Of a stretch of 63,555 nucleotides of DNA, positions 1 through 63,555 are shown in pieces. The stretch is taken from the IMG/VR virus record IMGVR_UViG_3300004806_000026, positions 1-63,555 of that record; one strand, written 5' to 3'. The notes below the pieces were generated by a model. The model had not been told where the DNA came from. It was given only the letters and a program-made list of their open reading frames with translations, and made no database searches. The stretch is from a virus (lineage: Duplodnaviria > Caudoviricetes). The translations under genes were made by a program, and so were the position numbers. Numbering within the stretch: the first letter of the stretch is position 1; the number at the start of each line of letters is the position of its first letter.

Positions 1-42
1 TTTATACCAAGCGTTTGAAGCCAAGTTGAAGGAGCGCAACAC

Positions 43-183
43 ATGAGACTTAGCATAAAACTTTTTGAAACTCGATATGTATTGAAAATTTTTTTACAAG
101 ACGGTAGAAAGATTAAATGGTTGCCATCAATTTGTTGGGCAAAAATTGGTCGTGCCGTAGCCCTAAAGGAGAAGAACACATGA
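43..183 (+). CDS. small hypothetical protein (46 aa)
   Basis: Translated by hand (MRLSIKLFE...LKEKNT*); AAGGAG upstream; ATGA overlaps with both neighbours. Confidence 0.6.
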   Translation: MRLSIKLFETRYVLKIFLQDGRKIKWLPSICWAKIGRAVALKEKNT

Positions 184-293
184 ATGAAATATTAGATCTT
201 ATTTTATTAGTAGGTGTATTGAGCATAGGCGCAATATGGATTACTGCGGTGTTTTGTTTTATCGTGATGGTGATAGGAGGGTTTGATGACTGA
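180..293 (+). CDS. small membrane peptide (37 aa)
   Basis: Translated by hand (MNEILDLILLVGVLSIGAIWITAVFCFIVMVIGGFDD); AAGGAG RBS; one hydrophobic segment. Confidence 0.6.
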   Translation: MNEILDLILLVGVLSIGAIWITAVFCFIVMVIGGFDD

Positions 294-594
294 CGGCGGA
301 AAAGGGTCTAAACAAAGACCAACAGATCATAATAAGTTTGCAAGTAATTTTGATTTAATTTTTAGGAGTAAACCAATGGACGAAGAAACAAGAGAGTTAG
401 ATTTACAACTTGGTGATGCACTAGCAGAACTAAACTTATACAAAGATGCAATTAACGAAGCTAATGTTATATGCCAAGATGTAGATCATGGGCGATACGG
501 CGATGCGCTTGTGCACGTACAAAAATTTTATGCGAAGGTTGAAGCAATACGTCAATACAAAGCTAAGTACATTGACATGGATGGTAGATGCTAA
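286..594 (+). CDS. hypothetical protein; possible second in-frame start at 376
   Basis: ORF track; AGGAGG before 286 and AGGAG (364-368) before ATG 376. Confidence 0.65.
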   Translation: MTDGGKGSKQRPTDHNKFASNFDLIFRSKPMDEETRELDLQLGDALAELNLYKDAINEANVICQDVDHGRYGDALVHVQKFYAKVEAIRQYKAKYIDMDGRC

Positions 595-767
595 TGATAG
601 AAAAGATTAACACGTTTGAGAGTAGGCGTGGCGAAGAGCGAGGTAAGATCCGAACAATACATAGAATAATCTATCGGTGTTCGGATTGTGGAAAGATGTT
701 TAGCTCTAAAGAAGAAACGGAGACGCACGACCATAAGGACAAAGAAGATGCCAAGACCCAAAAGTGA
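594..767 (+). CDS. small C2H2-like zinc-finger protein (57 aa)
   Basis: Translated by hand: YRCSDCGKMFSSKEETETHDH; TAATG coupling to the previous stop. Confidence 0.6.
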   Translation: MIEKINTFESRRGEERGKIRTIHRIIYRCSDCGKMFSSKEETETHDHKDKEDAKTQK

Positions 768-942
768 CATAACAGATGGTGTATATGTAGGTGTACGAAT
801 GACTAAAGAACAACGAGAAATGTTTCAAGACATAGGAGGTGCAGAATGGTTAAGAAATTACCTAAACAGACAGATAAGGTCAGAGGAGATTCAACTTGGC
901 CTTTCCCCACAAAACTCCTTACTCAAGAACCAAAAAAAGTAA
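748..942 (+). CDS. small putative DNA-binding protein (ribbon-helix-helix-like)
   Basis: MPRPKS...VYVGVRMTKEQREMFQDIGGAEWLRNYL gives a beta-strand-helix-helix pattern; ATG 748 preferred over 688. Confidence 0.5.
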   Translation: MPRPKSDITDGVYVGVRMTKEQREMFQDIGGAEWLRNYLNRQIRSEEIQLGLSPQNSLLKNQKK

Positions 943-985
943 AACGTAAGAAAGTAGATACAACACAATATGAAGGGGCGTTATT

Positions 986-1216
986 TTGAATGCGGATGAT
1001 AAACAAGTTGGTGGCAACCACTATAAAGAAATGCCAGTGCAACCTTGGACAGTAATGGAAGCAGTGCTTACCCCCGAAGAATTTAGAGGGTTTTTGAAAG
1101 GCAACATCATCAAGTACTCTATGCGTGCAGGGCGCAAAGGTGCAACAGACGAAGATATAAACAAAGCATTTCACTACATTGAGAAACTTAATGAACTTAA
1201 TAACACTAGACTTTGA
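986..1216 (+). CDS. DUF3310 family phage protein
   Basis: QVGGNHY...GFLKGNIIKYSMRAGRKG...EDINKAFHY signature; TTG start. Confidence 0.8.
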   Translation: MNADDKQVGGNHYKEMPVQPWTVMEAVLTPEEFRGFLKGNIIKYSMRAGRKGATDEDINKAFHYIEKLNELNNTRL

Positions 1217-3023
1217 AACATATTATGAGAAGGCTACGTTTAGCTTAACCAAGCTGACGACCGAGGAGTATGTGCGTGACTCACGTTTTGAAGTAATTGG
1301 CGTAGCAGTCAAAGTAAACAACGAAGAAACTGAATGGGCATCTGGCCCGCGTGAGGAAATACAACAATGGTTAACATCTTTTCCATGGGATGATTCAATC
1401 TTACTGGCCCATAACACAGCGTTTGATGGTTTTATACTAAGTGAGCGTTTTGGTATTGTGCCTAAAGTCTATGCTGATACGTTATCTATGGGTAGGGCAT
1501 TGCATGGCGTTGAAGTAGGTGGCAGTCTAGGTGCGATGGCTGAACGCTATAAACTACAAGCCAAGGGTACAGAGGTTAATGAAGCCAACGGCAAGTACAG
1601 GCAAGACTTTACACCTGAACAACTTAGTAGGTACGGCGACTACTGTATCAATGACGTTGAGATTACCCATGCGCTATTTAGTCGTATGATGCACAACGGC
1701 TTTCCAAAGAAAGAACTTAAACTTATTGATCTTACTCTACGGATGTTTATTACGCCGAAATTAGAGTTAGACTTGACTCTACTTGAACAGCACTACGATG
1801 AGGTGAGAGACAAGAAGGCTAAGTTGTTACTGGATGCTGACATAACAGACTCGACACAACTTGCGTCTAATCAACAGTTTGCGGATTTACTTAGACTCTA
1901 CGGCGTTAGTCCTCCGACTAAGATAAGCGTAACCACAGGTAAAGAAACTTTAGCATTAGCTAAGAACGATGAGGCGTTTAAAGCTTTAGCGGAGCATCCC
2001 GATATACGAGTGCAGACTTTAGTTGCGGCGAGGCTAGGTACAAAGAGTACACTAGAAGAAACTAGGACAGAACGCTTTATTGGAATTGCCAAGCGTGGTT
2101 TGATGCCAGTGCCCCTGAAATATTATGCGGCGCATACTGGACGTTGGGGTGGCGGTGACAACTTAAACCTACAAAACTTACCAAGCCGAGGCGAGAACGC
2201 AGGGAAGTTAAAGAAGGCTATAAAAGCACCCGAGGGCTATGTCATCATAGACTCTGACTCCTCACAAATTGAGGCGAGAACACTTGCGTGGCTTGCCGGA
2301 CAGAACGATTTAGTTGAAGCATTTAGAAAGGGCGAAGATGTATACAAACTTATGGCATCGGCAATCTACGGTAAGAAAGCTGAAGAGATTACAAAAGAGG
2401 AGCGGTTCGTGGGTAAGACGACTATCCTTGGAGCGGGCTACGGCATGGGGTCGGAGAAATTTAAGAACCAGCTTAAAACTTTTGGTGTTGAAGTTGAGGC
2501 TGAAGAAGCAAAGCGAATTGTGCATACGTACAGAAGTACTTACCCACAAATTGTTTCTATATGGAAACAAGCTCAAGTCGCCTTACAAGCGTTAGCTAAT
2601 GGCTCTGTAATACGTTTAGGTAAAGAAGGCGTACTACAACTTGTACCGCTTGAAAAAGCTATACGACTACCAAGCGGACTCTTGATGCGCTATGACGACT
2701 TAAGAGCAACTAGGGATGAAAAAGGTGTTCAATATATGTACAAGACTCGTCGTGGATGGAATAAAATCTATGGCGGTAAAGTAATTGAGAATGTCTGCCA
2801 AGCTATTGCACGGTGTATCATTGGCGAACAAATGATTCGTATCGCTAAGAAGTATGATGTTGTGCTAACAGTCCATGATGCGATTGCTTGTCTTGCGAAA
2901 GTTGAAGAAGCTGAAGAAGCTAGGAATTATGTCGAGGAGTGTATGCGTTGGACACCCGACTGGGCTGAAGGCTTACCAGTAAATTGTGAATCCGGTTTCG
3001 GAGAATCTTATGGAGATTGTTAA
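1191..3023 (+). CDS. polA: DNA polymerase family A with 3'-5' exonuclease domain
   Basis: Exo I LDFET, Exo II HNTAFD, motif A DSSQIEAR, motif B RFVGKTTILGAGYG, motif C TVHDA. Confidence 0.95.
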   Translation: MNLITLDFETYYEKATFSLTKLTTEEYVRDSRFEVIGVAVKVNNEETEWASGPREEIQQWLTSFPWDDSILLAHNTAFDGFILSERFGIVPKVYADTLSMGRALHGVEVGGSLGAMAERYKLQAKGTEVNEANGKYRQDFTPEQLSRYGDYCINDVEITHALFSRMMHNGFPKKELKLIDLTLRMFITPKLELDLTLLEQHYDEVRDKKAKLLLDADITDSTQLASNQQFADLLRLYGVSPPTKISVTTGKETLALAKNDEAFKALAEHPDIRVQTLVAARLGTKSTLEETRTERFIGIAKRGLMPVPLKYYAAHTGRWGGGDNLNLQNLPSRGENAGKLKKAIKAPEGYVIIDSDSSQIEARTLAWLAGQNDLVEAFRKGEDVYKLMASAIYGKKAEEITKEERFVGKTTILGAGYGMGSEKFKNQLKTFGVEVEAEEAKRIVHTYRSTYPQIVSIWKQAQVALQALANGSVIRLGKEGVLQLVPLEKAIRLPSGLLMRYDDLRATRDEKGVQYMYKTRRGWNKIYGGKVIENVCQAIARCIIGEQMIRIAKKYDVVLTVHDAIACLAKVEEAEEARNYVEECMRWTPDWAEGLPVNCESGFGESYGDC

Positions 3024-3682
3024 TGATTACATGGTCGTACTCTAGCATCAAACTATTTGGGCAGTGCCCAAAGAAATATTATCACCTAAAGGTATTAAAG
3101 GATGTTGTTGAACCCCCTACACAGGCTACGGATTATGGACAGCAATTCCATGAAGCGGCTGAGTTCTATATCAAAAATGGTACTCCATTACCGGAACCAT
3201 TCAAATTCGCAAAGAATGCCTTGGATGGACTCAAATCCATGCCGGGTGAGAAGTTGTGCGAATTCGAGATGGCATTGACCGAAGGGCTAGAACCGTGCGA
3301 TTTTAACGATCCCAAACGGTGGTGGCGTGGGATAGCTGATTTGGTTATCCTAAATGGCGAAGAAGCGAGGATTTTAGACTACAAAACAGGTCGATCTGCT
3401 AAGTATGCGGACACAGGTCAGTTAGAATTGATGGCACTAGCCGTGTTTAAGCACTTCCCCCAAATCAAAAGGGTTAGGGCTGGGTTGTTGTTTGTGATTG
3501 CTAACGCTTTCATAAAAGATAGCTACGACTCTAGCAATCAGGACAAGATGTGGCTCAAGTGGATGAAGGAGATTAGCCGTCTCAAATTTGCCCATGAGAG
3601 TAATGTATGGAATCCTAGACCGAGTGGCTTGTGCAAGAAACATTGTCTTGTGTTAGATTGTTCACATAATGGAAGGAACTGA
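3023..3682 (+). CDS. PD-(D/E)xK Cas4-like exonuclease
   Basis: WSYSS...CPKKY at the N-terminus, RGIAD...LDYKTG, QLELMA, C-terminal CKKHCLVLDC cluster. Confidence 0.85.
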   Translation: MITWSYSSIKLFGQCPKKYYHLKVLKDVVEPPTQATDYGQQFHEAAEFYIKNGTPLPEPFKFAKNALDGLKSMPGEKLCEFEMALTEGLEPCDFNDPKRWWRGIADLVILNGEEARILDYKTGRSAKYADTGQLELMALAVFKHFPQIKRVRAGLLFVIANAFIKDSYDSSNQDKMWLKWMKEISRLKFAHESNVWNPRPSGLCKKHCLVLDCSHNGRN

Positions 3683-3683
3683 T

Positions 3684-4025
3684 ATGCCATACGTTAATAC
3701 ACCACGCCCTTATAAGAAGGAATACCAAGAGCAAAAAGCAAGAGGTGAAGAAGAAAGACGCATGGAGCGTCAACGTGCAAGACGTGCGATAGATAAAAAG
3801 TACCCCGACAAAAATAAGAATGGCGAGGCAGACATCAGAGAAGGTAAAGATGTAGCTCACGTCAAAGCCTTAGACAAAGGCGGTTCTAATAAGAACGGTG
3901 TATTCATCGAATCCGCAAGTGGTAACAGATCATTTAAGCGAGATTCAAAAAGTAACTTAGTTTCAGAGACCACAAAAAAAGAAAAAGGCGAAAAGAAACT
4001 AAGCAAAGTAATCAAGCTCAAATAA
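3684..4025 (+). CDS. small HNH-like protein
   Basis: KDVAHVKALDKGGSN...SGNRSF resembles the compact phage HNH motif. Confidence 0.55.
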   Translation: MPYVNTPRPYKKEYQEQKARGEEERRMERQRARRAIDKKYPDKNKNGEADIREGKDVAHVKALDKGGSNKNGVFIESASGNRSFKRDSKSNLVSETTKKEKGEKKLSKVIKLK

Positions 4026-4048
4026 GAAAAGAGCAACAGGAGAAATAA

Positions 4049-5599
4049 TTGCAAGTTATAGACAATAAGCTATTGCTTTTGAATTTAAAGAACCCGGGTA
4101 AAGTAACGACAGTAATTCCAAAGAGTAAAGTAATTCGTACACACGACACACATTCAGAGGTTGCCGTTAACTGGGGCTTAGATGAAGCACAGGTTTTAAA
4201 GAACCTACAAATAAAAAACATCCCATCACCTATCATGGGGCAGTACAACTGGCCTGGGTTGTATAAACCGTTTGATCACCAAAAAACAACGGCATCATTC
4301 CTTACCCTAAATCCAAGAGCATTTTGTTTGAACGAACAAGGCACAGGCAAAACCGGATCGGTTATATGGGCTGCCGACTACTTGATGAAGGTAGGACGTA
4401 TTAAGAGAGTATTGGTTATCTGCCCTTTGTCTATCATGGACTCGGCATGGAGGGCTGACTTATTTAAGTTTGCTATGCACAGGACGGTTGACATTGCTTA
4501 CGGTAACCGAGCCAAGAGAAAAGAAATTATCAATGGCGGTTCTGAATTTGTCATCATTAACTATGACGGTGTTGAGATCGTTGCAGAAGATATTATTAAC
4601 GGAGGCTTTGACCTAATCGTGATTGATGAGGCTAATGCCTATAAGAACGCCATGACGACTCGGTGGAAAACACTTAATCGACTTTTGAAACCAGACACTT
4701 GGCTTTGGATGATGACTGGAACACCTGCCGCCCAAAGTCCGGTCGATGCGTATGGTTTGGCTAAACTTGTTAACCCAAAGAATGTTCCCAAATTCTATAC
4801 CGCTTTTAAAGACATGGTAATGCACAAGGTAACGCAGTTTAAATGGGTTCCAAAAGCTAACGCCGACAAGGTTGTGTTTGAGGCGTTGCAACCGGCTATC
4901 CGGTTTACCAAGGCAGAATGTTTAGATTTACCTGAGATGACTTACGTCACAAGGGAGATTGAACTTAGCACGCAACAAAAGAAATACTACGAAATGCTCC
5001 GTAAACAACTTGTGGTGCAAGCATCAGGCGAACAAATTACGGCGGTCAACGCCGCTGTTGGGTTAAGTAAACTCCTGCAAATATCTTGTGGCGCAGTCTA
5101 TTCCGATACAGGAGAAACCCTAACCTTTGATATCAAGAATCGGTATAAAGTACTGCAAGAGGTAATCGACGAGACCAAGCAAAAGGTTCTTATCTTTGTG
5201 CCGTTTAAGAATACGATCAAGGTACTATCCGAAAAGCTCCATGCGGACGGTTATACCACGGACATCATTAGTGGTGACGTATCAGCAGGTAAACGAGCAG
5301 AGATATTCCATAGTTTTCAGACTACCCCTAACCCAAGAATCCTAATCATCCAACCTCAAGCGGCGGCTCATGGTGTAACCCTAACTGCGGCTGATACCGT
5401 TGTGTGGTGGGGGCCAACTCCGTCCCTTGAGATATATGCACAGGCTAACGCTCGGGTGCATAGAGCCGGACAACGCCATCCGGTTACGATTGTGAGGCTT
5501 CAAGGGTCTAATGCTGAAAGACATCTTTACAAACTATTAGATAATAGAATAGACGAAAACACAAAATTAGTTGAACTTTACAAAAATCTACTTGAATAA
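4049..5599 (+). CDS. SNF2-family (SF2) DNA helicase
   Basis: QGTGKT Walker A, DEAN, TGTP, QANARVHRAGQ motif VI; TTG start after CAACAGGAGA. Confidence 0.92.
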   Translation: MQVIDNKLLLLNLKNPGKVTTVIPKSKVIRTHDTHSEVAVNWGLDEAQVLKNLQIKNIPSPIMGQYNWPGLYKPFDHQKTTASFLTLNPRAFCLNEQGTGKTGSVIWAADYLMKVGRIKRVLVICPLSIMDSAWRADLFKFAMHRTVDIAYGNRAKRKEIINGGSEFVIINYDGVEIVAEDIINGGFDLIVIDEANAYKNAMTTRWKTLNRLLKPDTWLWMMTGTPAAQSPVDAYGLAKLVNPKNVPKFYTAFKDMVMHKVTQFKWVPKANADKVVFEALQPAIRFTKAECLDLPEMTYVTREIELSTQQKKYYEMLRKQLVVQASGEQITAVNAAVGLSKLLQISCGAVYSDTGETLTFDIKNRYKVLQEVIDETKQKVLIFVPFKNTIKVLSEKLHADGYTTDIISGDVSAGKRAEIFHSFQTTPNPRILIIQPQAAAHGVTLTAADTVVWWGPTPSLEIYAQANARVHRAGQRHPVTIVRLQGSNAERHLYKLLDNRIDENTKLVELYKNLLE

Positions 5600-5619
5600 T
5601 GTAAAATTTGCTATATAAT
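5592..5619 (+). promoter_or_regulatory. sigma70-like promoter
   Basis: TTGAAT-16 nt-TATAAT at the helicase end, upstream of 5679. Confidence 0.5.
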
Positions 5620-5678
5620 ACTAGTACGGTAGTGAGAACAAAACAAGACCATTACCTTTTTTTCAACAGGAGAACATA

Positions 5679-6074
5679 ATGACAGAAAGCGTTTCATTGG
5701 AGAAGCTGACTCAAGTTTATATTAAGATGCGAGATAAGAAAGCTGAACTTGCAAAAGAACTTGAGGAACAAATAGGTAGCATTGATGAGAAGATGAAGAC
5801 CGTTAAGACGGCTATCTTAGATCAAATGAAAGACCTAGGCGTTGAGAGTATACGAACAGATTCCGGCACGGTGTACAGGACTACCAAGACTTTATACACC
5901 ACATCGGATTGGGAATCTATGCACAAGTTTGTTCTTGAGCATGGTGTACCTGAACTATTGGAGAAACGTTTGCAACAAACCAATACTAAGGTATTTTTAG
6001 AAGAGCATCCGGACTTACTACCGCCCGGACTTAATGCTACAACAGAGTATTCCGTAACCATAAGGAGAAAATAA
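5679..6074 (+). CDS. conserved phage replication-module protein (coiled-coil N-terminus)
   Basis: ORF with AACAGGAGA RBS inside the replication cluster. Confidence 0.7.
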   Translation: MTESVSLEKLTQVYIKMRDKKAELAKELEEQIGSIDEKMKTVKTAILDQMKDLGVESIRTDSGTVYRTTKTLYTTSDWESMHKFVLEHGVPELLEKRLQQTNTKVFLEEHPDLLPPGLNATTEYSVTIRRK

Positions 6075-6337
6075 TGGACGAAAAATTTGTCCCGATAGAA
6101 GATATTGCGGAGCATTTCGCTGTATCTGTATCGACCGTCCGTGCATGGATTCGGCAAGACTTAATTCCGGCTTTGAAGATTGGCGGTGTATACCGTTTTA
6201 AGATTTCAGATGTGGAGAGGACTTTGCGTGAACTCAATGGCGGTGATTTGCCAGTAGAAGAAAAGGATGGGAGCATTAGAGTGAAGGTTGATCCTCACCA
6301 ACTTGCCCTAGATTTTAGCCCCGAAGATGATGTTTAA
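6074..6337 (+). CDS. excisionase/MerR-like helix-turn-helix DNA-binding protein
   Basis: IEDIAEHFAVSVSTVRAWIRQDLIPALKIGGVYRF. Confidence 0.85.
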   Translation: MDEKFVPIEDIAEHFAVSVSTVRAWIRQDLIPALKIGGVYRFKISDVERTLRELNGGDLPVEEKDGSIRVKVDPHQLALDFSPEDDV

Positions 6338-6349
6338 CAGGAGAAAACA

Positions 6350-7228
6350 ATGAGCGAACTATCAATATTTAAAGGTGGACTGCCAGCCTATTTAAAAAAT
6401 GCAGTTGACGATACCACTAATGCGTTAGCCGGTGGTGAACTTGGAGCACGTCGTATCTCTATCAAGGGTGGTGTATTCCGTGAGTTTATCGGTGGTAAAG
6501 AGTACCGTGTGTCTGAAGAACGTGCCATGAATGTGGTCGTCATCAAAGCCGCACCGAAAGTTTCTCGTAAGTTTTATGCAGGATCTTATGTGGAAGGTGA
6601 AGTTGTTGCGCCCGCTTGCTGGTCAACCGATGGTATGCGCCCCGATGAAGGTGTGAAAGAAAAGCAGGCTTCTACCTGCATGAGCTGTCCACAAAACATT
6701 AAGGGTTCAGGACAAGGCGATAGCCGTGCTTGCCGTTACGAGCAACGCCTTGCCGTTATTATTGATGGTGAGATTGACAAAGAAGAAGTTTATCAGTTGG
6801 TATTACCGCCTACTTCTGTGTTTGGTGATGGTGAGAAAAAGAAACTCCCACTACAAGCATACGCACGTCACTTAAAAAGCAATGGCTTGCCCATTACCGG
6901 TGTAGTTACTGAGATGCGTTTTGATACTGCAAGTCCTACACCTAAGTTAGTGTTTAGTCCTATCCGTGGTGTGACCGAGGAGGAGTACGAAGTTATTCAA
7001 CGCCTAGGCAATTCCCAAGAAGCAACCTCTGCTATTACTATGACAGTAGCGCAGACCGATGGTGTGAAGAACAAACCCAAAGTATTTACATCTCTTGACA
7101 AGCCTAAAGCTGTTGAAAAAGTAGAAGCCGAAGAAGTAGAAGAACCTAAGAAAGCAGTAACGAAAAAAGCTACTGCAACTGCTGAACCAAACCTAGCCGA
7201 TTTAGTTGGTGAGTGGGACGACGTTTAA
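6350..7228 (+). CDS. probable single-stranded DNA-binding/recombination protein
   Basis: Position in replication module, Cys cluster (CWS, CMSCPQN, ACR), acidic aromatic C-terminal tail (GEWDDV). Confidence 0.55.
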   Translation: MSELSIFKGGLPAYLKNAVDDTTNALAGGELGARRISIKGGVFREFIGGKEYRVSEERAMNVVVIKAAPKVSRKFYAGSYVEGEVVAPACWSTDGMRPDEGVKEKQASTCMSCPQNIKGSGQGDSRACRYEQRLAVIIDGEIDKEEVYQLVLPPTSVFGDGEKKKLPLQAYARHLKSNGLPITGVVTEMRFDTASPTPKLVFSPIRGVTEEEYEVIQRLGNSQEATSAITMTVAQTDGVKNKPKVFTSLDKPKAVEKVEAEEVEEPKKAVTKKATATAEPNLADLVGEWDDV

Positions 7229-7236
7229 GTTAGTTC

Positions 7237-7260
7237 AGGGGGGTAACTCCCCCTATTCTT
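7237..7260 (+). terminator. GC hairpin, possible weak terminator
   Basis: AGGGGG-GTAACT-CCCCCT followed by ATTCTT. Confidence 0.4.
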
Positions 7261-7269
7261 AGGGTTTTT

Positions 7270-10101
7270 ATGAATACGGATTTCCTACAACAAGTCCTCG
7301 GGGACGGGGGATACTATTGTATTGTTGGTCTGAAAAAAGATTCGGACAAGCCTGTACAAAAGTTCTTCGAAAAGTTAGAAGATGCGGTAGCCGTAGCACA
7401 CAACCTTAAAGACAATGGCTATGATGCGTATTACGCATTGGCTACGTTTAATGATGGCAAGTCTAGAAAAACAGCAAATGTCAAACAACTTAAGTCGTTG
7501 TTCATTGACCTTGATTGCGGCCCTGGCAAACCATACGAAACACAAGCCGAAGCTATACAGTCTTTAAAACAGTTTTGTAAAGCTACAAGATTACCCAAGC
7601 CATCCCTTGTTAATTCGGGTGGTGGCATACACGCATACTGGGCGTTGACCGAAGCTATATCAAAAGATGAGTGGCTACCCTTGGCTGAGAAGCTAAAGAG
7701 CCTATGTGACGACAATGACCTCCATGCCGATCCAGTTGTAACCGCAGATTCGGTGCGGATTCTCCGCGTGCCGGATACGCTGAATTACAAGAATGATACG
7801 CCAAGACCTGTAACTTTACTGGGTTCGGCAGCGCCGCCCATTGAGTTAACCACAGTAAAAGATCTTATAGGAGAAGTAGTCCTATCTCGCAAGCCATATA
7901 TCCCACGAGGAGAAATGGATGAGGTAACTAAAGCTATCCTAGGTAATTACACCAATAGATTTAAGACCATACTGATCAAAACTGTTAAGGGCGAAGGTTG
8001 TCAACAGTTAGCGCACATCATTAAGAATCAAGCCACAATGTCTGAGCCGATGTGGAGAGCCGGACTGTCTGTAGCTAAGTTCTGTATTGATGCAGATAAA
8101 GCCATTGAGAAAATATCTAGTGGGCATCCTGATTATTCGCCTGAGATGGCGGATAGAAAAGTTAGAGGTATCAAGGGTGGGCCTTATACCTGTGCAAAGT
8201 TTGAAGAATTTAACCCCGGTGGTTGCGAAGGTTGTCATAACAGAGGGATCATCAAGTCCCCAATCGTGTTAGGTCGAGAAGTACAAGAAGCAAACGAAGA
8301 AGATAACATTGTCGAAGATATCCCTGCCGATGCGCCCCAAGGTCATACGCAGACTTACATAATTCCTAAGTACCCTGAACCGTACTTTAGAGGTAAGAAT
8401 GGCGGTATCTTTAAACGAGTGATAAAAGAAGATGATGAGATAGATGTATTGATTTACCATAATGATTTATACGTTACAAGGAGATTAGTTGATTCGGACG
8501 TTGGAGAAGCGGTAGTCGTTCGACTACATTTGCCCCGAGATGGGGTTAGAGAATTTACAGTGCCTCTGTCAGCCGTGACATCAAAAGAGGAGATTAGAAA
8601 ACATATGGCAATGCACGGAGTTGCCGTAATGAAGATGGACGAAATAATGTCATATATAACTACATGGGTTAATCATATGCAACACGATGCGGCGGCAGAT
8701 GTTGCAAGAAGACAGTTCGGATGGACGGACAAGAAGCATGAGGCGTTTGTTGTTGGAGACAAAGAGATCAGGGCAGATAGAGTAGACCATAACCCACCAT
8801 CAAGTGCTACGGCACAACTGTTTGGTGCGTTTACAACTCAGGGTACGTTAGACGCTTGGAAAGAAGCGATGGAGTTTTACAACCGACCCGGCATGGAACT
8901 GCATCAGTTTGTAATAGGACTTAGCTTTGGTTCTATCTTTACCGATTTTACTTCAATCAACGGAGCGTTACTGCACATCTTTAGTCCGGACTCAGGTATT
9001 GGTAAGACTACGGCTATGCTTGCAGGAGCTAGTATTTGGGGCAACCCAACCAAGTTAGTTCTCAAGGAAGCTGATACTGCGGCATCTAAGATGAACCGAG
9101 CCGAGCGTTACAAAAATATTTGTTTATGGATGGACGAGGTAACTAACTCACCCGCTAAAGACTTAAGTGATTTCGTCTATCAATATACATCAGGGTCACA
9201 ACGTAACCGTATGTCAGGTAGCGCAAACGAAGAGCGCACAAGAGGTGAGATGTGGCAACAATGCGGTATCAGTACCGGCAACACAAGCATCATGGAAAAG
9301 ATCAGCGTCCTCAAGGCTATGCCTAAAGGTGAAGCTATGCGTATCTTAGAAATCCGTGCGTATCCTATGCTTGGTTTAGTAAAAACAGATACGGACGAAC
9401 TTAGTGAAAAAATCTTAAGTAATTACGGTCACGCTTATCTGCCGTTCCTGCAATATGTAATGAACGATATTAAAGGCACGGAAGAAACATACAAGCAGAC
9501 ACAACTTAAGTTAGATAAGGCTTGTGGGTTTGGCCCGGCAGATCGGTTTCATTCTGTTATTGGCGCAGGGGGTATTAGTGGTTTACTCATGGCTAAGAAG
9601 GCAGGACTTATAAACTATAACGTATCGGCAGTGGTGCAGTGGTTACTAAATGCTGTATCTAGTATCAAGGAGCAGGTAAGCGCAATGGATGTCGATGCCG
9701 AGACCACACTTACAAACTTCTTAGCTGAAAACTACAACAACATTCTTCGTATTAAAAGCACGGATGATTCTAGGATTAACAACAACTCTGGCTTAGAGCA
9801 TTTAATTATTCCCGATGCAACGCCGAGAGTAGCCATGATCGCAAGGTATGAATACGACGTTAAGATGTTATTCATTTATCCTAAGCCACTTAAAGAATGG
9901 TGTACCAAACAACAGATAAATTATCAAGGGTTTGTTGACGCACTTAAGCGGGGCCGCACTAAGGCTAAGATTGGTAAGAAGCGTATGTCCAAAGGCACAC
10001 ATATGAATCTACCTTCGGCGGATGTATTGCATATTAACTGTGAGGAGTTTTTAGATGACGTACCCGAAACAGTGGACAAAGGGGTGGCAACTGAATCCTG
10101 A
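7270..10101 (+). CDS. primase-polymerase fused to a DUF927-type helicase
   Basis: N-terminal FIDLD / SGGGIHAYW / RILRVP primase motifs, Cys cluster CAKF..GCEGC, Walker A SGIGKTT, Walker B WMDE. Confidence 0.85.
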   Translation: MNTDFLQQVLGDGGYYCIVGLKKDSDKPVQKFFEKLEDAVAVAHNLKDNGYDAYYALATFNDGKSRKTANVKQLKSLFIDLDCGPGKPYETQAEAIQSLKQFCKATRLPKPSLVNSGGGIHAYWALTEAISKDEWLPLAEKLKSLCDDNDLHADPVVTADSVRILRVPDTLNYKNDTPRPVTLLGSAAPPIELTTVKDLIGEVVLSRKPYIPRGEMDEVTKAILGNYTNRFKTILIKTVKGEGCQQLAHIIKNQATMSEPMWRAGLSVAKFCIDADKAIEKISSGHPDYSPEMADRKVRGIKGGPYTCAKFEEFNPGGCEGCHNRGIIKSPIVLGREVQEANEEDNIVEDIPADAPQGHTQTYIIPKYPEPYFRGKNGGIFKRVIKEDDEIDVLIYHNDLYVTRRLVDSDVGEAVVVRLHLPRDGVREFTVPLSAVTSKEEIRKHMAMHGVAVMKMDEIMSYITTWVNHMQHDAAADVARRQFGWTDKKHEAFVVGDKEIRADRVDHNPPSSATAQLFGAFTTQGTLDAWKEAMEFYNRPGMELHQFVIGLSFGSIFTDFTSINGALLHIFSPDSGIGKTTAMLAGASIWGNPTKLVLKEADTAASKMNRAERYKNICLWMDEVTNSPAKDLSDFVYQYTSGSQRNRMSGSANEERTRGEMWQQCGISTGNTSIMEKISVLKAMPKGEAMRILEIRAYPMLGLVKTDTDELSEKILSNYGHAYLPFLQYVMNDIKGTEETYKQTQLKLDKACGFGPADRFHSVIGAGGISGLLMAKKAGLINYNVSAVVQWLLNAVSSIKEQVSAMDVDAETTLTNFLAENYNNILRIKSTDDSRINNNSGLEHLIIPDATPRVAMIARYEYDVKMLFIYPKPLKEWCTKQQINYQGFVDALKRGRTKAKIGKKRMSKGTHMNLPSADVLHINCEEFLDDVPETVDKGVATES

Positions 10102-10288
10102 TGGGGTTCCAATAAACGTAAACTGGGATGCCTTTGTTGTAGGGGCATCACTATTTATACCGGCAATTAATTTGTCAGCTTTGAATAAACAAATGCAAAT
10201 CGTTGCAAAAGATAACAACCTAAATCTTAAAGGGGCGCAACGAATTGAAGCTGGAAAACTAGGGATGCGCTTTTGGAGAATTTTGTGA
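10055..10288 (+). CDS. hypothetical protein
   Basis: ORF overlapping the primase end; last gene of the + strand operon. Confidence 0.6.
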   Translation: MTYPKQWTKGWQLNPDGVPINVNWDAFVVGASLFIPAINLSALNKQMQIVAKDNNLNLKGAQRIEAGKLGMRFWRIL

Positions 10289-10296
10289 TATTATTC

Positions 10297-10372
10297 ACTT
10301 GCAACTCTCCTGTTGTCATTTCGTTGCCTCACTAATAGGCTTTACCCCCCGACTATGTTCGGGGGTTTTTTT
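10297..10372 (+). ncRNA. candidate small RNA carrying the anti-RBS sequence UCUCCUGUUG
   Basis: Extended -10 TGTGATATTAT (10284-10294) upstream, GCAAC/GTTGC stem around TCTCCTGTTG, intrinsic terminator at the 3' end. Confidence 0.5.
10346..10372 (+). terminator. Rho-independent terminator of the replication operon
   Basis: CCCCCGA-CTATGT-TCGGGGG followed by T7, at the junction of convergent operons. Confidence 0.85.
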
Positions 10373-13300
10373 ATTCGCCGTCCATCTCTCTTTCGCTTTC
10401 TAAGATTTCTTTGCGCATTCTAGGACTAAACCTAACCCCATGCACCATCTCTTTAGTCGCACGATCTTGAGCCTTCTTAGACTTAGCCAATATATCGCTG
10501 ATAGTACCGCCGTTAATACCAAGTCCAGGGTGTTTCTCACCCAACTTAAGTAGCGCATCTCTATCTGCGTTTGCGCCTTCAGTATCACCTTTTCGCATAG
10601 CAAGATAATAACGAGCCTTAAGTTTTGAAGCCTTGGTAGATATAGCTTTATCTATACCTTTTTCTTTGGCATTGATTTCTAACTGTCTTGTGTAATCGGC
10701 AGGGGCAAAACCAAATGATTGAGCCAGTGCATTCCATGCGCTAATCTCTCCGGTAATTGGATCACCACGAAGTGTATTTGCACCTTCAAAGAAATACCGA
10801 CCGCCTTTGAGTATGTTGCTTGGTAAAGAAGGTACTAAATCTTCTAAGCCACGTTCAACATTACCTTCCGATATTTTGCTCATACCTCGACCGATACGCT
10901 CACCAATACTAAGCACAGGGCCGCCTATAGCTTCAAGAATTTGATCTTTAAATGTTGTGCCGGATCCCCCTGCTTTGTTATCTCTAACAATAAGATCGCT
11001 TAAGCCAATACGACCGGCAATAGATAGGTTAGTAAAGTACTCTAGTGGACCTTTATATAAGAACTCACCCAAGTGCTTACGAGTAACTGTATCCAAGTCA
11101 TCGTCGTCATCATCACAGAATAATGAATAGACCATAGCCGCCGCACCAAACATTGGCAAGCCTTGAGCACCAGCCATTAAAGCAGTCATACCCACAATAC
11201 CGCCTAGCTGTCTCCATGCGGCTTTTTTCATTTCGGGGGTTTCGCCGTTGGTAGCTTCTCTAAAGGCTTTCATCAACATATAGTACTGAGTAACGCCGTA
11301 ACTCTTGTACATAAACATTAATTTACCAAGACCACTTTGTGCAATCCTTGGCGCCGCAGCTGCAGACGTACTACCGTTAAGTAATTGTGCTGTGTATACG
11401 GCATGGTTAGCTGCCTGTTCTTCAGCGGCTTCACCTGTAATACCTTGTTTATTAAGTTTAGCTAACTCCAAGTTATATGTCGCAAGCATAGTTACTTCAC
11501 GGTTCATACGTTCTGTCTGTGCAAACATCCAACCAGATGCGGCATTGAGTTTAGCAAGGAACCCTGTACGAGTATCCCCAGTCAACATTTCATGCAGTTG
11601 AGAACGACCGATCTGTCCACGCTCACCTAGTACTCTAATAAAGGTAGCATACTTTTTACCGATTTTAGAGTCAGGCGCATAGTTGGCGATTGACCTTTGT
11701 ACATCTAACTTAGTAGTCTTGCCTTCACCACCAAGCAGTTTAGTAGTTGCTTCTGAGCCGCTACCCATAAATAGTTTAGACGCTTCTCCAATAGCCGCCG
11801 CAATATTAGCATCTTTGTAATGTGCTTTTAGGTACGGAGCTACTATCATCGGAACTTGAGCTAAGTTAACTAAAGCTGAAGATACGTTAAAACCTAATGT
11901 GTAGTTATACACTGCTGAAGACAGTATGTTTCCTACGGAACTTTTCTTGGGGTTAAGAATATAATCCAAACGCTTATGGAATTCGTCGTAATATGCTTTC
12001 TCAAGTTGGTTATTTGTTGAACGTCCTTCAACTTTACCTCTACCTATGTCGTCCACAAAATCACGCATATTATCAACCACACCACTTATTTGTGGGTTGA
12101 ACTTCATACTAGCTACCTGATGGATAGTACTGCGTATCTTATTCTCAAATACGCCAATAGAATCTTCTAAGAAACCAGCACGGTTGTTACGTTTTTGAAA
12201 TGACTTAGCAAATGCAGTTTCGGGTAGCGTACTAATAAATAGACGCATAATTTCGTCAGTGTTCTTGTCGTACAGCGCACTGTCTTCTGTACTTAAATTC
12301 TTTGGTTTATTAGCTTCAAGACTTTGCAATACTTCATTAACAAACGAACCAGACGGCGCACGGCGGTAATCAACTTCCGCTAACTGCGAGTAAGGTCTTA
12401 TATCTGTACCACCTAGTTTTTGCAGTTCCTCTATTCGAGCAGAGCGTTCGAGTTCAGTTTTAAACGCTTCATAGCCAGGTTGCGGTCTGTCATACTTATC
12501 TTTATATTGATATGCCAACCAGTAATCACCTTCACGACCAAGCGCAAAGTAAGGATCAATCACACCCTGCTTACGAAGTTTATCCATGATCTCTGTTTTA
12601 AAAGAGAACTTATTTTCTTTGGATAGATTCATACTATCAATGCGTTCTTGGATGACATTGCCAATCTCTTCGTACATACCCTTGTACGCATCACGCATTG
12701 TTTTATAAAGATTTTGCCAAACGGGATTTAGTTTTTTATATTCGGCATTGAGCTTATCCCAATCTTCTTCTAACCTGTTACCACTACTGTCTAATTTATC
12801 TGCGTATTCAGAACGAGGTTTTGTAGGATCAACCCCTGCAATAGTAGACTCATGTACAACAGTATTAAAACTATCTCTTTGCTCGGGTTTAGCTTTGATT
12901 GCTTTCTTAGCTTCCGCAACAACTGCATCAGCTTCGTTGTTTAATTTTTTCTTGTACCCATCTTTTTTATCTATCGTAGTGTTTAGCTTACTACCAAGAC
13001 CGTTTAAAAGAGGGTCGGCAATTTCGCCCATAGCGTGCATGGGTAAGAAAGCAAACGTGTTCGATCTAACTGTTGAGTTGCCATTTTTAATTAATTGACT
13101 TAACGCAGCTTTTTGTTTCAAGTCTATATTAGGAACGCTAGTAATTACTTTATCTATACGGCTAATAAATTGGTTTGTTTGTTCCGGTGTTTTAATAGCG
13201 TATAAAGACCCGGCATCTCTGTATGTAGGCGCAGGAGAAATAATAGTATCAATCAGTCTATCAGCCTGGTCAAATGCAGATTCAAGTTTCTTAGGCTCCA

Positions 13301-16300
13301 TACCAACCATACGGCGCAGGAAGTTACCAATGATACGCACGAACCGATCCCATGCAGAATGTTTTTGACCGTCTGGGTTAATAGACTTGAGCATTCCTCG
13401 GAATTCAGGATTTGCTTTAGCTTCGGCTACGAACTCTTGTAAGTTTGTAGATCCATATGCAGTTGGAATACTATCCTTTACTTTGTCGAATAGTTGTTGT
13501 AGCTGACGTGTTACTGGATGATTTGGGTCATCCAATACATGAGATGTTGCAGCGTGTCCTGATTCATGTAAAAGTACATGAGAGTTTAAGCCGGTTACAG
13601 AGTCAAGCTTAATCGTATTCGTTTTAGGATCAAACAGTCCTGCAACGGGTTTACCAGATTCATCTTTTAAGTTATCAACAACTTGTAGTTTAGTATCCGC
13701 GTTTACTTGGGCAAGTTGTGTTGCTAACTTAGATGTAAAACCATCTGACTGCGAGGCTAACAAGTTAAGGGCTGTCGTAAGATCACCATTCTCTAACGCA
13801 CTAATGATTACTGGATGCAGCATGTTGCTAAGCTTAGAAATAGCGTCTTGTCTTAAATTAAGACCTTCACGTTCGTCTTCCTGCCTTTGCAAGTAGTCAT
13901 CTACGGTTTCATCAGCACCCATGCCAAAGTAAACTCGGCCTAGCGTATCTACAATGTCTTGACTGTTTTTATTTACTTTCTCAAAGTATTTAAGCATATG
14001 GTCAAACTCTTTTACAGAGTCTTCGCTTAAATTAGAACGAATCCAGTCAGATGCAAGTTTAGCGTTTGCACCATTCATACCCTTAAAGAACTCGGCTTCA
14101 ACAAGCGATTCGCCAGTAGATCTAAATTGCGGAGTATCATTAACTAGATCAAAAGAAATATTAAATAGTCCATCAATGATGCGTGGCATTTTCTTAAAGT
14201 AAGTTTGCGCCGCACGTTCTGCAGGGGACTGTTCTTTTTTATTAAGTATTACACCTGCAACAGCAATATGATCATCGTCGTTTTTAACATCGTTTCTAAA
14301 GAAGTTTGTATACCCACGTTTAATAGTTTCGACTAAACCTTTGGGTGGTTTAGCATTTGGGTTAACGCTTTCTTTTTCTTCAATAGACTTTTCAATCTCA
14401 TCAAACGCACTAGACTTTATATCTTTAACAGCTCCACGAGCAGCTTGTTTTTCAGTCTTTGGGGCAGGGGTAGTCGTAGCAGTAGGCTTACTAGCTTTCT
14501 TTGCTGGTTTGGTTTTAGCTTCACCTTTAGGTTCCTCATCTAAATAAGCGTGTTCAGGAATCTCTGGTTCTTTAATTTCTGCAGGAGCTTCAGCTTTAAC
14601 TTCTTTTTTCTCTAATGTACTTGACTCATTAGCTTTTCGCTTTGCAGGTTTATTAGCAGGTGGCTCACTAGATACCACTGTTCCTGGTTTAGATTTTTCA
14701 ACTCCTCCGGCGGGTTTAGGTTCTGGCTTACTAGGTGTTGAAACGCTTGTTCCAGTTGCGGGAGTGACAGGTCTAGACCCAGTTCGTTTGGATGGTTCGG
14801 CACGTTCTGCTCCTTTTGCGATACCACCTTTAGGTCCAAAGAGTGGCTGTTGGGTTGCCAAGTTCCTAAACGCTTTCATTGCCACACCTTCAATTGCTTG
14901 CTTGGTGGACGCAGATAGGTTGGGGTTACTACGCACACTAACTAATACGTTTGCGACCTGTTGTTGGTGTTCAGGATTAGCTAAGTCTTTGTTAAGAAGT
15001 TGTTTGTAAAAACCAGATTGTTTAGTCAGGCCCGTACTATTTAAAGTATTGGCATCAAGCACAGTGCTTTCAGGTTGTGGTTCCGGCTCGGCTTCGGGTT
15101 CAACTTGTGCCGCACGCCGTTCTTGTTTGGTTGGATAGGGTACACCAGGCAGTTGTAGTTGTTTATATTCTCTCTGCCCTAATTTACCTGCCGGACCTTT
15201 TTCACCTTTTTCTTTGATGCCAGTGATTTCTGGTGTTAATTCGTTTTCAGGTGATGGAACTGTTTCAGGTGCTTCGTTCTTAGTTCTTTCTTCTTCCGCA
15301 AAAGCAGCTTTAACATCATTAGCGTGACCTATTAAACGTTTTTCAGTTTCAGTCAACTCTACATTAGCATAACCTGCATCACGCAACTTATCTTGGAATA
15401 GTTCGGCGGTATTAAGTAAATTTACATTCTCAAGCAATGGGTGCAATAAATCAAGGCGAGCCGCTTGTCTACGATCAATTTCACCTTTGGCTACTCGTGC
15501 ATCGGTTTCAGCAATAGCATCATTTAATTTAATTTGCGCTTCATCTTTTTTCTGTTGAATTGCATCTAATTGTGCTTGGTTTTCTGCAGCTACTTTTTGT
15601 TCTATAGCCACCTGCGGCCCAGTACGTGCGCCAGTTAAATCTAATTCTTGTTGTATAGGTTCAGCTTTGGGTTCTTCAAACGGCAACTCCATTTGTTGAG
15701 GTTGCGGTTCTTGTGTTTGTTCTTCTTGTATTGGCGCAAGTTGTTGTTCGCCAAGTTTAAAGTCGGGACGATATGCGTCCATAGCCGCTTGTTTTTTGGC
15801 TTCGCTTGCGGCTTGTTCTTGTTCGGCTTGATATTTTTCAACCGGAAATAGATCGGGTTGATACCCTCCAGGTGGTGGGGTGTATCCTAATTGGGGTGCA
15901 CCGGGAGGTTGTAATGCTTGTCTAGCTTGTTGTTTTGCTAATGCTTCTTGATCTTTACGATCTTGGATTTTTTGTTTGGTATCTGCAATCTTACGACTAG
16001 CTTCTACTGCAGCACCGGGAGCACCAAAGAACGTACCACCTACTGCACCTTTAACGGCAGAGGTAATAATGCTATCAATATTTTTAGTAGAGAAAAAGTC
16101 TTGTTTATCTCCCGCAATTTGAGATGCAAGAATTTGTAAAGCCTGTTGCCCGCTTTCAGTAAGAGATTCGCCACCCATTGTTTTAAGTAGCTCAACACCA
16201 AAAGCTTTCTTAAATGTGGGGGGTACGACAGTAGACTTCTCAAGCATACCTGCAGCAATACGTTTCTTACCCGCTTCACCTAATTGACTTAACATCTTTT

Positions 16301-17078
16301 CGGGTAAATATGTATCTAGTGCTGCAACCAGCGGACCAATTGTTAAAGCAATACCGGGGTGAAGTTCGCCTGTATCTTCATAGATACTTTGAAATACGTC
16401 AGGAACGTTAGTAGCTAAAGATGCGCCCCAAAGTCCAGTCTTAGAACCAATCTCTGCACCTTTTTTAGTTGCTGCCTGTCCAGCAGCATCAGCTGTAGTT
16501 CGTGCTAATAACCTATCAGCATATTCTTTACCGGCTTCTTCAGTCAAACCTTTTTTAGCTATAGTTTTAGCGGCTTGTTCTTTAACCGCTTTTTCTACGC
16601 CTTTTCTAGCGAGATATTTACCACCAATCTCACCAACCCCTGCGCCGCCAATAAAAGCTCCAATATCGGGAGCAAGTTCGCCAAGTGTTTCTGCGCCATA
16701 ACCTAATATGCTACCTGTTGGACCTGCTATATCTTTAACTGATTTATATGCAGTTGGGTTTTCTTCCTCTGCGGTTTGCATCCGTTGTTGGTATTCACCA
16801 AGCTTTTGCTTAGCGTATTCGTCTTTACCTAAGACAGATGCACCTAATGCCGGAAGCAATTCTGAAAATGTTCCTTTAGTACCTTCCCATCCACGTTTAG
16901 CGCCACCGGCAATAAGTTGCCCTATACCAAGTTCACGAGGGTCAGGTTGCCAATCCGCTTCTTGTTGCTTAGTCATAGCCGCTTGTTGCATAGCGGTAGC
17001 ACGAGCCATAATTTCATCTCTTGGCATAGAGTCAGGCATCATTACATCGCCGACCCCCGGTATAGTTACCCGTGGCAT
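10371..17078 (-). CDS. giant internal virion/DNA-ejection protein with zincin-like metallopeptidase motif
   Basis: 2235 aa at the end of the late operon; VLLHESGH (HExxH) followed by EFVAEA; mostly helical, low-complexity linker. Confidence 0.75.
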   Translation of the reverse strand: MPRVTIPGVGDVMMPDSMPRDEIMARATAMQQAAMTKQQEADWQPDPRELGIGQLIAGGAKRGWEGTKGTFSELLPALGASVLGKDEYAKQKLGEYQQRMQTAEEENPTAYKSVKDIAGPTGSILGYGAETLGELAPDIGAFIGGAGVGEIGGKYLARKGVEKAVKEQAAKTIAKKGLTEEAGKEYADRLLARTTADAAGQAATKKGAEIGSKTGLWGASLATNVPDVFQSIYEDTGELHPGIALTIGPLVAALDTYLPEKMLSQLGEAGKKRIAAGMLEKSTVVPPTFKKAFGVELLKTMGGESLTESGQQALQILASQIAGDKQDFFSTKNIDSIITSAVKGAVGGTFFGAPGAAVEASRKIADTKQKIQDRKDQEALAKQQARQALQPPGAPQLGYTPPPGGYQPDLFPVEKYQAEQEQAASEAKKQAAMDAYRPDFKLGEQQLAPIQEEQTQEPQPQQMELPFEEPKAEPIQQELDLTGARTGPQVAIEQKVAAENQAQLDAIQQKKDEAQIKLNDAIAETDARVAKGEIDRRQAARLDLLHPLLENVNLLNTAELFQDKLRDAGYANVELTETEKRLIGHANDVKAAFAEEERTKNEAPETVPSPENELTPEITGIKEKGEKGPAGKLGQREYKQLQLPGVPYPTKQERRAAQVEPEAEPEPQPESTVLDANTLNSTGLTKQSGFYKQLLNKDLANPEHQQQVANVLVSVRSNPNLSASTKQAIEGVAMKAFRNLATQQPLFGPKGGIAKGAERAEPSKRTGSRPVTPATGTSVSTPSKPEPKPAGGVEKSKPGTVVSSEPPANKPAKRKANESSTLEKKEVKAEAPAEIKEPEIPEHAYLDEEPKGEAKTKPAKKASKPTATTTPAPKTEKQAARGAVKDIKSSAFDEIEKSIEEKESVNPNAKPPKGLVETIKRGYTNFFRNDVKNDDDHIAVAGVILNKKEQSPAERAAQTYFKKMPRIIDGLFNISFDLVNDTPQFRSTGESLVEAEFFKGMNGANAKLASDWIRSNLSEDSVKEFDHMLKYFEKVNKNSQDIVDTLGRVYFGMGADETVDDYLQRQEDEREGLNLRQDAISKLSNMLHPVIISALENGDLTTALNLLASQSDGFTSKLATQLAQVNADTKLQVVDNLKDESGKPVAGLFDPKTNTIKLDSVTGLNSHVLLHESGHAATSHVLDDPNHPVTRQLQQLFDKVKDSIPTAYGSTNLQEFVAEAKANPEFRGMLKSINPDGQKHSAWDRFVRIIGNFLRRMVGMEPKKLESAFDQADRLIDTIISPAPTYRDAGSLYAIKTPEQTNQFISRIDKVITSVPNIDLKQKAALSQLIKNGNSTVRSNTFAFLPMHAMGEIADPLLNGLGSKLNTTIDKKDGYKKKLNNEADAVVAEAKKAIKAKPEQRDSFNTVVHESTIAGVDPTKPRSEYADKLDSSGNRLEEDWDKLNAEYKKLNPVWQNLYKTMRDAYKGMYEEIGNVIQERIDSMNLSKENKFSFKTEIMDKLRKQGVIDPYFALGREGDYWLAYQYKDKYDRPQPGYEAFKTELERSARIEELQKLGGTDIRPYSQLAEVDYRRAPSGSFVNEVLQSLEANKPKNLSTEDSALYDKNTDEIMRLFISTLPETAFAKSFQKRNNRAGFLEDSIGVFENKIRSTIHQVASMKFNPQISGVVDNMRDFVDDIGRGKVEGRSTNNQLEKAYYDEFHKRLDYILNPKKSSVGNILSSAVYNYTLGFNVSSALVNLAQVPMIVAPYLKAHYKDANIAAAIGEASKLFMGSGSEATTKLLGGEGKTTKLDVQRSIANYAPDSKIGKKYATFIRVLGERGQIGRSQLHEMLTGDTRTGFLAKLNAASGWMFAQTERMNREVTMLATYNLELAKLNKQGITGEAAEEQAANHAVYTAQLLNGSTSAAAAPRIAQSGLGKLMFMYKSYGVTQYYMLMKAFREATNGETPEMKKAAWRQLGGIVGMTALMAGAQGLPMFGAAAMVYSLFCDDDDDDLDTVTRKHLGEFLYKGPLEYFTNLSIAGRIGLSDLIVRDNKAGGSGTTFKDQILEAIGGPVLSIGERIGRGMSKISEGNVERGLEDLVPSLPSNILKGGRYFFEGANTLRGDPITGEISAWNALAQSFGFAPADYTRQLEINAKEKGIDKAISTKASKLKARYYLAMRKGDTEGANADRDALLKLGEKHPGLGINGGTISDILAKSKKAQDRATKEMVHGVRFSPRMRKEILESEREMDGE

Positions 17079-17087
17079 AGTGCTTCC

Positions 17088-20000
17088 TTATTCAAATGGG
17101 TTGGCTAATTCTGATGTTGGCGCAGCAGATTTTCTATTAACTGCTGACATTCTAACCATTTCATTTTCCATATATTTATCCGCAAAAGCATCAAAATCTT
17201 CCCTAGCTTTTTTATATGTAGATGTTTTAGGTCCATAGTTAGTAAGACCATCTTGAATTTTTGCGGGTAACTTTGAAAAGAACGGCGCAGATGATGGCAT
17301 AGCTTTATATCCATCATATTTATCCTCAAGTTTCATATACGCTATGTTACCAATACCACCACCAAGTCCAGCCGCACTAGTACGAGGACGTTCTTTCATG
17401 TAGTTGCCAGTTTGCGTTGCTTGGTATGCCTGTGCCGCACGGAGATCATTAATGCCCGGCGTTTCAGAAATCTTATTGTTAACATCAGCAATTTGTGCAT
17501 TAGCTTGGGCAATACGAACTGGAAGTTCTGCTTTGGATATACCAAGTTTTTCAGCTTCCATTTTAAGTTGTTCACCAGTAAGACCAAGAGCCAATAGCTG
17601 TTTGACCTTATCATTTTTTGCCGTATTAATTTTGTCAATGTCAGACATATATCCCTGGAACGCAGGTTCTGCGCCTTCAGCCCAACTACTAAAAGCAGTT
17701 TGAACTTTACCAGGTTCGACTTTACCCGCTTTACCTGCTGCGCCCATAGCACCTTGAATAAGACGCATTAACATAGCGTTAGACCTTGCTTTCTCTGGAT
17801 CTTCAGCATTGTCGTTAATCATCTTTTCGTACTTAGTTAATAATGAAGTAACGCCAGATGTATCCCCCCTAGGCGCATCTGCACTTAAATAACTAAGGGG
17901 GCTGGCAGTAGTCGTGCTTGGCGTTGCGGGTGCTCCCTCTCTGGCTTTTACTGGGGTATCATGGATAACAATACCAGTATCTGTTGGTGTAGGGGTAGTA
18001 GTTGTATTTGTGGATGGTGTGTAACTTTTTTCACTAGGTGGGGCTGTTCTTTGTGCTTGTTCCGCAGCAATAATTGCTTTTGGATCAATTTTTGTACCTG
18101 CACCTAAATTAAATAACCTAGCCAAAATACCAGGGCTTGTATCTTGTTTTTCATTTTCATACATCCCAGTTTCTGGGTCTAAGTATGGGTTAGTACCACC
18201 AGCCAAACGCATAACCCCACCCTCTGCCGCCATTTGTGTTGGCAAGTTAGACGGTGCTTGGTCAATACCTTGAGGAGGTTGTTGTGGAGCAGGTTGTGGT
18301 GGCGCAGCTTGAGATATACCTTGTGGTTGCGCAGGGGATGCTGGATTCATACCGCCTGTAGGTGCAGGCGCACCGCCTTGTTGGGCAGAAAGTATTTGAT
18401 CAAGTTTAGCCAAATCAGCCGCATACTTATGCGCTTCGTCATTGTGCCCTTCTTCAACCGCTTTTTCTAATTTAGCTTCGATAGTAGATTTTAACAATTC
18501 AATTTGTTTAGCTGAGTTAACTTGCGCAACTTTAGCTTTTAGGTCGTCTATTACAGTAGATTTAGGTGGTGGAGTTTTAGGAGCCGAATCCGCTTGTTCG
18601 CTAAGTTGAATCGCCTCGGCAATGCCCCCGGCAGGTTTAGATATTGTTCCGTCCTGCATACCCTTATCAATAGTTTGTTTAGAGTATTTATCAGGAGCTA
18701 ACATAACTTTGCGGTTAATAGCAGCAATACCGCCACTATCAAAACGCTTGGCTTTTAAAATACCACCTTCAGCTTTATTAGCTAAAGCCACACCAGCCGC
18801 CGTTGCACCAGCAAGGGGAGCTATTTGACCAAACACGGTTGGAGCCGCAGCTTGTTGGGTAGTTGTTACATCTGTAATTGGTGTACCAGAAATTAAATTC
18901 TTAAGCTGACCAAGTTGCGTCATCGGATACTGCTGTGCAGTATTGTAATTTTGCATTCCTTGGTTAATGATATTTTGCTGTTGCTGTTGCTGTTGTCCGC
19001 CAACAGTACCTTGCATATTAAGAATGTTTTGCTGAGCACCCAACTGCTGTGTGCCAATATTTGCAAGGTTTTGTCCCTGTGTGCCCGCAAGACCATATCC
19101 AGATTGTTGAGCCCCAACTCCTGCAAGACCCGCATTGGCTCCTGCAATACCTAAATTACCAGCTTGTTGCGCACCAGACAAGCCCAATCCATACCCTTGC
19201 AGTGCTTGAGACCCTGCTTGATTGGCACCTTGTAAACCTTGTGCATTACCTGTTAAAGCGTTTTGCAAACCCTGCATTTGGAACGTACCGGCTTGGTTGT
19301 ATTGGTTTTGGGCTGCAGTGAAAGCATTGTTATATGCATTACCTACCAGTTGATTTTGCGCCAACATTTGATTTTGTTGGTTTAATCCTTGCATCAAAGC
19401 TTCTCTACTTCCGCCAAAAGCTCCAGCAGATGTGGCAGCACCTTGTTCAGCAGCTCCCTGCATTCCATATTGTTGGTTAAGCAATTGCATTGATGGTGCA
19501 AGAGCTTGATTTATATATGGATTCATATATCCACCAACTTGATTTTGGAAATCTTGTGGTGTAGCACTAGCACCTAAAGCAGCCGCCTGTTGACCAATTT
19601 GGGAACCTTGTTGTCCATAGCCTAAAGATTGTCCCGCATATTGCTGTCCAGTATTAGCTCCCAATCCGCCATATATATTAGATAGTCCAGCATTTTGCTG
19701 AGCGGCCCTAGATCCTTGTTGACCATATTGGGCAGCGGTTTGTGTTGTGCCCAAAGCTCCCGCTCCGGCTTGATTAGTTAGATCCGTAGCTGTTCCGTAT
19801 TGACCTGGTGTTTGTAAATTAGCTACAGACTGTTGTTGCTGTTGTTGTAGCGGAGTAAACCCAGCTACAGATGCATTGGCTGCGCTTTGATCAGAAGCGC
19901 TCATCCCGTATTGACCGCCGGCAGGATTTATACTTCCATAGGCTTGGTAAGGGTTTACACCAGTAATCTGACCGGTATTGGGATCTGTATTAAATACTTG

Positions 20001-20111
20001 TTGCTGAGCCGCACCAAGATATGACGAGACATATGGTTGCGCCCAAGGCGATAAACTTGTATATTGATTTTGTTGTTGCGTTTGTCCGCCGCCGCTTGAT
20101 CCACCGCCCAT
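17088..20111 (-). CDS. internal virion/ejection (pilot-like) protein
   Basis: 1007 aa, Q/G/A-rich N-terminal half (YMNPYINQAL, GAFGGSR), synteny with the giant gene. Confidence 0.7.
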   Translation of the reverse strand: MGGGSSGGGQTQQQNQYTSLSPWAQPYVSSYLGAAQQQVFNTDPNTGQITGVNPYQAYGSINPAGGQYGMSASDQSAANASVAGFTPLQQQQQQSVANLQTPGQYGTATDLTNQAGAGALGTTQTAAQYGQQGSRAAQQNAGLSNIYGGLGANTGQQYAGQSLGYGQQGSQIGQQAAALGASATPQDFQNQVGGYMNPYINQALAPSMQLLNQQYGMQGAAEQGAATSAGAFGGSREALMQGLNQQNQMLAQNQLVGNAYNNAFTAAQNQYNQAGTFQMQGLQNALTGNAQGLQGANQAGSQALQGYGLGLSGAQQAGNLGIAGANAGLAGVGAQQSGYGLAGTQGQNLANIGTQQLGAQQNILNMQGTVGGQQQQQQQNIINQGMQNYNTAQQYPMTQLGQLKNLISGTPITDVTTTQQAAAPTVFGQIAPLAGATAAGVALANKAEGGILKAKRFDSGGIAAINRKVMLAPDKYSKQTIDKGMQDGTISKPAGGIAEAIQLSEQADSAPKTPPPKSTVIDDLKAKVAQVNSAKQIELLKSTIEAKLEKAVEEGHNDEAHKYAADLAKLDQILSAQQGGAPAPTGGMNPASPAQPQGISQAAPPQPAPQQPPQGIDQAPSNLPTQMAAEGGVMRLAGGTNPYLDPETGMYENEKQDTSPGILARLFNLGAGTKIDPKAIIAAEQAQRTAPPSEKSYTPSTNTTTTPTPTDTGIVIHDTPVKAREGAPATPSTTTASPLSYLSADAPRGDTSGVTSLLTKYEKMINDNAEDPEKARSNAMLMRLIQGAMGAAGKAGKVEPGKVQTAFSSWAEGAEPAFQGYMSDIDKINTAKNDKVKQLLALGLTGEQLKMEAEKLGISKAELPVRIAQANAQIADVNNKISETPGINDLRAAQAYQATQTGNYMKERPRTSAAGLGGGIGNIAYMKLEDKYDGYKAMPSSAPFFSKLPAKIQDGLTNYGPKTSTYKKAREDFDAFADKYMENEMVRMSAVNRKSAAPTSELANPFE

Positions 20112-20120
20112 AATAGACTC

Positions 20121-20534
20121 CTAAATATCTGATTGCACTACTGTGTAGCGCTTTGCAAAACTATACCGTCTCAGTAATCTAGCCACAGAATCTCTTACCG
20201 CACCCTGTATTCTAGTTGCTCCCATGTTTTTTACTATTTCTTTCATTTGATTAAAAGTATCGTGGTTCATAATTAACTTACCACCTATCGTTGTAAAAAA
20301 CGCCACCCTGTGAGTCGGATAGTTTATAAATGAAACTGTTCCTGCCCCATGAATCACATTGTTTTCATCAACCGCAACCAATAAAACCCAAGTTCCAAGA
20401 TTTACAAACATTTGGATTTGGTCCATACTATAATCACCGCCCCCATGCTTATGTGCTTCAGCAATAAAACTTTCAACTAAAGGCCAAGTTTGGGCGCAAT
20501 AGTTTGTAGCGACGTGCTTTATAGTTAATGTCAT
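20121..20534 (-). CDS. hypothetical protein, possibly GNAT-like fold
   Basis: ORF between tail and ejection genes, a position often held by acetyltransferase-like genes in podoviruses. Confidence 0.45.
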   Translation of the reverse strand: MTLTIKHVATNYCAQTWPLVESFIAEAHKHGGGDYSMDQIQMFVNLGTWVLLVAVDENNVIHGAGTVSFINYPTHRVAFFTTIGGKLIMNHDTFNQMKEIVKNMGATRIQGAVRDSVARLLRRYSFAKRYTVVQSDI

Positions 20535-21802
20535 GCAGGTATATATTTTTCGGGTTGAATTTGTTTACCTTGTTTTGTATTCCCTGTTCGGGCTTTACGA
20601 ACTTTGTCCATCATACTGTAAAGATGCCTAGCACCAGCATCAGTAGACCCATTACCAAGATGAGACACAACATCAGCAGGAACAACAAACTCTCCATCAG
20701 CCAATCTTGCGGGTTGTTTATCGGCAATACTAGCGGGTATATGATCTGACATACCGTCGCCCGGGCCTTTAAGTAGTCGTCCACCATCTGAATAGCCCCC
20801 TAGATTATAAGTTCCATCAGTATGTCCACCACTTGATAAAGCCATAATTCCACCTTCAGCCGCCATGGTAGTAGGTAAACTAACTCCATATTGAGATGCC
20901 AAAGCAGCTAGTTGTGCGCCTGTACTATTATTAGAAGTATTTGGCGTGTAAATATTTAAACCGTTACCAGTAGATTCTCCCGCTGCAGTTATACCCGTTG
21001 AACCACCACTTGCCATATTTTGTTCTAACGCACCAGATAATGGCGTGTTGCTAGGTTGATATCCTGCCATTTGCATAGCAGAAGTAGGCATTTGAGTTGG
21101 TGTGTTATATCCGTTGTAATTGATTTGACTCATTGGATACTGCTGTCCAGGCATACCGCCAACTGCTAATGAAGTTATACCACCTTCTGCCATTGGACGG
21201 ACGGGCTGATATTGTGGAGATAAAGTCCTACCTAAACCCACCTGTTGCGCAGTTTGAGGTTGGTATGGGGACATAAAGTTAGCTTTAAATGCATTTGCTT
21301 TCATTAAAGCCGCCAAGCCAGCAATACCACCAACAGCAACTTTTTGTGCTGTGCTCATGCTGTTCCAGGTACTCATTAATTTACTGCCTATACCTGATAA
21401 TGGGTTTGCATCTGTACCAGCTTGACCAAGTTCCCCCGCTATAGTTCCAGCAGATATAGTAGAAGGAGGACCCATAAATTCAGAACCAGGCAGTCCAGCA
21501 GTGCTAGGGTTAAATTGACTTGCTTGGTTAGCAGCAGTAACTGCTTGTTCCGCCACTTTTGGCGCAATACCCTGCGGCGTTCCCGGCCCTTGCGGTATGT
21601 TAGATAAGTTTTGTGGTAAATTAGCAGACTCGGGAGACGCTAAATCCATAGGACTTACTCCGTAGCTAGATAGTGCTCCACCACCAATAGCATTTGCTCC
21701 GCCCATGCCGGCATCAGCGGCTAAGTCCATGCCACTAACAGCCCCTGCATCAGCGCCGGCTTCGCTTAATAAAGCTGCTTCTCCAATTCCACCATCTGCC
21801 AT
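20531..21802 (-). CDS. internal virion protein
   Basis: A/G-rich, repeated MAxGG motifs, C-terminal GPGDGMSDHIPA...LADGEFVVPADVV. Confidence 0.65.
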   Translation of the reverse strand: MADGGIGEAALLSEAGADAGAVSGMDLAADAGMGGANAIGGGALSSYGVSPMDLASPESANLPQNLSNIPQGPGTPQGIAPKVAEQAVTAANQASQFNPSTAGLPGSEFMGPPSTISAGTIAGELGQAGTDANPLSGIGSKLMSTWNSMSTAQKVAVGGIAGLAALMKANAFKANFMSPYQPQTAQQVGLGRTLSPQYQPVRPMAEGGITSLAVGGMPGQQYPMSQINYNGYNTPTQMPTSAMQMAGYQPSNTPLSGALEQNMASGGSTGITAAGESTGNGLNIYTPNTSNNSTGAQLAALASQYGVSLPTTMAAEGGIMALSSGGHTDGTYNLGGYSDGGRLLKGPGDGMSDHIPASIADKQPARLADGEFVVPADVVSHLGNGSTDAGARHLYSMMDKVRKARTGNTKQGKQIQPEKYIPA

Positions 21803-21811
21803 AATTTTCCC

Positions 21812-22150
21812 CTAAGATGTTCTTACTTTTAGCACATTACCTGCGCTTGTGTCTACATAAATATCACCCACTCTAAGCAGTCCAGCTGAATAATCAGCCT
21901 GTGTAGGTAAACTTAAAACTTGTCCAGTTCCACTTGTCCCGGGTTGACTGAAATTAACTGCTGAAATAACCTGAGATGTCGTTGTTGAATTAGGAGCCGT
22001 TACCCTTTGGGTTGACATTGCACTTGGGCCTGGATTGTCTAATTGAGCAAAGTACAAACGCAAAACGTTTGCAAACTTATTCATATAGTCCTGGTCATAC
22101 TCAACAGGAGCAATGGGTAAGTTAGGTGCTTTTGTAGTCCCAGTACTCAT
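21812..22150 (-). CDS. hypothetical structural protein
   Basis: ORF coupled to the upstream tail gene (ATGA overlap). Confidence 0.6.
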
Positions 22151-24606
22151 CGTCTACCGTCCGGTCTAATGTCAATCCTAGGAACACCAAGCTGCCAAGA
22201 TGTTCCAATCGTATTGGACTCTATTCTAAAGCTCATCTGACGACCACGCAATCTGGTATAAACCTGACCTGTAAACTGCTGAATATCGTATTCGCTTTGT
22301 GCAGCATAATTATTAGCGCTTATTACTTGTGGGTTGTCCGCCACACCATATGCTGATCCTGAGTTTTGTCTAGGCTTGACCGTCATTGTAACCAATGGTT
22401 GGCTAATGTTAGATCCGTTGAAATTAACGTCAGGCAGTATTCTCCACACAAACCCAAAGTTATGCCCTTCACTAATTTCAAAGTCTGATGATTGCACAAA
22501 CGCATCAATAGGTAATGTTGCTGCAGTAGAGTTGTCGTCTGTTCCGTTTTCATGGTTTACAAGAACCCCATTGCCGCTAGTTGCAATAATTGGCGTGGAT
22601 GCAACAGTTTGATTAGGTGTAATTGTATAAGTGCCGATACCACCAGATCCGGTAATAATAGCTGTAATTGTAGTATTAGGAGCAATACCGGTTCCAGTAA
22701 TAGTTTGACCCACCGCCAAAGCACCAACAGTAGGGACCGCACTAACCGTTAATGTTGACCCAGAAATAGAACCTGTGCAGACACAATTGGTATAGTAACA
22801 AGCCGCAATAGGGTATTGGTTAATACCAGTTTGGAACCAAGCCGTGCGGCTCATCTGCCCTATGCTCCAAGTTCTTTCTAAGTAGTTATAGATGACATAA
22901 GAATCAACTATTGTGTTTGGATTAGTTGTTGTACCAGTTCCGTTTGGTCCGGTAATAGAACAATAGAACCACCATACTTCATTAAACTGCTCATTAGCTC
23001 CGGCAAAGATTTGGTAGTTTTGATATTGATTTATATTTTGGAACACATATTGACGCACTGAGCAAGGTAGTGTTTGCACCGTACCTGTATAAATATAAAA
23101 TTTATTTTCACCCATCCAATACGTTACGTTATTAACTGTCACCATGCAGTTAGGCGATACGGTAGAGATGTTATCCATCAATAACTGGAAGCCCCAAACA
23201 TAAGGAGCACCTACATACTGCATAGAGTAAAGCGCAGAATCAGTCCAGATTAATATCTCTTGACGGGTAGACCTTGCTCCAACAATGTAAGATCCATTGG
23301 TTAAGGTATAGTCACCAGACTGATTGGTAACGCTAGGAACCCACTGATAAGGGTTAGCCTGATCCGACCAACGCACACACATAGGATTAAAGTTTGACGC
23401 GCCGGTTAGCGGATAAGGTTGTGAGCCAAATGCAATAATAAATTGCTGTACGGCAGAAGTAATAACTTGAAATGTTGTTGTTGGAATAGCTGACCCGGTA
23501 AACCCAGCAGTATTAGCTAGATTAACCAAGGATTGCGCTCTAGTTCCTACGCCGTTTTGATCTTGCCAATAATAAATGCCCCCGCCTCTAGGAGCAATAA
23601 CCAAATCCTGACCAAAGTTATCATTTGACCAAAGCCTGAGCTGGGTTCCGGTTGTAACTGTTCCAGTATAAGCAGTGCTCCATCCGCGAGATCCTGACTG
23701 CACCAAAGCTAAAACGCTAATTCCACCACCAGAAGTTGTAGATGAAGCTAAAAGAATTGTCCCTGCATTACTATTGCTTGTGTTATTGCCAGGCGTTAGG
23801 ATTGTATAAGTGTTTGTGCCAGTGACTGTAATCGGAAACGTATCATTAAGCACAGAGGCTGGAATGTTCCCGACTGCTGTAGCGCCTGTAAAAGATACGA
23901 AATTACCTGTAGAAAGTCCATGCGCTGTCTGTGTTACCGTTATTGTTCCACTACCACTTGTGATAGCAAAAGGATTTGTTCCAAGAGTTACTGTTACCGG
24001 AGTAGCTACCCCACCGTAAGGACCGGTTCCATATCCGTTTCCAAATGTGTAAATATCTAAGCCTACCGGGTACTCATACTGAGCAGTAACCGTGCCACCC
24101 CCTGTTGCACCAGAAGAAGCATTAGATGCTGCTGTAATCTGATATTGCGTAGCAGAAATAACATTGGTGATCTTATATTCACCGTTTAAAGTCAAACCAC
24201 CTACCGCTGTTGCACCAGAAAAGATAACATAATCCCCAATATTGGGAGAGTAGTTTCCATCCGTTACCGTAACAACTGGGCTTGCATTTGTGGTTGTAAA
24301 TGGGTTAGTTAATGTATCTGTTTGATATATCGGAGTAATATCGTAATACGTACCACCCTGGTATATATAATACTTAAGTTGAGTGCCTAGACCAATAAAA
24401 ATATTACCGGATATATCTGCCCAAGTCCATAAAGACCGGGCATGACCTAAGAATTGATTTGGACTAACCTGCGTCCATCCACCTATCTTTTCTGGAAATC
24501 CTGAACGAAATCTTATGTTGTTACAGTCGTACCACCCGCCCGTGTTTGCATAATCAGTGCCTTCACGATTAATACCTGCGCGAAATTGTAGTTTCTGTAA
24601 AGGCAT
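22147..24606 (-). CDS. tail tubular/nozzle (head-stabilisation) protein
   Basis: 819 aa beta-rich; [21 protein letters not shown] motifs; two internal NPF..T.VT...G..V.F.GATAVG repeats. Confidence 0.7.
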
Positions 24607-24613
24607 AGGTTCC

Positions 24614-25219
24614 TCAAGCTAAAACAGACATGGCGTGTTCATACCGAGCCATACGATCTTCTAACCCAATTGTCCCACCATTTATGACTTTTGTCAGCCC
24701 TACAAAGTCATTATTATCTACATGGCGGTTAAGCTGATGTTTTTCCCAAAATATGGCTGCGGATAGGGCTGCTCCGTCCGGCGTAGCTACGACATCTGGA
24801 TTGCTCAGGAAATCAATCTGGGTAGCATCTGATAGCTCCTCATATCCTGCACGACCGGTAGTCTGTAACCATCCTCTGCCTCGGTAGTTCCATCCGTCCC
24901 CAGATTCCTCATCACCATTTTTCATACGATGAGCATAGGCGCGGTTAGCTATTTTCTCTGGGTTATGGGCGTATTCGGAGGCGTTTTCAGCGTTAAAGTG
25001 AGAGGGCCATGTCCTGCAAAGACTCTCAGCCTTGTAGTTTAGGTTTTCTTCCATGTACTTGAAGTTACCAGATTCATGTCCGCATTGGGCGATAAAAGCA
25101 GCTAACCTTGCTGGGGTGGATAAATCAGCCTTTTCAATAGCTACATTCATTGGCTCAATAAGAGCTTCTGCATGGATTAAATCTATTTTTGCTGCTTCAG
25201 CGAGTTGTTGGGCTTCCAT
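24614..25219 (-). CDS. glycoside hydrolase family 19 endolysin
   Basis: [31 protein letters not shown] signatures. Confidence 0.92.
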
Positions 25220-25670
25220 TTATAAGTTCCTTTACTTGGTTGTAGGTTGCGATACAGGCGTTGAGCTTTCTGATGGCGAGGTCGCCATCGTCTGTGACGG
25301 CGACAAGAGATTTAGCAAACGTTGGGTCAAGTTGGGCGTTTGTGGAGTCAGATCCGCTGGGAGTGGTGGCATCTTTGGAGGGGCATACGGGGGACTTAGT
25401 TTTGACGTAGAGCTGCAACTTACCAGTAGCAATGTCAGCATCACGTTGAGCAATCTGTTTCTTAGCATCATTTTGCACCTTTGAGAGTTGGGTTGATAGG
25501 TCTGATATCTTTCCGTTGAGTTCTTGCTCCGTCATCCGAGCCGCCGCGTTTGCCTCATCTATTGCGCCTTGAACATTTTGCCGCTCTTCTTCATAACCAG
25601 CGTGATGGCCATAAGTATAAGATCCAACAATAATCCCAATAGCAGCCAAGACTGCGTATAAATACATCAT
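25197..25670 (-). CDS. i-spanin (Rz-like)
   Basis: N-terminal TM, coiled coil, C-terminal LNACIATY; contains an embedded lipoprotein gene. Confidence 0.85.
   Translation of the reverse strand: MMYLYAVLAAIGIIVGSYTYGHHAGYEEERQNVQGAIDEANAAARMTEQELNGKISDLSTQLSKVQNDAKKQIAQRDADIATGKLQLYVKTKSPVCPSKDATTPSGSDSTNAQLDPTFAKSLVAVTDDGDLAIRKLNACIATYNQVKELINGSPTTR
25232..25471 (-). CDS. o-spanin (Rz1-like lipoprotein), embedded in Rz
   Basis: Lipobox LVSC followed by a Pro-rich chain, alternative frame inside Rz. Confidence 0.8.
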   Translation of the reverse strand: MMLRNRLLNVMLTLLLVSCSSTSKLSPPYAPPKMPPLPADLTPQTPNLTQRLLNLLSPSQTMATSPSESSTPVSQPTTK

Positions 25671-25996
25671 AGTGGAGGCCTTTCGTTTGGGTTACCAAAA
25701 CTGGATTTTGGCGTAAAAGTCTGCACAGATCCTACAGAACTTTGTACGGGAGCCGGGGGCGCAGGTAATAATGTGGTTGATTTAGAAATATAGTTAGCCA
25801 AGATAGTTAATAACTGTCCGCCTATCAAAGTCAATACACCAAATATTTGCTTATCCGCCGGAGCTTCATTGAACAAAGGCTGCTCAGTAAATACTATGCT
25901 ATAGCCAAAAAGTACTACGATAAATACCAAAGCTATGCTGAACGACTTGATTACAAATCGTTTGGTGTCGGCATCTTTTTCTTCAGGGCTTTGCAT
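25667..25996 (-). CDS. putative holin (2 TM)
   Basis: Two hydrophobic segments in the lysis cassette; start at MQSPEEK preferred because 25983-26147 is occupied by another gene. Confidence 0.55.
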   Translation of the reverse strand: MQSPEEKDADTKRFVIKSFSIALVFIVVLFGYSIVFTEQPLFNEAPADKQIFGVLTLIGGQLLTILANYISKSTTLLPAPPAPVQSSVGSVQTFTPKSSFGNPNERPPL

Positions 25997-26147
25997 TGGG
26001 TCTAAAGTATTCGGGGCAAGTTTGCGTAGCCACGCAAAGAGGCGGTTTGCAATCATCATCACTCCAGTGTTTTGGGTTTTGGCAGTGATAGCGGTAGCGG
26101 TCTTCGCACCCTGCTAATAACATAATCAATAAAACGCATATTCTCAT
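25983..26147 (-). CDS. small Cys-rich lipoprotein (54 aa), absent from ORF track
   Basis: Translated by hand: MRICVLLIMLLAGCEDRYRYHCQNPKHWSDDDCKPPLCVATQTCPEYFRPNAKP; lipobox LAGC; ATGA overlap with upstream stop. Confidence 0.75.
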   Translation of the reverse strand: MRICVLLIMLLAGCEDRYRYHCQNPKHWSDDDCKPPLCVATQTCPEYFRPNAKP

Positions 26148-26335
26148 TTCTCTTTCTGAGCCTCAAGTTCTTTTTTAAGTTTCTCAATTCTCTTTAAATC
26201 GTGTGCAATCAATATCCGCTCTTGCTGAATATCCATGTACAAAAATCCCAAGACGGGAAGAATCAAAACAAATAACAACGCTAATATGATTATCGTTATT
26301 ACATACCCCCATGTGCCATCCGATTTATTGCCCAC
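26144..26335 (-). CDS. small membrane protein
   Basis: One TM followed by a coiled coil; start uncertain (GTG 26335 or 26398). Confidence 0.55.
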   Translation of the reverse strand: MGNKSDGTWGYVITIIILALLFVLILPVLGFLYMDIQQERILIAHDLKRIEKLKKELEAQKEK

Positions 26336-27003
26336 ATCAGTCCTGCCATATAAATTGCCACTATGATCACCGCCACTGTGCAAGCACTCATAAACCAAGC
26401 CCTGTCAGCCATCTCCCTAGCATCTGCTTCTTTCTGTCTTTTCTTTCTAAGCTCGGCTTGTCTAGCCATTTCTTGTTTTGTCTTTACAGTCCCGATCATC
26501 TCATTGACCCGGCTATATAAATTCTTTAACTCCGGCGGAACATGGTAAATCATATACTCCGTCAGGTTAACACGCATTTCTTCTAATTGAGTTTTAGCCA
26601 TTACCAATCGAATCGCTATCTCATACGTCTCACCGTCCGGGTCATAGATCTTCTCTATCCGCTCCTCCTCAGTTCTTATAGCATCTGCACAAGCTTTGTA
26701 ATTTCTAAAAAAAGCTACCAGCTTATCCCCAATCTCAGTGTAAATGGCTTGCTCATCAAACTTAACCTTCTCAGCCTTCTTCGGTCTTATGTCTTGCAGA
26801 GTTTTCTGTTCTTTCTTTGGCTCTGCAAATAAGGATGTGATCCATCCCCATAAACCCGTTACCTCTTTACCTATCTGCTTGACTTCACCAATTGTCTTTT
26901 GTACATCTTTTACAAGCGCCTTGCCTTCGTTGTACATACTGCACAACTCTTTGACCCCTGCAAAAGCAGCATTGGCAGCCTGGAAAAGAAGTAAGAATTC
27001 AAT
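26299..27003 (-). CDS. coiled-coil protein with C-terminal TM anchor
   Basis: ORF track 26299-26946; frame stays open to ATT at 27003, right after the upstream stop. Confidence 0.6.
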   Translation of the reverse strand: MEFLLLFQAANAAFAGVKELCSMYNEGKALVKDVQKTIGEVKQIGKEVTGLWGWITSLFAEPKKEQKTLQDIRPKKAEKVKFDEQAIYTEIGDKLVAFFRNYKACADAIRTEEERIEKIYDPDGETYEIAIRLVMAKTQLEEMRVNLTEYMIYHVPPELKNLYSRVNEMIGTVKTKQEMARQAELRKKRQKEADAREMADRAWFMSACTVAVIIVAIYMAGLMWAINRMAHGGM

Positions 27004-27004
27004 T

Positions 27005-27550
27005 TTATCTAAACCTCGGTCCTGATAACCACATAGTTGAAGAATACCTTACACCTTTTGTGACTGGCGTAACTCTGTGTTCTAGCACAGAAGGAAATGC
27101 AATAAGCGAACCTTTTTTAAGTTCTGGTGTAAATTCACCATAAAGACGAATTTGTAATTCGCCCCCTTCAAACTCGCTAGGGTCATTCATTAAACAAATA
27201 ACCGTAATTTTTCGATCTGTAGGCGCACCCGACAAAGGGAAATTATCAACGTGCCAATTGTATTTTTGATTGATACCGTACTCTGCAAATTGCACAGCTT
27301 CATGGTCATTAACTTCCCAACCCCAACTACAATCCACGTTTGCCAAAAGCGCATATTTATACATCATATGCCCAAACCAATTTTCTTTATCAGAAAATCT
27401 AATAGTTGTATTGCGTTGAGAGTGGTCTACGTTATCTGACTTGATACCCATAGTAGCGTTTCTTGTTGGTAAAAGCATGTACTCTGCAAATGCCTTATCG
27501 CAATCCTCAATAGATGCTTGACCTAAATACCAAATGGGTAAATGCGACAT
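27005..27550 (-). CDS. 2OG-Fe(II) oxygenase (prolyl-hydroxylase-like)
   Basis: YNWHVD (HxD), FEGGEL, HRVTPVTKGVRYS. Confidence 0.92.
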   Translation of the reverse strand: MSHLPIWYLGQASIEDCDKAFAEYMLLPTRNATMGIKSDNVDHSQRNTTIRFSDKENWFGHMMYKYALLANVDCSWGWEVNDHEAVQFAEYGINQKYNWHVDNFPLSGAPTDRKITVICLMNDPSEFEGGELQIRLYGEFTPELKKGSLIAFPSVLEHRVTPVTKGVRYSSTMWLSGPRFR

Positions 27551-27553
27551 AAT

Positions 27554-27772
27554 TTATTCTGGTAATTTAATGGCTTGTAAATCGCTAGTGCTTGTGGCAT
27601 TAGAAATAGCAGTTCGGTCAGAATTCAATTGCGCTAAAAAAGTTGCATCATCTGGGGTGTTAGTAATACCTACCAAAGTATTCGCAGCTCTTTCTTTGGC
27701 AACTGAAACTGCAGCGGCGTTATAACGTTCCAAATGAATAGCTTTGGCTTTATTTAAATTAACGGTGATCAT
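27554..27772 (-). CDS. small tail-fibre-associated protein
   Basis: ORF downstream of the fibre and its chaperone. Confidence 0.55.
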   Translation of the reverse strand: MITVNLNKAKAIHLERYNAAAVSVAKERAANTLVGITNTPDDATFLAQLNSDRTAISNATSTSDLQAIKLPE

Positions 27773-28080
27773 TGTATTTGCTCCTCTTTTCTAAGAATTG
27801 GCGTATTGTCAGAAGTCCAACCACTTATAGCGTAATATGAACCGTAGCCATAATTAGCACCTGCTCCGTGTGGTTGAGAAAAATCTGCCTCCCATGCCGC
27901 AAGATACATTGCATCTGCCCCCGTTGGTACATCTGCTTTATTCATAATAATATAAGGCACTGATGGCGGTACATCTTTTAAAGCAATTTGCTCTACGGTT
28001 AGTCCGCAATTCATATTTGGGTATATAACGACTATTTCACCTTCTAGCGTTTGATGTGGGTAAACAATTACTTGGTCCAT
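27769..28080 (-). CDS. putative tail fibre assembly protein
   Basis: VEQIALKDVP..PYII...VP...AAWEADF, directly after the fibre gene. Confidence 0.55.
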   Translation of the reverse strand: MDQVIVYPHQTLEGEIVVIYPNMNCGLTVEQIALKDVPPSVPYIIMNKADVPTGADAMYLAAWEADFSQPHGAGANYGYGSYYAISGWTSDNTPILRKEEQIQ

Positions 28081-28095
28081 TTTGTATCCTTTTAA

Positions 28096-29250
28096 TTAAG
28101 CAAATGCTGCCATACTATACGCTGCTGGAACTTGTACGTATGCTCCAGTAACTCCCGCATTTCCAACTTGTACAGAACTTGTACTTGGGTTTTGAAACAA
28201 ACCAATTGCAGGGGTATTATTAATACCATAACCTGATGCCACTACAGCAGGGGTACCAGATAAACTTGTTAAAAAAGTAACTGTATATGTAGCGCTAGAA
28301 ACTGAAACGCTAGCCACATTAAGTGTATTTATGATAGTCCCTGAAGAATCAAAGTATGCCCATGCTCTTAGCGTATTATTTCCAGAAGGTCCAGTTGGCC
28401 CAGTTGGTCCAGTCGGCCCGGTAGGACCTGTTCCACCAGGAGAACCTGTAGGTCCAGTAGGTCCAGGAGAACCTGTTGGTCCAGTAGGTCCAGTAGGTCC
28501 AGTAGGTCCAGTAGGTCCAGTAGGGCCTGATATACCCACAGACCAAGTTCCATCACCTCTTAAGAAATTTCCACTAGACGGCGTACCCGTTACAACTGGA
28601 ATAGCTGTTGAGCTGCTAACCAATGTTCCAGATATTGGTAATGTTACGTTTGTAGCCGCTGTTGCTGTTAATGTTGTGTTGTATGCACCAGAAGTGGTTA
28701 AGTTACCACCTAAAGTAATTGTTTTAGATCCATTGTTTACCCCTGTTCCGCCGTAAGTAGGGCCAATAATTCCAGCATTCCAAGTGCCTGTCGTGACCGT
28801 TCCAAGCGTTATGGTACCAGGTAAATAATTACTTAGAGTATAAAAACCTGCGCCATTTCCTGTAACGTTTGACGCGTCGCAAAAACATTGCGTTGTTGTA
28901 TTAGCAACTACGTTAAAAGATTGTGAACCACCCGTTGCGGACATGGTTACTGTTTGTCCAGTTAAATTAACAACCGTATAAAGCTTATTTACTAAAGGCG
29001 CAACGATTGTTACTGTAGAGCTAGGCGTACCTGTAAACACCAAAACAGCATTACGCTGATCGTCTAATGTGCCGTTAAAGTTAGTAAGTGTGTATGTGGT
29101 TAAACCAGTTAAACTAACCGCCCCCACGCCGGTAATAGCTTGCTCCAGTAAAGTACCTATGTTGGTATTTGTAGTTTGACCCCATGTACCGGACTGATCT
29201 CCCGTGCCCATTAAAGCTAGTTTTAGAGATGTTGAGTATGTAGTTGACAT
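28096..29250 (-). CDS. tail fibre protein with collagen-like Gly-Pro-Thr segment
   Basis: [13 protein letters not shown]-terminus, FLRGDGTW, about 16 G-X-Y triplets, C-terminal RAWAYFD head domain. Confidence 0.85.
28478..28522. repeat. 9-bp tandem repeat (GGTCCAGTA x5) encoding collagen triplets
   Basis: Five perfect copies read directly. Confidence 0.9.
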
Positions 29251-29259
29251 GATAAGTCC

Positions 29260-30261
29260 TTACTGGGTATTATTTATTAAAGTCCAAGGGGTTGTTTCAG
29301 AGTCGTTTATATTGTTCCAAATAACAATAGGCGTTAATCCAAGTGGCGTGTTTATGGTTGTTGTAATGCTGATTGACCCAGCAAATGGAGCCATACCAAA
29401 CATAAAGTCCCCAGGCATTGCGTAGCCTGTAACCGTAACAATTTTACCACCCCATATTGGGTCTTGTACATCTGAAATTGTTGACCATCCCCTGGTTTGG
29501 GTTGATTCCAGAATAGATAAAGCCTCAATAATGCTTGCCTGAAACGCAGAATTGACTGTATTGCTATCGGCTGAGCTTATAGATTCAGATACATTGAATG
29601 GGAATACAAACGGAGCGACATAAGAATCACCAGATGTAACCGCCTCTATTGTTGCAAAGAAATAAGCTGACCCAATTGTCTCTTGATCTGCACTTGTTAC
29701 CGCCTCTACGATACCGAAATAGAAAACATCCTGCTCTGAGTCTGTATTGTTAGCTGTTAGTGCTTCTGTGATCGCCTCTTTAAACTGGGCAGCAAATAAC
29801 TGTGTATCGGCGGGTGAGAGGTTTTCACTGATGGATTCTAAGAACGCACTGATCTGAGTGCTGGAGTCGGCGATTGTTGTGGCTTCGGTCCTAGTCAGGT
29901 TGAACTGGGCGGCTATAGACTCTGTCTCGGCACTTGTTAGGGCTTCGGTGAGCGATGTTAAGAACTGCGCTGTAATGGTCGGTGTGTCTGCAGAAGTCCA
30001 GGCTTCAGTGATTGAGTCTAGATATGCAGATGTTTGAGTGCTTGAGTCCGCCTGAGAGATACCCTCGACTATGCCCTCGTAGAAGACATCGACTTCGGAA
30101 TCGGTATTGTTAGACGTTAAAACCTCCGTGATGGAGGTCAGGAAAGCTGCAGTATCGACGTAGTTGTCGCCTAGTCCCGAGTCTTCAGTAATGGATAGGG
30201 GATAGTAATTCCCGCCAAGCGCAGCGAAGGGTGACTGAGCAAAAGCGGAAATTCCATACAT
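29260..30261 (-). CDS. acidic virion protein with 20-aa tandem repeats
   Basis: 11 repeats of consensus A-Q-F-x-x-S-I-T-E-A-L-T-S-A-D. Confidence 0.75.
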   Translation of the reverse strand: MYGISAFAQSPFAALGGNYYPLSITEDSGLGDNYVDTAAFLTSITEVLTSNNTDSEVDVFYEGIVEGISQADSSTQTSAYLDSITEAWTSADTPTITAQFLTSLTEALTSAETESIAAQFNLTRTEATTIADSSTQISAFLESISENLSPADTQLFAAQFKEAITEALTANNTDSEQDVFYFGIVEAVTSADQETIGSAYFFATIEAVTSGDSYVAPFVFPFNVSESISSADSNTVNSAFQASIIEALSILESTQTRGWSTISDVQDPIWGGKIVTVTGYAMPGDFMFGMAPFAGSISITTTINTPLGLTPIVIWNNINDSETTPWTLINNTQ

Positions 30262-30263
30262 GA

Positions 30264-30431
30264 TTAGCTTGCTGTGGTTTCAGCAGGTGGTGTGTTATTG
30301 GCGGCGGGCTGTTGTGCCTGCACTTCCTTATTGACCAACTCGACGATTTGGAATACCTCTTGGAACGGCTTTGTCCCAATGTAAGACATGATTGCGTTAA
30401 GGGTTTGTACGGATAGTTTTATTTCTTGCAT
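30264..30431 (-). CDS. small hypothetical protein
   Basis: MQEIKLSVQTLNAIMSYIGTKPFQEV; RBS-like AGGGA upstream. Confidence 0.6.
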   Translation of the reverse strand: MQEIKLSVQTLNAIMSYIGTKPFQEVFQIVELVNKEVQAQQPAANNTPPAETTAS

Positions 30432-30432
30432 A

Positions 30433-30627
30433 TTAATTCCCTGTAGGTTGGTTAAGTTCAATGTATCGCAGTAATACCACGACCACGGAAATTATAATGC
30501 CCACTAACATCTGGTGAACAGGAGTCAGCGGAAAGACAAATAAGAAACCCTGCATCACGGACAGCACCGCAATAAACAACGCCCAAAGAACGTGCTTGTC
30601 TTTTAATAGTGTGGTGAGTTGGTTCAT
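30433..30627 (-). CDS. small 2-TM membrane protein (holin-like)
   Basis: Two hydrophobic helices in 64 aa. Confidence 0.55.
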   Translation of the reverse strand: MNQLTTLLKDKHVLWALFIAVLSVMQGFLFVFPLTPVHQMLVGIIISVVVVLLRYIELNQPTGN

Positions 30628-30869
30628 GGTTTAGCTTGTTGAGCTTGGTAAGCTGATATTACTTCTTGTGTCCATACTGCCGCACTGATTGCGGGTACGG
30701 GTGCTGGATCTGTTGCCGCCGCAGTATCCCCTGGGTGTCTAACCCAACGGCTAAAGTTTCTTGCAATCTCAACACCGTCTTTGGTGATGATCTCTGCTTG
30801 ACGTACCTGGATAGATCCGTCTTCTAAAACTTCTGTTTTGTCGATTGTTGTGCGTGATGATAATGTCAT
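30624..30869 (-). CDS. fibre-cassette partner protein, copy 2
   Basis: Near-identical paralog of 31435-31695. Confidence 0.8.
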   Translation of the reverse strand: MTLSSRTTIDKTEVLEDGSIQVRQAEIITKDGVEIARNFSRWVRHPGDTAAATDPAPVPAISAAVWTQEVISAYQAQQAKP

Positions 30870-30878
30870 TTTGACTCC

Positions 30879-31433
30879 TTAGAATGTTGCTTGGTATGTA
30901 AATTGAAATGGGTATGTATAGTTGTTACTCCAAGCAATAGCTACCCCACTATTCCCTGAAATATTGCCTGTTGTAGCACCACCTGCAAACCATCCAATAT
31001 ATGTAGTTCCAGTATACGCAGATTCTCTAACGGTAAAAGTAATTTGCCCTTTAGACGCATTTGAGTTTCCGCCAATAGTGAACGGCAATCCTGATAAGTT
31101 TAGTATTCCAGAAGCGGTTCCTGCATTTGTAATTGTTATTTGACCATTAATATATATCATTTGCCCAACTTTTACATAGTATCCAGTACTTGTATAGCTT
31201 GTTAGAGAACCACCTGCTGGACCTGCAATTGGAGTCCAAGTCCCTGTCTCATAATCATTGAGCGTACTGTTTATAGCGGCACTACTATTGTTAAATACTA
31301 TTCCATTAGTACCAGTAGCAAAGGTTAAATTGCCACTTAGCTGACCGCCCGTCAAAGGCAAAGCCGCAGTAGACTGTGTTGTTGAGTCACTAAACGTAAT
31401 TGATGGGGATGATCCCCCAATAACTGTTGTCAT
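30879..31433 (-). CDS. short tail-fibre/adhesin module, copy 2
   Basis: NSTLNDYETGTWTP junction followed by a variable beta domain. Confidence 0.75.
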   Translation of the reverse strand: MTTVIGGSSPSITFSDSTTQSTAALPLTGGQLSGNLTFATGTNGIVFNNSSAAINSTLNDYETGTWTPIAGPAGGSLTSYTSTGYYVKVGQMIYINGQITITNAGTASGILNLSGLPFTIGGNSNASKGQITFTVRESAYTGTTYIGWFAGGATTGNISGNSGVAIAWSNNYTYPFQFTYQATF

Positions 31434-31434
31434 A

Positions 31435-31695
31435 TTAAACTCCTATAGGTCTTTGTGCCGCTTGTGCCGCCTGATAAGCTGAGACTACTTCGGATGTCCA
31501 TACTGCACTAGCTATTGCAGGTACTGGAGCAGGATCAGATTGAGCAGCAGTGTCACCGGGGTGACGTACCCAACGATGAAAGTTTCTTGCAATCTCAACA
31601 CCATCTTTGGTAATGATTTCTGCTTGGCGTACTTGAATAGTGCCGTCTTCTAGCACTTCTGTTTTGTCGATAATTGTGTTTGATGCGAGTGTCAT
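31435..31695 (-). CDS. fibre-cassette partner protein, copy 1
   Basis: IDKTEVLEDGTIQVRQAEIITKDGVEIARNF shared with 30624-30869. Confidence 0.8.
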   Translation of the reverse strand: MTLASNTIIDKTEVLEDGTIQVRQAEIITKDGVEIARNFHRWVRHPGDTAAQSDPAPVPAIASAVWTSEVVSAYQAAQAAQRPIGV

Positions 31696-31704
31696 TGTGA
31701 CTCC

Positions 31705-32298
31705 TTAGAATTGAGCTTTGTATACCATTGTTATGATAAATCTTTTACCGCTTACTGTTGCATTTGATAATTGTGCAAAATTTGAATTTGCAATTGTCAT
31801 GGTAGATGAGTTAGTTGTATTTTCAAAATAAAGTGCAGTTGCGGTATAACTTGAATAACCAACATAACCATTTGCATAATTTGTACTGACAAATGGCATA
31901 CTAAATTGAGCATTTGAACCATTGGAATTTGATGGATATGTAATATCGCAAGAAGCAAAAACCATATTGCCAATTTTTGTATAAAAAGCAAATTGATTTG
32001 TAATTGTCAATCCTGCTCCACTTACATCCGTTGGTGTCCAAGTCCCTGTCTCATAGTCATTAAGCGTACTATTTGTAAGAGCAGAAGAGTTGTTAAAGGT
32101 TATACCCGCATTAGAACCAAACCCTATCGTATTTGCAAACGTAACCTTCTGACTATTATCTATCGTTATTGCAGTAGTTGCCGTACCACCTGAAGTGGTC
32201 GTAGCTAGTTGTAAAGTTCCATCGTTACCAGCGGTATAGACTAGACCCGTTGTGCCACTTGACACGCCATTGTCCGCCTTGAGAATATTGGATGACAT
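31705..32298 (-). CDS. short tail-fibre/adhesin module, copy 1
   Basis: NSTLNDYETGTWTP junction; N-terminus similar to 32719-33687. Confidence 0.75.
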   Translation of the reverse strand: MSSNILKADNGVSSGTTGLVYTAGNDGTLQLATTTSGGTATTAITIDNSQKVTFANTIGFGSNAGITFNNSSALTNSTLNDYETGTWTPTDVSGAGLTITNQFAFYTKIGNMVFASCDITYPSNSNGSNAQFSMPFVSTNYANGYVGYSSYTATALYFENTTNSSTMTIANSNFAQLSNATVSGKRFIITMVYKAQF

Positions 32299-32299
32299 A

Positions 32300-32722
32300 T
32301 TATGCTACCTTTGCTTCTAGAGCTGTTACTTTTGCTGATAGTTCTTTTCTTCTTGTTGGAACTTTTAATACTCTGTAAGCATGAAGTCCATTTTCAGACC
32401 TTGTGACCCATTCAAGATTATCTACATTGTTATTATGTTTGTTGCCATCTTTATGATTAACTTGTGGTTTGTTTGATTCATTTTCAATAAACGCTCTTGC
32501 AACCAATCTATGCACACTTTGATTGCTTTTTACACCATCAATACAAAAAGAAACAGTTAAATAACCACTTTTACTTTTGCCTGCTTTCAAAATAGTTGAT
32601 GGGTTAACTTTTGAACCCCCACAATAATGATTAACCATTCTTTCAATAGAACGAACATTTCCTAAATTACTAACTTCGTAATGCGTTTCAAATCCTGCAC
32701 ATGGATGCCATATTTCGTTCAT
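32300..32722 (-). mobile_element. NUMOD4-HNH homing endonuclease gene
   Basis: EIWHPCAGFETHYEVSNLGNVRS (NUMOD4) and VHRLVA...VNHKDGNKHNN...NLEWVT (HNH). Confidence 0.9.
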
Positions 32723-33687
32723 ATACCCACCTTTGCTTGTAATGCGGTAACTTGTGCTGACAACTCCTGAATGGACTTTAACATTGCGTACTTCAAATCT
32801 GTTTCGTAAATAGCAAGTTTGACATTAGGAGCTTCTTTTGTTCCTATGTCCATTATTCCAACTAACTCAGGAGCTACTGACTGTACAGATTGAGCAGTTA
32901 CACCAATATTTAAATCTGTATCAGTTTGGTCGTTAAATAAAAATGTAACAACTGGTATTTGATTAAGAATAGACAAATAACTCTTTGCGGGAGTTATATC
33001 TTTTTTCATGGTTGCATCAGAGAGATTAGTATTATTTGCTTGATAGTTAGCAACACCACCATTTGAATTGACTACAAATCTATTTGTTGGTCCATTATCT
33101 TGACATTGAATAAAATTTGCTCCAGCAGAATTTGGAGATGCACCTGTATATTTTATAAATAATCCTTGGGGATTACTTGACGCACTATTTGTAAATTGAG
33201 AAGTGTAATTTCCTGAGCTTTGTGTAATTCCAAATATTTCACTATTGTTTTGCGATGTTTGACCAACTAATAATGCACCACTATTAAGTAGTGTCATTGC
33301 TTGGGTAAATGTAATAGCATTACCAGCAGTTCCTGATGGCGCTACATACCAAGCGTGTTGACCAGTACCCGCACCTTGAGAATAATAAGTTGCATACCCG
33401 TTATTTTGATATAAATTATTGGATGTTCCGTTTATAGTATTGAAATACAAAGATATTTGATTTCCTGCGGTATTTCCAAATAAAGAACCAGCTCCAGAAA
33501 ACTGAACACCTTTCCAATTTGTAGCCCAACTTGCACTAGGAGTAACTCCCACACCCACGTTTTGAGCTGTATCTATTGTTACCGCAGTAGTCGTACCATT
33601 AGTCTGTAGCTGAAGTACGCCAGATGTATCCGCTGAGTAAACCAGTGCGGTGGTGGTAGTGAGGCCGGCGGAGATCGTTGAAGCCAT
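32719..33687 (-). CDS. tail fibre/spike with C-terminal intramolecular chaperone (peptidase S74-like)
   Basis: SDATMKKDI...IGVTAQSVQSVAPELV...LKSIQELSAQV chaperone pattern. Confidence 0.85.
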   Translation of the reverse strand: MASTISAGLTTTTALVYSADTSGVLQLQTNGTTTAVTIDTAQNVGVGVTPSASWATNWKGVQFSGAGSLFGNTAGNQISLYFNTINGTSNNLYQNNGYATYYSQGAGTGQHAWYVAPSGTAGNAITFTQAMTLLNSGALLVGQTSQNNSEIFGITQSSGNYTSQFTNSASSNPQGLFIKYTGASPNSAGANFIQCQDNGPTNRFVVNSNGGVANYQANNTNLSDATMKKDITPAKSYLSILNQIPVVTFLFNDQTDTDLNIGVTAQSVQSVAPELVGIMDIGTKEAPNVKLAIYETDLKYAMLKSIQELSAQVTALQAKVGI

Positions 33688-33696
33688 GTTATTTCC

Positions 33697-34371
33697 TTAA
33701 ATGATTACCCATCTCTGGCTTGAGCTCACCGTGACGCTAACTCCAGATGCTGTTGTGATTGGACCAACTGAGAAACCGTTTGTGCCCGTTGCGATGGTAT
33801 AGCTAACGCTTGCTGTCGTGTTGTTAACTTGAATAGCGCCGCCCGCTTGAGCACCACCAATACCGCCCCAGATCGTTCCGTTGTAACCTTCAAACTGAGC
33901 AAGCGTTGTGTTATACCTGAACATGCCCGTTGCAGGAGAGCCTGATCTTTGTGCCGTCGTACCCGCAGCTACTTGGATTTCTCCAGTGCCAGACATCGTA
34001 ATATCGCCCGTAGTAGAAAGCGTTGCAAGCGATACGTTACTTGTTGTTGGGTCTATATAGACAGCTTTTTCAGACGGGTATGTTAAAAATACGTTCTGTG
34101 TACCAGACGCAAAATTAGTTAAAGACCCTGCATTGCTAGAAGACAGTACTGTGGTACGGCTTAACGTATTGCCTGTGTTCCAAGTGCCAAGACCCACTTC
34201 CCAATTAGCGCCGCCTTGGTCTGCAATACAGTAATATGTAGTTGTGCCGTTAACAGAACCAAACGCCGCGCTAAAGGCTTGATACCCCGTAACAGCACCA
34301 AGGAGCGTAACTACGCCCGTGCCCGGCGCACTACATGTCTCTAAAACCCTGTCTTTGACTAGAAAGGCCAT
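33697..34371 (-). CDS. proximal tail-fibre/appendage protein
   Basis: LVKDRVLET...WEVGLG...LSRTTVLSSSN; GTTAQRS...GMFRYNTT..FEGYNG..WG motif. Confidence 0.7.
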   Translation of the reverse strand: MAFLVKDRVLETCSAPGTGVVTLLGAVTGYQAFSAAFGSVNGTTTYYCIADQGGANWEVGLGTWNTGNTLSRTTVLSSSNAGSLTNFASGTQNVFLTYPSEKAVYIDPTTSNVSLATLSTTGDITMSGTGEIQVAAGTTAQRSGSPATGMFRYNTTLAQFEGYNGTIWGGIGGAQAGGAIQVNNTTASVSYTIATGTNGFSVGPITTASGVSVTVSSSQRWVII

Positions 34372-34384
34372 ACATACCCCTTAA

Positions 34385-34987
34385 TTAAGACGTAGCGGTG
34401 GTCGAAAAAGTAACGCTGACAGTATCTCCAGATGTCGTTGTTTTCGCTGTACCAAAGTTTCCTTCAGAATACAAAGTACCGCTTGTATTGCTTTGAGCAC
34501 TAGAAGCGCCTGTACCAAGTACCAAGAAACATCCGTATACCGTACCACCACTACCTGTGATTGTATAGGTAATAGCCGTTGCTGTGGAAGATGTTACGTT
34601 AGAAGGAGTTGATCCTGTACTGGTAGATGATGCAAAAACTGCTGTACCGCGAACGGCTGATCCGCCCACTGTATAAGCTATAAACTCTTTAGACGGAACG
34701 ATTGTGCTCATAACGTCTGTTGCAGCGGGTGTAATGCTTGCATTGAGCAAACCAAGGTAAGGTCCGGTCACAGAGTAGCTTGAGCCTCTAAGTAAAGTAT
34801 CAAGCATTAACTGCTTTCCTACTGCTACCACTAGGTTGGGAAACTCTTCTTCCCATTTAATGTTTCCGTCTTTGTCGCGGCAAACAACGTGATACCAACC
34901 TTCAACGCCCATTCCTTCTGGGATCTTAGCATTAGCTTGTAATGTAGCAACTGCATGGTCGCCAAATTTTGAAAGTTCGTTAGTCAT
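34385..34987 (-). CDS. virion structural protein
   Basis: Beta-rich T/S/G protein in the tail cluster. Confidence 0.6.
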   Translation of the reverse strand: MTNELSKFGDHAVATLQANAKIPEGMGVEGWYHVVCRDKDGNIKWEEEFPNLVVAVGKQLMLDTLLRGSSYSVTGPYLGLLNASITPAATDVMSTIVPSKEFIAYTVGGSAVRGTAVFASSTSTGSTPSNVTSSTATAITYTITGSGGTVYGCFLVLGTGASSAQSNTSGTLYSEGNFGTAKTTTSGDTVSVTFSTTATS

Positions 34988-34996
34988 CTTGACTCC

Positions 34997-35425
34997 TTAA
35001 GAAATGGTAATAACCGCAGTAGTTGATGTTGCGGCAGGCCAGGTTATGGTGAAATTGTTCATGGTAATGTCGTTACCAAAGTTTAAAACGAAAACAGAAT
35101 TACCCGTAGTTGCATTGTAAATTAAAGCTCCTCTTGCGGTAATAGTTGCGCCTGTCCAGGTCACATTATTAAAGTAAGGAAAAGCTACGTTGTTAGCCAA
35201 ATCCTGTCCCGGATTAGCAGATATCGTAATGACATTACCACCTGCCGTATACCCATTAGCCACAACCTCTGCCGTTGTACCAGAATAAGTCGCTGTCGTA
35301 TTGTTAAGATTGCTCAAAGCAGTATACAAAGCCACCTTATAGGTATACGGAGAAGTCGTTGTGAAGTTAACCAGACCGTTCAAGCAGTCTGATTTAAACT
35401 GGGTAGTCTGGGTTTGGATGATCAT
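34997..35425 (-). CDS. virion structural protein
   Basis: YKVALYT...GYTAGG...ITARGALIYN..FTITWP pattern of phage tail-region proteins. Confidence 0.65.
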   Translation of the reverse strand: MIIQTQTTQFKSDCLNGLVNFTTTSPYTYKVALYTALSNLNNTTATYSGTTAEVVANGYTAGGNVITISANPGQDLANNVAFPYFNNVTWTGATITARGALIYNATTGNSVFVLNFGNDITMNNFTITWPAATSTTAVITIS

Positions 35426-36372
35426 ACTGCTGCATTACCTCTAATATTAGTATTCAGCTTAGTTTGACCATCCCTATACGCATCACCTCTTTCAAGTCCA
35501 TCTCCGAGGCGTTTAGCAAGCATAAGCGCTTCTGAGTACTTATCTTCATAGTACTTAACTAAATCTTGCTCACCCTTCATAAACAACATGGCTTCGCGCA
35601 TAGATCCATAAAGAAGTACTGGATCAAAGTTATCGCCCAACCAGCTTGTTCCATTTGAGTTGTTAATCGTATTGACATTGATAGCAAAGCCCGATCCTGA
35701 TCCGCCAAGGCTAGATGCAGATACACCTAAAGAATCTCCAACAGCATAAAAATTGCCACCGTTTTGAAGTGTAAAGGAAGTTACTGTTCCGCTAGATCCC
35801 ACTAAAAAGTCGGCATAAGCACTCTGCCCAGACCCACCGGTCAAAGGAATATTTTGATACAAACCAGGAGCATAACCAAATCCTGAATTGGTAACGTTGG
35901 TTACAGAAGTAATAATACCTTGAACTATTGAAGGGGGGTAAAAGAAATAATGTAACTCTACGTTATAAGATTGATCCGGCGTAGGCCCAAGAATACAAGA
36001 CAATTCATTTTGATTATTGTATTGAGGTCCAAAGACTGCATAGTATTTAGGCGTTCCTTGCGCCGTTGGATTTGGATATGCCTCTCGAATAAAGTTTACA
36101 TCCTTATTAAGAAGGTAGGTAAACGGCACAGTCGTATAGTCTGATGTGTATATAGCTATGGAATATGTTGATAGCCAATCTATCGGTAAAGATAAATAAG
36201 AATTACTTGCGGTCAAAGTACCGGTAACATTCTTACGAAGTGACGGGAAATTAATTGTGTTGTATATACGTTCTTCGGCTTGCTGTACAAATACTGGAAT
36301 GTTTGCAAGAAACAAAGACTCCGTATTCTCAGCATACGCTTGGATTGTGTTGTACAACGTTTCGTAATTCAC
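35422..36372 (-). CDS. head-tail adaptor / tail tubular protein A-like
   Basis: FVQQAEERIY, GTPKYYA, LGPTPD..Y.VELHY, LLYGS..EA motifs. Confidence 0.7.
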   Translation of the reverse strand: MNYETLYNTIQAYAENTESLFLANIPVFVQQAEERIYNTINFPSLRKNVTGTLTASNSYLSLPIDWLSTYSIAIYTSDYTTVPFTYLLNKDVNFIREAYPNPTAQGTPKYYAVFGPQYNNQNELSCILGPTPDQSYNVELHYFFYPPSIVQGIITSVTNVTNSGFGYAPGLYQNIPLTGGSGQSAYADFLVGSSGTVTSFTLQNGGNFYAVGDSLGVSASSLGGSGSGFAINVNTINNSNGTSWLGDNFDPVLLYGSMREAMLFMKGEQDLVKYYEDKYSEALMLAKRLGDGLERGDAYRDGQTKLNTNIRGNAAV

Positions 36373-36650
36373 GCCATTGGTCCTCTTGCAATTCTACCTT
36401 TTGTAGCCGCGCCGTTACCACGAGTTTCTATCCCAGTGGATTTAGGACCATTTGTAATGTTGCCTAAACTTACGCGTCTTGCGGGCATGCCCCCAGGAGT
36501 AGACTCGTCTGCACGCATTGTATTTGGGTCAGTAGCATAATGAACAGCCTCTTGTCCATTAATAACATTACCTTTCATGTTATGTGCTTGCGCATATAAC
36601 GAAGCTGGACCTACTTCTTTGCCGCCTTTTTTCATGCTGAATTTAGCCAT
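36369..36650 (-). CDS. small basic late protein
   Basis: MKKGG motif; C-terminal RGNGAATKG. Confidence 0.65.
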   Translation of the reverse strand: MAKFSMKKGGKEVGPASLYAQAHNMKGNVINGQEAVHYATDPNTMRADESTPGGMPARRVSLGNITNGPKSTGIETRGNGAATKGRIARGPMA

Positions 36651-36886
36651 TATTTGCCCCTTGAAGAAGACTTCTGGTTAGTAACACGAGCCATATTACG
36701 ACCCATGCTTCTAAGATTAGACTGAGTTACACCACCTTTAGCCATTTTCTTTGTAGGCATACCGCCTTTTTTAAGGACGATTTTAGTGTGCTTACCAGGA
36801 TGTTCTTGAGCATCGTGCTCTTTAAAAGCTTTTTTGATCATTGCTTTATCTTGAGCAATGTCGTTATCCATTTCTTTTTTAGCCAT
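36650..36886 (-). CDS. small basic late protein
   Basis: LKKGG and MAKGG motifs; AGGAG RBS. Confidence 0.65.
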   Translation of the reverse strand: MAKKEMDNDIAQDKAMIKKAFKEHDAQEHPGKHTKIVLKKGGMPTKKMAKGGVTQSNLRSMGRNMARVTNQKSSSRGK

Positions 36887-36895
36887 AATTTACTC

Positions 36896-37318
36896 CTACG
36901 TTATTGTGACTGAATTTACCGTGCCTTTTGCAACCAAGGCATTTGGCGTTAGGCTTCTATCAAAACCACTGGAACCACCAACCGGCATCCAGCCCCATTG
37001 AAACACTCGACTTCCAGTTTCAGGATATCCGTTCTCATCAAGTGAATTGTCAACCCCGTTTTGAATCTGCAGTCCACTACTTCCAGAACCATAATAGCTG
37101 ATATCAGGTCTTGGCTCACGCACTGCTTGCGGATCATTTACAGGATACAAACCTAATTGTAATTGCGGATGATCTGGATCCCAACACTCAGGGCATACTT
37201 TGATGCTAACTTGTTTAGTCTTAATCGTCAACTTACGAAGTTCGACAAGTTTGTACCGCTGACCGCACCGGTCGCATTCGGCAATCGCATACTTACCGGA
37301 AGAATACTTACTAGGCAT
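36896..37318 (-). CDS. zinc-ribbon late protein
   Basis: CDRC...CPEC, DHPQL, DPQAVREPRPD. Confidence 0.7.
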   Translation of the reverse strand: MPSKYSSGKYAIAECDRCGQRYKLVELRKLTIKTKQVSIKVCPECWDPDHPQLQLGLYPVNDPQAVREPRPDISYYGSGSSGLQIQNGVDNSLDENGYPETGSRVFQWGWMPVGGSSGFDRSLTPNALVAKGTVNSVTIT

Positions 37319-37321
37319 CCT

Positions 37322-38254
37322 TTACCTCGAATAGAAAATGTTCCTTGGAACCCACCGGATCGGAGCAGTCTCACGGTCTTCCTGGGCAGCCAAGTTAAAC
37401 TGATCCTCGTAGTCCTGTTTCAAAAACAAAACGCGCTCTGGCATGACTTCTGGCTTCTTAACACTAAGAAAATAAGAAAGTCCAGCCACAAAGCAGTTAA
37501 TAAATCTGAACGGAATATCTTGAACGTTGACGCCGCCCCCTGCGTCTTGTATGCGCCTCATGCGCCAGTAAACGAGTGTATAGGGGCCTCCACCTGAGTC
37601 CGGACAAGGCCAAACGGTCAGGTTAGGGAGGTATTGCTCAATTATCGCGGCCCCTGCGGTGTGCGCTACAGCAGTTGTGCCGTTTTGTCCACGATAACAG
37701 TTTACGATCTGATTACCGCTGATATTAGCGTAACCAATAATTTCATTATCAATCTGGATATACCCAGAACTACGCAGGTTCTGCGTTGTACTTAAAGTCA
37801 GCGTCGTATCTGTGGCTAAACAAGTAGACGCAAGAGTAATCGTCGTTGGGTTGGCGTTACCTGTTTGGCGGTTAAACCAGACTTGAATAGGGCGCCCCGT
37901 CGTTAACTTGTTAGGTATTGTGGAATAGGTACTTTCACTAATACGGCTTAAATTAATATCCGCCTGATTAGAGGTGCTGGTATTGCTTGTACGGGTAACT
38001 AAATCAAGGATATCAATGGTGTCATTAGGCACGTTGTAAAACGCTTGCCCAGTAACCAAAGGGATCACACACTCCTCAACAGTCCAAAGATTAATACCTC
38101 GATTAGCCCATTCAATTGTCATCAAATTGATAGACCGACGTGCAGTACGCAAGTCATATCCAGAACGCATCTGGAGTCCACAGCGCTCAAAAGCATCCTC
38201 GACCAGTTCGGTTAGGTCTAAGTTAAATGATGCGGTTCCAGATGTTTGAGCCAT
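37322..38254 (-). CDS. head completion/adaptor protein
   Basis: DLRTARRSINLM..EWANRGINLWT pattern; position after the capsid genes. Confidence 0.65.
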   Translation of the reverse strand: MAQTSGTASFNLDLTELVEDAFERCGLQMRSGYDLRTARRSINLMTIEWANRGINLWTVEECVIPLVTGQAFYNVPNDTIDILDLVTRTSNTSTSNQADINLSRISESTYSTIPNKLTTGRPIQVWFNRQTGNANPTTITLASTCLATDTTLTLSTTQNLRSSGYIQIDNEIIGYANISGNQIVNCYRGQNGTTAVAHTAGAAIIEQYLPNLTVWPCPDSGGGPYTLVYWRMRRIQDAGGGVNVQDIPFRFINCFVAGLSYFLSVKKPEVMPERVLFLKQDYEDQFNLAAQEDRETAPIRWVPRNIFYSR

Positions 38255-38256
38255 TA

Positions 38257-38577
38257 TTAATTAGCTTTGTTAGCTGCAAATTGTTTTTGTGCGTCTGTCT
38301 GTGGGGCTTCAATAGGTACGGTCGCAGGAGTCACAGACATAGTAATTACGTTCGTATCAGCAGGGGCGGCTATAACAACAGGGGCGGCTATAACAACAGG
38401 AGCTTCAATAACAGGCGCAGCAGGTTGTGCAATCTTTAGATGCTCTTCAATCTTATCAATAAATGCTTGAGTTTCTTTAGTAACTGCACCGTGCGCAGAT
38501 TCTTGAACCTGAGCCATATGCTTAACAAGAGCATATAAGTGCTCAACATTCTCTTCAATATGCTTTAGTAAACTCAT
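38257..38577 (-). CDS. hypothetical protein with APVVIA repeats
   Basis: ORF; 18-bp direct repeat at 38361-38396. Confidence 0.6.
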   Translation of the reverse strand: MSLLKHIEENVEHLYALVKHMAQVQESAHGAVTKETQAFIDKIEEHLKIAQPAAPVIEAPVVIAAPVVIAAPADTNVITMSVTPATVPIEAPQTDAQKQFAANKAN

Positions 38578-38813
38578 TTATTTCTCCTAGTTTTAGCTGA
38601 TTCAATAAAATCTTGATCTGTAGGTGCGCCCTTTTGACCAGGCTTCCTCATCTTTGCTCCGCGCTTTTGCTTAGCATGAATATTGGCATAAAGTCCAACA
38701 GGTCCACCTTTTTTGTAGACCTCAACGTCATTTGGATTGTCCTTACGAACAACCGTTTTAGCTTCAGGCATTTTGGAAGGGCGGATTGCGCCCATTCCCC
38801 GACTCGCCATCAT
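38574..38813 (-). CDS. small basic late protein
   Basis: YKKGGPVGLYANIHAKQKRG..MRKPGQKGAPT. Confidence 0.7.
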   Translation of the reverse strand: MMASRGMGAIRPSKMPEAKTVVRKDNPNDVEVYKKGGPVGLYANIHAKQKRGAKMRKPGQKGAPTDQDFIESAKTRRNK

Positions 38814-39004
38814 TTTCTTTTAGCCATTCCACCGCCGCACATGGCTTTAACATGCTCGTGGTGCTTCATGTGACCAGCAGAGTGTTCACCATACATTTTG
38901 TGGTGATGAACGTGACCGCCTTCTTCCATCTTCTCCATCATATGCACGTTGTGTGTATGAGCTGGAGCTGCTTCTTTCATTAATGGGGGATGATCATTTT
39001 TCAT
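38810..39004 (-). CDS. small His/Met-rich protein
   Basis: HVHHHKMYGEHSAGHMKHHEH. Confidence 0.65.
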   Translation of the reverse strand: MKNDHPPLMKEAAPAHTHNVHMMEKMEEGGHVHHHKMYGEHSAGHMKHHEHVKAMCGGGMAKRK

Positions 39005-39013
39005 AACTAGTCC

Positions 39014-39418
39014 TTAACAAAATTTACCACGGGTCTTGCCTTTTTGAGCAATACCATCTGCACGAGCTGAGGCTGTACCGCCAGAAGCCATCTTCTTAAC
39101 AGTCTTACCACCTTTTTTCATACCAGTAGTACTACCCGCCATTTTCTCTTCGATATCTCTAGTGTGCCCACGCTTTTGAAGTTTAGACTCACCAAATTTA
39201 CCATGCTTGTTAGATCCCTTTTCTACATCTTCCGACATACTGCGGGTACCCATTGTTTCTTTTGCTGCCATATTTCCACCTTTAGAAAATTTCTTGCCTT
39301 TGTCGGCTTGACTAAAATCTTCCCCAACATTTTTGGGGACTCCTACTTTCTTGGCGAACGCTGGGTTATGGGCCACCGCCTCCATGAAATTGTGCTGTTT
39401 TTTACTGCTACTTGGCAT
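39014..39418 (-). CDS. basic late protein
   Basis: Start MPSSSKKQHNFMEAVAHNP at 39418 after GGAG; FSKGG, MKKGG, MASGG motifs. Confidence 0.7.
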   Translation of the reverse strand: MPSSSKKQHNFMEAVAHNPAFAKKVGVPKNVGEDFSQADKGKKFSKGGNMAAKETMGTRSMSEDVEKGSNKHGKFGESKLQKRGHTRDIEEKMAGSTTGMKKGGKTVKKMASGGTASARADGIAQKGKTRGKFC

Positions 39419-39653
39419 TCTTAATCTCCATAAGCCTATCCAGTTTTTCGTCCAACCTATCAAGACGGTCCAAAACCCTAGTGATGTCTGCATGGACTTC
39501 TTGCTTTGTAACGTACTCTTTAGCAATCTCTTCTCTGGTTCTGTTAAGAAGGATGGTAACTCTTTGCAGTTCATTAAATTTCTCCTTAAGGAAAAACCCT
39601 ATGATCGCGACAAAAAGCGATAGTGCGGAGTTCCAAAGTATCATAACGTCCAT
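39408..39653 (-). CDS. small TM/coiled-coil protein
   Basis: N-terminal hydrophobic helix; LLNRTREEIAKEYVTK. Confidence 0.7.
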   Translation of the reverse strand: MDVMILWNSALSLFVAIIGFFLKEKFNELQRVTILLNRTREEIAKEYVTKQEVHADITRVLDRLDRLDEKLDRLMEIKNAK

Positions 39654-40073
39654 TTAGATCTTTTCCCTAATTTCTTTATATTTATCCCACTTAGGTGAAT
39701 CCACAGAAGCGTATAAATATTGTGCAGCGAATTCAAGTAGTGTAGGGTCGTCTCTAAAATGTCCTAAACCGCGGTTGCAATGATTACATAACATTCCACG
39801 AATTTTACCGGTTATGTGGTCATGGTCAACGACTAGTTTAGTTTCGTCTCCACATATAACACACTCTTTTGTTGTTGCTTTAAGTTCTTTTAGGGCTTCG
39901 TCTGAAATAACAGATCTATGTTTACCTCGGCAATTTTCATTTCGATAAGAAGCACGGCAAGTACGGCACCAACTATCAAAACCTAATTTAGTTTTATTGT
40001 GTAATGGAAAATTAACCGCATCTAACGGTTTTTCTACTTTACACTTGGTGCAGCACTTACTTAACAATTCCAT
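39654..40073 (-). CDS. endonuclease VII-like HNH protein (possibly a homing endonuclease)
   Basis: CVIC...LVVDHDHITGKIRGMLCNHCNRGLG..DD. Confidence 0.88.
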   Translation of the reverse strand: MELLSKCCTKCKVEKPLDAVNFPLHNKTKLGFDSWCRTCRASYRNENCRGKHRSVISDEALKELKATTKECVICGDETKLVVDHDHITGKIRGMLCNHCNRGLGHFRDDPTLLEFAAQYLYASVDSPKWDKYKEIREKI

Positions 40074-40312
40074 GCTTTTAAAGACAGCGCTTTACGCGTT
40101 GGCTTTCCTTTTTCATCTTTCATTGGACCAGGCATACCGCTCATTCTGGCGCAAAAAGATTTACGACGGCCTTCATCCTTTTTTGTCTTTGGATGTGGAG
40201 CTGGAGGTTTAAGGTTCATACCTTCTTTCTTAGCAGAAGCTCGTCCCTTAGCATTTAAACCGCCATTTGGGTTTTTACCCTCTTTACGTTGCCATGCTGG
40301 GGACTTAGCCAT
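40061..40312 (-). CDS. small basic conserved phage protein
   Basis: AWQRKEGKNPNGGLNAKGRAS...RRKSFCARM...LKAWNC. Confidence 0.7.
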   Translation of the reverse strand: MAKSPAWQRKEGKNPNGGLNAKGRASAKKEGMNLKPPAPHPKTKKDEGRRKSFCARMSGMPGPMKDEKGKPTRKALSLKAWNC

Positions 40313-41088
40313 TATGTATTCCCTACGTCTGCTGCATTTTTAATCAGATAACCTTCTTGCGAAACTGTCAAAGCCGCAGTACCGGTACTAACTTTTGCTT
40401 GCAACTGAATGTCTGTTTTTTCAGGAACAGCCCTAGGCATTACTCGCTGTGTATGATAGTTGTTTGTAAACGGAGCCACAATAGTAACGGTGGGCACACC
40501 TGCGCTACTTGTTTGGTAGTTCTGGTATGTTGCAAAACCTGCGGGATTAGCGTTTAAGCTGGTATTGATGTCAATACGGCTCAAGTAGAACGTGTATCCT
40601 GCGGGCACGGTGTAAATACCCATCAAAGTGCGACCGTTGCCTGCTGCAATCTCTGCGTACAGCGTTGTATCTGATGTGTCTTTTAGCGTAATGTTGCCAG
40701 TAGGGGCGCCACTAGCGACCGACATACTGTTGACACGGAAATAAGACTTTACTGTAGTTACAGCCGTTGTACCATTAAGCTTTATATTTTCAGAAATTTG
40801 ATTGTAGTTTGCGTCTAAGCCGCTGATAGTTATCAACGAAGTTGCATCTGCGCCCGTGTTAACAGAACTGACAAGGTGCATTTGAATAGCAGATGACGGG
40901 AAAGTATAGGAGCTATTGCCTTCCCATACAGGCACAAATGATGTACCTACTGATGTTTGATAACCATAAATGTTTAAAACACTATGCCCATAAACTTGCC
41001 CGCGAGCCACTTGCAAATCAAATGGTTCTGTTTTGTTTTGACGAGTTGTTGACGGAAGTATGCCGCCACTAGATAACGATGTTGCCAT
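40312..41088 (-). CDS. virion-associated beta-rich protein
   Basis: ORF in the head cluster with AAGGAG RBS. Confidence 0.6.
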   Translation of the reverse strand: MATSLSSGGILPSTTRQNKTEPFDLQVARGQVYGHSVLNIYGYQTSVGTSFVPVWEGNSSYTFPSSAIQMHLVSSVNTGADATSLITISGLDANYNQISENIKLNGTTAVTTVKSYFRVNSMSVASGAPTGNITLKDTSDTTLYAEIAAGNGRTLMGIYTVPAGYTFYLSRIDINTSLNANPAGFATYQNYQTSSAGVPTVTIVAPFTNNYHTQRVMPRAVPEKTDIQLQAKVSTGTAALTVSQEGYLIKNAADVGNT

Positions 41089-41113
41089 GAATAATCTCCT
41101 TAAAGGTTAAAGA

Positions 41114-41131
41114 TAGGGGCCGAAGCCCCTA
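41114..41131 (-). terminator. intrinsic terminator-like hairpin
   Basis: TAGGGGC-TTCG-GCCCCTA on -, followed by TCTTT. Confidence 0.65.
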
Positions 41132-41135
41132 GAGA

Positions 41136-41846
41136 TTAGTCAAAGTTACCGTATGGGTAAGTTGTGGCGTTACCAATGTTCATGTCGTTTTGGTTGTAAC
41201 GAATTGTTACTTCGACCTGACCAGAAGTAAGACCAGCCGCTGTAGTAGTCATCGCTAAAGTTACAACAATCTGACCAAACCATGCTGGGTCTTGACCAAC
41301 GTTGGGGTTTTGGAAGTCTTGCAATGTAGCATTGCTGTTTGTTAGTTGTGAGCCAACAAATGTACCTGTGTATCTCTGAGCAGCAGGGCTAGAGATATTG
41401 CTAAATGTAGCGTAAACACCAGTAGATGTTGCAAAGTTGTTTGAAACGTAAGGCTGAATTGCACTTACTGCAACGGGTGTACCTGCACTGTCTTTAGGGA
41501 CTGTACCAATATCAAGGATAACATCTGTGATATTGCAGCTATAAGGAACATAAAACACAACACCACGGTATACGAGGTTGGTTGCATCTGCTGTAGGAGC
41601 AGAAGCTTTAGTAGGTCCACTATTGCTAAATACACCAGACTGAGGAGTCCAGATCGTAGCAGCGCTATTGGGGATATTGTTAGAAGCAACAAATACACCT
41701 GAAGCGCCACCGTAGTTAGCACCGGGGGCCGTTACTGAAAAATCTAGAAGAGTCGTTTGAACGAGGTCTGTGTAACCTACATCTCTATTGGGGCCAAAAC
41801 GATTTTGCCCAGAAAGAATTGGGCCGGAAAATGTGGAACGTGCCAT
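41136..41846 (-). CDS. putative capsid decoration/minor head protein
   Basis: MARSTFSGPI N-terminus, beta-rich; downstream of MCP with its own terminator. Confidence 0.6.
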   Translation of the reverse strand: MARSTFSGPILSGQNRFGPNRDVGYTDLVQTTLLDFSVTAPGANYGGASGVFVASNNIPNSAATIWTPQSGVFSNSGPTKASAPTADATNLVYRGVVFYVPYSCNITDVILDIGTVPKDSAGTPVAVSAIQPYVSNNFATSTGVYATFSNISSPAAQRYTGTFVGSQLTNSNATLQDFQNPNVGQDPAWFGQIVVTLAMTTTAAGLTSGQVEVTIRYNQNDMNIGNATTYPYGNFD

Positions 41847-41855
41847 GACAATGAG

Positions 41856-41929
41856 TCCTTATGCAAAAGTTACCTTGTTAATCGTTGCATCGTCTGCTGG
41901 GCCAGTGGCAACAAGGTGGAATTCCCAGA
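41856..41929 (-). ncRNA. candidate cis-regulatory RNA with chained double pseudoknot
   Basis: Three interleaved pairings: CUGGG/CCCAG, ACCUUGUUG/UAACAAGGU, AUGCAA/UUGCAU, ending at SD AAGGA. Confidence 0.55.
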
Positions 41930-41944
41930 TAGCCAAATAATACA

Positions 41945-42535
41945 CTATTTTTGGACGGAGTCAACAAGTTTATTGGACTTTTTAAGATTTTCTGCGCGTG
42001 ACATTATTTGTAAATTCCAAGGTACATGTAAACCGCAAACCGTTTCCCCCCTCAATGGTACTATATGGTCTACGACATAAGGCGTTCCTGTAATGCGCGT
42101 AGCAGTCATAGCGTCTATGTACAGCTGTTTTATTTGTTGTTTTTGCTCAGAAGAAAGCCATGTGGGCGTAGCTTGTTTGTGTTTATCCCTACGATGTTTA
42201 GTGCTTGCTTTTACTTCGTCGGGGTGCTTTTCTTTCCATGCTTTTTTATATTGTTGCCGTTGTTCGTTAGGACGCGCCATAGCCTTTAATTTGACTATTT
42301 CTTTATTGCGCTCATAGTATTCTTTTTTAGCTTGTTGTCCTGCATCGGACTGGTTGTACTGCTTAAAATACTCTGCACGGGTTTCATTTCCTTTAGTCCA
42401 TTCAACCTTTAAACATTCCGTGCATGAGCCTTTAGTTTTGCGTAAAGCTATATGCCCATGTTTGCAGGGTTGCCCAGTGAAATAGTACTTACTGCCGGTT
42501 TTCTTTGCTTCTTCTCTTGTGGTTGGGTAGTCCAT
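41945..42535 (-). mobile_element. HNH endonuclease gene (probable homing endonuclease)
   Basis: YFTGQPCKHGH N-terminus; VDHIVPLRGETVCGLHVPWNLQIMSRAENLKKSN. Confidence 0.88.
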
Positions 42536-42563
42536 ATTAACTCCTGTGACTTTGATACAGGTA

Positions 42564-42574
42564 AGTATACCACA
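42564..42574 (-). promoter_or_regulatory. extended -10 promoter
   Basis: TGTGGTATACT on -, immediately after the MCP terminator. Confidence 0.5.
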
Positions 42575-42600
42575 AAATAAAGGGGCCTAAGCCCCTTTAT
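42574..42600 (-). terminator. terminator after the major capsid gene
   Basis: ATAAAGGGGC-TTAG-GCCCCTTTAT then TTT on -. Confidence 0.75.
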
Positions 42601-42617
42601 AAATTAATCATTTAAGA

Positions 42618-43520
42618 TTAATATGAGCCATAAATACCAAGTGGATCAGAATAGCCAAAGCTATAACGCTCACGGGATTTATAACGAACGTTTCCAGTGT
42701 CAAAGTCACCATCCATGGAGTTTTGCAGCGGTGTACGAACGAAGTGCTTGAGACCGTTAGGTACATCAGTTGTCAAGAACCAAGCGTTAGGTGCTGTCAA
42801 GAAGTGGTTAATTGTGTAACCTTCTGGGACAGAACCGTTGTTCTTGATTGCGTTGATGTCGTTGTTGTTTGTACCAACACGGAGTTCTGTCTCGAGTAAA
42901 CGAGTTGCAACGAACTGGAGTGCTGGAGGAACAATCAACTTCTTAGGTTTAGCAGCGATCAAAAGTCCGCGCTCGTCTGTCCAAGCAGCGATTTGAATAA
43001 CAGCATTTTCAAGGGCTGTTTCGTTCAAGTCAGCAGCAGTAGAAGGAGTGTTGGAATTTGTACCACCGTTAATTAGCGGGTGAGCTGAGTTCAATAAAGA
43101 AACGCCATCACCGCCGGTATAAGCGCCGTTAAATGCGTTGTTCAATATAGCAGCAGCTTTCACTTGCTTGGTATATGCCATAGCGCGAGCCAAGCCCTTT
43201 GTATAACGTGCAGACAAAGAGTCATACAAGTTATCCTCAATCGCCTCTTCTGTTAAGGAGAAGCCAAGAGCAATAGTCTCGTGGTTATAGCGAGCTGTCC
43301 ATGCTTCTTGCGCATTGTCATAAGCGATGGCATTGCCCTCGGCCTTAACAGGTGCTGCTGAGAATCCAGACAGTTTTGTTTCTTCTTCGAATGAACGCTC
43401 AGAGGTCTCTGTTTCATAGATCTCTTTGTGCTCTTCGCCGTATCTTGCATACTCTAATCCGAACAATGCGTTCAGTCCAGGGAGCAACTCTTTCAATAGT
43501 TGTGCGCGTGAAATAGCCAT
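42618..43520 (-). CDS. major capsid protein
   Basis: MAISRAQLLKELLPGLNALFG...DFDTGNVRYKSRERYSFG; strong codon bias; synteny. Confidence 0.9.
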   Translation of the reverse strand: MAISRAQLLKELLPGLNALFGLEYARYGEEHKEIYETETSERSFEEETKLSGFSAAPVKAEGNAIAYDNAQEAWTARYNHETIALGFSLTEEAIEDNLYDSLSARYTKGLARAMAYTKQVKAAAILNNAFNGAYTGGDGVSLLNSAHPLINGGTNSNTPSTAADLNETALENAVIQIAAWTDERGLLIAAKPKKLIVPPALQFVATRLLETELRVGTNNNDINAIKNNGSVPEGYTINHFLTAPNAWFLTTDVPNGLKHFVRTPLQNSMDGDFDTGNVRYKSRERYSFGYSDPLGIYGSY

Positions 43521-43533
43521 TTTATGTTACTCC

Positions 43534-44370
43534 TTAAACAGCGGTTGCAGTGTAGTACTCATGTATACCGAAGTTAAGCTTAACAAGCACTTCAGGATAA
43601 TTTGTAAACACAATAGTTGATGCGGAAGGAATAGCGGTTATGCTACCCGGTACTGCTGGAGCCACGTTCAAAGTTCCAGATGTTGCGCCAGAAGCAATCG
43701 CTGCTGTAACAAAAGAACCTGTCTCGATAAGCTGTCCGTTGGATGCAACATAAGCTACGTCAGCACCTTGCAACACGTTACCGTTAGGTCCGGTTGTCAT
43801 GGTAATAGTAGTAGAACTTGAAGATCCAGTTGCTGAATAACTGTAAGCTGTATCACGAACGATATCAACAACGCGCACAGGGAATGTGCTTGTAGTCAAA
43901 GTTGCAGAGTACAGTAATGCGTTAGCAGAGTCACCAGTATTGACGTTACCAGTATTGTTAATCATCTGGTAGTTTTGACCAATCATGGGGATGCTTGCTG
44001 ATGCAACAGTAGTTCCAGATGAGCAAACAACAGCTTTGAAAACTGTGTCAGGATCATCACAAACAACCGCTAATGCGTCACCAGCTAAAGTGCTTGCGGG
44101 CCAGTATTGGCTAAAACGCTTTTGCTTAGTAACTGGGTCTGTATAGTTACAGCCAAGGAAAATACCAACCATTCCGGATGCTCCGCCGCCAGTAGAAACT
44201 GATTGACGGTTTACAAAACCTTGGGTCAAGTTAACGAAATCGCCGTAGAAAATATTAGTAGCGTAGCCGTACTGGATAGGCAACTGACGTGTGCTTCCAG
44301 AAAAGACTTGTCCACCAATAAGATTTACAGGCTTTAGGCCATATGGGGCCGATACTGTAGGATATGCCAT
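43534..44370 (-). CDS. capsid cement/decoration protein
   Basis: APYGLKPV...IFYGD...GIFLGC.YTDP; directly upstream of MCP. Confidence 0.65.
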   Translation of the reverse strand: MAYPTVSAPYGLKPVNLIGGQVFSGSTRQLPIQYGYATNIFYGDFVNLTQGFVNRQSVSTGGGASGMVGIFLGCNYTDPVTKQKRFSQYWPASTLAGDALAVVCDDPDTVFKAVVCSSGTTVASASIPMIGQNYQMINNTGNVNTGDSANALLYSATLTTSTFPVRVVDIVRDTAYSYSATGSSSSTTITMTTGPNGNVLQGADVAYVASNGQLIETGSFVTAAIASGATSGTLNVAPAVPGSITAIPSASTIVFTNYPEVLVKLNFGIHEYYTATAV

Positions 44371-44386
44371 TTAAATCTCCAAAAGT

Positions 44387-44836
44387 TTAAGAACCTTTAC
44401 CAAAGCTTACTGCAGACTGACCTTCCTTAAAGATGGGCATCCTGCGATCACTTTGACGCATTAAATTATTGTCAACTGCTTCGGCATTCAATTTAGTTTG
44501 TTCTGCATAGTATGCAAACTGCTGCGTATCAAACTCAACTGGGCGCTTACATAGTAACAATCCGCCAATCTCAATTTCGTCTTTAAAACGGCTATTGGGA
44601 TCGACTAGCAGTCTAAATTTGGGTTGCTCTTCTAGCTTCACAGGCTCATAACCTTCACGGAATCTCGTACTGATATTTCGTGGGTCAGCTTGGTTGAGCA
44701 TTGATACCCTAATCCATTTGTAACCGTATCCAGGCTCTTTGTCTGGCTCTGGAAGAAGCTCCGGTGGCATCCACTGCTTGGGACGCTCAGTTAGAGCACG
44801 AGTTGTTAAATCACGGTTAAGTTTGTTTTCAGCCAT
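44387..44836 (-). CDS. conserved head-morphogenesis protein
   Basis: WMPPELLP..PGYGYKWIR...REGYEPV...IGGLLLC. Confidence 0.65.
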   Translation of the reverse strand: MAENKLNRDLTTRALTERPKQWMPPELLPEPDKEPGYGYKWIRVSMLNQADPRNISTRFREGYEPVKLEEQPKFRLLVDPNSRFKDEIEIGGLLLCKRPVEFDTQQFAYYAEQTKLNAEAVDNNLMRQSDRRMPIFKEGQSAVSFGKGS

Positions 44837-44837
44837 G

Positions 44838-45800
44838 TTAGGCCTCCAGTTTTAAAAGTTCACGGACATATTGCTCATTAGTTAAACTCAGCTTTTTGGC
44901 TATCGCTTGCTGCGATTTTGTCAGTCTAACTTTTTGTTTAGATGCGGTCGATCTATTAACGGGCGCTACGACCGTTGAGGGTTTCTTAGAAACGTCTTTT
45001 CTAGGAGGTTCCTCTACTTCTACTTCATCCGAATCCTCAAAGTTTTCGGGGAATCTTCTTCGCATTGTTGCGTCTAACTCTGCGTAATACTTTTCAGAAC
45101 CAACAACTACACCTGTGCGCTTGAGCTTTTCATGTAACCCAAGAGCTGAAGCAGTCATTTCCTCGTCTTGTCCGAACCAAGGATTTTCTGCTTGCCATTG
45201 TGCAACTCTGTCGTCTACAGGTGCACGTTGTGGTTGCTGTTGTTGCGTTTGTACCTCAAATCTATCCTCTTGTAAAGAAGGTAACTTGAAATTGTTTGCT
45301 TTTTCTAATTCAAGTGTTGCTTTTGTGAGTGCTTGTTGGGCTTCTAGAACTTTTTCAGATTCGCCAGAATCATAGGCTTCTCTGTAAGCTTTTTTAGCCA
45401 TTTCAAGCTGCATTTCAGACGAAGATTTAACCGCTTGAACGTACTCTTTTTCACCCGTTGTAAGCATGTGTCTAATACGCTTATTCTCCTCATGGAGTTT
45501 TTGGGCGGCTTCTATAGCGGCTTGGCGTTCCCTTTCGGCGGCATCTGCACGTCTGCGTTCGTCATTCCAAACCCGCTTCATGCGGATTAGTTTGTCTTTA
45601 GCTTCTTTGCTGTATTTGTCAAGATCGTCTACTTCTACTTCTAGTTGTTTGACTTTCTCGGGATCTGCTGGTTTTCTATTACGGTCTTCCTCTGGGACAT
45701 CGTCTTCAATTTCTATTTCTAACTCTGTCTCTAGGGGTTTACCCGTAGCTTCTTCTTGATCTGGATCAGGAAATGCGTTCGGTGCTTCAAATGTTGCCAT
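44838..45800 (-). CDS. putative scaffolding protein
   Basis: Acidic coiled coil, W..ENPWFG, C-terminal VRLTKSQQAIAKKL helix; between portal and MCP. Confidence 0.65.
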   Translation of the reverse strand: MATFEAPNAFPDPDQEEATGKPLETELEIEIEDDVPEEDRNRKPADPEKVKQLEVEVDDLDKYSKEAKDKLIRMKRVWNDERRRADAAERERQAAIEAAQKLHEENKRIRHMLTTGEKEYVQAVKSSSEMQLEMAKKAYREAYDSGESEKVLEAQQALTKATLELEKANNFKLPSLQEDRFEVQTQQQQPQRAPVDDRVAQWQAENPWFGQDEEMTASALGLHEKLKRTGVVVGSEKYYAELDATMRRRFPENFEDSDEVEVEEPPRKDVSKKPSTVVAPVNRSTASKQKVRLTKSQQAIAKKLSLTNEQYVRELLKLEA

Positions 45801-45811
45801 GTCCGGCTCCT

Positions 45812-46213
45812 TTATTTACGTCTAATACCACGAGGATCATCCACAATCCCTTCGACACTGTCGTCGTTGATCATGCGAAATTCCTTACCATGAATAATTA
45901 ATCTGCTACCAGAATTAGGTCTAACAAGGACAAAGTCGCCTTGTTTACACCATGGACCAGATGGGAATCTAGTCTTATCTTGATAACAATCAGGCCCCAA
46001 AGAAACTACGAAGAGAACTGTTGTAAGCAACTCCTCATAATGTATTGTGGTATCTGCTTTAATTATCCCGCTATCAAACTCTTCTTCAACGTCTGGAATT
46101 GCACAAAGAATGTGATATCCAGAGGGCTGTGGGAGTTGTTTGGCTTTTTCTTCGGCTGGTTTATTCAAGATTGCGCTTAAATCTACTGCCGCGTTTAGGT
46201 TAATATCATTCAC
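45812..46213 (-). CDS. groES: GroES-like co-chaperonin
   Basis: PSGYHIL...SGII...VVSLGP...GDFVL...G.EFRMINDDSV.GIV. Confidence 0.85.
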   Translation of the reverse strand: MNDINLNAAVDLSAILNKPAEEKAKQLPQPSGYHILCAIPDVEEEFDSGIIKADTTIHYEELLTTVLFVVSLGPDCYQDKTRFPSGPWCKQGDFVLVRPNSGSRLIIHGKEFRMINDDSVEGIVDDPRGIRRK

Positions 46214-46397
46214 TGTCCGAATGCTCCATTTTTTGTTTGAGGTCTATGATGATTGAACATGCGGCTTCAAGACCTCGTAACTGACCGCATATATACTTGT
46301 ACTCCTCAAAAGAAGTAGCGTTCCCCCTACCGAGAGCCTCAGAAAGCATAGTCATGCGGTCTTTGTACTCTGTTAGTAAGTATTCCAAGTCATTCAT
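46206..46397 (-). CDS. small conserved hypothetical protein
   Basis: FEEYKYICGQLRGL; between portal and groES. Confidence 0.7.
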   Translation of the reverse strand: MNDLEYLLTEYKDRMTMLSEALGRGNATSFEEYKYICGQLRGLEAACSIIIDLKQKMEHSDSE

Positions 46398-48874
46398 TTA
46401 GTTTCCTTATTTGATTTTTGTTTTGCCTGAATTGTCTGCAACCGTGTCTGGTGCTCGTGTTCTGCAAGGGTTTTAATCGCATCGTGCCTAATGTCCACGG
46501 CCTTATCTCTGCGATCTGATTTAATCTGCGCCGCTGACTTGAGAGCCTCTACGTCGATCTGCTTTCTCTGGGTAGCGTTCTGCATCATAGCTTTCTGCGC
46601 ATCTAACTTGAGCTGCTGAGCCTTGAGCATGTTGTCCGCCTGGTCTTTAGCTGCCTTGCGCTGCTGCTCCTGCATCTTGAGCTGCATCTCTTGCTGTTGT
46701 AGCTGGACCAACGGATCTTGTGCTTGTTGCTGAGCTTGTTGCTGCTGCACTTGACTCTGGTTCTGTGCCAGTAATTTTTGTGCGGCTTGGGCAAGTAGCG
46801 GAGCAAGTTTAGCCTCCATCTCTGGATCAATCGGCAAGTCCTCACCTGACGCGTCTGTCTGTGGGGGCAACGATACACCAAGGTGGTTCTCAATCTCGAC
46901 TCGGTACTGAAAGCCTAAGTGCTCATTAATATGAGCCATCATCGCGGCCTGCAACTGCTGAGCCATCGGATTATTCTGCAATAGAGACTGGATCTTGGGA
47001 TCCTGCATAGCTGACATGTGTACAGCAATATGTGCCTGATGATCCTGGTATGCAAACGCCTTGACCGGCTTCATCATCAACACGTTCTGGTTCTCCGTCA
47101 CAGGGTCCATTGGTTTTTGATCTTCCGGTAGTGGTATGAGCTTAGCCCCATTCTTAATACCCAAAACATCTAACATCTGCCTATATAAGAACGGCATATT
47201 AAATAACTGAGGCTGCTGCTGAGCAAGCTGCATAACTGCCTGATACTGGACAATCTTCTGCGCCATAGTAGACGCGTTCGGATCACTAACAGGTATTACA
47301 TCGACATTCTCATAATCAGACTGCTTAGCTTTTCTGCTTCCGGCATCAGGCTCATAGTCATACTCTGTCGGTGCGTTGTCAGCAATAATTTTCTTAAGTA
47401 ACTTTAACTCTTGCTTGAGTGAATAGTGAATCCGCGCCTGTACAGCAGACATCACTTTTAAAGTTCTTTCTAATATAGCTAGTGTCGTACCAACCGGTGC
47501 AGCTGCAGACATATCACTAACTTGCAAGTCGGCGGTATTTGCAAAGCGTCTACCTTCTTCAACGATCTGGTTAAGTAACGCCATGAGAACCTGGCTTGGC
47601 TCTTTATATGGCAGTGGCATGATGTTGTCTTTCATCGAACCACTCGGCACGTCCACATCTCTAAACTCACCTGGAGCTAGAGGTGTATCGTCACCCTTAA
47701 CACGAAGACCACGAGTTTTAAATCCTGCGGGTAGGTTAGCAAGTGAACCTGCATCTACTAATTGACGGATGATTGATGTGCCTGACTTCGCATACGCGCC
47801 GATCAAGTGGATTAAACCAAAACAATAAAAGCCAAATCCTGGGATGTACCCATAGTGCACGAAGTGTTGACGCTTCTTATATAACTCATCGCCTTCTACC
47901 CAGTTTCTACGGATAGACAGGATATTCTGTGTGCCCTTGTCAATAGCCACAACGTAAGGCAGTGCTAAACCGTCCTCGTGCTCGTAACCTTTTAAGTCCA
48001 AATTAACGTGCATCTCAAGGATCTTATAGCGGTCATCTGCGTCAGCTCTAAAGCCAAGCTTCTCGGCGATCTTCTTCTCAACCTCGTCAAGAACGTTAAC
48101 CGGACTGCCTAACTCCACATCTTTATAAAACCCACTGACCTGGAGTCTCTTTATCTCATTCTCAGTCTTACGCATCACATGGGTAATACGCTCAGAACTC
48201 TCTAAATCAGACGCGCCGTAAGGCACGACCATATCCTCGGCTGGGACATATAGAGCTACCTGTCTACCAAGACTTGGGTCATCATAAATCTTTTTAAATG
48301 CGTTACCGGCAAGTCCCAAACCCCAAAGCATACGCTCTGTCTCGGGTCTATATTCAGGCATTTTCTCAGTCAACTCGTAGTTCATATCGTCTTGAACTCG
48401 CTCAGCAGACTCTTTTTTCTCGGGTGTTTCTTTACCAATTACATGTGTCTTGACTGGCCCACTTGCTGGGAAAATAGACATCATGGTCTCAGACTGGAAC
48501 TTCACCAATGCTTCAGCAAGGAGTGGGTGATACACACCACAAGCGCCTTCCCAAGGTTCCGATCTTTCTTCTATTTTTAAACCTAAGAGTTCTAGTCCAT
48601 CTACATAAGTCTGTAGCCAATCTTTGCGACCATCTAAATCAGACTGAAAATCTTCTAAAAGTTCTTGAGCCAAAGACTGCAAGTCACCCTCGTCCATCTC
48701 GTTGGCAAGGTTATCCTCAAATTTCTTGTCTTCACCTTCTGGCGTACCAAACTCTTCGTACTCGTGGTCGCCTTCTTCGGTATCTAGTTCAATCTCGATT
48801 TCGATATCTGGACCTTCTGGCATGAGATCTTCGATACCTGATGGTGCTTGCGATAGTGATTTATCTATTGACAT
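46394..48874 (-). CDS. portal protein
   Basis: 826 aa; EPWEGACGVYHP, GNAFKK, PGFGFY, Q-rich C-terminal barrel; downstream of terminase. Confidence 0.88.
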   Translation of the reverse strand: MSIDKSLSQAPSGIEDLMPEGPDIEIEIELDTEEGDHEYEEFGTPEGEDKKFEDNLANEMDEGDLQSLAQELLEDFQSDLDGRKDWLQTYVDGLELLGLKIEERSEPWEGACGVYHPLLAEALVKFQSETMMSIFPASGPVKTHVIGKETPEKKESAERVQDDMNYELTEKMPEYRPETERMLWGLGLAGNAFKKIYDDPSLGRQVALYVPAEDMVVPYGASDLESSERITHVMRKTENEIKRLQVSGFYKDVELGSPVNVLDEVEKKIAEKLGFRADADDRYKILEMHVNLDLKGYEHEDGLALPYVVAIDKGTQNILSIRRNWVEGDELYKKRQHFVHYGYIPGFGFYCFGLIHLIGAYAKSGTSIIRQLVDAGSLANLPAGFKTRGLRVKGDDTPLAPGEFRDVDVPSGSMKDNIMPLPYKEPSQVLMALLNQIVEEGRRFANTADLQVSDMSAAAPVGTTLAILERTLKVMSAVQARIHYSLKQELKLLKKIIADNAPTEYDYEPDAGSRKAKQSDYENVDVIPVSDPNASTMAQKIVQYQAVMQLAQQQPQLFNMPFLYRQMLDVLGIKNGAKLIPLPEDQKPMDPVTENQNVLMMKPVKAFAYQDHQAHIAVHMSAMQDPKIQSLLQNNPMAQQLQAAMMAHINEHLGFQYRVEIENHLGVSLPPQTDASGEDLPIDPEMEAKLAPLLAQAAQKLLAQNQSQVQQQQAQQQAQDPLVQLQQQEMQLKMQEQQRKAAKDQADNMLKAQQLKLDAQKAMMQNATQRKQIDVEALKSAAQIKSDRRDKAVDIRHDAIKTLAEHEHQTRLQTIQAKQKSNKETK

Positions 48875-48882
48875 ATGTTTCC

Positions 48883-49686
48883 TTAAATTAATTTTTGGTT
48901 GCCCTGCAACGGTTTATCTATCATGCCACCCCTTTTATTTTGTACTACCGTATCCATAGGCGATGCTTGTGCAAGCTGAATATCTGGTTCTATATCTAGG
49001 TCTGGGCTTACTTGTGATATTGGTTTTGCTTGTGGCGCTGGTTTTGCTGGTGGTACATATCCTAGTTTATCTTGAATAAATTGTTTAAGTTCTTGATTTT
49101 TTGGGTGGTCTACTACATCCAATGCTTTGTTGACTCTTTGGTTATAGTTCCTTGCTGCTTCCCCTTTACCATTCCAAACTTCAAAATAAGGTTTATTTAA
49201 ACGAGTTGCAGTTTGTTGTTTATCTAAAATTGCCGCAGGAAAACCCGCTGCATATGGATCAAATCCTTGTTTGACCAACGCTTTATAAACATTCACTGCA
49301 TGTTTATTATTTTCATCAAAGTCATTAAAACCAAAATTAGAACGACCTTCTTCTAGCGCCATAGCCGTTATTTTATTAGGGTGCATCATAGGCACACCAA
49401 ATTGTTTGTGGGCTACTTTATAAGCATCCAATAGTTTGCCCATTGTTTCTTTGTCATACCCCGTATCTAACGTCTCTACACCATCTTTGGTTTTATGTGA
49501 TACACGACGCGCTGGTATGTAATTGTCTTTAGTTATTTCTTTAGTATCAGGTAAATAGTATTCAGGAGATTTAAGATTTAATCCCCTTTTAGCTGCATAT
49601 TTATAAGCCGCTGCATGTAGCTCAGGCGCAGTTCCAGGTGGGTAATATCCACCATGAATCGAATAGACTCTTTCATTTTCATCCAT
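48883..49686 (-). CDS. hypothetical protein between terL and portal
   Basis: Long ORF; AMALEEGRSNFG could be a lysozyme-like catalytic helix (weak); ends with KRGG motif. Confidence 0.6.
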   Translation of the reverse strand: MDENERVYSIHGGYYPPGTAPELHAAAYKYAAKRGLNLKSPEYYLPDTKEITKDNYIPARRVSHKTKDGVETLDTGYDKETMGKLLDAYKVAHKQFGVPMMHPNKITAMALEEGRSNFGFNDFDENNKHAVNVYKALVKQGFDPYAAGFPAAILDKQQTATRLNKPYFEVWNGKGEAARNYNQRVNKALDVVDHPKNQELKQFIQDKLGYVPPAKPAPQAKPISQVSPDLDIEPDIQLAQASPMDTVVQNKRGGMIDKPLQGNQKLI

Positions 49687-51236
49687 TAATAGTACCCCCT
49701 GTTACGCTTAGATTTAAACCATGTGACATCTTCAGGCTCATCGCTGGGGAGTCGAATAAACCCGCCCTGTCTGAACCGGGCTAACGCCATAGATGTGGTA
49801 TCAACCAAGTCATCATGTGACATAAAGGGAAATCCTGCAACTTCTTCAACAACCTCTTCAGCCCAACGTGTTTCAGGAACCCACACGAGTCCTGACTTAA
49901 TAATGTCCGATACCGCATTGAGCCTGACTAACTTGTCTCCGGTCCCACGGTGCGGCGTGAATTCTTGTACTGACATCCCAGTACGTCTTAGTTCTTGATA
50001 GAGCTGCGTTCCGGCGGATTTCTTCTCAACAATAAACGCATCAGGGGTCCATTCCCTGTACTCTTTATATGCTAATTCTTTTAACTCATGGAATTCTATC
50101 CGCTTTTTAATCGCGTTGAGTAAGATAATGTTGTATAAATTTGTTTCCTCGTTCATAAACACACCCCACGTTGTGATGGCTGTGTAGTCTGCACGGTTAT
50201 GAGTTTCTGCTGCAGCGTCAAGGGACATAATAATATATTCACAAGGCGGTGGACGCTCGGGCTTCCATATCTGCCACCACTCCCGCTTGACAACTGCGGC
50301 TTCCTCACCCGTTGGGTTTTGTTGGTACTGGGCGTTCCACTGAAAGAGCGGCATAGACGCTTTGGTCCTATGCAGTGCAGTGAGGTTATAAAACTCAGGC
50401 CAAAGTGCCTTTTCTTCCTTAGACCCCTGGTTTAATATAGCGGGAAACTCAACTACCTCGTATTGATCTGACTCTTCATTTTGAGTCATATCCTTAACTA
50501 CTCTACCCGTCAAATCATCCTGATGCCACCTAGTTTGAATGATAGCCACACAACCGCCAGGCATAAGACGAGTCCTAGCACCATATGTAAACCACTCATA
50601 GGCTTTTTCAAATACGTCAAAATTCCCATTAATGATGTCTTGCTCATTATGAGGATCATCCACAAGAAGTAAATCTGCGCCACGACCAGCCAAAGCAGAG
50701 CCAACACCGCAAGCGTAATACTCCCCACCCACATTTGTATTCCATCTACCGGCACTTTTATTGTCAGGCGCGAGGGAGACCGTTGGAAAAATTGTTTTAT
50801 AGTCTGGGTTATCAATTAAATTCCTCACTTTTCTACCAAAATCGACCGCTAAATCGGTCGTATGTGACACCATTAGCACCTTTTTGTCCGGGTTTCTACC
50901 CAAAAACCATGCTGGAAAATAGATAGAAACAAGCTGACTTTTACCGTGTCTAGGCGGAATATTGACGCAAATACGGTCTTTTTTACCCGTTGCAATCGCC
51001 ATTAAGTGGTCTGCAAGTATGCGGTGGTGCTTACCAACCTTGTAATCTGGCTGCATTTTCTTGCAAAACTCGATCAAATCATCGTAACAAGCCTTAGATT
51101 CACGTCGTTTTGTGATCTCATTGATGATTTCTTCGGCTTCAGCCTGCTCTTCTGGGGTAAATTGGTCTAAATTATCCAGTAAAAACTGTAATTCTTGGTC
51201 GTCTAACTGATCAAAAACGTTAATCTGTGCTTGCAT
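49686..51236 (-). CDS. terL: terminase large subunit
   Basis: PPRHGKS Walker A, LLVDDP Walker B, QTRWH, SLDAA, IVEKKSAG, HDDLVD nuclease motifs. Confidence 0.95.
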   Translation of the reverse strand: MQAQINVFDQLDDQELQFLLDNLDQFTPEEQAEAEEIINEITKRRESKACYDDLIEFCKKMQPDYKVGKHHRILADHLMAIATGKKDRICVNIPPRHGKSQLVSIYFPAWFLGRNPDKKVLMVSHTTDLAVDFGRKVRNLIDNPDYKTIFPTVSLAPDNKSAGRWNTNVGGEYYACGVGSALAGRGADLLLVDDPHNEQDIINGNFDVFEKAYEWFTYGARTRLMPGGCVAIIQTRWHQDDLTGRVVKDMTQNEESDQYEVVEFPAILNQGSKEEKALWPEFYNLTALHRTKASMPLFQWNAQYQQNPTGEEAAVVKREWWQIWKPERPPPCEYIIMSLDAAAETHNRADYTAITTWGVFMNEETNLYNIILLNAIKKRIEFHELKELAYKEYREWTPDAFIVEKKSAGTQLYQELRRTGMSVQEFTPHRGTGDKLVRLNAVSDIIKSGLVWVPETRWAEEVVEEVAGFPFMSHDDLVDTTSMALARFRQGGFIRLPSDEPEDVTWFKSKRNRGYY

Positions 51237-51801
51237 CAGTCGTTTCCTGGGGCAAACCTAGCTCTTTATCAAGATCTATTGTCGTAATTTCTTGTGGTAT
51301 ACGCAGTCTATTGATCTTTTCTTTAAGTGATATCACTAATTCTTCTGTAGACCTATGATTTATAGTGATTTCTGTCCTATCTGTGAACAGTCCAACGTCT
51401 GAGATCTTACCAAGCAGTTCAAGCGCTCGAATCCGCACGCGGGGATCTGGGTTTTCTGTCTCAAGAATTAGTTTATTAGTTACAACCTGGCGAATCTGAG
51501 CTGCGTTATCAACTACTTTAATAGCAAACTCTTTTAATATGCTATCTACTGCGTAATATGTTGCAGGTCTGAGCTTAGATGCTTTGGCATTGGTTAATTT
51601 TTTGTTTGCTGCAACTGGATCTTCTGCCATCGAATACGCAATTGTTTCAGCAACGGCAAGATCATCCTGCGTCGGATCCGTGTCCAAACCAAGATGTTTA
51701 GCTGTCTCACAGGCAGCTTCTGCACGACTAATAAAATCTTCAATATCCAAATCGTCGTTCGGTAATGGGACTCCAACGTCGGGTTCAATATGTATTTGCA
51801 T
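51220..51801 (-). CDS. probable terminase small subunit
   Basis: Directly upstream of and overlapping terL; RIRALELLGKISDVGLF. Confidence 0.7.
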   Translation of the reverse strand: MQIHIEPDVGVPLPNDDLDIEDFISRAEAACETAKHLGLDTDPTQDDLAVAETIAYSMAEDPVAANKKLTNAKASKLRPATYYAVDSILKEFAIKVVDNAAQIRQVVTNKLILETENPDPRVRIRALELLGKISDVGLFTDRTEITINHRSTEELVISLKEKINRLRIPQEITTIDLDKELGLPQETTDASTD

Positions 51802-51819
51802 GTCTAATGTCCAGACAAA

Positions 51820-51904
51820 TTAGGGTGGCTCACATAAAGCAGTGTGTGTTCAACAACTTACAAGGAGACTTTCAGTGCGGCGCTAACCCGCAAAACCACC
51901 CTAA
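51820..51904 (-). ncRNA. candidate three-stem RNA with anti-RBS linker in the late leader
   Basis: 11-bp closing stem UUAGGGUGGUU/AGCCACCCUAA, hairpins GCGG/CCGC and CACA/UGUG, linker UCUCCUUGUAAGUUGUU. Confidence 0.55.
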
Positions 51905-51905
51905 C

Positions 51906-52006
51906 AAGTATGAGGACTGTCTTTGTATCTTTATCCTGTGGCTGGCCTTGTCACAGCCCTTTGGACTCAGGTTAAAGCTGGGCGTCCCCCAACAATCCTC
52001 ATGCTT
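51906..52006 (-). ncRNA. candidate multibranch structured RNA
   Basis: 15-bp closing stem AAGCAUGAGGAUUGU/ACAGUCCUCAUACUU (one mismatch) enclosing three short hairpins. Confidence 0.5.
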
Positions 52007-52019
52007 CTTAGTGATGCTA

Positions 52020-52031
52020 ATTATATATACA
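52020..52031 (-). promoter_or_regulatory. probable late-operon -10 element
   Basis: TGTATATATAAT on -, a few nt upstream of the structured leader; no clear -35. Confidence 0.45.
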
Positions 52032-52302
52032 AAAAAATTTTTTGCTAGGGGGTACTATAAAAGACAAGGGGGGTGTTTCTATAAACATGTTATGACAAGG
52101 TACAGCTAAAAGTACTTAGGCCGGACCGAGTAAATTAAACTCAAAAAAATGAGCGTTGAGGGTGCGGAATAGCAATCCTACGCGGCGTATGTAACTAAAG
52201 CTAAAAAAGGGGTGTGTGGGGTGCTCGATTCAGTCTAGCTAAAATGTAGGCGATCGACTACATTATTAAAGTTTATTAAATACTATTTAATTTTATTATC
52301 TA

Positions 52303-52331
52303 TTGACAAACTATGACAATCCTAGCACAAT
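52303..52331 (+). promoter_or_regulatory. sigma70 early promoter
   Basis: TTGACA-17 nt-CACAAT with AT-rich upstream tract. Confidence 0.65.
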
Positions 52332-52394
52332 AGAGTCATCGGTTAGGAAATGTAGGGCAAACGATCATTACGCCTAATTGATAAGGAGATTATT

Positions 52395-52946
52395 ATGACA
52401 AACGTAACGACTGTGCTTTCTTCTAGTTCTTCTAAGGCTTTACTTGATGCGCTCAATGCAGATAATACGGCTAAAGCTAAATGGAAAAAAGCGAGTGATG
52501 CCTGTATCGCAGATGGTATTACTAGTGCGATGCTAGATAAGTCTAACAAGGCTTCTAATGTGGAAACAGTAATTGGGCAAGTTGAATCAATTGTTTTACA
52601 GTCATTTACTAAGACTGAAGTAGCTATATTCCAAAAGGATAAAGCTAAATGCTCAGAGGCAGAATTGGTTACTCGTAGATTTGTGCAAACCGAAAAAGCA
52701 TCAAGGTATTCTAAGATTGTCACCCATATTAAAAAGATGGAAGACAGCGAACTACTTGATGATAAGACCAAAGGCGCACAAACACCAAAAACAGGTAAGA
52801 AACCAAAGGAGGCAAAGGCTCAAGTCGCATGGTATCTTGACCATGCAATAAGAACCTTACAGGCGATGACTAACCCTGAAATTGGCGTGAGTACAGATAT
52901 TAAGACATTGCAAGTAATTGAGGCAAAGTATAAAACTACTGTGTAA
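52395..52946 (+). CDS. first early gene, basic helical protein
   Basis: TAAGGAG RBS, own promoter and terminator. Confidence 0.75.
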   Translation: MTNVTTVLSSSSSKALLDALNADNTAKAKWKKASDACIADGITSAMLDKSNKASNVETVIGQVESIVLQSFTKTEVAIFQKDKAKCSEAELVTRRFVQTEKASRYSKIVTHIKKMEDSELLDDKTKGAQTPKTGKKPKEAKAQVAWYLDHAIRTLQAMTNPEIGVSTDIKTLQVIEAKYKTTV

Positions 52947-52958
52947 TTAGCAACCCCG

Positions 52959-52989
52959 AACCCTAGGATTAAACCCTAGGGTTTTTTTT
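52959..52989 (+). terminator. intrinsic terminator (copy 1)
   Basis: AACCCTAGG-ATTAAAC-CCTAGGGTT with T8 tail. Confidence 0.85.
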
Positions 52990-53010
52990 CGTCTTGATTA
53001 TTTATTATTT

Positions 53011-53042
53011 AAACCCTGGGGCTTTGCCCTGGGGTTTTTTTT
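53011..53042 (+). terminator. intrinsic terminator (copy 2)
   Basis: AAACCCTGGGGC-TTT-GCCCTGGGGTT with T8 tail; same TTCGTCTT..TTATTTATTAT tail as copy 1. Confidence 0.8.
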
Positions 53043-53059
53043 CGTCTTAATTATTTATT

Positions 53060-53226
53060 ATGTAGTCGTTAGACTACATTGATACCAGTGTTTGTCGTTA
53101 GCGTAGAGCACAGGGTTAGGGTTTCGCAGTCGGCTCGGCTTAGTTATCAGCAACATATTACCGAACAATGTAGGCGATCGACTACAAATTGATACCAGTG
53201 TTTTTCGTTAGCGTGGAGCACAGGGT
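53060..53226. repeat. about 58-bp direct repeat pair, each copy starting with the palindrome
   Basis: 53060-53116 and 53168-53226 share TTGATACCAGTGTTTKTCGTTAGCGTRGAGCACAGGGT. Confidence 0.85.
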
Positions 53227-53352
53227 CGATTTGTTCTACCGAACAATATTAGGGTTAACGAGTATATTGTTCGTTTTCAATTTGTTCCGACACTTTAGTA
53301 TTACATTGTTCGGTTTCAATTTGTTCGGTTTTGATCTGTATTGTTCGGGCAT

Positions 53353-53575
53353 ATTGTTCGGTCGTAAGTCATTGATTTTAAAGGAATGTTCGATTTGTTC
53401 GTATTGTTCTTGCGTTTTGACACACCATGTCTATAAATTTCTGAAACCAGTTTTGGCAGAGCCTAAACGCAGATTACATTCTTTTTCGTTTTTAAAACCC
53501 ATATACTTTTTTTTAAAGAACAAATCGAACAATACGAACATATTCGCAAAATCAACAACTTACGAAAAGAACAAT
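53353..53575. repeat. about 58-bp imperfect inverted repeat with TTGTTC iterons and IHF-consensus sites
   Basis: Arms 53353-53410 and 53517-53575; WATCAANNNNTTR at 53365-53377 (-) and 53550-53562 (+). Confidence 0.8.
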
Positions 53576-53665
53576 ACCCCCCTAAAAACGAACAATAGAA
53601 CAATATACTATTTAATAATATAACTTAGTACAAATTAGAACTTACCACAAAACATCACTATTTAC

Positions 53666-53694
53666 TTGACTTTGATACTTGATTATGTTATAAT
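53666..53694 (+). promoter_or_regulatory. strong sigma70 early promoter
   Basis: TTGACT-17 nt-TATAAT with TGn extension. Confidence 0.85.
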
Positions 53695-53795
53695 ATGTAT
53701 TGTAGGTGGGAATTGTTTAGAACATATTGTTCTACCCCCTGCAGGATGTAGTCGGTCGACTACATTGTGATAAACAACTTAACAGGAGAATCGTT

Positions 53796-53936
53796 ATGAC
53801 AGAAGGTGAATACTTAGAAGCACTGCGTTTACTGCAATTGTCCGAGCTTTGGCTCAAGCAAGGTTACACAGGCGATGCACACAATGCGCTCATCACAATC
53901 ATGCAACTACTTAACGTGGAGACTATCAATGGGTAA
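53796..53936 (+). CDS. small early protein
   Basis: AACAGGAGA RBS, MTEGEYLEALR. Confidence 0.65.
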   Translation: MTEGEYLEALRLLQLSELWLKQGYTGDAHNALITIMQLLNVETING

Positions 53937-54144
53937 GACATACAAACATCTTTGCACAACTTGCGGTGATGACGTAGCACACAAGCGGTGGGACGCAGGG
54001 TATCACTTATGCTTACTGTGTGGTGAGTACCAAGCCAAGCAACGCAAGTTCACAGTCGTGCCTATGCACAAGTCCAACTACATAGCGTGTTTCAATCGTG
54101 AAGATCTTATAGGGATAAACACTAAAGGAGGGTTAGTCAAATGA
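53929..54144 (+). CDS. C4 zinc-finger protein (DksA/TraR-like finger)
   Basis: CTTCGDDVAHKRWDAGYHLCLLC; GGAG RBS. Confidence 0.65.
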   Translation: MGKTYKHLCTTCGDDVAHKRWDAGYHLCLLCGEYQAKQRKFTVVPMHKSNYIACFNREDLIGINTKGGLVK

Positions 54145-54314
54145 TAAATAGACTAGACGATGACAATTCGTTAGAGGTATTGCAGTCGATTGCGGATAAG
54201 CACGACTTACTGCTATCAGACAACCTGATCGACTTCGCAAGTGAAGTGTGGCGTTACGCATACATCATGGGTATGCGAGATGAGAGCATGGCTAACCAAG
54301 GAGAAACCAAATGA
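54141..54314 (+). CDS. small early protein (57 aa), absent from ORF track
   Basis: Translated by hand MINRLDDDNSLEVL...; AAGGAGG RBS; ATGA overlaps at both ends. Confidence 0.65.
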   Translation: MINRLDDDNSLEVLQSIADKHDLLLSDNLIDFASEVWRYAYIMGMRDESMANQGETK

Positions 54315-54544
54315 AGCAAGACGTAGACAACAAAACAATAGATATGTGGGGCGAGGAATGTAGTCGACCGACTACAAAGAAAAACACTTACACATTCCAT
54401 GCCGAGTTCAAAGACAAACAACGTATTGAATTTAAACGGCTGACATACACACAAGCTAGAACACTAAACGAATTATTCGATGCCAAGTTCGACATGGCGG
54501 GACAGATGCAGTTATCAACTTATGGGTGGAAACTAAATGACTAA
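54311..54544 (+). CDS. small early protein
   Basis: AAGGAG RBS; ORF track. Confidence 0.65.
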   Translation: MKQDVDNKTIDMWGEECSRPTTKKNTYTFHAEFKDKQRIEFKRLTYTQARTLNELFDAKFDMAGQMQLSTYGWKLND

Positions 54545-54650
54545 CCAACAACTTAAAGATAAAGTAGTACACGCCGTTGTGAATGTGGTTCTTACCATAG
54601 TGTCGTGGGGTTTTATATTCTATATATTATTGGAGGCGATATGCAAATAG
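54537..54650 (+). CDS. small membrane peptide (37 aa)
   Basis: Translated by hand MTNQQLKDKVVHAVVNVVLTIVSWGFIFYILLEAICK. Confidence 0.5.
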   Translation: MTNQQLKDKVVHAVVNVVLTIVSWGFIFYILLEAICK

Positions 54651-54829
54651 ATATTAGTTTGAGTGAGTTGTTCTTGTGGGTGTGGTGCGTAGTAGCCACA
54701 GTCCTTGCGGTTTATTACCGATACCATGCACACATTAGACACCTAATGATCTTACACATACTACACAATGACGAGGCTCGAAACCAAATGGTCGATGCAA
54801 TTAAGAAACTACAGGAGGATTTCAAATGA
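54641..54829 (+). CDS. small membrane protein
   Basis: GGAGG RBS; one TM. Confidence 0.6.
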   Translation: MQIDISLSELFLWVWCVVATVLAVYYRYHAHIRHLMILHILHNDEARNQMVDAIKKLQEDFK

Positions 54830-54984
54830 CTAGCTTAACAGGACAAATCATACGTTACCAAAAAAGACGTTACTGTGTGATGTATTGGACAGACACAGAA
54901 GTACATCTTCAATCCATGGACGAGGATCGTCTATTCCTGACAATGCCGAGAACAAAGTTCGGAGGACTTGCCGATGGAGACTGA
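54826..54984 (+). CDS. small early protein (52 aa)
   Basis: Translated by hand MTSLTGQIIRYQKRRYCVMYW...; AGGAGG RBS. Confidence 0.6.
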   Translation: MTSLTGQIIRYQKRRYCVMYWTDTEVHLQSMDEDRLFLTMPRTKFGGLADGD

Positions 54985-55495
54985 CGACAAAAACTGGCAT
55001 CAAATTGGCGAGGAGTACACGAAGGCATTAGCCGAGAGTATGAGACAAACAGTAAACATTTTAGGAGGACAAATCATGGGATATAGATCAGACGTAGCGT
55101 ATTCGATTCACTTCAAGACAAAGGACATACTCAATCAGTTCATTGCACTTGTCATGGTCAAGGGTGGTAACGAGGTCGAAGCACTTAAAGAGTGTGGGAT
55201 CGAGTGCAACGAGACAGATGGAGAGTTCAATGTTAACTTCACATGGGATGATGTTAAGTGGTATGAGTCTTACCCCGAGGTGCAAGCGCACACATGGCTC
55301 ATGGAGTTTGCCGTTGAGAGATTCCCCGAGGACTGTGGGTACGAGTATGTGCGGATAGGCGAGGAGTCTAACGACATAGAGGAACAACAAGGTGGTGCGA
55401 TGGATGCGTTTAACTATGGCATCCATATAAAAAGATCGTTTGATATTGATTTTAGCGATGATCCAATCGGGGATGATTTAGCTATCATACCTTAA
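54974..55495 (+). CDS. acidic early protein; strong internal start at 55076
   Basis: MGYRSDVAY...VKWY..Y...YVRIGEE; AGGAGG at 55063. Confidence 0.7.
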   Translation: METDDKNWHQIGEEYTKALAESMRQTVNILGGQIMGYRSDVAYSIHFKTKDILNQFIALVMVKGGNEVEALKECGIECNETDGEFNVNFTWDDVKWYESYPEVQAHTWLMEFAVERFPEDCGYEYVRIGEESNDIEEQQGGAMDAFNYGIHIKRSFDIDFSDDPIGDDLAIIP

Positions 55496-55512
55496 CAAAG
55501 TCTATTAAATAC

Positions 55513-55541
55513 TTGACTTATGTATCATCTTGTGTTAGAAT
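55513..55541 (+). promoter_or_regulatory. sigma70 early promoter
   Basis: TTGACT-17 nt-TAGAAT with TGn; shares flanks TACTTGACT and ATATGTATTGT with the 53666 promoter. Confidence 0.8.
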
Positions 55542-55593
55542 ATGTATTGTGAGTTAGTAATTGTGTTAGTTAATTTTTATAAAGGAAAACGAA

Positions 55594-56481
55594 ATGGAAA
55601 CAACAAGTTCAATCTGTAGTCTGCCGACTACATCAGTGCCAAGCATCAGCAGTTCAGCAATGCTTGTGGAGTTAAACATCAGCGTGTGGACAGGTCGCAA
55701 GTTCGACAAGGGTGTATCCAAGGAGATCGACACAGCCAAACAAACTACCACAAGAGCGGGTAACTACTCTAAGAAACTATTCGCAGACGAGCCGAAGTTC
55801 GATGTGATTCAAAAGTTTGCGGGTAACGCTAGGACGTACCACTACCATGCGACCATGCCGTGGTCAGACTCAGGTCTAAGACTCATACCAACATCTTTAT
55901 ATTTTAACTATGTTAAAGAGATGTCAGGCATGGCGAACGAGTTCAACAACTTAGTCGATGACTTCTTAGGTGACTATCATGTGTTAGTTAACCGATCAAG
56001 GCAGAAACTGGGTAACCTATTCAGCGCAGACGACTATCCCGAGGTGGGCGTAGTGCGTGACAAATTCAGATTCAGATTCTGTGAGATTCCATTGCCCGAT
56101 GCAGGGGATTTCAGACTGGACATCAACAACGATGCACAACAAGTTATTAAGGAGAGATACGAGGAACACTACAAGAAGTGTTTAGAACAAGCGATGCGTG
56201 AACCATGGGAACGTATGCACGATGCGCTTAAGAACATGAGCACCAAGTTAGCAGGGAATGACAAGCAGATATTCCGTAATACATTGGTGACTAATGTAGT
56301 GGAGATGTGCGATCTACTGGACAAGTTCAACATCACGAACGACCCTGAGATGCGCCGAGCCAAGCAAAAAATTGAAGATGCAATGCTAGGAGTAACGCCC
56401 GATGCACTAAGAGAAGATGACGATCTACGTCACGATGTGAAGGGTAAGGTCGATGCCTTACTCAACGAGTTCAATTGGTAA
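55594..56481 (+). CDS. helical protein associated with the AAA/VWA pair (DUF3150-like)
   Basis: MLVELNISVWTGRKFD, MPWSDSGLRLIP, FSADDYP; synteny. Confidence 0.6.
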   Translation: METTSSICSLPTTSVPSISSSAMLVELNISVWTGRKFDKGVSKEIDTAKQTTTRAGNYSKKLFADEPKFDVIQKFAGNARTYHYHATMPWSDSGLRLIPTSLYFNYVKEMSGMANEFNNLVDDFLGDYHVLVNRSRQKLGNLFSADDYPEVGVVRDKFRFRFCEIPLPDAGDFRLDINNDAQQVIKERYEEHYKKCLEQAMREPWERMHDALKNMSTKLAGNDKQIFRNTLVTNVVEMCDLLDKFNITNDPEMRRAKQKIEDAMLGVTPDALREDDDLRHDVKGKVDALLNEFNW

Positions 56482-56537
56482 TCCGTAGTCGACCGACTAC
56501 ATCTTAATTTATTTTTTAATCAACAGGAGAAAATCAA

Positions 56538-57662
56538 ATGGCTAAAGCTATTCAAACCGCAGAGCGTTTATTTGCACAAACAATTCCCGAGGTTGTCGAT
56601 TCAATATCAGCAACAGGACATCTACTAACCACATTGGTGGTAGGTCACATGGGTACAGGTAAATCATCAATCCTTAAGATGTTGGCTGAGAGATTACCTA
56701 ACCACATCCCGTGTTACTTCGACTGTACAACTAAAGACCTTGGTGACTTGATGATGCCTAAGATACTGGACATGGGTGACGATGCACAGTATGTACGATT
56801 CGTACCTAACGAGGAGATGGGTATACACCATGACAAACCAATCATCTTAATGATTGACGAGTTCGGCAAAGCCAATCCAAGTGTTAAGAACGGCATGATG
56901 CGTATGATGTTAGAACGTACCATGGGTACAAAGAAGTTACACAAAGATTCAATCATCTTTGCAACGACTAACTTAGGCGCAGAGGGCGTGGGTGATTTGC
57001 TTATGCCACACCACAGGAATCGTATCACTACGATACGTCTTAAGAAACCAACGGCAACTGAGTGGATCGACAACTTTGCAATCAATGCAGGAATACATCC
57101 GTCTCTTATTCTGTGGGTCAAGGAACACGGCGAACAACTATTCCAATCATTCGAGGACGTAGACAATCCCGAGGACGAGACAGGTGGCAACCCATACATC
57201 TATCATCCCAAGGCGCAACGCCCCGCATTTGTTACTCCAAGATCATTGGAACTGGCATCTCATTGGTTGTGGGCTAAAGATCGTATCAGCGAGAATTCTC
57301 TCAAGTCTAATCTCATTGGTACTATCGGTGATCGTGGTGGTATGGACTTAGGCGCATACATTCGTTTAGTAGATGATCTACCAAAACAAGAGGAGATCAA
57401 GCAAGACCCCAAGAACGCAAAGATACCGCAATCAGCATCAGCAACTTGTATGGTTGTGTATCGTGCACTTGCAACAATGGATAGATCATGGGTTGATGCG
57501 TGGTTGGAATATCTACCAAGGCTCGACAAAGCGGCGCAAGGTTTGTTTGCAATGCAGGTTCGTAATCCTAACTATAAGAAACAATCAGTAATAATGACAA
57601 ACGCCAAGTTTACCAAGTGGGCTATGGATAACAACTATATGTTTACTGCGGACAAAGCGTAA
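56538..57662 (+). CDS. MoxR-like AAA+ ATPase
   Basis: GHMGTGKS Walker A, LMIDE Walker B, ATTN, TPRS. Confidence 0.88.
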   Translation: MAKAIQTAERLFAQTIPEVVDSISATGHLLTTLVVGHMGTGKSSILKMLAERLPNHIPCYFDCTTKDLGDLMMPKILDMGDDAQYVRFVPNEEMGIHHDKPIILMIDEFGKANPSVKNGMMRMMLERTMGTKKLHKDSIIFATTNLGAEGVGDLLMPHHRNRITTIRLKKPTATEWIDNFAINAGIHPSLILWVKEHGEQLFQSFEDVDNPEDETGGNPYIYHPKAQRPAFVTPRSLELASHWLWAKDRISENSLKSNLIGTIGDRGGMDLGAYIRLVDDLPKQEEIKQDPKNAKIPQSASATCMVVYRALATMDRSWVDAWLEYLPRLDKAAQGLFAMQVRNPNYKKQSVIMTNAKFTKWAMDNNYMFTADKA

Positions 57663-57722
57663 CAACAACGAGGCGGATGTAGTCGGTCGACTACATCCAA
57701 ACAATTTAACAGGAGAAATAAT

Positions 57723-58895
57723 ATGTTAGCAATAGGCAAACCACTAACCGCACAAGAGCGGTTGTTCAAAGCTACGACTGCAATCGTAGGTCAAGATGAG
57801 TTCATTGCACTAGCCGGTGTACTTATGATCGGTGAGAAGAAGATAGTTGATGGACTACCGACTGCGTGTACCAATGGTCGTGACGAAGCGTATGGTCGTG
57901 AGTTCGTGGAATCATTAACCGATCCCGAATTTAGATTCTTAATACTACATGAGTGCTATCACAAAATGTATCGTCACTTAACCACATGGAAACATCTTTA
58001 TGAGGAAGATGCCCAACGTGCCAATCGTGCGTGTGACTATGCGATCAACATCCGACTAGCCGATACCGATCTAGGTAAGAAGGGTTGGATCAAGATGCCC
58101 GAGAACGGACTCATTGACGAAGCGTATCGTGGTATGGACGTACACGAAATCTATAAGTTGTTACCGCCTGGCAATGGTGGCAAGAGTAAGGGTGATGGCG
58201 AGGGTGACAGTCCATTCGATGATCACGACTGGGAAGGTGCACAGGAGATGAGCGAGGAGGAAGCCGAGGAGTTGAAGAAACAAATTGACGAAGCAATCCG
58301 TCAAGGCTCAACACTTGCATCCAAGACAGGGGCGAGAAGTTATGGTGACTTACTTAAGACCGAGCAAGACTGGCGTGAACTACTGCGTGAGTTTGTGTCA
58401 ACAACTTGTGCAGGACATGACTATTCAACATGGCGCAAACCTAATCGTAGATATGTGGGTATGGACATCATCATGCCAAGCGCAATCAGCGAGACACTAG
58501 GTGAGATCGTGGTAGCTATTGACACATCAGGATCTATCGGTCAACGTGAACTAGAAAAGTTCTTAACAGAAATCGTGGGTATCTCTGAACAAGTAAAGCC
58601 GAGCAAGGTTCGCATAATCTATTGGGACACTAGCGTGTGTTCGACTGAGGTGTATCTACAAGACGAGCTATACAAGATACCCGCATCTACTAAGCCCGAG
58701 GGTGGTGGTGGCACAGACGTGGCGTGTGTACCGATATACATGAACGAGCAAGGCATCAAGCCCGAGTGTGTGGTTGTGTTAACCGATGGTTACTTAGGTG
58801 GGACATGGGGTGTGTGGAACGTGCCAGTATTGTGGTGCATCATTGACAACCCAAGGACAACTGCAAGTGTTGGAACAACGATACATCTGGACTAA
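57723..58895 (+). CDS. metallopeptidase-like plus VWA domain protein (DUF2201-like)
   Basis: TACTNG, LHECYH (HExxH), DTSGS MIDAS, GGGGTD, LTDG. Confidence 0.88.
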   Translation: MLAIGKPLTAQERLFKATTAIVGQDEFIALAGVLMIGEKKIVDGLPTACTNGRDEAYGREFVESLTDPEFRFLILHECYHKMYRHLTTWKHLYEEDAQRANRACDYAINIRLADTDLGKKGWIKMPENGLIDEAYRGMDVHEIYKLLPPGNGGKSKGDGEGDSPFDDHDWEGAQEMSEEEAEELKKQIDEAIRQGSTLASKTGARSYGDLLKTEQDWRELLREFVSTTCAGHDYSTWRKPNRRYVGMDIIMPSAISETLGEIVVAIDTSGSIGQRELEKFLTEIVGISEQVKPSKVRIIYWDTSVCSTEVYLQDELYKIPASTKPEGGGGTDVACVPIYMNEQGIKPECVVVLTDGYLGGTWGVWNVPVLWCIIDNPRTTASVGTTIHLD

Positions 58896-58940
58896 TGTAG
58901 TCGACCGACTACACATCAATAATTTAACAGGAGAATAACA

Positions 58941-59837
58941 ATGGGATACTATGGACTAAATACATTTGACGAAGTGGCTAAACGCTACATGGATACTAAG
59001 CCCTTGCGTGGTAAACGTGCAAGTGAAGATATTAGACCTTTGGGCACTGGCTTCGAACGCCGTTACACTTGGAAACGTATTATTCGTATCAACGAAAACA
59101 AATATGTTCTGAATGATGGTAACAACATCTTTTGGGCGCACAACACATTGCAGTATGAAGATACCGCACCAATCGTATGGGAACGCAAAGATGGGCGTGA
59201 CTACATCACAATACGAAACAACTGGAACAATGGCAGTGCCGTATCTCGCTATAAGTTCTTACAGCAATGGTTACCAAAAGGTATGAATTTTACATTCAAC
59301 CAACAAGGCAAACATTATGTAGTTTACAAAGGCGAACTAAACTTCTTGCCAAAACCCATACTCAATGTAGACTGGGGGAAGAAGATATATACGGTAGAGC
59401 GTGATAGCAAGATCGTGTACGAGGAACGCTATGGTGAATTCATCAGAGCTAATGAGTTGCAACCCTTTGTCACAAGACGTAAAGACAAAGCATTGGTAGC
59501 CGAGTATGAACCCAAGATAGAAGAATTTTGGATATGGATGCAGATTATGTTGCCAATACTGGGGGACATGGACTACGACAAGAAAGCCACATATGCAAGT
59601 AAGCTTTGCACAAGCGGGATATGGTATTGGAAAAAATATACACCACAAGAAAAAGTGCGTGAAGCACTTAACAACCCCGAGTCTGAGTATCGGGTGGCGT
59701 TAGCAGTATGTTGTGCAGATGAGATAGGTGCGTATAAAAGTGGCACAACGGGGTTCACACCAAAACCAGATTCGCTTCAAAAGTTAAAGGAGTTGATGCG
59801 TAAGATAGCGGGTTTGTATGCAGTGGAATTGAAATAA
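58941..59837 (+). CDS. hypothetical early protein
   Basis: Long ORF with AACAGGAGA RBS. Confidence 0.75.
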   Translation: MGYYGLNTFDEVAKRYMDTKPLRGKRASEDIRPLGTGFERRYTWKRIIRINENKYVLNDGNNIFWAHNTLQYEDTAPIVWERKDGRDYITIRNNWNNGSAVSRYKFLQQWLPKGMNFTFNQQGKHYVVYKGELNFLPKPILNVDWGKKIYTVERDSKIVYEERYGEFIRANELQPFVTRRKDKALVAEYEPKIEEFWIWMQIMLPILGDMDYDKKATYASKLCTSGIWYWKKYTPQEKVREALNNPESEYRVALAVCCADEIGAYKSGTTGFTPKPDSLQKLKELMRKIAGLYAVELK

Positions 59838-59858
59838 CAACTTAACAGGAGAGTAAAC

Positions 59859-60815
59859 ATGAGTATCCGATACATAAAAATATCTGAATTATTAACAGAT
59901 GAAGCTAAGTTTCAAACAGATATATACAAGGTACACGAGAGCGTAACGCCAGTAATAGATAAACTCTTTAATGGTTGGCACGTCAGCGAGGAAATGTATA
60001 ACTATATGACTGCGGTAAGTAAAGCAATGCCGAAAGCAAAGTTTGCCCCACATAGCGTGGAGTGGGTATCTATGCCCGGGGAGTCATACAGACACGTTAA
60101 CAAGTTTGCTGTATACATGGATGAGTTTCCCTATGCTTTAGGATTCATAGGTTATGGTGACTTTAGTGTTAATGGTAATAGCCGAGCGTACATGGTAGAG
60201 AGTCGCAAGATTAAGAACACTAAGTACTCATCACGTCGTGATCAGTATTATATGCAGATAACTACCGACTTGAAGAAGGCAACCAAGAACGCATCCACAT
60301 ACCTTACGCCTTATTCTATTAAGGAGTTAGCACAAGTTACTTATCGGTCGTTTTCTCGCAATGTCGAGAGGGTCAAAGAGGAAGTAGACGGACTACCCCA
60401 TAAGATCACAAGACCTATTCGTGACAAGACAAGCGCAATCATTGCAGAGATGAGGAATCTTATGGCACAGAACGTGACGTTCGTAACCGAGGAGTTCAAG
60501 ACCCTTGCCGAAGTATTGGTAGATACCCTTACCGAGCAGGAAGAAGAACGTAAGCGCCATGTGTTCGGTATGTATGTACGCATTAAGAACATAGGCACAG
60601 ATACTTATGCAGAGGTATACAAAGTGCATGATGTTAAGAATAACGCATTCAGCATTAAAGATGATGGTAGTCCACCGACTACAGTATTACTTTCAGATTT
60701 TGACGGCGACTTGGCAGGTAACATAGCTGTCCTTAATATGTTAAAAGATGAACAGTATGTACCACGAGTAGGTTACAAAGTAGATAGCAACACTTATTGG
60801 TTGGAGCGTGTATGA
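59859..60815 (+). CDS. hypothetical early protein
   Basis: Long ORF with AACAGGAGA RBS. Confidence 0.75.
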   Translation: MSIRYIKISELLTDEAKFQTDIYKVHESVTPVIDKLFNGWHVSEEMYNYMTAVSKAMPKAKFAPHSVEWVSMPGESYRHVNKFAVYMDEFPYALGFIGYGDFSVNGNSRAYMVESRKIKNTKYSSRRDQYYMQITTDLKKATKNASTYLTPYSIKELAQVTYRSFSRNVERVKEEVDGLPHKITRPIRDKTSAIIAEMRNLMAQNVTFVTEEFKTLAEVLVDTLTEQEEERKRHVFGMYVRIKNIGTDTYAEVYKVHDVKNNAFSIKDDGSPPTTVLLSDFDGDLAGNIAVLNMLKDEQYVPRVGYKVDSNTYWLERV

Positions 60816-61267
60816 GCATGATATATAAAGCAAAGGATAGGTACAGCATGGGTTGGACTGACCCATTGGGTACTTACGGCAGTCTCGACAATTTCACGGA
60901 AAGGAATTGGGAAAAACTTAGTTTGCTTGAGAAGATCACATACGATATAGAGCGATGTGCGCCGGCTACGATAGGCAATACGTTCCTTAACATACGAAAA
61001 CAAGTTGTTAGTATGATTGCGGAGAAACCTATTTACAGAATTTTAATTAGAGGAGATAATTCTATTGAAACAGATTGCTATGATATGATAGACTTATTCA
61101 AACCTGAATTAGAAAAGGCATATTCTAGTATTGACGATTTACCTGAATGGGTGAAGGAACGACTAGCAGTCTTATCTATATTAAACCCCGACCAACGCAA
61201 CGAAGAAGTAGAGGGTGTAGGTAGACGAATAGCGAAGAACATCTATTGGGTGTACAAAGGAGAATAA
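60812..61267 (+). CDS. hypothetical early protein
   Basis: C-terminus LAVLSIL...VEGVGRRI...YWV resembles the end of the preceding gene (IAVLNML...VPRVGYKV...YWL). Confidence 0.7.
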   Translation: MSMIYKAKDRYSMGWTDPLGTYGSLDNFTERNWEKLSLLEKITYDIERCAPATIGNTFLNIRKQVVSMIAEKPIYRILIRGDNSIETDCYDMIDLFKPELEKAYSSIDDLPEWVKERLAVLSILNPDQRNEEVEGVGRRIAKNIYWVYKGE

Positions 61268-61270
61268 TAA

Positions 61271-61585
61271 GTGGCATCAACGCCCGAAGCAAAAGTTAAG
61301 AAGTCTGTGCGCCAAGTCTTAGATAGGCTTGGTGCGTATTATGTGATGCCAGTGACAGGCGGTTACGGTAATCAGGGTGCGCCCGACTTCCTTATTTGCT
61401 TGAACGGACTTTTTTACGGCGTGGAATGCAAAGCCGGAAAAGGAAAGCCAACTGAACTGCAACTTCTCAACATGAGAAAGATAATAAAAGCAGGGGGTGT
61501 GGCATTAGTGGTGTATGAGAATGACATCTCATACTTAGAGTCTTTATTAACAACAGGAGTTAACAATGAGAAAACAAACATCTAA
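61271..61585 (+). CDS. VRR-NUC family nuclease
   Basis: TPEAKVK...GAPDF...GVECKAG..KPTELQ. Confidence 0.85.
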   Translation: MASTPEAKVKKSVRQVLDRLGAYYVMPVTGGYGNQGAPDFLICLNGLFYGVECKAGKGKPTELQLLNMRKIIKAGGVALVVYENDISYLESLLTTGVNNEKTNI

Positions 61586-62003
61586 ACAAAAGATACTTAA
61601 CGCTTTAGAAACTAAAAGCATGAAGCCAAAAGATGTGGCTATTGCAACGAAGTTAAATATTAAAACGGTATACGCAATACTTTATAAATTGCATAGTGTA
61701 GGCGATATTATCAAAGGCGATGATGGTGCTTACGTCATTCAACGTGTACAACTTAAAGATAAGCATATAGAAAAATTAACTTCTGAAACTATCAAGAAGT
61801 TTAAAGATACGATTGAAGAGCAACGAGCAGAGATTGCTAAATACCACGAGTGGTGCTTGGAGTGGAAGAAGATGGTCAGAAATGCGGAAGATAAAGCAGA
61901 GCAACTCGATGCTGTGTTAAATCGTTCATTCGCAGTTATACATTACCTTGAAGAACGTGTAGAAAAACTTACTATACGAGTCCACAACCTACCACAAGAG
62001 TAA
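61566..62003 (+). CDS. winged-HTH plus coiled-coil protein
   Basis: MKPKDVAIATKLNIKTVYAILYKL HTH. Confidence 0.65.
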   Translation: MRKQTSKQKILNALETKSMKPKDVAIATKLNIKTVYAILYKLHSVGDIIKGDDGAYVIQRVQLKDKHIEKLTSETIKKFKDTIEEQRAEIAKYHEWCLEWKKMVRNAEDKAEQLDAVLNRSFAVIHYLEERVEKLTIRVHNLPQE

Positions 62004-62033
62004 TGTAGTCGACCGACTACATAAGGAGAAACT

Positions 62034-62231
62034 ATGTCAGAACAAGACAGGATATATCTACGACATCTTTATGCGATGTTTGCAATGATGAAGATGACTT
62101 GGAGTAAGGGTGAGGAGAAAGAAGATGCCGAAGATTGCTTTGTCATTGCAGATGCTATGTTAGAAGCGAGTGAATCTAAGCCAGTCGAGGAAGGCATAGT
62201 TTCTATTAAGAAACGAAGGAGTAAACAATGA
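62034..62231 (+). CDS. small hypothetical protein
   Basis: LRHLYAMFAM...AEDCFVIADAML pattern; TAAGGAG RBS. Confidence 0.7.
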   Translation: MSEQDRIYLRHLYAMFAMMKMTWSKGEEKEDAEDCFVIADAMLEASESKPVEEGIVSIKKRRSKQ

Positions 62232-62344
62232 TAACAACTAGCACAGGAATTAAGATAGGTTGTAGGTACGACCCTTGGTATGTTTATCATAGTGAAGATC
62301 AGGACTGGATTAAATACTTAATAAATTGGGGGTGGTATGACTAA
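62228..62344 (+). CDS. small hypothetical protein (38 aa)
   Basis: Translated by hand MITTSTGIKIGCRYDP...; AAGGAG RBS. Confidence 0.55.
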   Translation: MITTSTGIKIGCRYDPWYVYHSEDQDWIKYLINWGWYD

Positions 62345-62540
62345 AGAAGAAATGATTGAATTGGCTAAACAAGCAGGATGGGAATATGCACATGGTGATA
62401 GTGGATTCGAACCTTTGTGGACATTTGCCAAACTGATAGCAGTTAAAGAACGTGAGGAATGTGCAAAGATGTGTGATGAATCTGAATATCCTGATGGATC
62501 TGATTTGGCTCATTTAATTCGTGCAAGGGGACAAGAATGA
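62337..62540 (+). CDS. small hypothetical protein
   Basis: MTKEEMIELAKQAG...EREECAK...IRARGQE. Confidence 0.7.
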   Translation: MTKEEMIELAKQAGWEYAHGDSGFEPLWTFAKLIAVKEREECAKMCDESEYPDGSDLAHLIRARGQE

Positions 62541-62791
62541 AGTTTAGAAAAAAGCCTGTGGTGATTGATGCCACACAATGGTTCAAGATGGGCGACCATC
62601 CTGCTGTTGAAGAATCTTTGGCAAATGCTCAGTTTGGGTGGATTGATACCTTAGAAGGTGGTCATATCGTCAGTTCAGGCGACTGGATCATCACTGGCGT
62701 GAAGGGTGAGCACTACCCATGCAAACCTGACATCTTTGAGGCAACTTACGAACCAGTTGAAGTTGTATTTGAATATAAAAGCTACCCATAA
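62537..62791 (+). CDS. conserved phage protein (KFRKKPVVI family)
   Basis: IDTLEGGHIV..GDWIITGVKGEHYPCKPDIFEATY. Confidence 0.8.
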   Translation: MKFRKKPVVIDATQWFKMGDHPAVEESLANAQFGWIDTLEGGHIVSSGDWIITGVKGEHYPCKPDIFEATYEPVEVVFEYKSYP

Positions 62792-62800
62792 GGAACAAGA

Positions 62801-62965
62801 ATGAACGAAGAATATACTTTTTATTCACCGCCCAAGCCAAATATTATTTTTAGACTTGGTAAAGATAGCAACATAATTTTTCACAGTCATATACCAAAAC
62901 CGCCCAATGCTTTTCAAAGATGGATGTTAAGAACATTGCTAGGAATTTATATGGAGTTGATATGA
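62801..62965 (+). CDS. small hypothetical protein (54 aa)
   Basis: Translated by hand MNEEYTFYSPPKP...PNAFQRWML; TAAGGA RBS. Confidence 0.55.
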   Translation: MNEEYTFYSPPKPNIIFRLGKDSNIIFHSHIPKPPNAFQRWMLRTLLGIYMELI

Positions 62966-63480
62966 CTAGACAGGAAGCTATAAATATACTTTTAGATCAC
63001 TTTAGTGCAGGATTTGTCCGCACAATAGAGGATGCGCTAAACAAAGAATGGGTAGGGTTGACTAATAACGAAGTTTTGTTGCAATACTCAAAAGAGGATG
63101 TTGAGTGGCAAAAGCAACAGATGGAACATGCACAACAATTAAACGCAGAAGCACTAAAGCAAGAGCAAGACGAGCCTGTTGCTTATTTTAGTCCGCAAAA
63201 AGGCGGTTTTTACTGGGCAAAGCCAACAACAGTTACCGCACCAGTAACAATTGACGTTGAGCCATTGCCTTTTTACACCACACCACAAGGATGTGCTGAA
63301 TGTGGAAATGGTGGTGGTTATGCGTTGTATTGCGTTGCCTGTGTTGAAAAGTTTTTTGGTAAAGGTAAAGAATGGGTAGGGTTGACTGATGAGGAAATAA
63401 AAGACATTGTTGATTGTGGTAGAACTGATTATGTAAATATTAAGAAAGCGGAACAAAAATTAAAGGATAAGAACACATGA
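62962..63480 (+). CDS. mosaic hypothetical protein
   Basis: Start MTRQEAI preferred; KEWVGLT twice, EPVA module, CAEC..CVAC, ends LKDKNT. Confidence 0.65.
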   Translation: MTRQEAINILLDHFSAGFVRTIEDALNKEWVGLTNNEVLLQYSKEDVEWQKQQMEHAQQLNAEALKQEQDEPVAYFSPQKGGFYWAKPTTVTAPVTIDVEPLPFYTTPQGCAECGNGGGYALYCVACVEKFFGKGKEWVGLTDEEIKDIVDCGRTDYVNIKKAEQKLKDKNT

Positions 63481-63555
63481 TTGAATACGACTTTGAGGGA
63501 TATGCCAAGTCTAAAATTGATAAAGGATTAGGCTATTTGGAAGGTTTTAGTAAAG

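Follow-up and report, generated by a model that had tools for sequence, protein, structure and literature searches.

An 82-nt gap at which the early and late gene blocks of this phage converge carries an element that we identify, by comparing its sequence across relatives, as a plus-strand small-RNA gene of about 72 nt (10301-10372) belonging to a new family. Our preferred reading, to which we assign a probability of about 0.6, is that sRNAs of this family pair with the translation start regions of some of the phage's own early genes and thereby repress them. Comparison of related sequences documents the conserved anatomy of the element, its strand, its single copy per genome, its complementarity to one class of start regions and the co-variation of the two partners.

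The window analyzed here is the whole virus record, 63,555 bp in length. Plus-strand genes form two blocks, from 1 to 10288 and from about 52.4 kb to the end of the window, and specify DNA polymerase A, an SNF2 helicase, a DUF927 primase-helicase and an AAA ATPase, among others. The minus-strand block runs from 52.1 kb down to 10371 and encodes the terminase, the structural proteins and a 2235-aa LPD39 protein. These convergent early (plus) and late (minus) blocks meet at the gap (10289-10370). The final gene of the replication block, a 77-aa ORF from the ORF list (10055-10288, plus strand), ends with a TGA (10286-10288) that doubles as the TGn of the predicted sRNA promoter, whereas the last late gene (2235 aa, LPD39 domain; 10371-17078, minus strand) has its stop codon within the complement of the U tract of the element. 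The 77-aa protein is 63-96% identical to its relatives, with 31 invariant columns (alignment A1), and belongs to no Pfam or PHROG family. Megablast of positions 9000-11500 against phage records returned no match, and the nearest isolates are remote: the primase matches that of Pseudomonas phage Rollin at 28.7%, and the large terminase those of Pelagibacter phages at 46-48% and of Synechococcus and Planktothrix phages at 45.7%. The phage is probably lytic, and no tRNA genes were found in the window. Twelve copies of another palindrome are scattered over the early region. The minus strand at 52050-52420, read for a late promoter resembling the -10 box of the sRNA, yielded nothing convincing.

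The element begins with a putative extended -10 promoter (10286-10294, plus strand), already recognized in the earlier note and made up of a TG at 10286-10287 and the hexamer TATTAT at 10289-10294. A consensus promoter scan listed no plus-strand promoter at the element and no -35 was found; because that scan requires both hexamers, a promoter of this type goes unlisted. The scan did report a promoter-like site on the minus strand (10319-10290). Transcription from the -10 box would start at the G at 10301, the first base of hairpin 1 (10301-10316). The stem of this hairpin pairs GCAAC (10301-10305) with GTTGT (10312-10316), and its loop, UCUCCU (10306-10311), is unpaired with a probability of 1.00 in the fold of the window. 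GTTGC had previously been proposed as the 3' arm, but folding with that arm (10323-10327) gives -17.5 versus -21.8 kcal/mol, 4.3 worse, and this part of the earlier model does not hold. The predicted seed, TCTCCTGTTG (10306-10315), is the reverse complement of the ribosome-binding-site tag CAACAGGAGA. RNAfold of the window and 47 other distinct elements places a second hairpin, GCCT/AGGC, at 10326-10340; its sequence in the window is unlike the GUUCUC/GAGGAAC hairpin of the relatives. An intrinsic terminator with its U tract (10346-10372) closes both the early operon and the sRNA. Its stem (10346-10365) has seven pairs, six of them G-C, and is followed by seven T residues (10366-10372), in keeping with the strong terminator noted before. 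The T run follows the stem on the plus strand only, with no T run after the stem on the minus strand. The element overlaps the 2235-aa gene of the opposite strand by just 2 nt (10371-10372), at its stop codon.

Relatives collected via the 77-aa protein comprise 62 viral and 29 metagenome loci, making 92 with the window. Aligning the gap across related phages, a check that the earlier note had suggested, revealed that the element is kept and that its seed co-varies with start regions. A terminator-ending element follows the ORF in 88 of the 91 related loci (89 of 92 with the window), in 48 distinct sequences; two loci (L068 and L070) failed the T-run filter and one (L084) is without the element. 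Across the 48 distinct elements, the first T and the A of the -10 hexamer are universal (48/48 each) and the final T is nearly so (46/48), with the middle three bases varying; the kept positions are invariant in the 38-sequence alignment of the main group (A2). Six highly variable bases come next, and then a G (47/48) or an A (1/48). Hexamer, spacer and start base together take 21 combinations in 38 sequences. TAnnnT with a purine seven bases downstream is the signature of a -10 hexamer and its start, from which we infer both promoter function and the start site.

Within the element, CTCCTGTT is invariant in all 38 aligned main-group sequences, despite spanning the loop and the 3' stem, and is present in 75 of 89 loci. 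CTCC occurs in 47 and TTCTCC in 42 of the 48 distinct elements, and most relatives have UUCUCCU as the loop, versus UCUCCU in the window. RNAalifold assigns five pairs to hairpin 1. Paired combinations fill 98.9% of 187 cells, a value reached by none of 500 shuffles and well above slid controls (14-60%). Twelve cells depart from the commonest pair: eight are G.U on the plus strand, at three stem positions, two are double changes (A-U and U-A) and two are unpaired. Since the stem departures are G.U on the plus strand and would be C.A on the minus strand, the functional RNA is assigned to the plus strand. The kept -10 bases also fit the plus strand only, and the promoter-like hexamer of the minus strand is not kept among relatives. 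In single-sequence folds, the 5' hairpin and the terminator reappear in nearly every one of the 48 elements, and most main-group members form three hairpins, the first with a loop of UUCUCC or longer. Distant members retain the 5' hairpin, a CU-rich stretch and the terminator, with the GUUG extension absent.

Covariance model R1, which matches these sequences by construction because it was built from them, locates a single copy per genome, invariably where the two blocks meet, and scanning 888,982 bases (53 of 56 genome pieces) gave no second one. A profile of the 77-aa protein found no relative in bacterial genomes. The 18-nt hairpin-1 string gave 21 bacterial matches, near a rough chance estimate and none of them with a -10 box or a terminator; ten of the 21 represent one conserved Chitinophagaceae/Sphingobacteriales locus.

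The connection between this element and the early genes stems from a tag shared by their ribosome-binding sites. AACAGGAGA has nine exact matches in the window, versus 0.40 expected from 100 shuffles, the largest of which contained two. Eight copies are on the plus strand (4035, 5665, 6336, 53781, 56522, 57708, 58926 and 59844), every one of them 14-16 nt upstream of an ORF start codon. All eight positions had been reported as a common extended ribosome-binding site and were recovered here, as was the variant AACAGGAGT at 61552, likewise 14-16 nt before an ORF start codon. The ninth match lies in the opposite orientation, within the 82-nt gap (10306-10314), and the claim that an exact reverse complement of the extended site lies 3' of the replication operon (10306-10315) is thus correct. 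ACAGGAG marks 9 of 31 plus-strand start regions in the window versus 1 of 51 on the minus strand. TAAGGA shows the opposite bias, with 12 of 51 minus-strand versus 3 of 31 plus-strand start regions, a frequency at which late genes cannot be said to use it "mostly", as had been stated. The same polarity appears in five near-complete genomes, with genes in related genomes called by a simple ORF rule: ACAGGAG in 34/188 plus versus 2/244 minus start regions, and TAAGGA in 9/188 plus versus 40/244 minus.

The predicted targets are all plus-strand start regions. The SNF2 helicase gene (4034-4051; TTG start at 4049) presents CAACAGGAGA and would pair over 10 nt, with a duplex energy of -21.4 and a net energy of -14.5 kcal/mol. 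The gene that follows it, encoding a 131-aa DUF7307 protein (5664-5681), is the best conserved predicted target; this protein measures 131-141 aa among relatives, and complementarity to its start region spans 10-14 nt in most lineages, extending to the start codon. The next candidate is a 292-aa gene (6336-6352; net -14.2 kcal/mol). In the distal early block, a 46-aa ORF (53781-53798) is predicted from its tag match, and tag and cofold together nominate the genes for the AAA ATPase (374 aa; 56521-56540), a DUF2201 metallopeptidase/VWA-like protein (390 aa; 57708-57725) and a 298-aa protein (58926-58943). The 318-aa gene (59844-59861), with AACAGGAGAGT, has the longest pairing in the window, the 11 nt announced previously (net -15.6 kcal/mol), and a 145-aa gene (61552-61568) carries the weaker tag AACAGGAGT. 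Several targets belong to the DNA-metabolism block, and the scans made of tagged genes turned up no antirepressor. Net cofold energies of tagged start regions in the window range from -10 to -16 kcal/mol, and the median is -7.6 on the plus strand versus -5.2 kcal/mol on the minus strand (P=0.011); the single best net value belongs to a late gene starting at 31433.

A bipartite interaction with the SNF2 helicase mRNA had also been put forward, in which an 8-nt arm, ACTTGCAA (10297-10304), would pair with TTGCAAGT (4049-4056). The complementarity is there, but a functional second arm is not supported. Most of the arm lies upstream of the predicted start at 10301 (the earlier note itself had cautioned that such a start would drop part of it), and in a 97% relative the pairing is disrupted with no compensating change. 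The SNF2 start remains TTGCAAGT in G021 and G022, and the sRNA flank of G021 is altered at two positions, both uncompensated.

Complementarity was then assessed across related phages, for which 32 records were taken, whole or in part. In the flank test, CTCC was fixed, the 8+8 flanking bases were shuffled and matches to plus-strand start regions were scored. The native flanks stand out at P<=0.004 in 11 of 16 genomes and at P of 0.01-0.03 in three more; the excess is absent in G012 (P=0.51) and G014 (P=0.08). Perfect complements that span GGAG and measure at least 9 nt occur in 8/31, 8/46, 6/29, 11/40 and 6/42 plus-strand start regions of five genomes, versus 0-1 on the minus strand; matches of this length number 8/31 plus versus 0/51 minus in the window and 11/40 plus versus 0/51 minus in G003. 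The distant genomes G004, G005 and G012, whose element is without GUUG, have no AACAGGAGA sites, and G014 has one copy, outside start regions. Averaging the 3' extension across every start region with GGAG proved too blunt to separate lineages and was superseded by the flank and re-assignment tests.

Loop and spacer sequences change in concert between lineages. A loop reading CAACAU+UCUCC is matched by GGAGAAUGUU over 14 nt in G002, G009, G013 and G032, and in G006 and G007, close relatives of G002, a loop with a 2-nt deletion is matched by GGAGAGU. Likewise, CUCAU loops correspond to AAUGAG (G010 and G031), UUCAU to AAUGAA (G017), UUAU to AAUAA (G001) and UUCCAU to AAUGGAA (G011, G023 and G025). 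When sRNAs were randomly re-assigned among eight lineages, the observed totals were reached in 192 and 140 of 40,320 arrangements, and among 12 lineages in 3 and 779 of 200,000; the corresponding P values overstate independence because the genomes are related. Ranked by summed length, the own sRNA is joint best in only 5 of the 12 rows; ranked by the count of matches of at least 11 nt, it is so in 7. The loop of the window lineage is two bases shorter, so that eight sites pair over 9-10 nt and one over 11 nt, and the start regions of the window match the sRNAs of other lineages better than their own (up to 23 versus 14). Part of the seed-target match could reflect shared descent or gene conversion, if the sRNA originated by inverted duplication of a start region.

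We propose that the sRNA would be transcribed from a -10-type promoter overlapping the stop codon of the 77-aa ORF and would stop at the terminator shared with the early/replication operon. The loop of hairpin 1 would display UCUCCU, an anti-Shine-Dalgarno-like sequence, and in vivo this loop together with the 3' stem arm (UCUCCUGUUG) would pair with CAACAGGAGA at the translation starts of some plus-strand genes, predicted to include those for the SNF2 helicase, the DUF7307 protein, the AAA ATPase and the VWA/metallopeptidase protein. Such pairing would mask the ribosome-binding site and lower translation, perhaps affecting mRNA stability as well. Late genes have a different extended site, TAAGGAG, predicted to pair poorly with the sRNA, and would therefore escape repression. 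Expressed early, the sRNA may act as a brake that would limit the synthesis of early proteins to a pulse. The earlier note had envisaged a trans-acting sRNA, or a processed 3' UTR, that could silence a whole gene class through a common ribosome-binding-site tag. Its core gains strong comparative support from the conserved element, the seed complementarity and the co-variation, but the reach over a whole class is not, with the tag in 9 of 31 plus-strand start regions. A more specific version, which we advance tentatively and at somewhat less than even odds, sets the timing at the level of translation. An sRNA mimicking the anti-Shine-Dalgarno sequence and made from the start of infection would compete with ribosomes for the tag (AACAGGAGAAU...) of early/replication genes and shut them off as it accumulates, with late genes escaping through a UAAGGAG site that is optimal for the ribosome and that the sRNA could not hold; it would descend from an inverted duplicate of a target start region, and the two partners would have changed together throughout the family.

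Other readings of the element deserve consideration. It may be merely the 3' end of the early operon, with stabilizing hairpins and a terminator but without action in trans, the CU-rich loop serving as a protein or RNase site. The element does lie directly after the last early ORF, shares its terminator and has no -35 that could be found, yet this reading, which we deem unlikely, leaves unexplained the TAnnnT placed at a fixed 6 nt from the first purine of the hairpin, the invariant 8-nt loop/stem sequence and the flank complementarity and co-variation with start regions kilobases away. Similarly doubtful, to a slightly greater degree, is that the RNA is real but has host mRNAs as its main targets or acts by protein binding. 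Pairing through the AGGAG core would be compatible with host mRNAs too, and the loop pairs with any strong AGGAGAA site, so that complementarity to early start regions of the phage could be secondary. That the universally kept core is only (U)UCUCC, that distant members are missing the GUUG extension and that G012 and G014 have no excess match to their own start regions would all be in line with such a role. The flanks outside the core argue otherwise, as they match the plus-strand start regions of their own genome above shuffles in 11 of 16 genomes and co-vary with them.

A functional minus strand, on which the motif would be one more ribosome-binding site, preceding a mini-ORF, or a decoy in late read-through transcripts, is very unlikely on present evidence. 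The eight other copies of the motif are all ribosome-binding sites, and the 23-codon GTG ORF pointed out in the earlier note does exist, with its GTG 16 nt from the motif start in the window and an antisense frame that is open in the window and in all six relatives examined; the hairpin is without a T run on this strand, so late transcripts could read through, and the promoter-like site at 10319-10290 faces the same way. Among relatives, however, the distance from motif start to start codon ranges from 9 to 18 nt and the codon itself varies. An 88% relative has TTG alone, at offset 10, L004 has none at good spacing, and in the commonest loop type both candidates, an ATG (offset 9) and a TTG (offset 12), are too near GGAG. 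The peptide would be 23-46 aa and antisense to a conserved protein, and the eight G.U stem cells and the -10 bases oppose this strand as described above. The mini-ORF was hence rejected as the main reading because the spacing and kind of its start codon are not kept among relatives. Finally, a DNA-level site, either a protein operator or a recombination site, that contains the motif by chance is barely credible. The stem arms do constitute an inverted repeat, and the early region is home to the 12-copy palindrome, but the conserved centre is asymmetric, stem changes obey RNA rules (G.U, not A.C) and the terminator and -10 geometry indicate a transcript. We retain an sRNA directed at the phage's own early start regions as the preferred reading.

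No family in Rfam 15 matches the element, and none of 20 relatives reaches any gathering score. The best sub-threshold Rfam match is to the cyanobacterial sRNA PsrR1 (RF02701), which aligns over the whole model (79 positions) and has UCUCC, a second CU-rich stretch and a terminator in common with the element. The window scores 25.0 bits (E 0.008-0.03) versus a gathering score of 42 and is not a member; among ten relatives, L015 scores 22.5 bits and nine have no match. In its organization, the element is reminiscent of DapZ and MicL, Hfq-dependent, host-encoded enterobacterial sRNAs that derive from 3' regions with a promoter inside the upstream gene. Here too, the predicted promoter reaches into the last codons of the preceding gene, the operon terminator is shared and the conserved seed is short. 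RsaE/RoxS and RNAIII of Firmicutes are host sRNAs whose C/U-rich loops pair with the Shine-Dalgarno sequences of many mRNAs. The phage element resembles them in having its seed in a hairpin loop, a predicted pairing with the Shine-Dalgarno core and several targets, but it differs in sequence, its predicted targets are the phage's own genes and its specificity would come from the flanks of the core.

Few phage sRNAs are understood. In the available text of a 2025 review (PMC12197685) they come mostly from temperate phages or prophages, and those that pair with phage mRNAs act on single genes, for example ant, cII and Q. The nearest known mechanisms are those of c4, sar and OOP and, among proteins, of T4 RegB and RegA. 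The c4 RNA of P1/P7 is a phage-encoded antisense RNA acting on one mRNA (ant) in a temperate-phage immunity circuit (PMC12197685). Both c4 and the present element are phage-encoded small RNAs, but up to nine tagged start regions are at stake here, in a probably lytic phage, and the two have no sequence or Rfam relation. P22 sar and lambda OOP and aQ are cis-encoded opposite a single target and lower phage gene expression by pairing (PMC12197685). The predicted targets of our element instead share its strand (4034-6352 and 53781-61568) and lie at distances of 0.4 to 20 kb from it. Because of this distance and shared strand, the element would act in trans, and a cis-encoded antisense RNA of the sar/OOP type was discarded given that the element overlaps the opposite gene by 2 nt alone and its targets are on the same strand. 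In logic, two proteins of phage T4 are parallels. RegB cuts GGAG in the start regions of early mRNAs, with GG*AGRAYARAA as strong sites, and late messages escape it; RegA is a translational repressor protein (both as given in the available text of PMC3014915). The strong RegB site resembles the GGAGAAUAA-like 3' part of the tag, and a RegB-like enzyme may act on the same tag. In both cases an early product would inactivate many early mRNAs, but the effector is a protein in T4 and is proposed to be an RNA here, making the likeness a functional analogy only. Full-text literature searches returned no description of a phage sRNA that targets a tag common to early genes.

If borne out, these predictions would add an RNA-based layer to the temporal control of phage gene expression, so far known only from proteins such as T4 RegA and RegB. 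Since seed-tag pairs differ between lineages, nature already supplies compensatory variants for direct testing, and the same pairs are potential orthogonal translational switches. The analysis also suggests that sRNA-target networks may be inferable from metagenomic phage genomes alone. In this large family of uncultured phages, the element would be an RNA counterpart of RegA and RegB.

Among the genes whose ribosome-binding sites are predicted targets of the sRNA, that at 5679-6074 of the window has the best conserved complementarity to it. Its product matches Pfam DUF7307 (Pam3 gp33-like; 27.5 bits) as well as PHROG 13900, a family annotated as "minor head protein". Despite this annotation, the gene follows the SNF2 helicase within the replication block. 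Within the early region, an ATPase-VWA pair occupies window positions 56538-58895; one of these tagged neighbors resembles a MoxR-type AAA ATPase, the other a DUF2201 metallopeptidase/VWA-like protein.

The window also carries 12 copies of the palindrome GTAGTC-N4-GACTAC, against 0.05 expected, frequently in the form ATGTAGTCGRYCGACTACAT (positions 8512, 52246, 53062, 53170, 53748, 54360, 55616, 56485, 57679, 58897, 60667, and 62005). Most fall in the early region at 52-62 kb, and the copy at 8512 is located inside the primase-helicase ORF. One-third of the palindromes (4 of 12) precede a tagged ribosome-binding site by 15-25 nt. Possible roles for the palindromes are RNA processing or attenuation hairpins or, alternatively, operators for a dimeric protein.

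In most relatives, hairpin 2 of the sRNA contains another UUCUC(C) motif, base-paired to GAGGAAC or GAAGAAC (e.g., related loci L033:3245-3270 and L015:3222-3245); this motif represents a second anti-SD-like copy in masked form. Hairpin 2 of the window lineage is unrelated and of the GCCU/AGGC type. In distant relatives L068 and L070 (genomes G004 and G005), three to four tandem copies of an ~11-nt, TGGYGTTCAYT-like unit separate the -10 box from the CU-rich motif CAUUCUCCUAG, about 10-60 nt past the stop codon of the small ORF. At L084, a 2443-nt metagenome contig, the small ORF is followed directly by the convergent gene without the sRNA element, and this locus looks like a natural deletion variant. 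Exact matches to the 18-nt hairpin-1 string also occur in Chitinophagaceae/Sphingobacteriales genomes, at one conserved locus (L160, L161, L164, L165, L169, L172, L173, L175, and L177-L179). Both the -10 box and the terminator are absent at these bacterial loci, and the match is probably a coincidence within a conserved gene.

A sigma-70-like site at 10319-10290 (ATGACA, 18 nt, AATAAT; 10/12 matches) overlaps the sRNA element on the minus strand, and its -10 is not conserved among relatives. At window positions 10346-10373, the 2235-aa late gene on the minus strand has its stop codon within the complement of the sRNA U tract, and the terminator hairpin, when read on the same strand, is devoid of a T run 3' of the stem; therefore, late read-through is possible. 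Late transcription through the hairpin may thus yield an RNA fully complementary to the sRNA, which could act as its sponge or become an RNase III substrate.

Follow-up and report, generated by a model that had tools for sequence, protein, structure and literature searches.

A covarying four-way-junction RNA family of uncultured phages, with one copy in a late-gene leader

Gene setting and the element in the window

The window, by which we mean the whole stretch of DNA analysed here, is a complete virus record of 63,555 bases with a G+C content of 42.6%, in which two blocks of genes diverge. The late genes lie on the - strand, the first being an ORF at 51801-51220 and the block extending down to 10371. 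The large terminase gene terL (49686-51236, -) is the second of these and matches phrog_38 with E = 6.5e-106; the portal gene comes next. The early genes occupy the + strand from 52395 onward, round the record end, to 10101, and among their products are a family A DNA polymerase, a PD-(D/E)XK nuclease, an SNF2 helicase and a DUF927 protein. A scan of ten large early proteins detected no RNA polymerase, and ARAGORN predicted zero tRNA genes in the window.

The element studied here (51820-51904) sits in the gap between the diverging early and late genes and ends 19 nt 5' of the ATG of the first late ORF. The product of this ORF matched no PHROG or Pfam family, and no Shine-Dalgarno sequence could be read ahead of its ATG. 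A promoter-like site was read from the sequence further upstream, within a block that is identical across the window and two related IMG/VR contigs, L001 and L002. Scripted scoring of the site sequence in L002 and L079 gave a total of three mismatches, and a general promoter scan of the window did not list the site. The resulting leader is ~210 nt long and has two parts, of which the element, hereafter module B, forms the second half. The features referred to below are as follows.

51220-51801, - strand: first late ORF, 193 aa, in the small-terminase position; overlaps the start of terL
51820-51830, - strand: 3' arm of the module B closing stem P1, AGCCACCCUAA; from sequence and fold, with family covariation
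51831-51844, - strand: module B hairpin P4, CAC (51844-51842), loop UGCUUUAU, GUG (51833-51831); register taken from the family
51845-51876, - strand: variable middle arm or linker of module B, ACUGAAAGUCUCCUUGUAAGUUGUUGAACACA (the originally predicted "guide"); length and sequence differ among subfamilies
51877-51891, - strand: module B hairpin P2, GCGG, loop GUUAGCG, CCGC; family variants keep the stem pairing
51894-51904, - strand: 5' arm of P1, UUAGGGUGGUU; from sequence and fold, with family covariation
51903-52009, - strand: module A', by homology to module A; lower stem AAGAAG/CUUGUU, invariant CAU, upper stem GAGGAUUG/CAGUCCUC, variable apex 51920-51992
52020-52047, - strand: promoter-like site as read from the sequence, TAGCAA (52047-52042), 16-nt spacer, TATAAT (52025-52020)
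53766-53789, + strand: early RBS region closest to the + strand copy of the linker (20/24); similar regions at 57700-57716, 58918-58934 and 59836-59852

The - strand from 51904 to 51820 reads as the original prediction gave it. Its 11-bp closing stem pairs UUAGGGUGGUU (51904-51894) with AGCCACCCUAA (51830-51820) and includes one U-G pair, which is a C-A mismatch on the + strand, and the hairpin GCGG-GUUAGCG-CCGC is present at 51891-51877. The other hairpin had been drawn as CACA-CUGCUUUA-UGUG. It can be drawn so in the window, but the family alignment described below supports the register CAC-UGCUUUAU-GUG instead: this register is paired in 100% of alignment cells, with A-U replaced by G-C in 5 of the 93 distinct sequences, whereas the CACA/UGUG register is paired in 78.5% of cells, shows zero compensatory change and has its outer pair broken in 63 of the 93. 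A loop-loop pairing AGCG/UGCU is possible, and all eight of its positions are (nearly) invariant, which places it beyond the reach of covariation.

The minimum-energy fold of the - strand contains the closing stem and the GCGG/CCGC hairpin, with the middle arm poorly defined. Single-sequence folding energy is insignificant on both strands (z = -1.74 on the - strand, -2.06 on the + strand), and the evidence for structure is therefore comparative. No second copy of module B was found in the window, where the next best model match scored 9.4 bits (E = 1.7, filters off).

Searches of known RNA families and phage records returned little. A cmscan of 51700-52200 against all 4227 families of Rfam 15 at E <= 10 gave two weak, unrelated matches only; the C4 model, the known self-cleaving ribozyme classes and the tRNA model RF00005 were unmatched in this region at that threshold. 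At gathering level, Rfam 15 gave no match in the window and only tRNAs in 29 related loci. In blastn searches of 50,697 GenBank phage records, the element returned nine short chance-level matches (E 0.8-10), none spanning 80% of the query, and the larger segment 51500-52400 returned no match. The module B family is absent from Rfam 15 and appears new to curated libraries.

Module B is a covarying four-way junction

Relatives were collected from IMG/VR with a pattern of both hairpin sequences separated by a gap of 15-45 nt, which yielded 56 stretches. The same two-motif pattern, applied to the genomes of 185,579 species, found two stretches, both in one Variovorax paradoxus record; this record holds three covariance-model matches, and a model search of 151 genomes of the Variovorax order found two with a match, one being that same V. 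paradoxus genome. The covariance model was built on 42 distinct copies with a structure drawn by hand, and its search of 139 sources gave 116 matches of at least 38 bits. After removal of 17 duplicate sources, the family comprised 99 copies (93 distinct) from 81 sources, nearly all of them uncultured phage contigs, scoring 38-83 bits. In the first model search a gap in score separated the weakest family match (43.5 bits) from the next (28.6 bits), and the 35 matches at or below 28.6 bits are accounted for by the 15-mer that had fetched those loci. Two copies are present in 18 of the 81 sources; the window has one.

In an alignment of the 93 distinct copies, which had been fitted to the hand-drawn structure, canonical pairs occupy 94.4% of cells, and two-sided changes occur at 14 of 18 pairs (398 cells). 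The covariation score is 0.61, as compared to 0.157 for shuffles (none of 500 reaches 0.61) and at most 0.12 for slid controls. Because the alignment was fitted to the proposed structure, RNAalifold was run independently on it; the same P1, P2 and P4 were recovered, with 16 of 20 pairs compensated. The covariation expected of homologues if the predicted stems were real is thus seen.

Each helix contributes in its own way. P1 shows two-sided changes at all nine modelled pairs, and P2 occurs with the stems GUGG/CCAC, ACGG/CCGU and UCGG/CCGG around the loop GUUAGCG, which is unaltered in 90 of 93 distinct copies. All loci were fetched by an exact P2 15-mer, so that P2 invariance is partly by design; in unbaited second copies at the same loci, the P2 stem varies and the loop is kept. 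P4 is a 3-bp helix whose middle pair carries the A-U to G-C change noted above, and the CAC/GUG hairpin bears the family loop UGCUNNAU, in which positions 5 and 6 vary. Between P2 and P4 lies a stretch of 20-44 nt. In several subfamilies this middle arm forms a hairpin, with differing stems and the same loop (L007, L046, L122, L134, L126, L103, L127), which makes the whole a cloverleaf-like four-way junction. The family has the four helices, the single junction and the two conserved loops next to the closing stem by which we defined a cloverleaf.

Module B is thus a four-way junction made of a covarying P1, a P2 with the invariant loop GUUAGCG, a variable middle arm and a P4 with the loop UGCUNNAU. 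Some 26 positions are (nearly) invariant across phages whose packaging and replication genes differ. The junction strands are unconserved; neither a conserved cleavage site nor a 3' CCA was found in the family. G-U or U-G combinations fill 67 cells and A-C or C-A combinations 16, an excess that favours the strand of the downstream genes as the RNA strand. Family covariation therefore supports a structured RNA on the - strand of the window, in the leader between the promoter-like site and the first late ORF, and the family bears out the division into a conserved scaffold (closing stem and two hairpins) and a variable stretch between the hairpins.

A reading of the element as a MITE or attC site was rejected because its inner part is conserved and its terminal repeats are variable, the reverse of those elements.

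Modular leaders, genomic contexts and the linker

The other half of the window's leader belongs to a second recurrent module. Module A has the consensus CAACACG-CAU-GGGGAUUG, a variable apex, and CAGUCCCC-AG-CCGUGUUG; among 24 distinct copies with scorable ends (A' and 23 others), the upper stem is paired in all 24 and the CAU is invariant. Judged by this homology, the window's 52009-51903 is a diverged copy of module A. The first late proteins of L001 and L002 are 97-99% identical to that of the window, and both contigs keep the core of the element; the A' segment is missing from them, leaving ~110 nt less between the promoter-like box and the stem, and module B begins 3 nt past the -10 box. 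A public lake metagenome contig of the same lineage has the apex 51920-51992 exchanged for 39 other letters, and other lake metagenome contigs carry an A'-like module between two different module B copies. In L047 and L008, the B core lies inside an A-type stem. By these sequence comparisons, modules and tips alike have evidently been swapped between phages.

Across the family, module B is found in a wide range of settings. Of 80 distinct contexts, 12 have a promoter-like -35/-10 pair (at most three mismatches) whose end lies 0-12 nt upstream, as compared to 35 of 5000 random positions. A tRNA gene follows on the same strand 5-8 nt downstream of the model match in seven of the 81 sources and 71 nt downstream in an eighth; any tRNA gene at all is present in only 10 sources, so that eight of these ten are linked to the module. 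In one subfamily (L066, L070, L078, L123, L026, L100, L028) the module is followed by 7-8 T and then by a fresh promoter, and some copies are preceded by a second conserved module or by a hairpin resembling a terminator.

The genes that follow are equally diverse. The module stands ahead of an Sf6-type small terminase in L082, and ahead of an HTH protein and large terminase in L126 and, by position only, in L134. It heads an operon of a YdaS/Cro-like protein and ParB in L029, precedes a DUF1376 replication protein in L132 (in L034 by first-residue likeness only), and precedes phrog_13900 proteins in L007 and L060 (in L075 by likeness only). No neighbourhood protein family is shared throughout, the commonest neighbour occurring in 18 of 65 sources. 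The original prediction had placed the RNA specifically in a late leader; copies that head early and late operons, precede tRNA genes or end in T runs do not bear this out. From such early, late and tRNA contexts we conclude that module B is not a late-leader device and behaves as a portable RNA gene or domain.

What lies between the two hairpins had been read as a guide complementary to early RBSs. Its + strand copy is AACAACTTACAAGGAGA (51852-51868), and the likeness to early RBSs holds: AACAACTTAACAGGAGA occurs verbatim at 53773 and 59836, with one mismatch at 57700 and with two at 58918. A scan for AACAACTTAACAGGAGA with at most three mismatches found five sites against 0.21 expected, a count that none of 100 shuffles reached. 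All four early sites lie 6 nt ahead of an ATG of + strand genes, and the complement of the linker agrees with the repeated early motif AACAAYTTAACAGGAGA at 15 of 17 positions at two sites.

Comparison among relatives does not support silencing of early RBSs by this linker. In the closest relatives, L001 and L002, the closing stem is GAAGCGG/CCGCUUC, as compared to UUAGGGUGG/CCACCCUAA in the window, with both arms changed, and it has changed more than the linker. Among these close relatives P1 is more changeable than the middle arm, the opposite of what a scaffold-plus-guide model predicts. About nine linker positions differ in L136, the contig of L002, where the homologous early site is AAACATCTTAACAGGAGA; linker and site have changed without compensation, and by hand count the match is 16/24 with a gap as compared to 20/24 in the window. 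No comparable RBS match was found in the 12-15 kb flanks of L024, L137, L097 and L089, despite similar linkers. Nor does the linker vary freely as a guide might: GUUGUUGAA-like motifs are common to the window, L024, L137, L008 and L047, and a CUCCUU-like motif recurs in other subfamilies, so that both of these parts of the linker are found beyond its closest relatives.

Duplex energies agree with this comparison. With RNAduplex, which takes no account of accessibility, 65 distinct middle arms were paired with Shine-Dalgarno-bearing starts, those of the own locus (5-15 kb covered per relative) being compared with 600 foreign ones. The p values for homologue linkers at their own start sites are spread as expected by chance, with 2 of 65 below 0.05, 4 below 0.1 and 34 below 0.5. 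In the window, the best own duplex (-20.4 kcal/mol) has p = 0.68 over 73 sites; seven of these 73 bind more strongly than the foreign 5% quantile (binomial p = 0.07), and none is stronger than the 1% quantile. Of random 40-mers drawn from the window, 1% reach -18.8 kcal/mol. Within their own loci, the middle arms have exact antisense matches of 8-13 nt, about the chance level, and the longer ones inspected lie inside genes or on the element's own opposite strand.

A separate observation concerns L022, where a single 11-nt antisense match adjoins GGAGGATG; it was given no weight. We also considered a three-codon + strand ORF (GTG CGG CGC TAA behind AAGGAGA) as the source of the RBS-like sequence, and rejected it, the middle T of its start codon being present in only 32 of 93 copies.

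The middle arms do share a short motif. Of 32 sequence clusters, which share ancestry and are not fully independent, 17 carry YUCC in the middle arm, as compared to 5.1 +/- 2.0 expected (none of 2000 shuffles reaches 17). In some subfamilies this C/U-rich motif is base-paired within the arm. As a signal in the sequences, the enrichment does favour some pairing role.

Proposed explanation and comparison with known systems

We propose, tentatively and with a chance that we put somewhat short of even, that module B is a self-contained, tRNA-shaped domain of the - strand that is trimmed by host tRNA maturation and whose variable arm is the functional part. The invariant loops of P2 and P4, which stand at the places of D- and T-loops, would probably dock together. 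Together with the long P1, the resulting "elbow" would offer a recognition surface to a conserved host factor, for which the likeliest candidate is the tRNA-maturation machinery (RNase P, 3' trimming); it is the tRNA-like topology, together with the position directly ahead of tRNA genes, that suggests that these enzymes recognise and trim the module. Module B may thus be cut from the ~210-nt late leader, or mark its end, and would persist as a stable small RNA. Its middle arm would be the exchangeable part, and may pair in trans with RBS regions as c4 RNA does, given the C/U-rich, anti-Shine-Dalgarno-like motif in about half of the subfamilies. In the window, this arm could reach the four early RBSs, which are putative targets. 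The original prediction is largely right in what it observed, and the structure has far stronger support than the sequence alone could give. Its interpretation holds in kind, as a phage RNA with a scaffold that lies in a leader; its specifics, namely late specificity and a guide against early RBSs, are not borne out.

An alternative that we hold to be unlikely, if a serious contender, is that module B acts in cis as a 5' leader, either by modifying host RNA polymerase for terminator read-through along the 41-kb late operon or by shielding the mRNA 5' end from decay. RNAs that make polymerase read through terminators include the HK022 put RNA and the Bacillus EAR element. Module B lies within a few bases of a predicted transcript start in those 12 of 80 contexts and in L001 and L002, several copies can occur in one genome and head different operons, and the late genes of the window are all on one strand from 51801 to 10371. 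Since none of the ten large early proteins scanned is an RNA polymerase, the phage would also depend on the host enzyme, and conservation of that target in hosts would account for the invariant loops. Against cis action, the module of the window lies ~110 nt from the predicted transcript start near 52013, behind A', and other copies stand directly ahead of tRNA genes. The subfamily with 7-8 T and a new promoter right after the module suits the end of a small transcript, and a copy followed by a terminator-like T run makes little sense as an anti-terminator. Such varied contexts (mRNA start, small-transcript end, tRNA neighbour) fit a self-contained domain better than a cis signal. We regard it as unlikely, too, that module B is a tRNA mimic whose P2/P4 surface binds, blocks or recruits a host protein, such as a defence nuclease that cleaves tRNA or an enzyme of tRNA modification or processing, with the middle arm a spacer free of base-pairing. 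The cloverleaf layout, the ~26 (nearly) invariant positions across otherwise different phages, the tight linkage to phage tRNA genes in eight of the ten sources having one, and the lack of a detectable complementary target all agree with such a decoy. A mere spacer would be unexpected to keep subfamily-specific loops (such as UGUGCAAAUAC over covarying stems) and an enriched YUCC, and no single protein family accompanies the module, the commonest neighbour family being found in only 18 of 65 sources.

The remaining readings carry less weight. A broader one, which we consider rather improbable, is that freshwater phages share exchangeable RNA cassettes, in which the tRNA-shaped scaffold B with swappable anticodon-arm inserts and the hairpin scaffold A with a swappable apex would be strung together with tRNA genes, punctuate transcripts, pass between unrelated phages and hijack host tRNA maturation; the inserts would be programmable anti-Shine-Dalgarno regulators or decoys against tRNA-directed defences. 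The model as originally stated, in which a scaffold-plus-guide RNA from the late transcript pairs with early RBSs and turns early genes off, can draw on the 15/17 and 20/24 matches, on the placement of all four sites 6 nt ahead of a + strand ATG and on the seven own starts below the foreign 5% quantile. It is nonetheless a poor prospect in light of the unexceptional best duplex, the empty 1% quantile, the ease with which random 40-mers of the window bind, the uncompensated changes in L136, the four relatives whose flanks have no such sites, and a family that is not tied to late operons. It seems very unlikely that phage transcripts are trimmed at the borders of operons and tRNAs by module B acting as a new self-cleaving ribozyme. 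Small self-cleaving ribozymes do occur in phages in multiple copies and as neighbours of tRNA genes, and module B is likewise small (80-100 nt), present in several copies per phage and beside tRNA genes, with invariant nucleotides in two possibly docking loops and variable outer stems; but no known ribozyme family matches at E <= 10, and its junction strands are unconserved, whereas ribozyme cores are usually conserved. We give scarcely any credence to a DNA-level signal, such as a single-strand hairpin that serves priming, packaging or site-specific recombination. The element adjoins terminase genes here and replication genes elsewhere, modules have been exchanged between phages, and folded single-stranded DNA tolerates G-T pairs too. 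Opposed to this are the ~20-fold enrichment of promoter-like sites directly upstream, the shared strand of the element and its downstream genes and tRNAs, and a position that varies between genomes.

If the tRNA-shaped domain proposed here is correct, module B would represent a well-supported new family of phage non-coding RNA, its conservation being unusually strong (~26 near-fixed bases) and its covariation clear. Its positions at transcript starts and ahead of tRNAs point to a tie between a phage small RNA and the host tRNA-processing machinery, a tie known so far, to our knowledge, from a handful of classical examples, among them P1 c4 and P4 CI. RNA engineers, too, would take an interest in a natural scaffold of tRNA shape whose arm can be exchanged. 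The original claim is narrowed accordingly: the structure is real, and an early-gene "guide" is at best unproven.

Among known systems, tRNA itself is comparable in shape. Module B has a cloverleaf topology with conserved loops at the D- and T-loop positions, and lies on the same strand 5-8 nt ahead of tRNA genes; it differs in having a P1 of 9-12 pairs rather than 7 and a P4 of 3 pairs under an 8-nt loop, and it lacks both an anticodon loop and an encoded CCA. Both ARAGORN and the Rfam tRNA model were negative. The T4 species 1 and 2 RNAs are small stable RNAs inside a phage tRNA cluster. The HK022 put RNA is a promoter-proximal folded RNA of two stem-loops, present in more than one operon per phage. 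Module B resembles it as a folded RNA that is promoter-proximal in 12 of 80 contexts and is found in several operons, and it would need no phage protein if acting on host polymerase, but is a closed four-way junction, some copies of which are followed by T runs or tRNA genes.

The analogy with P1 c4 and P4 CI drawn in the original prediction, as antisense RNAs excised from a leader, is reasonable as architecture, but no Rfam family including C4 matched at E <= 10. The P4 CI RNA is a leader-derived small RNA, processed like a tRNA, that controls the phage's own transcript by pairing with repeats in the same leader, which leads to termination. In the window, by comparison, a complementary repeat of the linker was found neither in nor near the leader, and we know of no sequence motif common to P4 CI and module B.

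A catalogue of 8495 candidate structured RNAs predicted from IMG/VR includes, in the passages compared, tRNA-like candidates and others upstream of terminase and resolvase genes (PMC10690425; Fremin et al. 2023). Its source collection and its use of covariation evidence are like ours, and it may include the module B motif. As compared by description only, the text considered neither describes this motif nor assigns it a function.

In the passages compared, c4 RNA is described with three stem-loops (PMC5320573), is cut by RNase P from its leader at the 5' end of the long closing stem and pairs through exposed loops with the RBS region (PMC5320573; PMC4919922); the c4 RNAs of P1 and P7 differ at 4 nt, with matching changes in the target (PMC5320573). 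Module B is not a member of the C4 family. The invariant sequences of the two differ and module B is a four-way junction; its family, unlike c4, is found in early, late and tRNA contexts. Where linker and target changes are matched between P1 and P7 in those accounts, the one informative relative of module B, L136, shows no such match. What module B shares with c4 of P1 and P7, as described there, is the form of a small multi-arm RNA of a phage operon leader, held together by a long closing stem.

The 10.3 kb element and a large late protein

The original prediction had joined module B, the tRNA-shaped four-way-junction RNA of the late leader, with a second small RNA at 10.3 kb in a two-sRNA circuit directed against ribosome-binding sites. 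Taken on the - strand, the bases of this second element read AACAGGAGAG, 6 nt, a GTG, and then an open frame of ~23 codons (frame read by hand). Instead of an anti-RBS RNA, the 10.3 kb element may just provide a small - strand ORF with its ribosome-binding site. The C-terminal part of the large late protein listed with it matches DarB-like antirestriction families (phrog_10089, E = 1.7e-69).

Window 10290-10372 (+): 10.3 kb element; CAACTCTCCTGTTG, then a hairpin and seven T
Window 10371-17078 (-): late protein of 2235 aa with DarB-like antirestriction match

Repeated elements of the early region

Each of the two tandem units behind the first early ORF comprises a GC-rich hairpin with eight T directly after it, and together the units look like a double intrinsic terminator after an immediate-early gene. 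A near-perfect palindrome of 18-20 nt, ATGTAGTCGGTCGACTACAT and variants, recurs in several copies across the window's early region, usually immediately 5' of a ribosome-binding site, and may act as an operator or terminator, or form a processing hairpin. The dense repeat set, which includes TTGTTCGGTTTCAAT and GAACAATA among others, looks like iterons and possibly marks a replication origin.

Window 52959-53064 (+): two tandem 53-nt units, directly 3' of the first early ORF (52395-52946)
Window 52244-52265, 53060-53081, 53168-53189 and 53746-53767: palindrome copies
Window, ahead of the starts at 57723, 58941 and 62034: further palindrome copies
Window 53255-53620: dense short direct and inverted repeats, within or across ORF 53189-53623

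Surroundings of module B in related loci

In four loci with paired module B copies (L066, L043, L041 and L013), a consensus promoter (TTGACA, 17 nt, TATAAT) lies between the two copies; after it comes a long hairpin, ~110 nt in length, with a T run at its end. This arrangement resembles a further small RNA gene. The ~330 nt 3' of the second copy contain only ORFs of ~40 codons, and the first part of this stretch is conserved in other loci. Three module B copies occur in a single Variovorax paradoxus record, which bears the title 'chromosome 2', and two of them are divergent and ~1 kb apart; a Pfam search of the adjoining ORFs returned no match.

L066 2026-2180 (+): stretch between module B copies; same stretch in L043, L041 and L013
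L140 1886-1971 (-), L140 2945-3033 (+) and L141 3021-3105 (+): module B copies of Variovorax paradoxus

Layout of module A

The second leader module, module A, is conserved and RNA-like, and is built from a lower stem, an invariant CAU and the upper stem GGGGAUUG/CAGUCCCC, topped by an apex. The apex spans ~2-80 nt and differs from phage to phage; that of L101 holds a T-arm-like GGTTCGATTCC.

Window 51903-52009 (-): module A; also in L008, L015, L022, L026, L027, L031, L066, L101 and others

Module A thereby has two stems with an internal loop between them, a layout that resembles phage RNase III sites.
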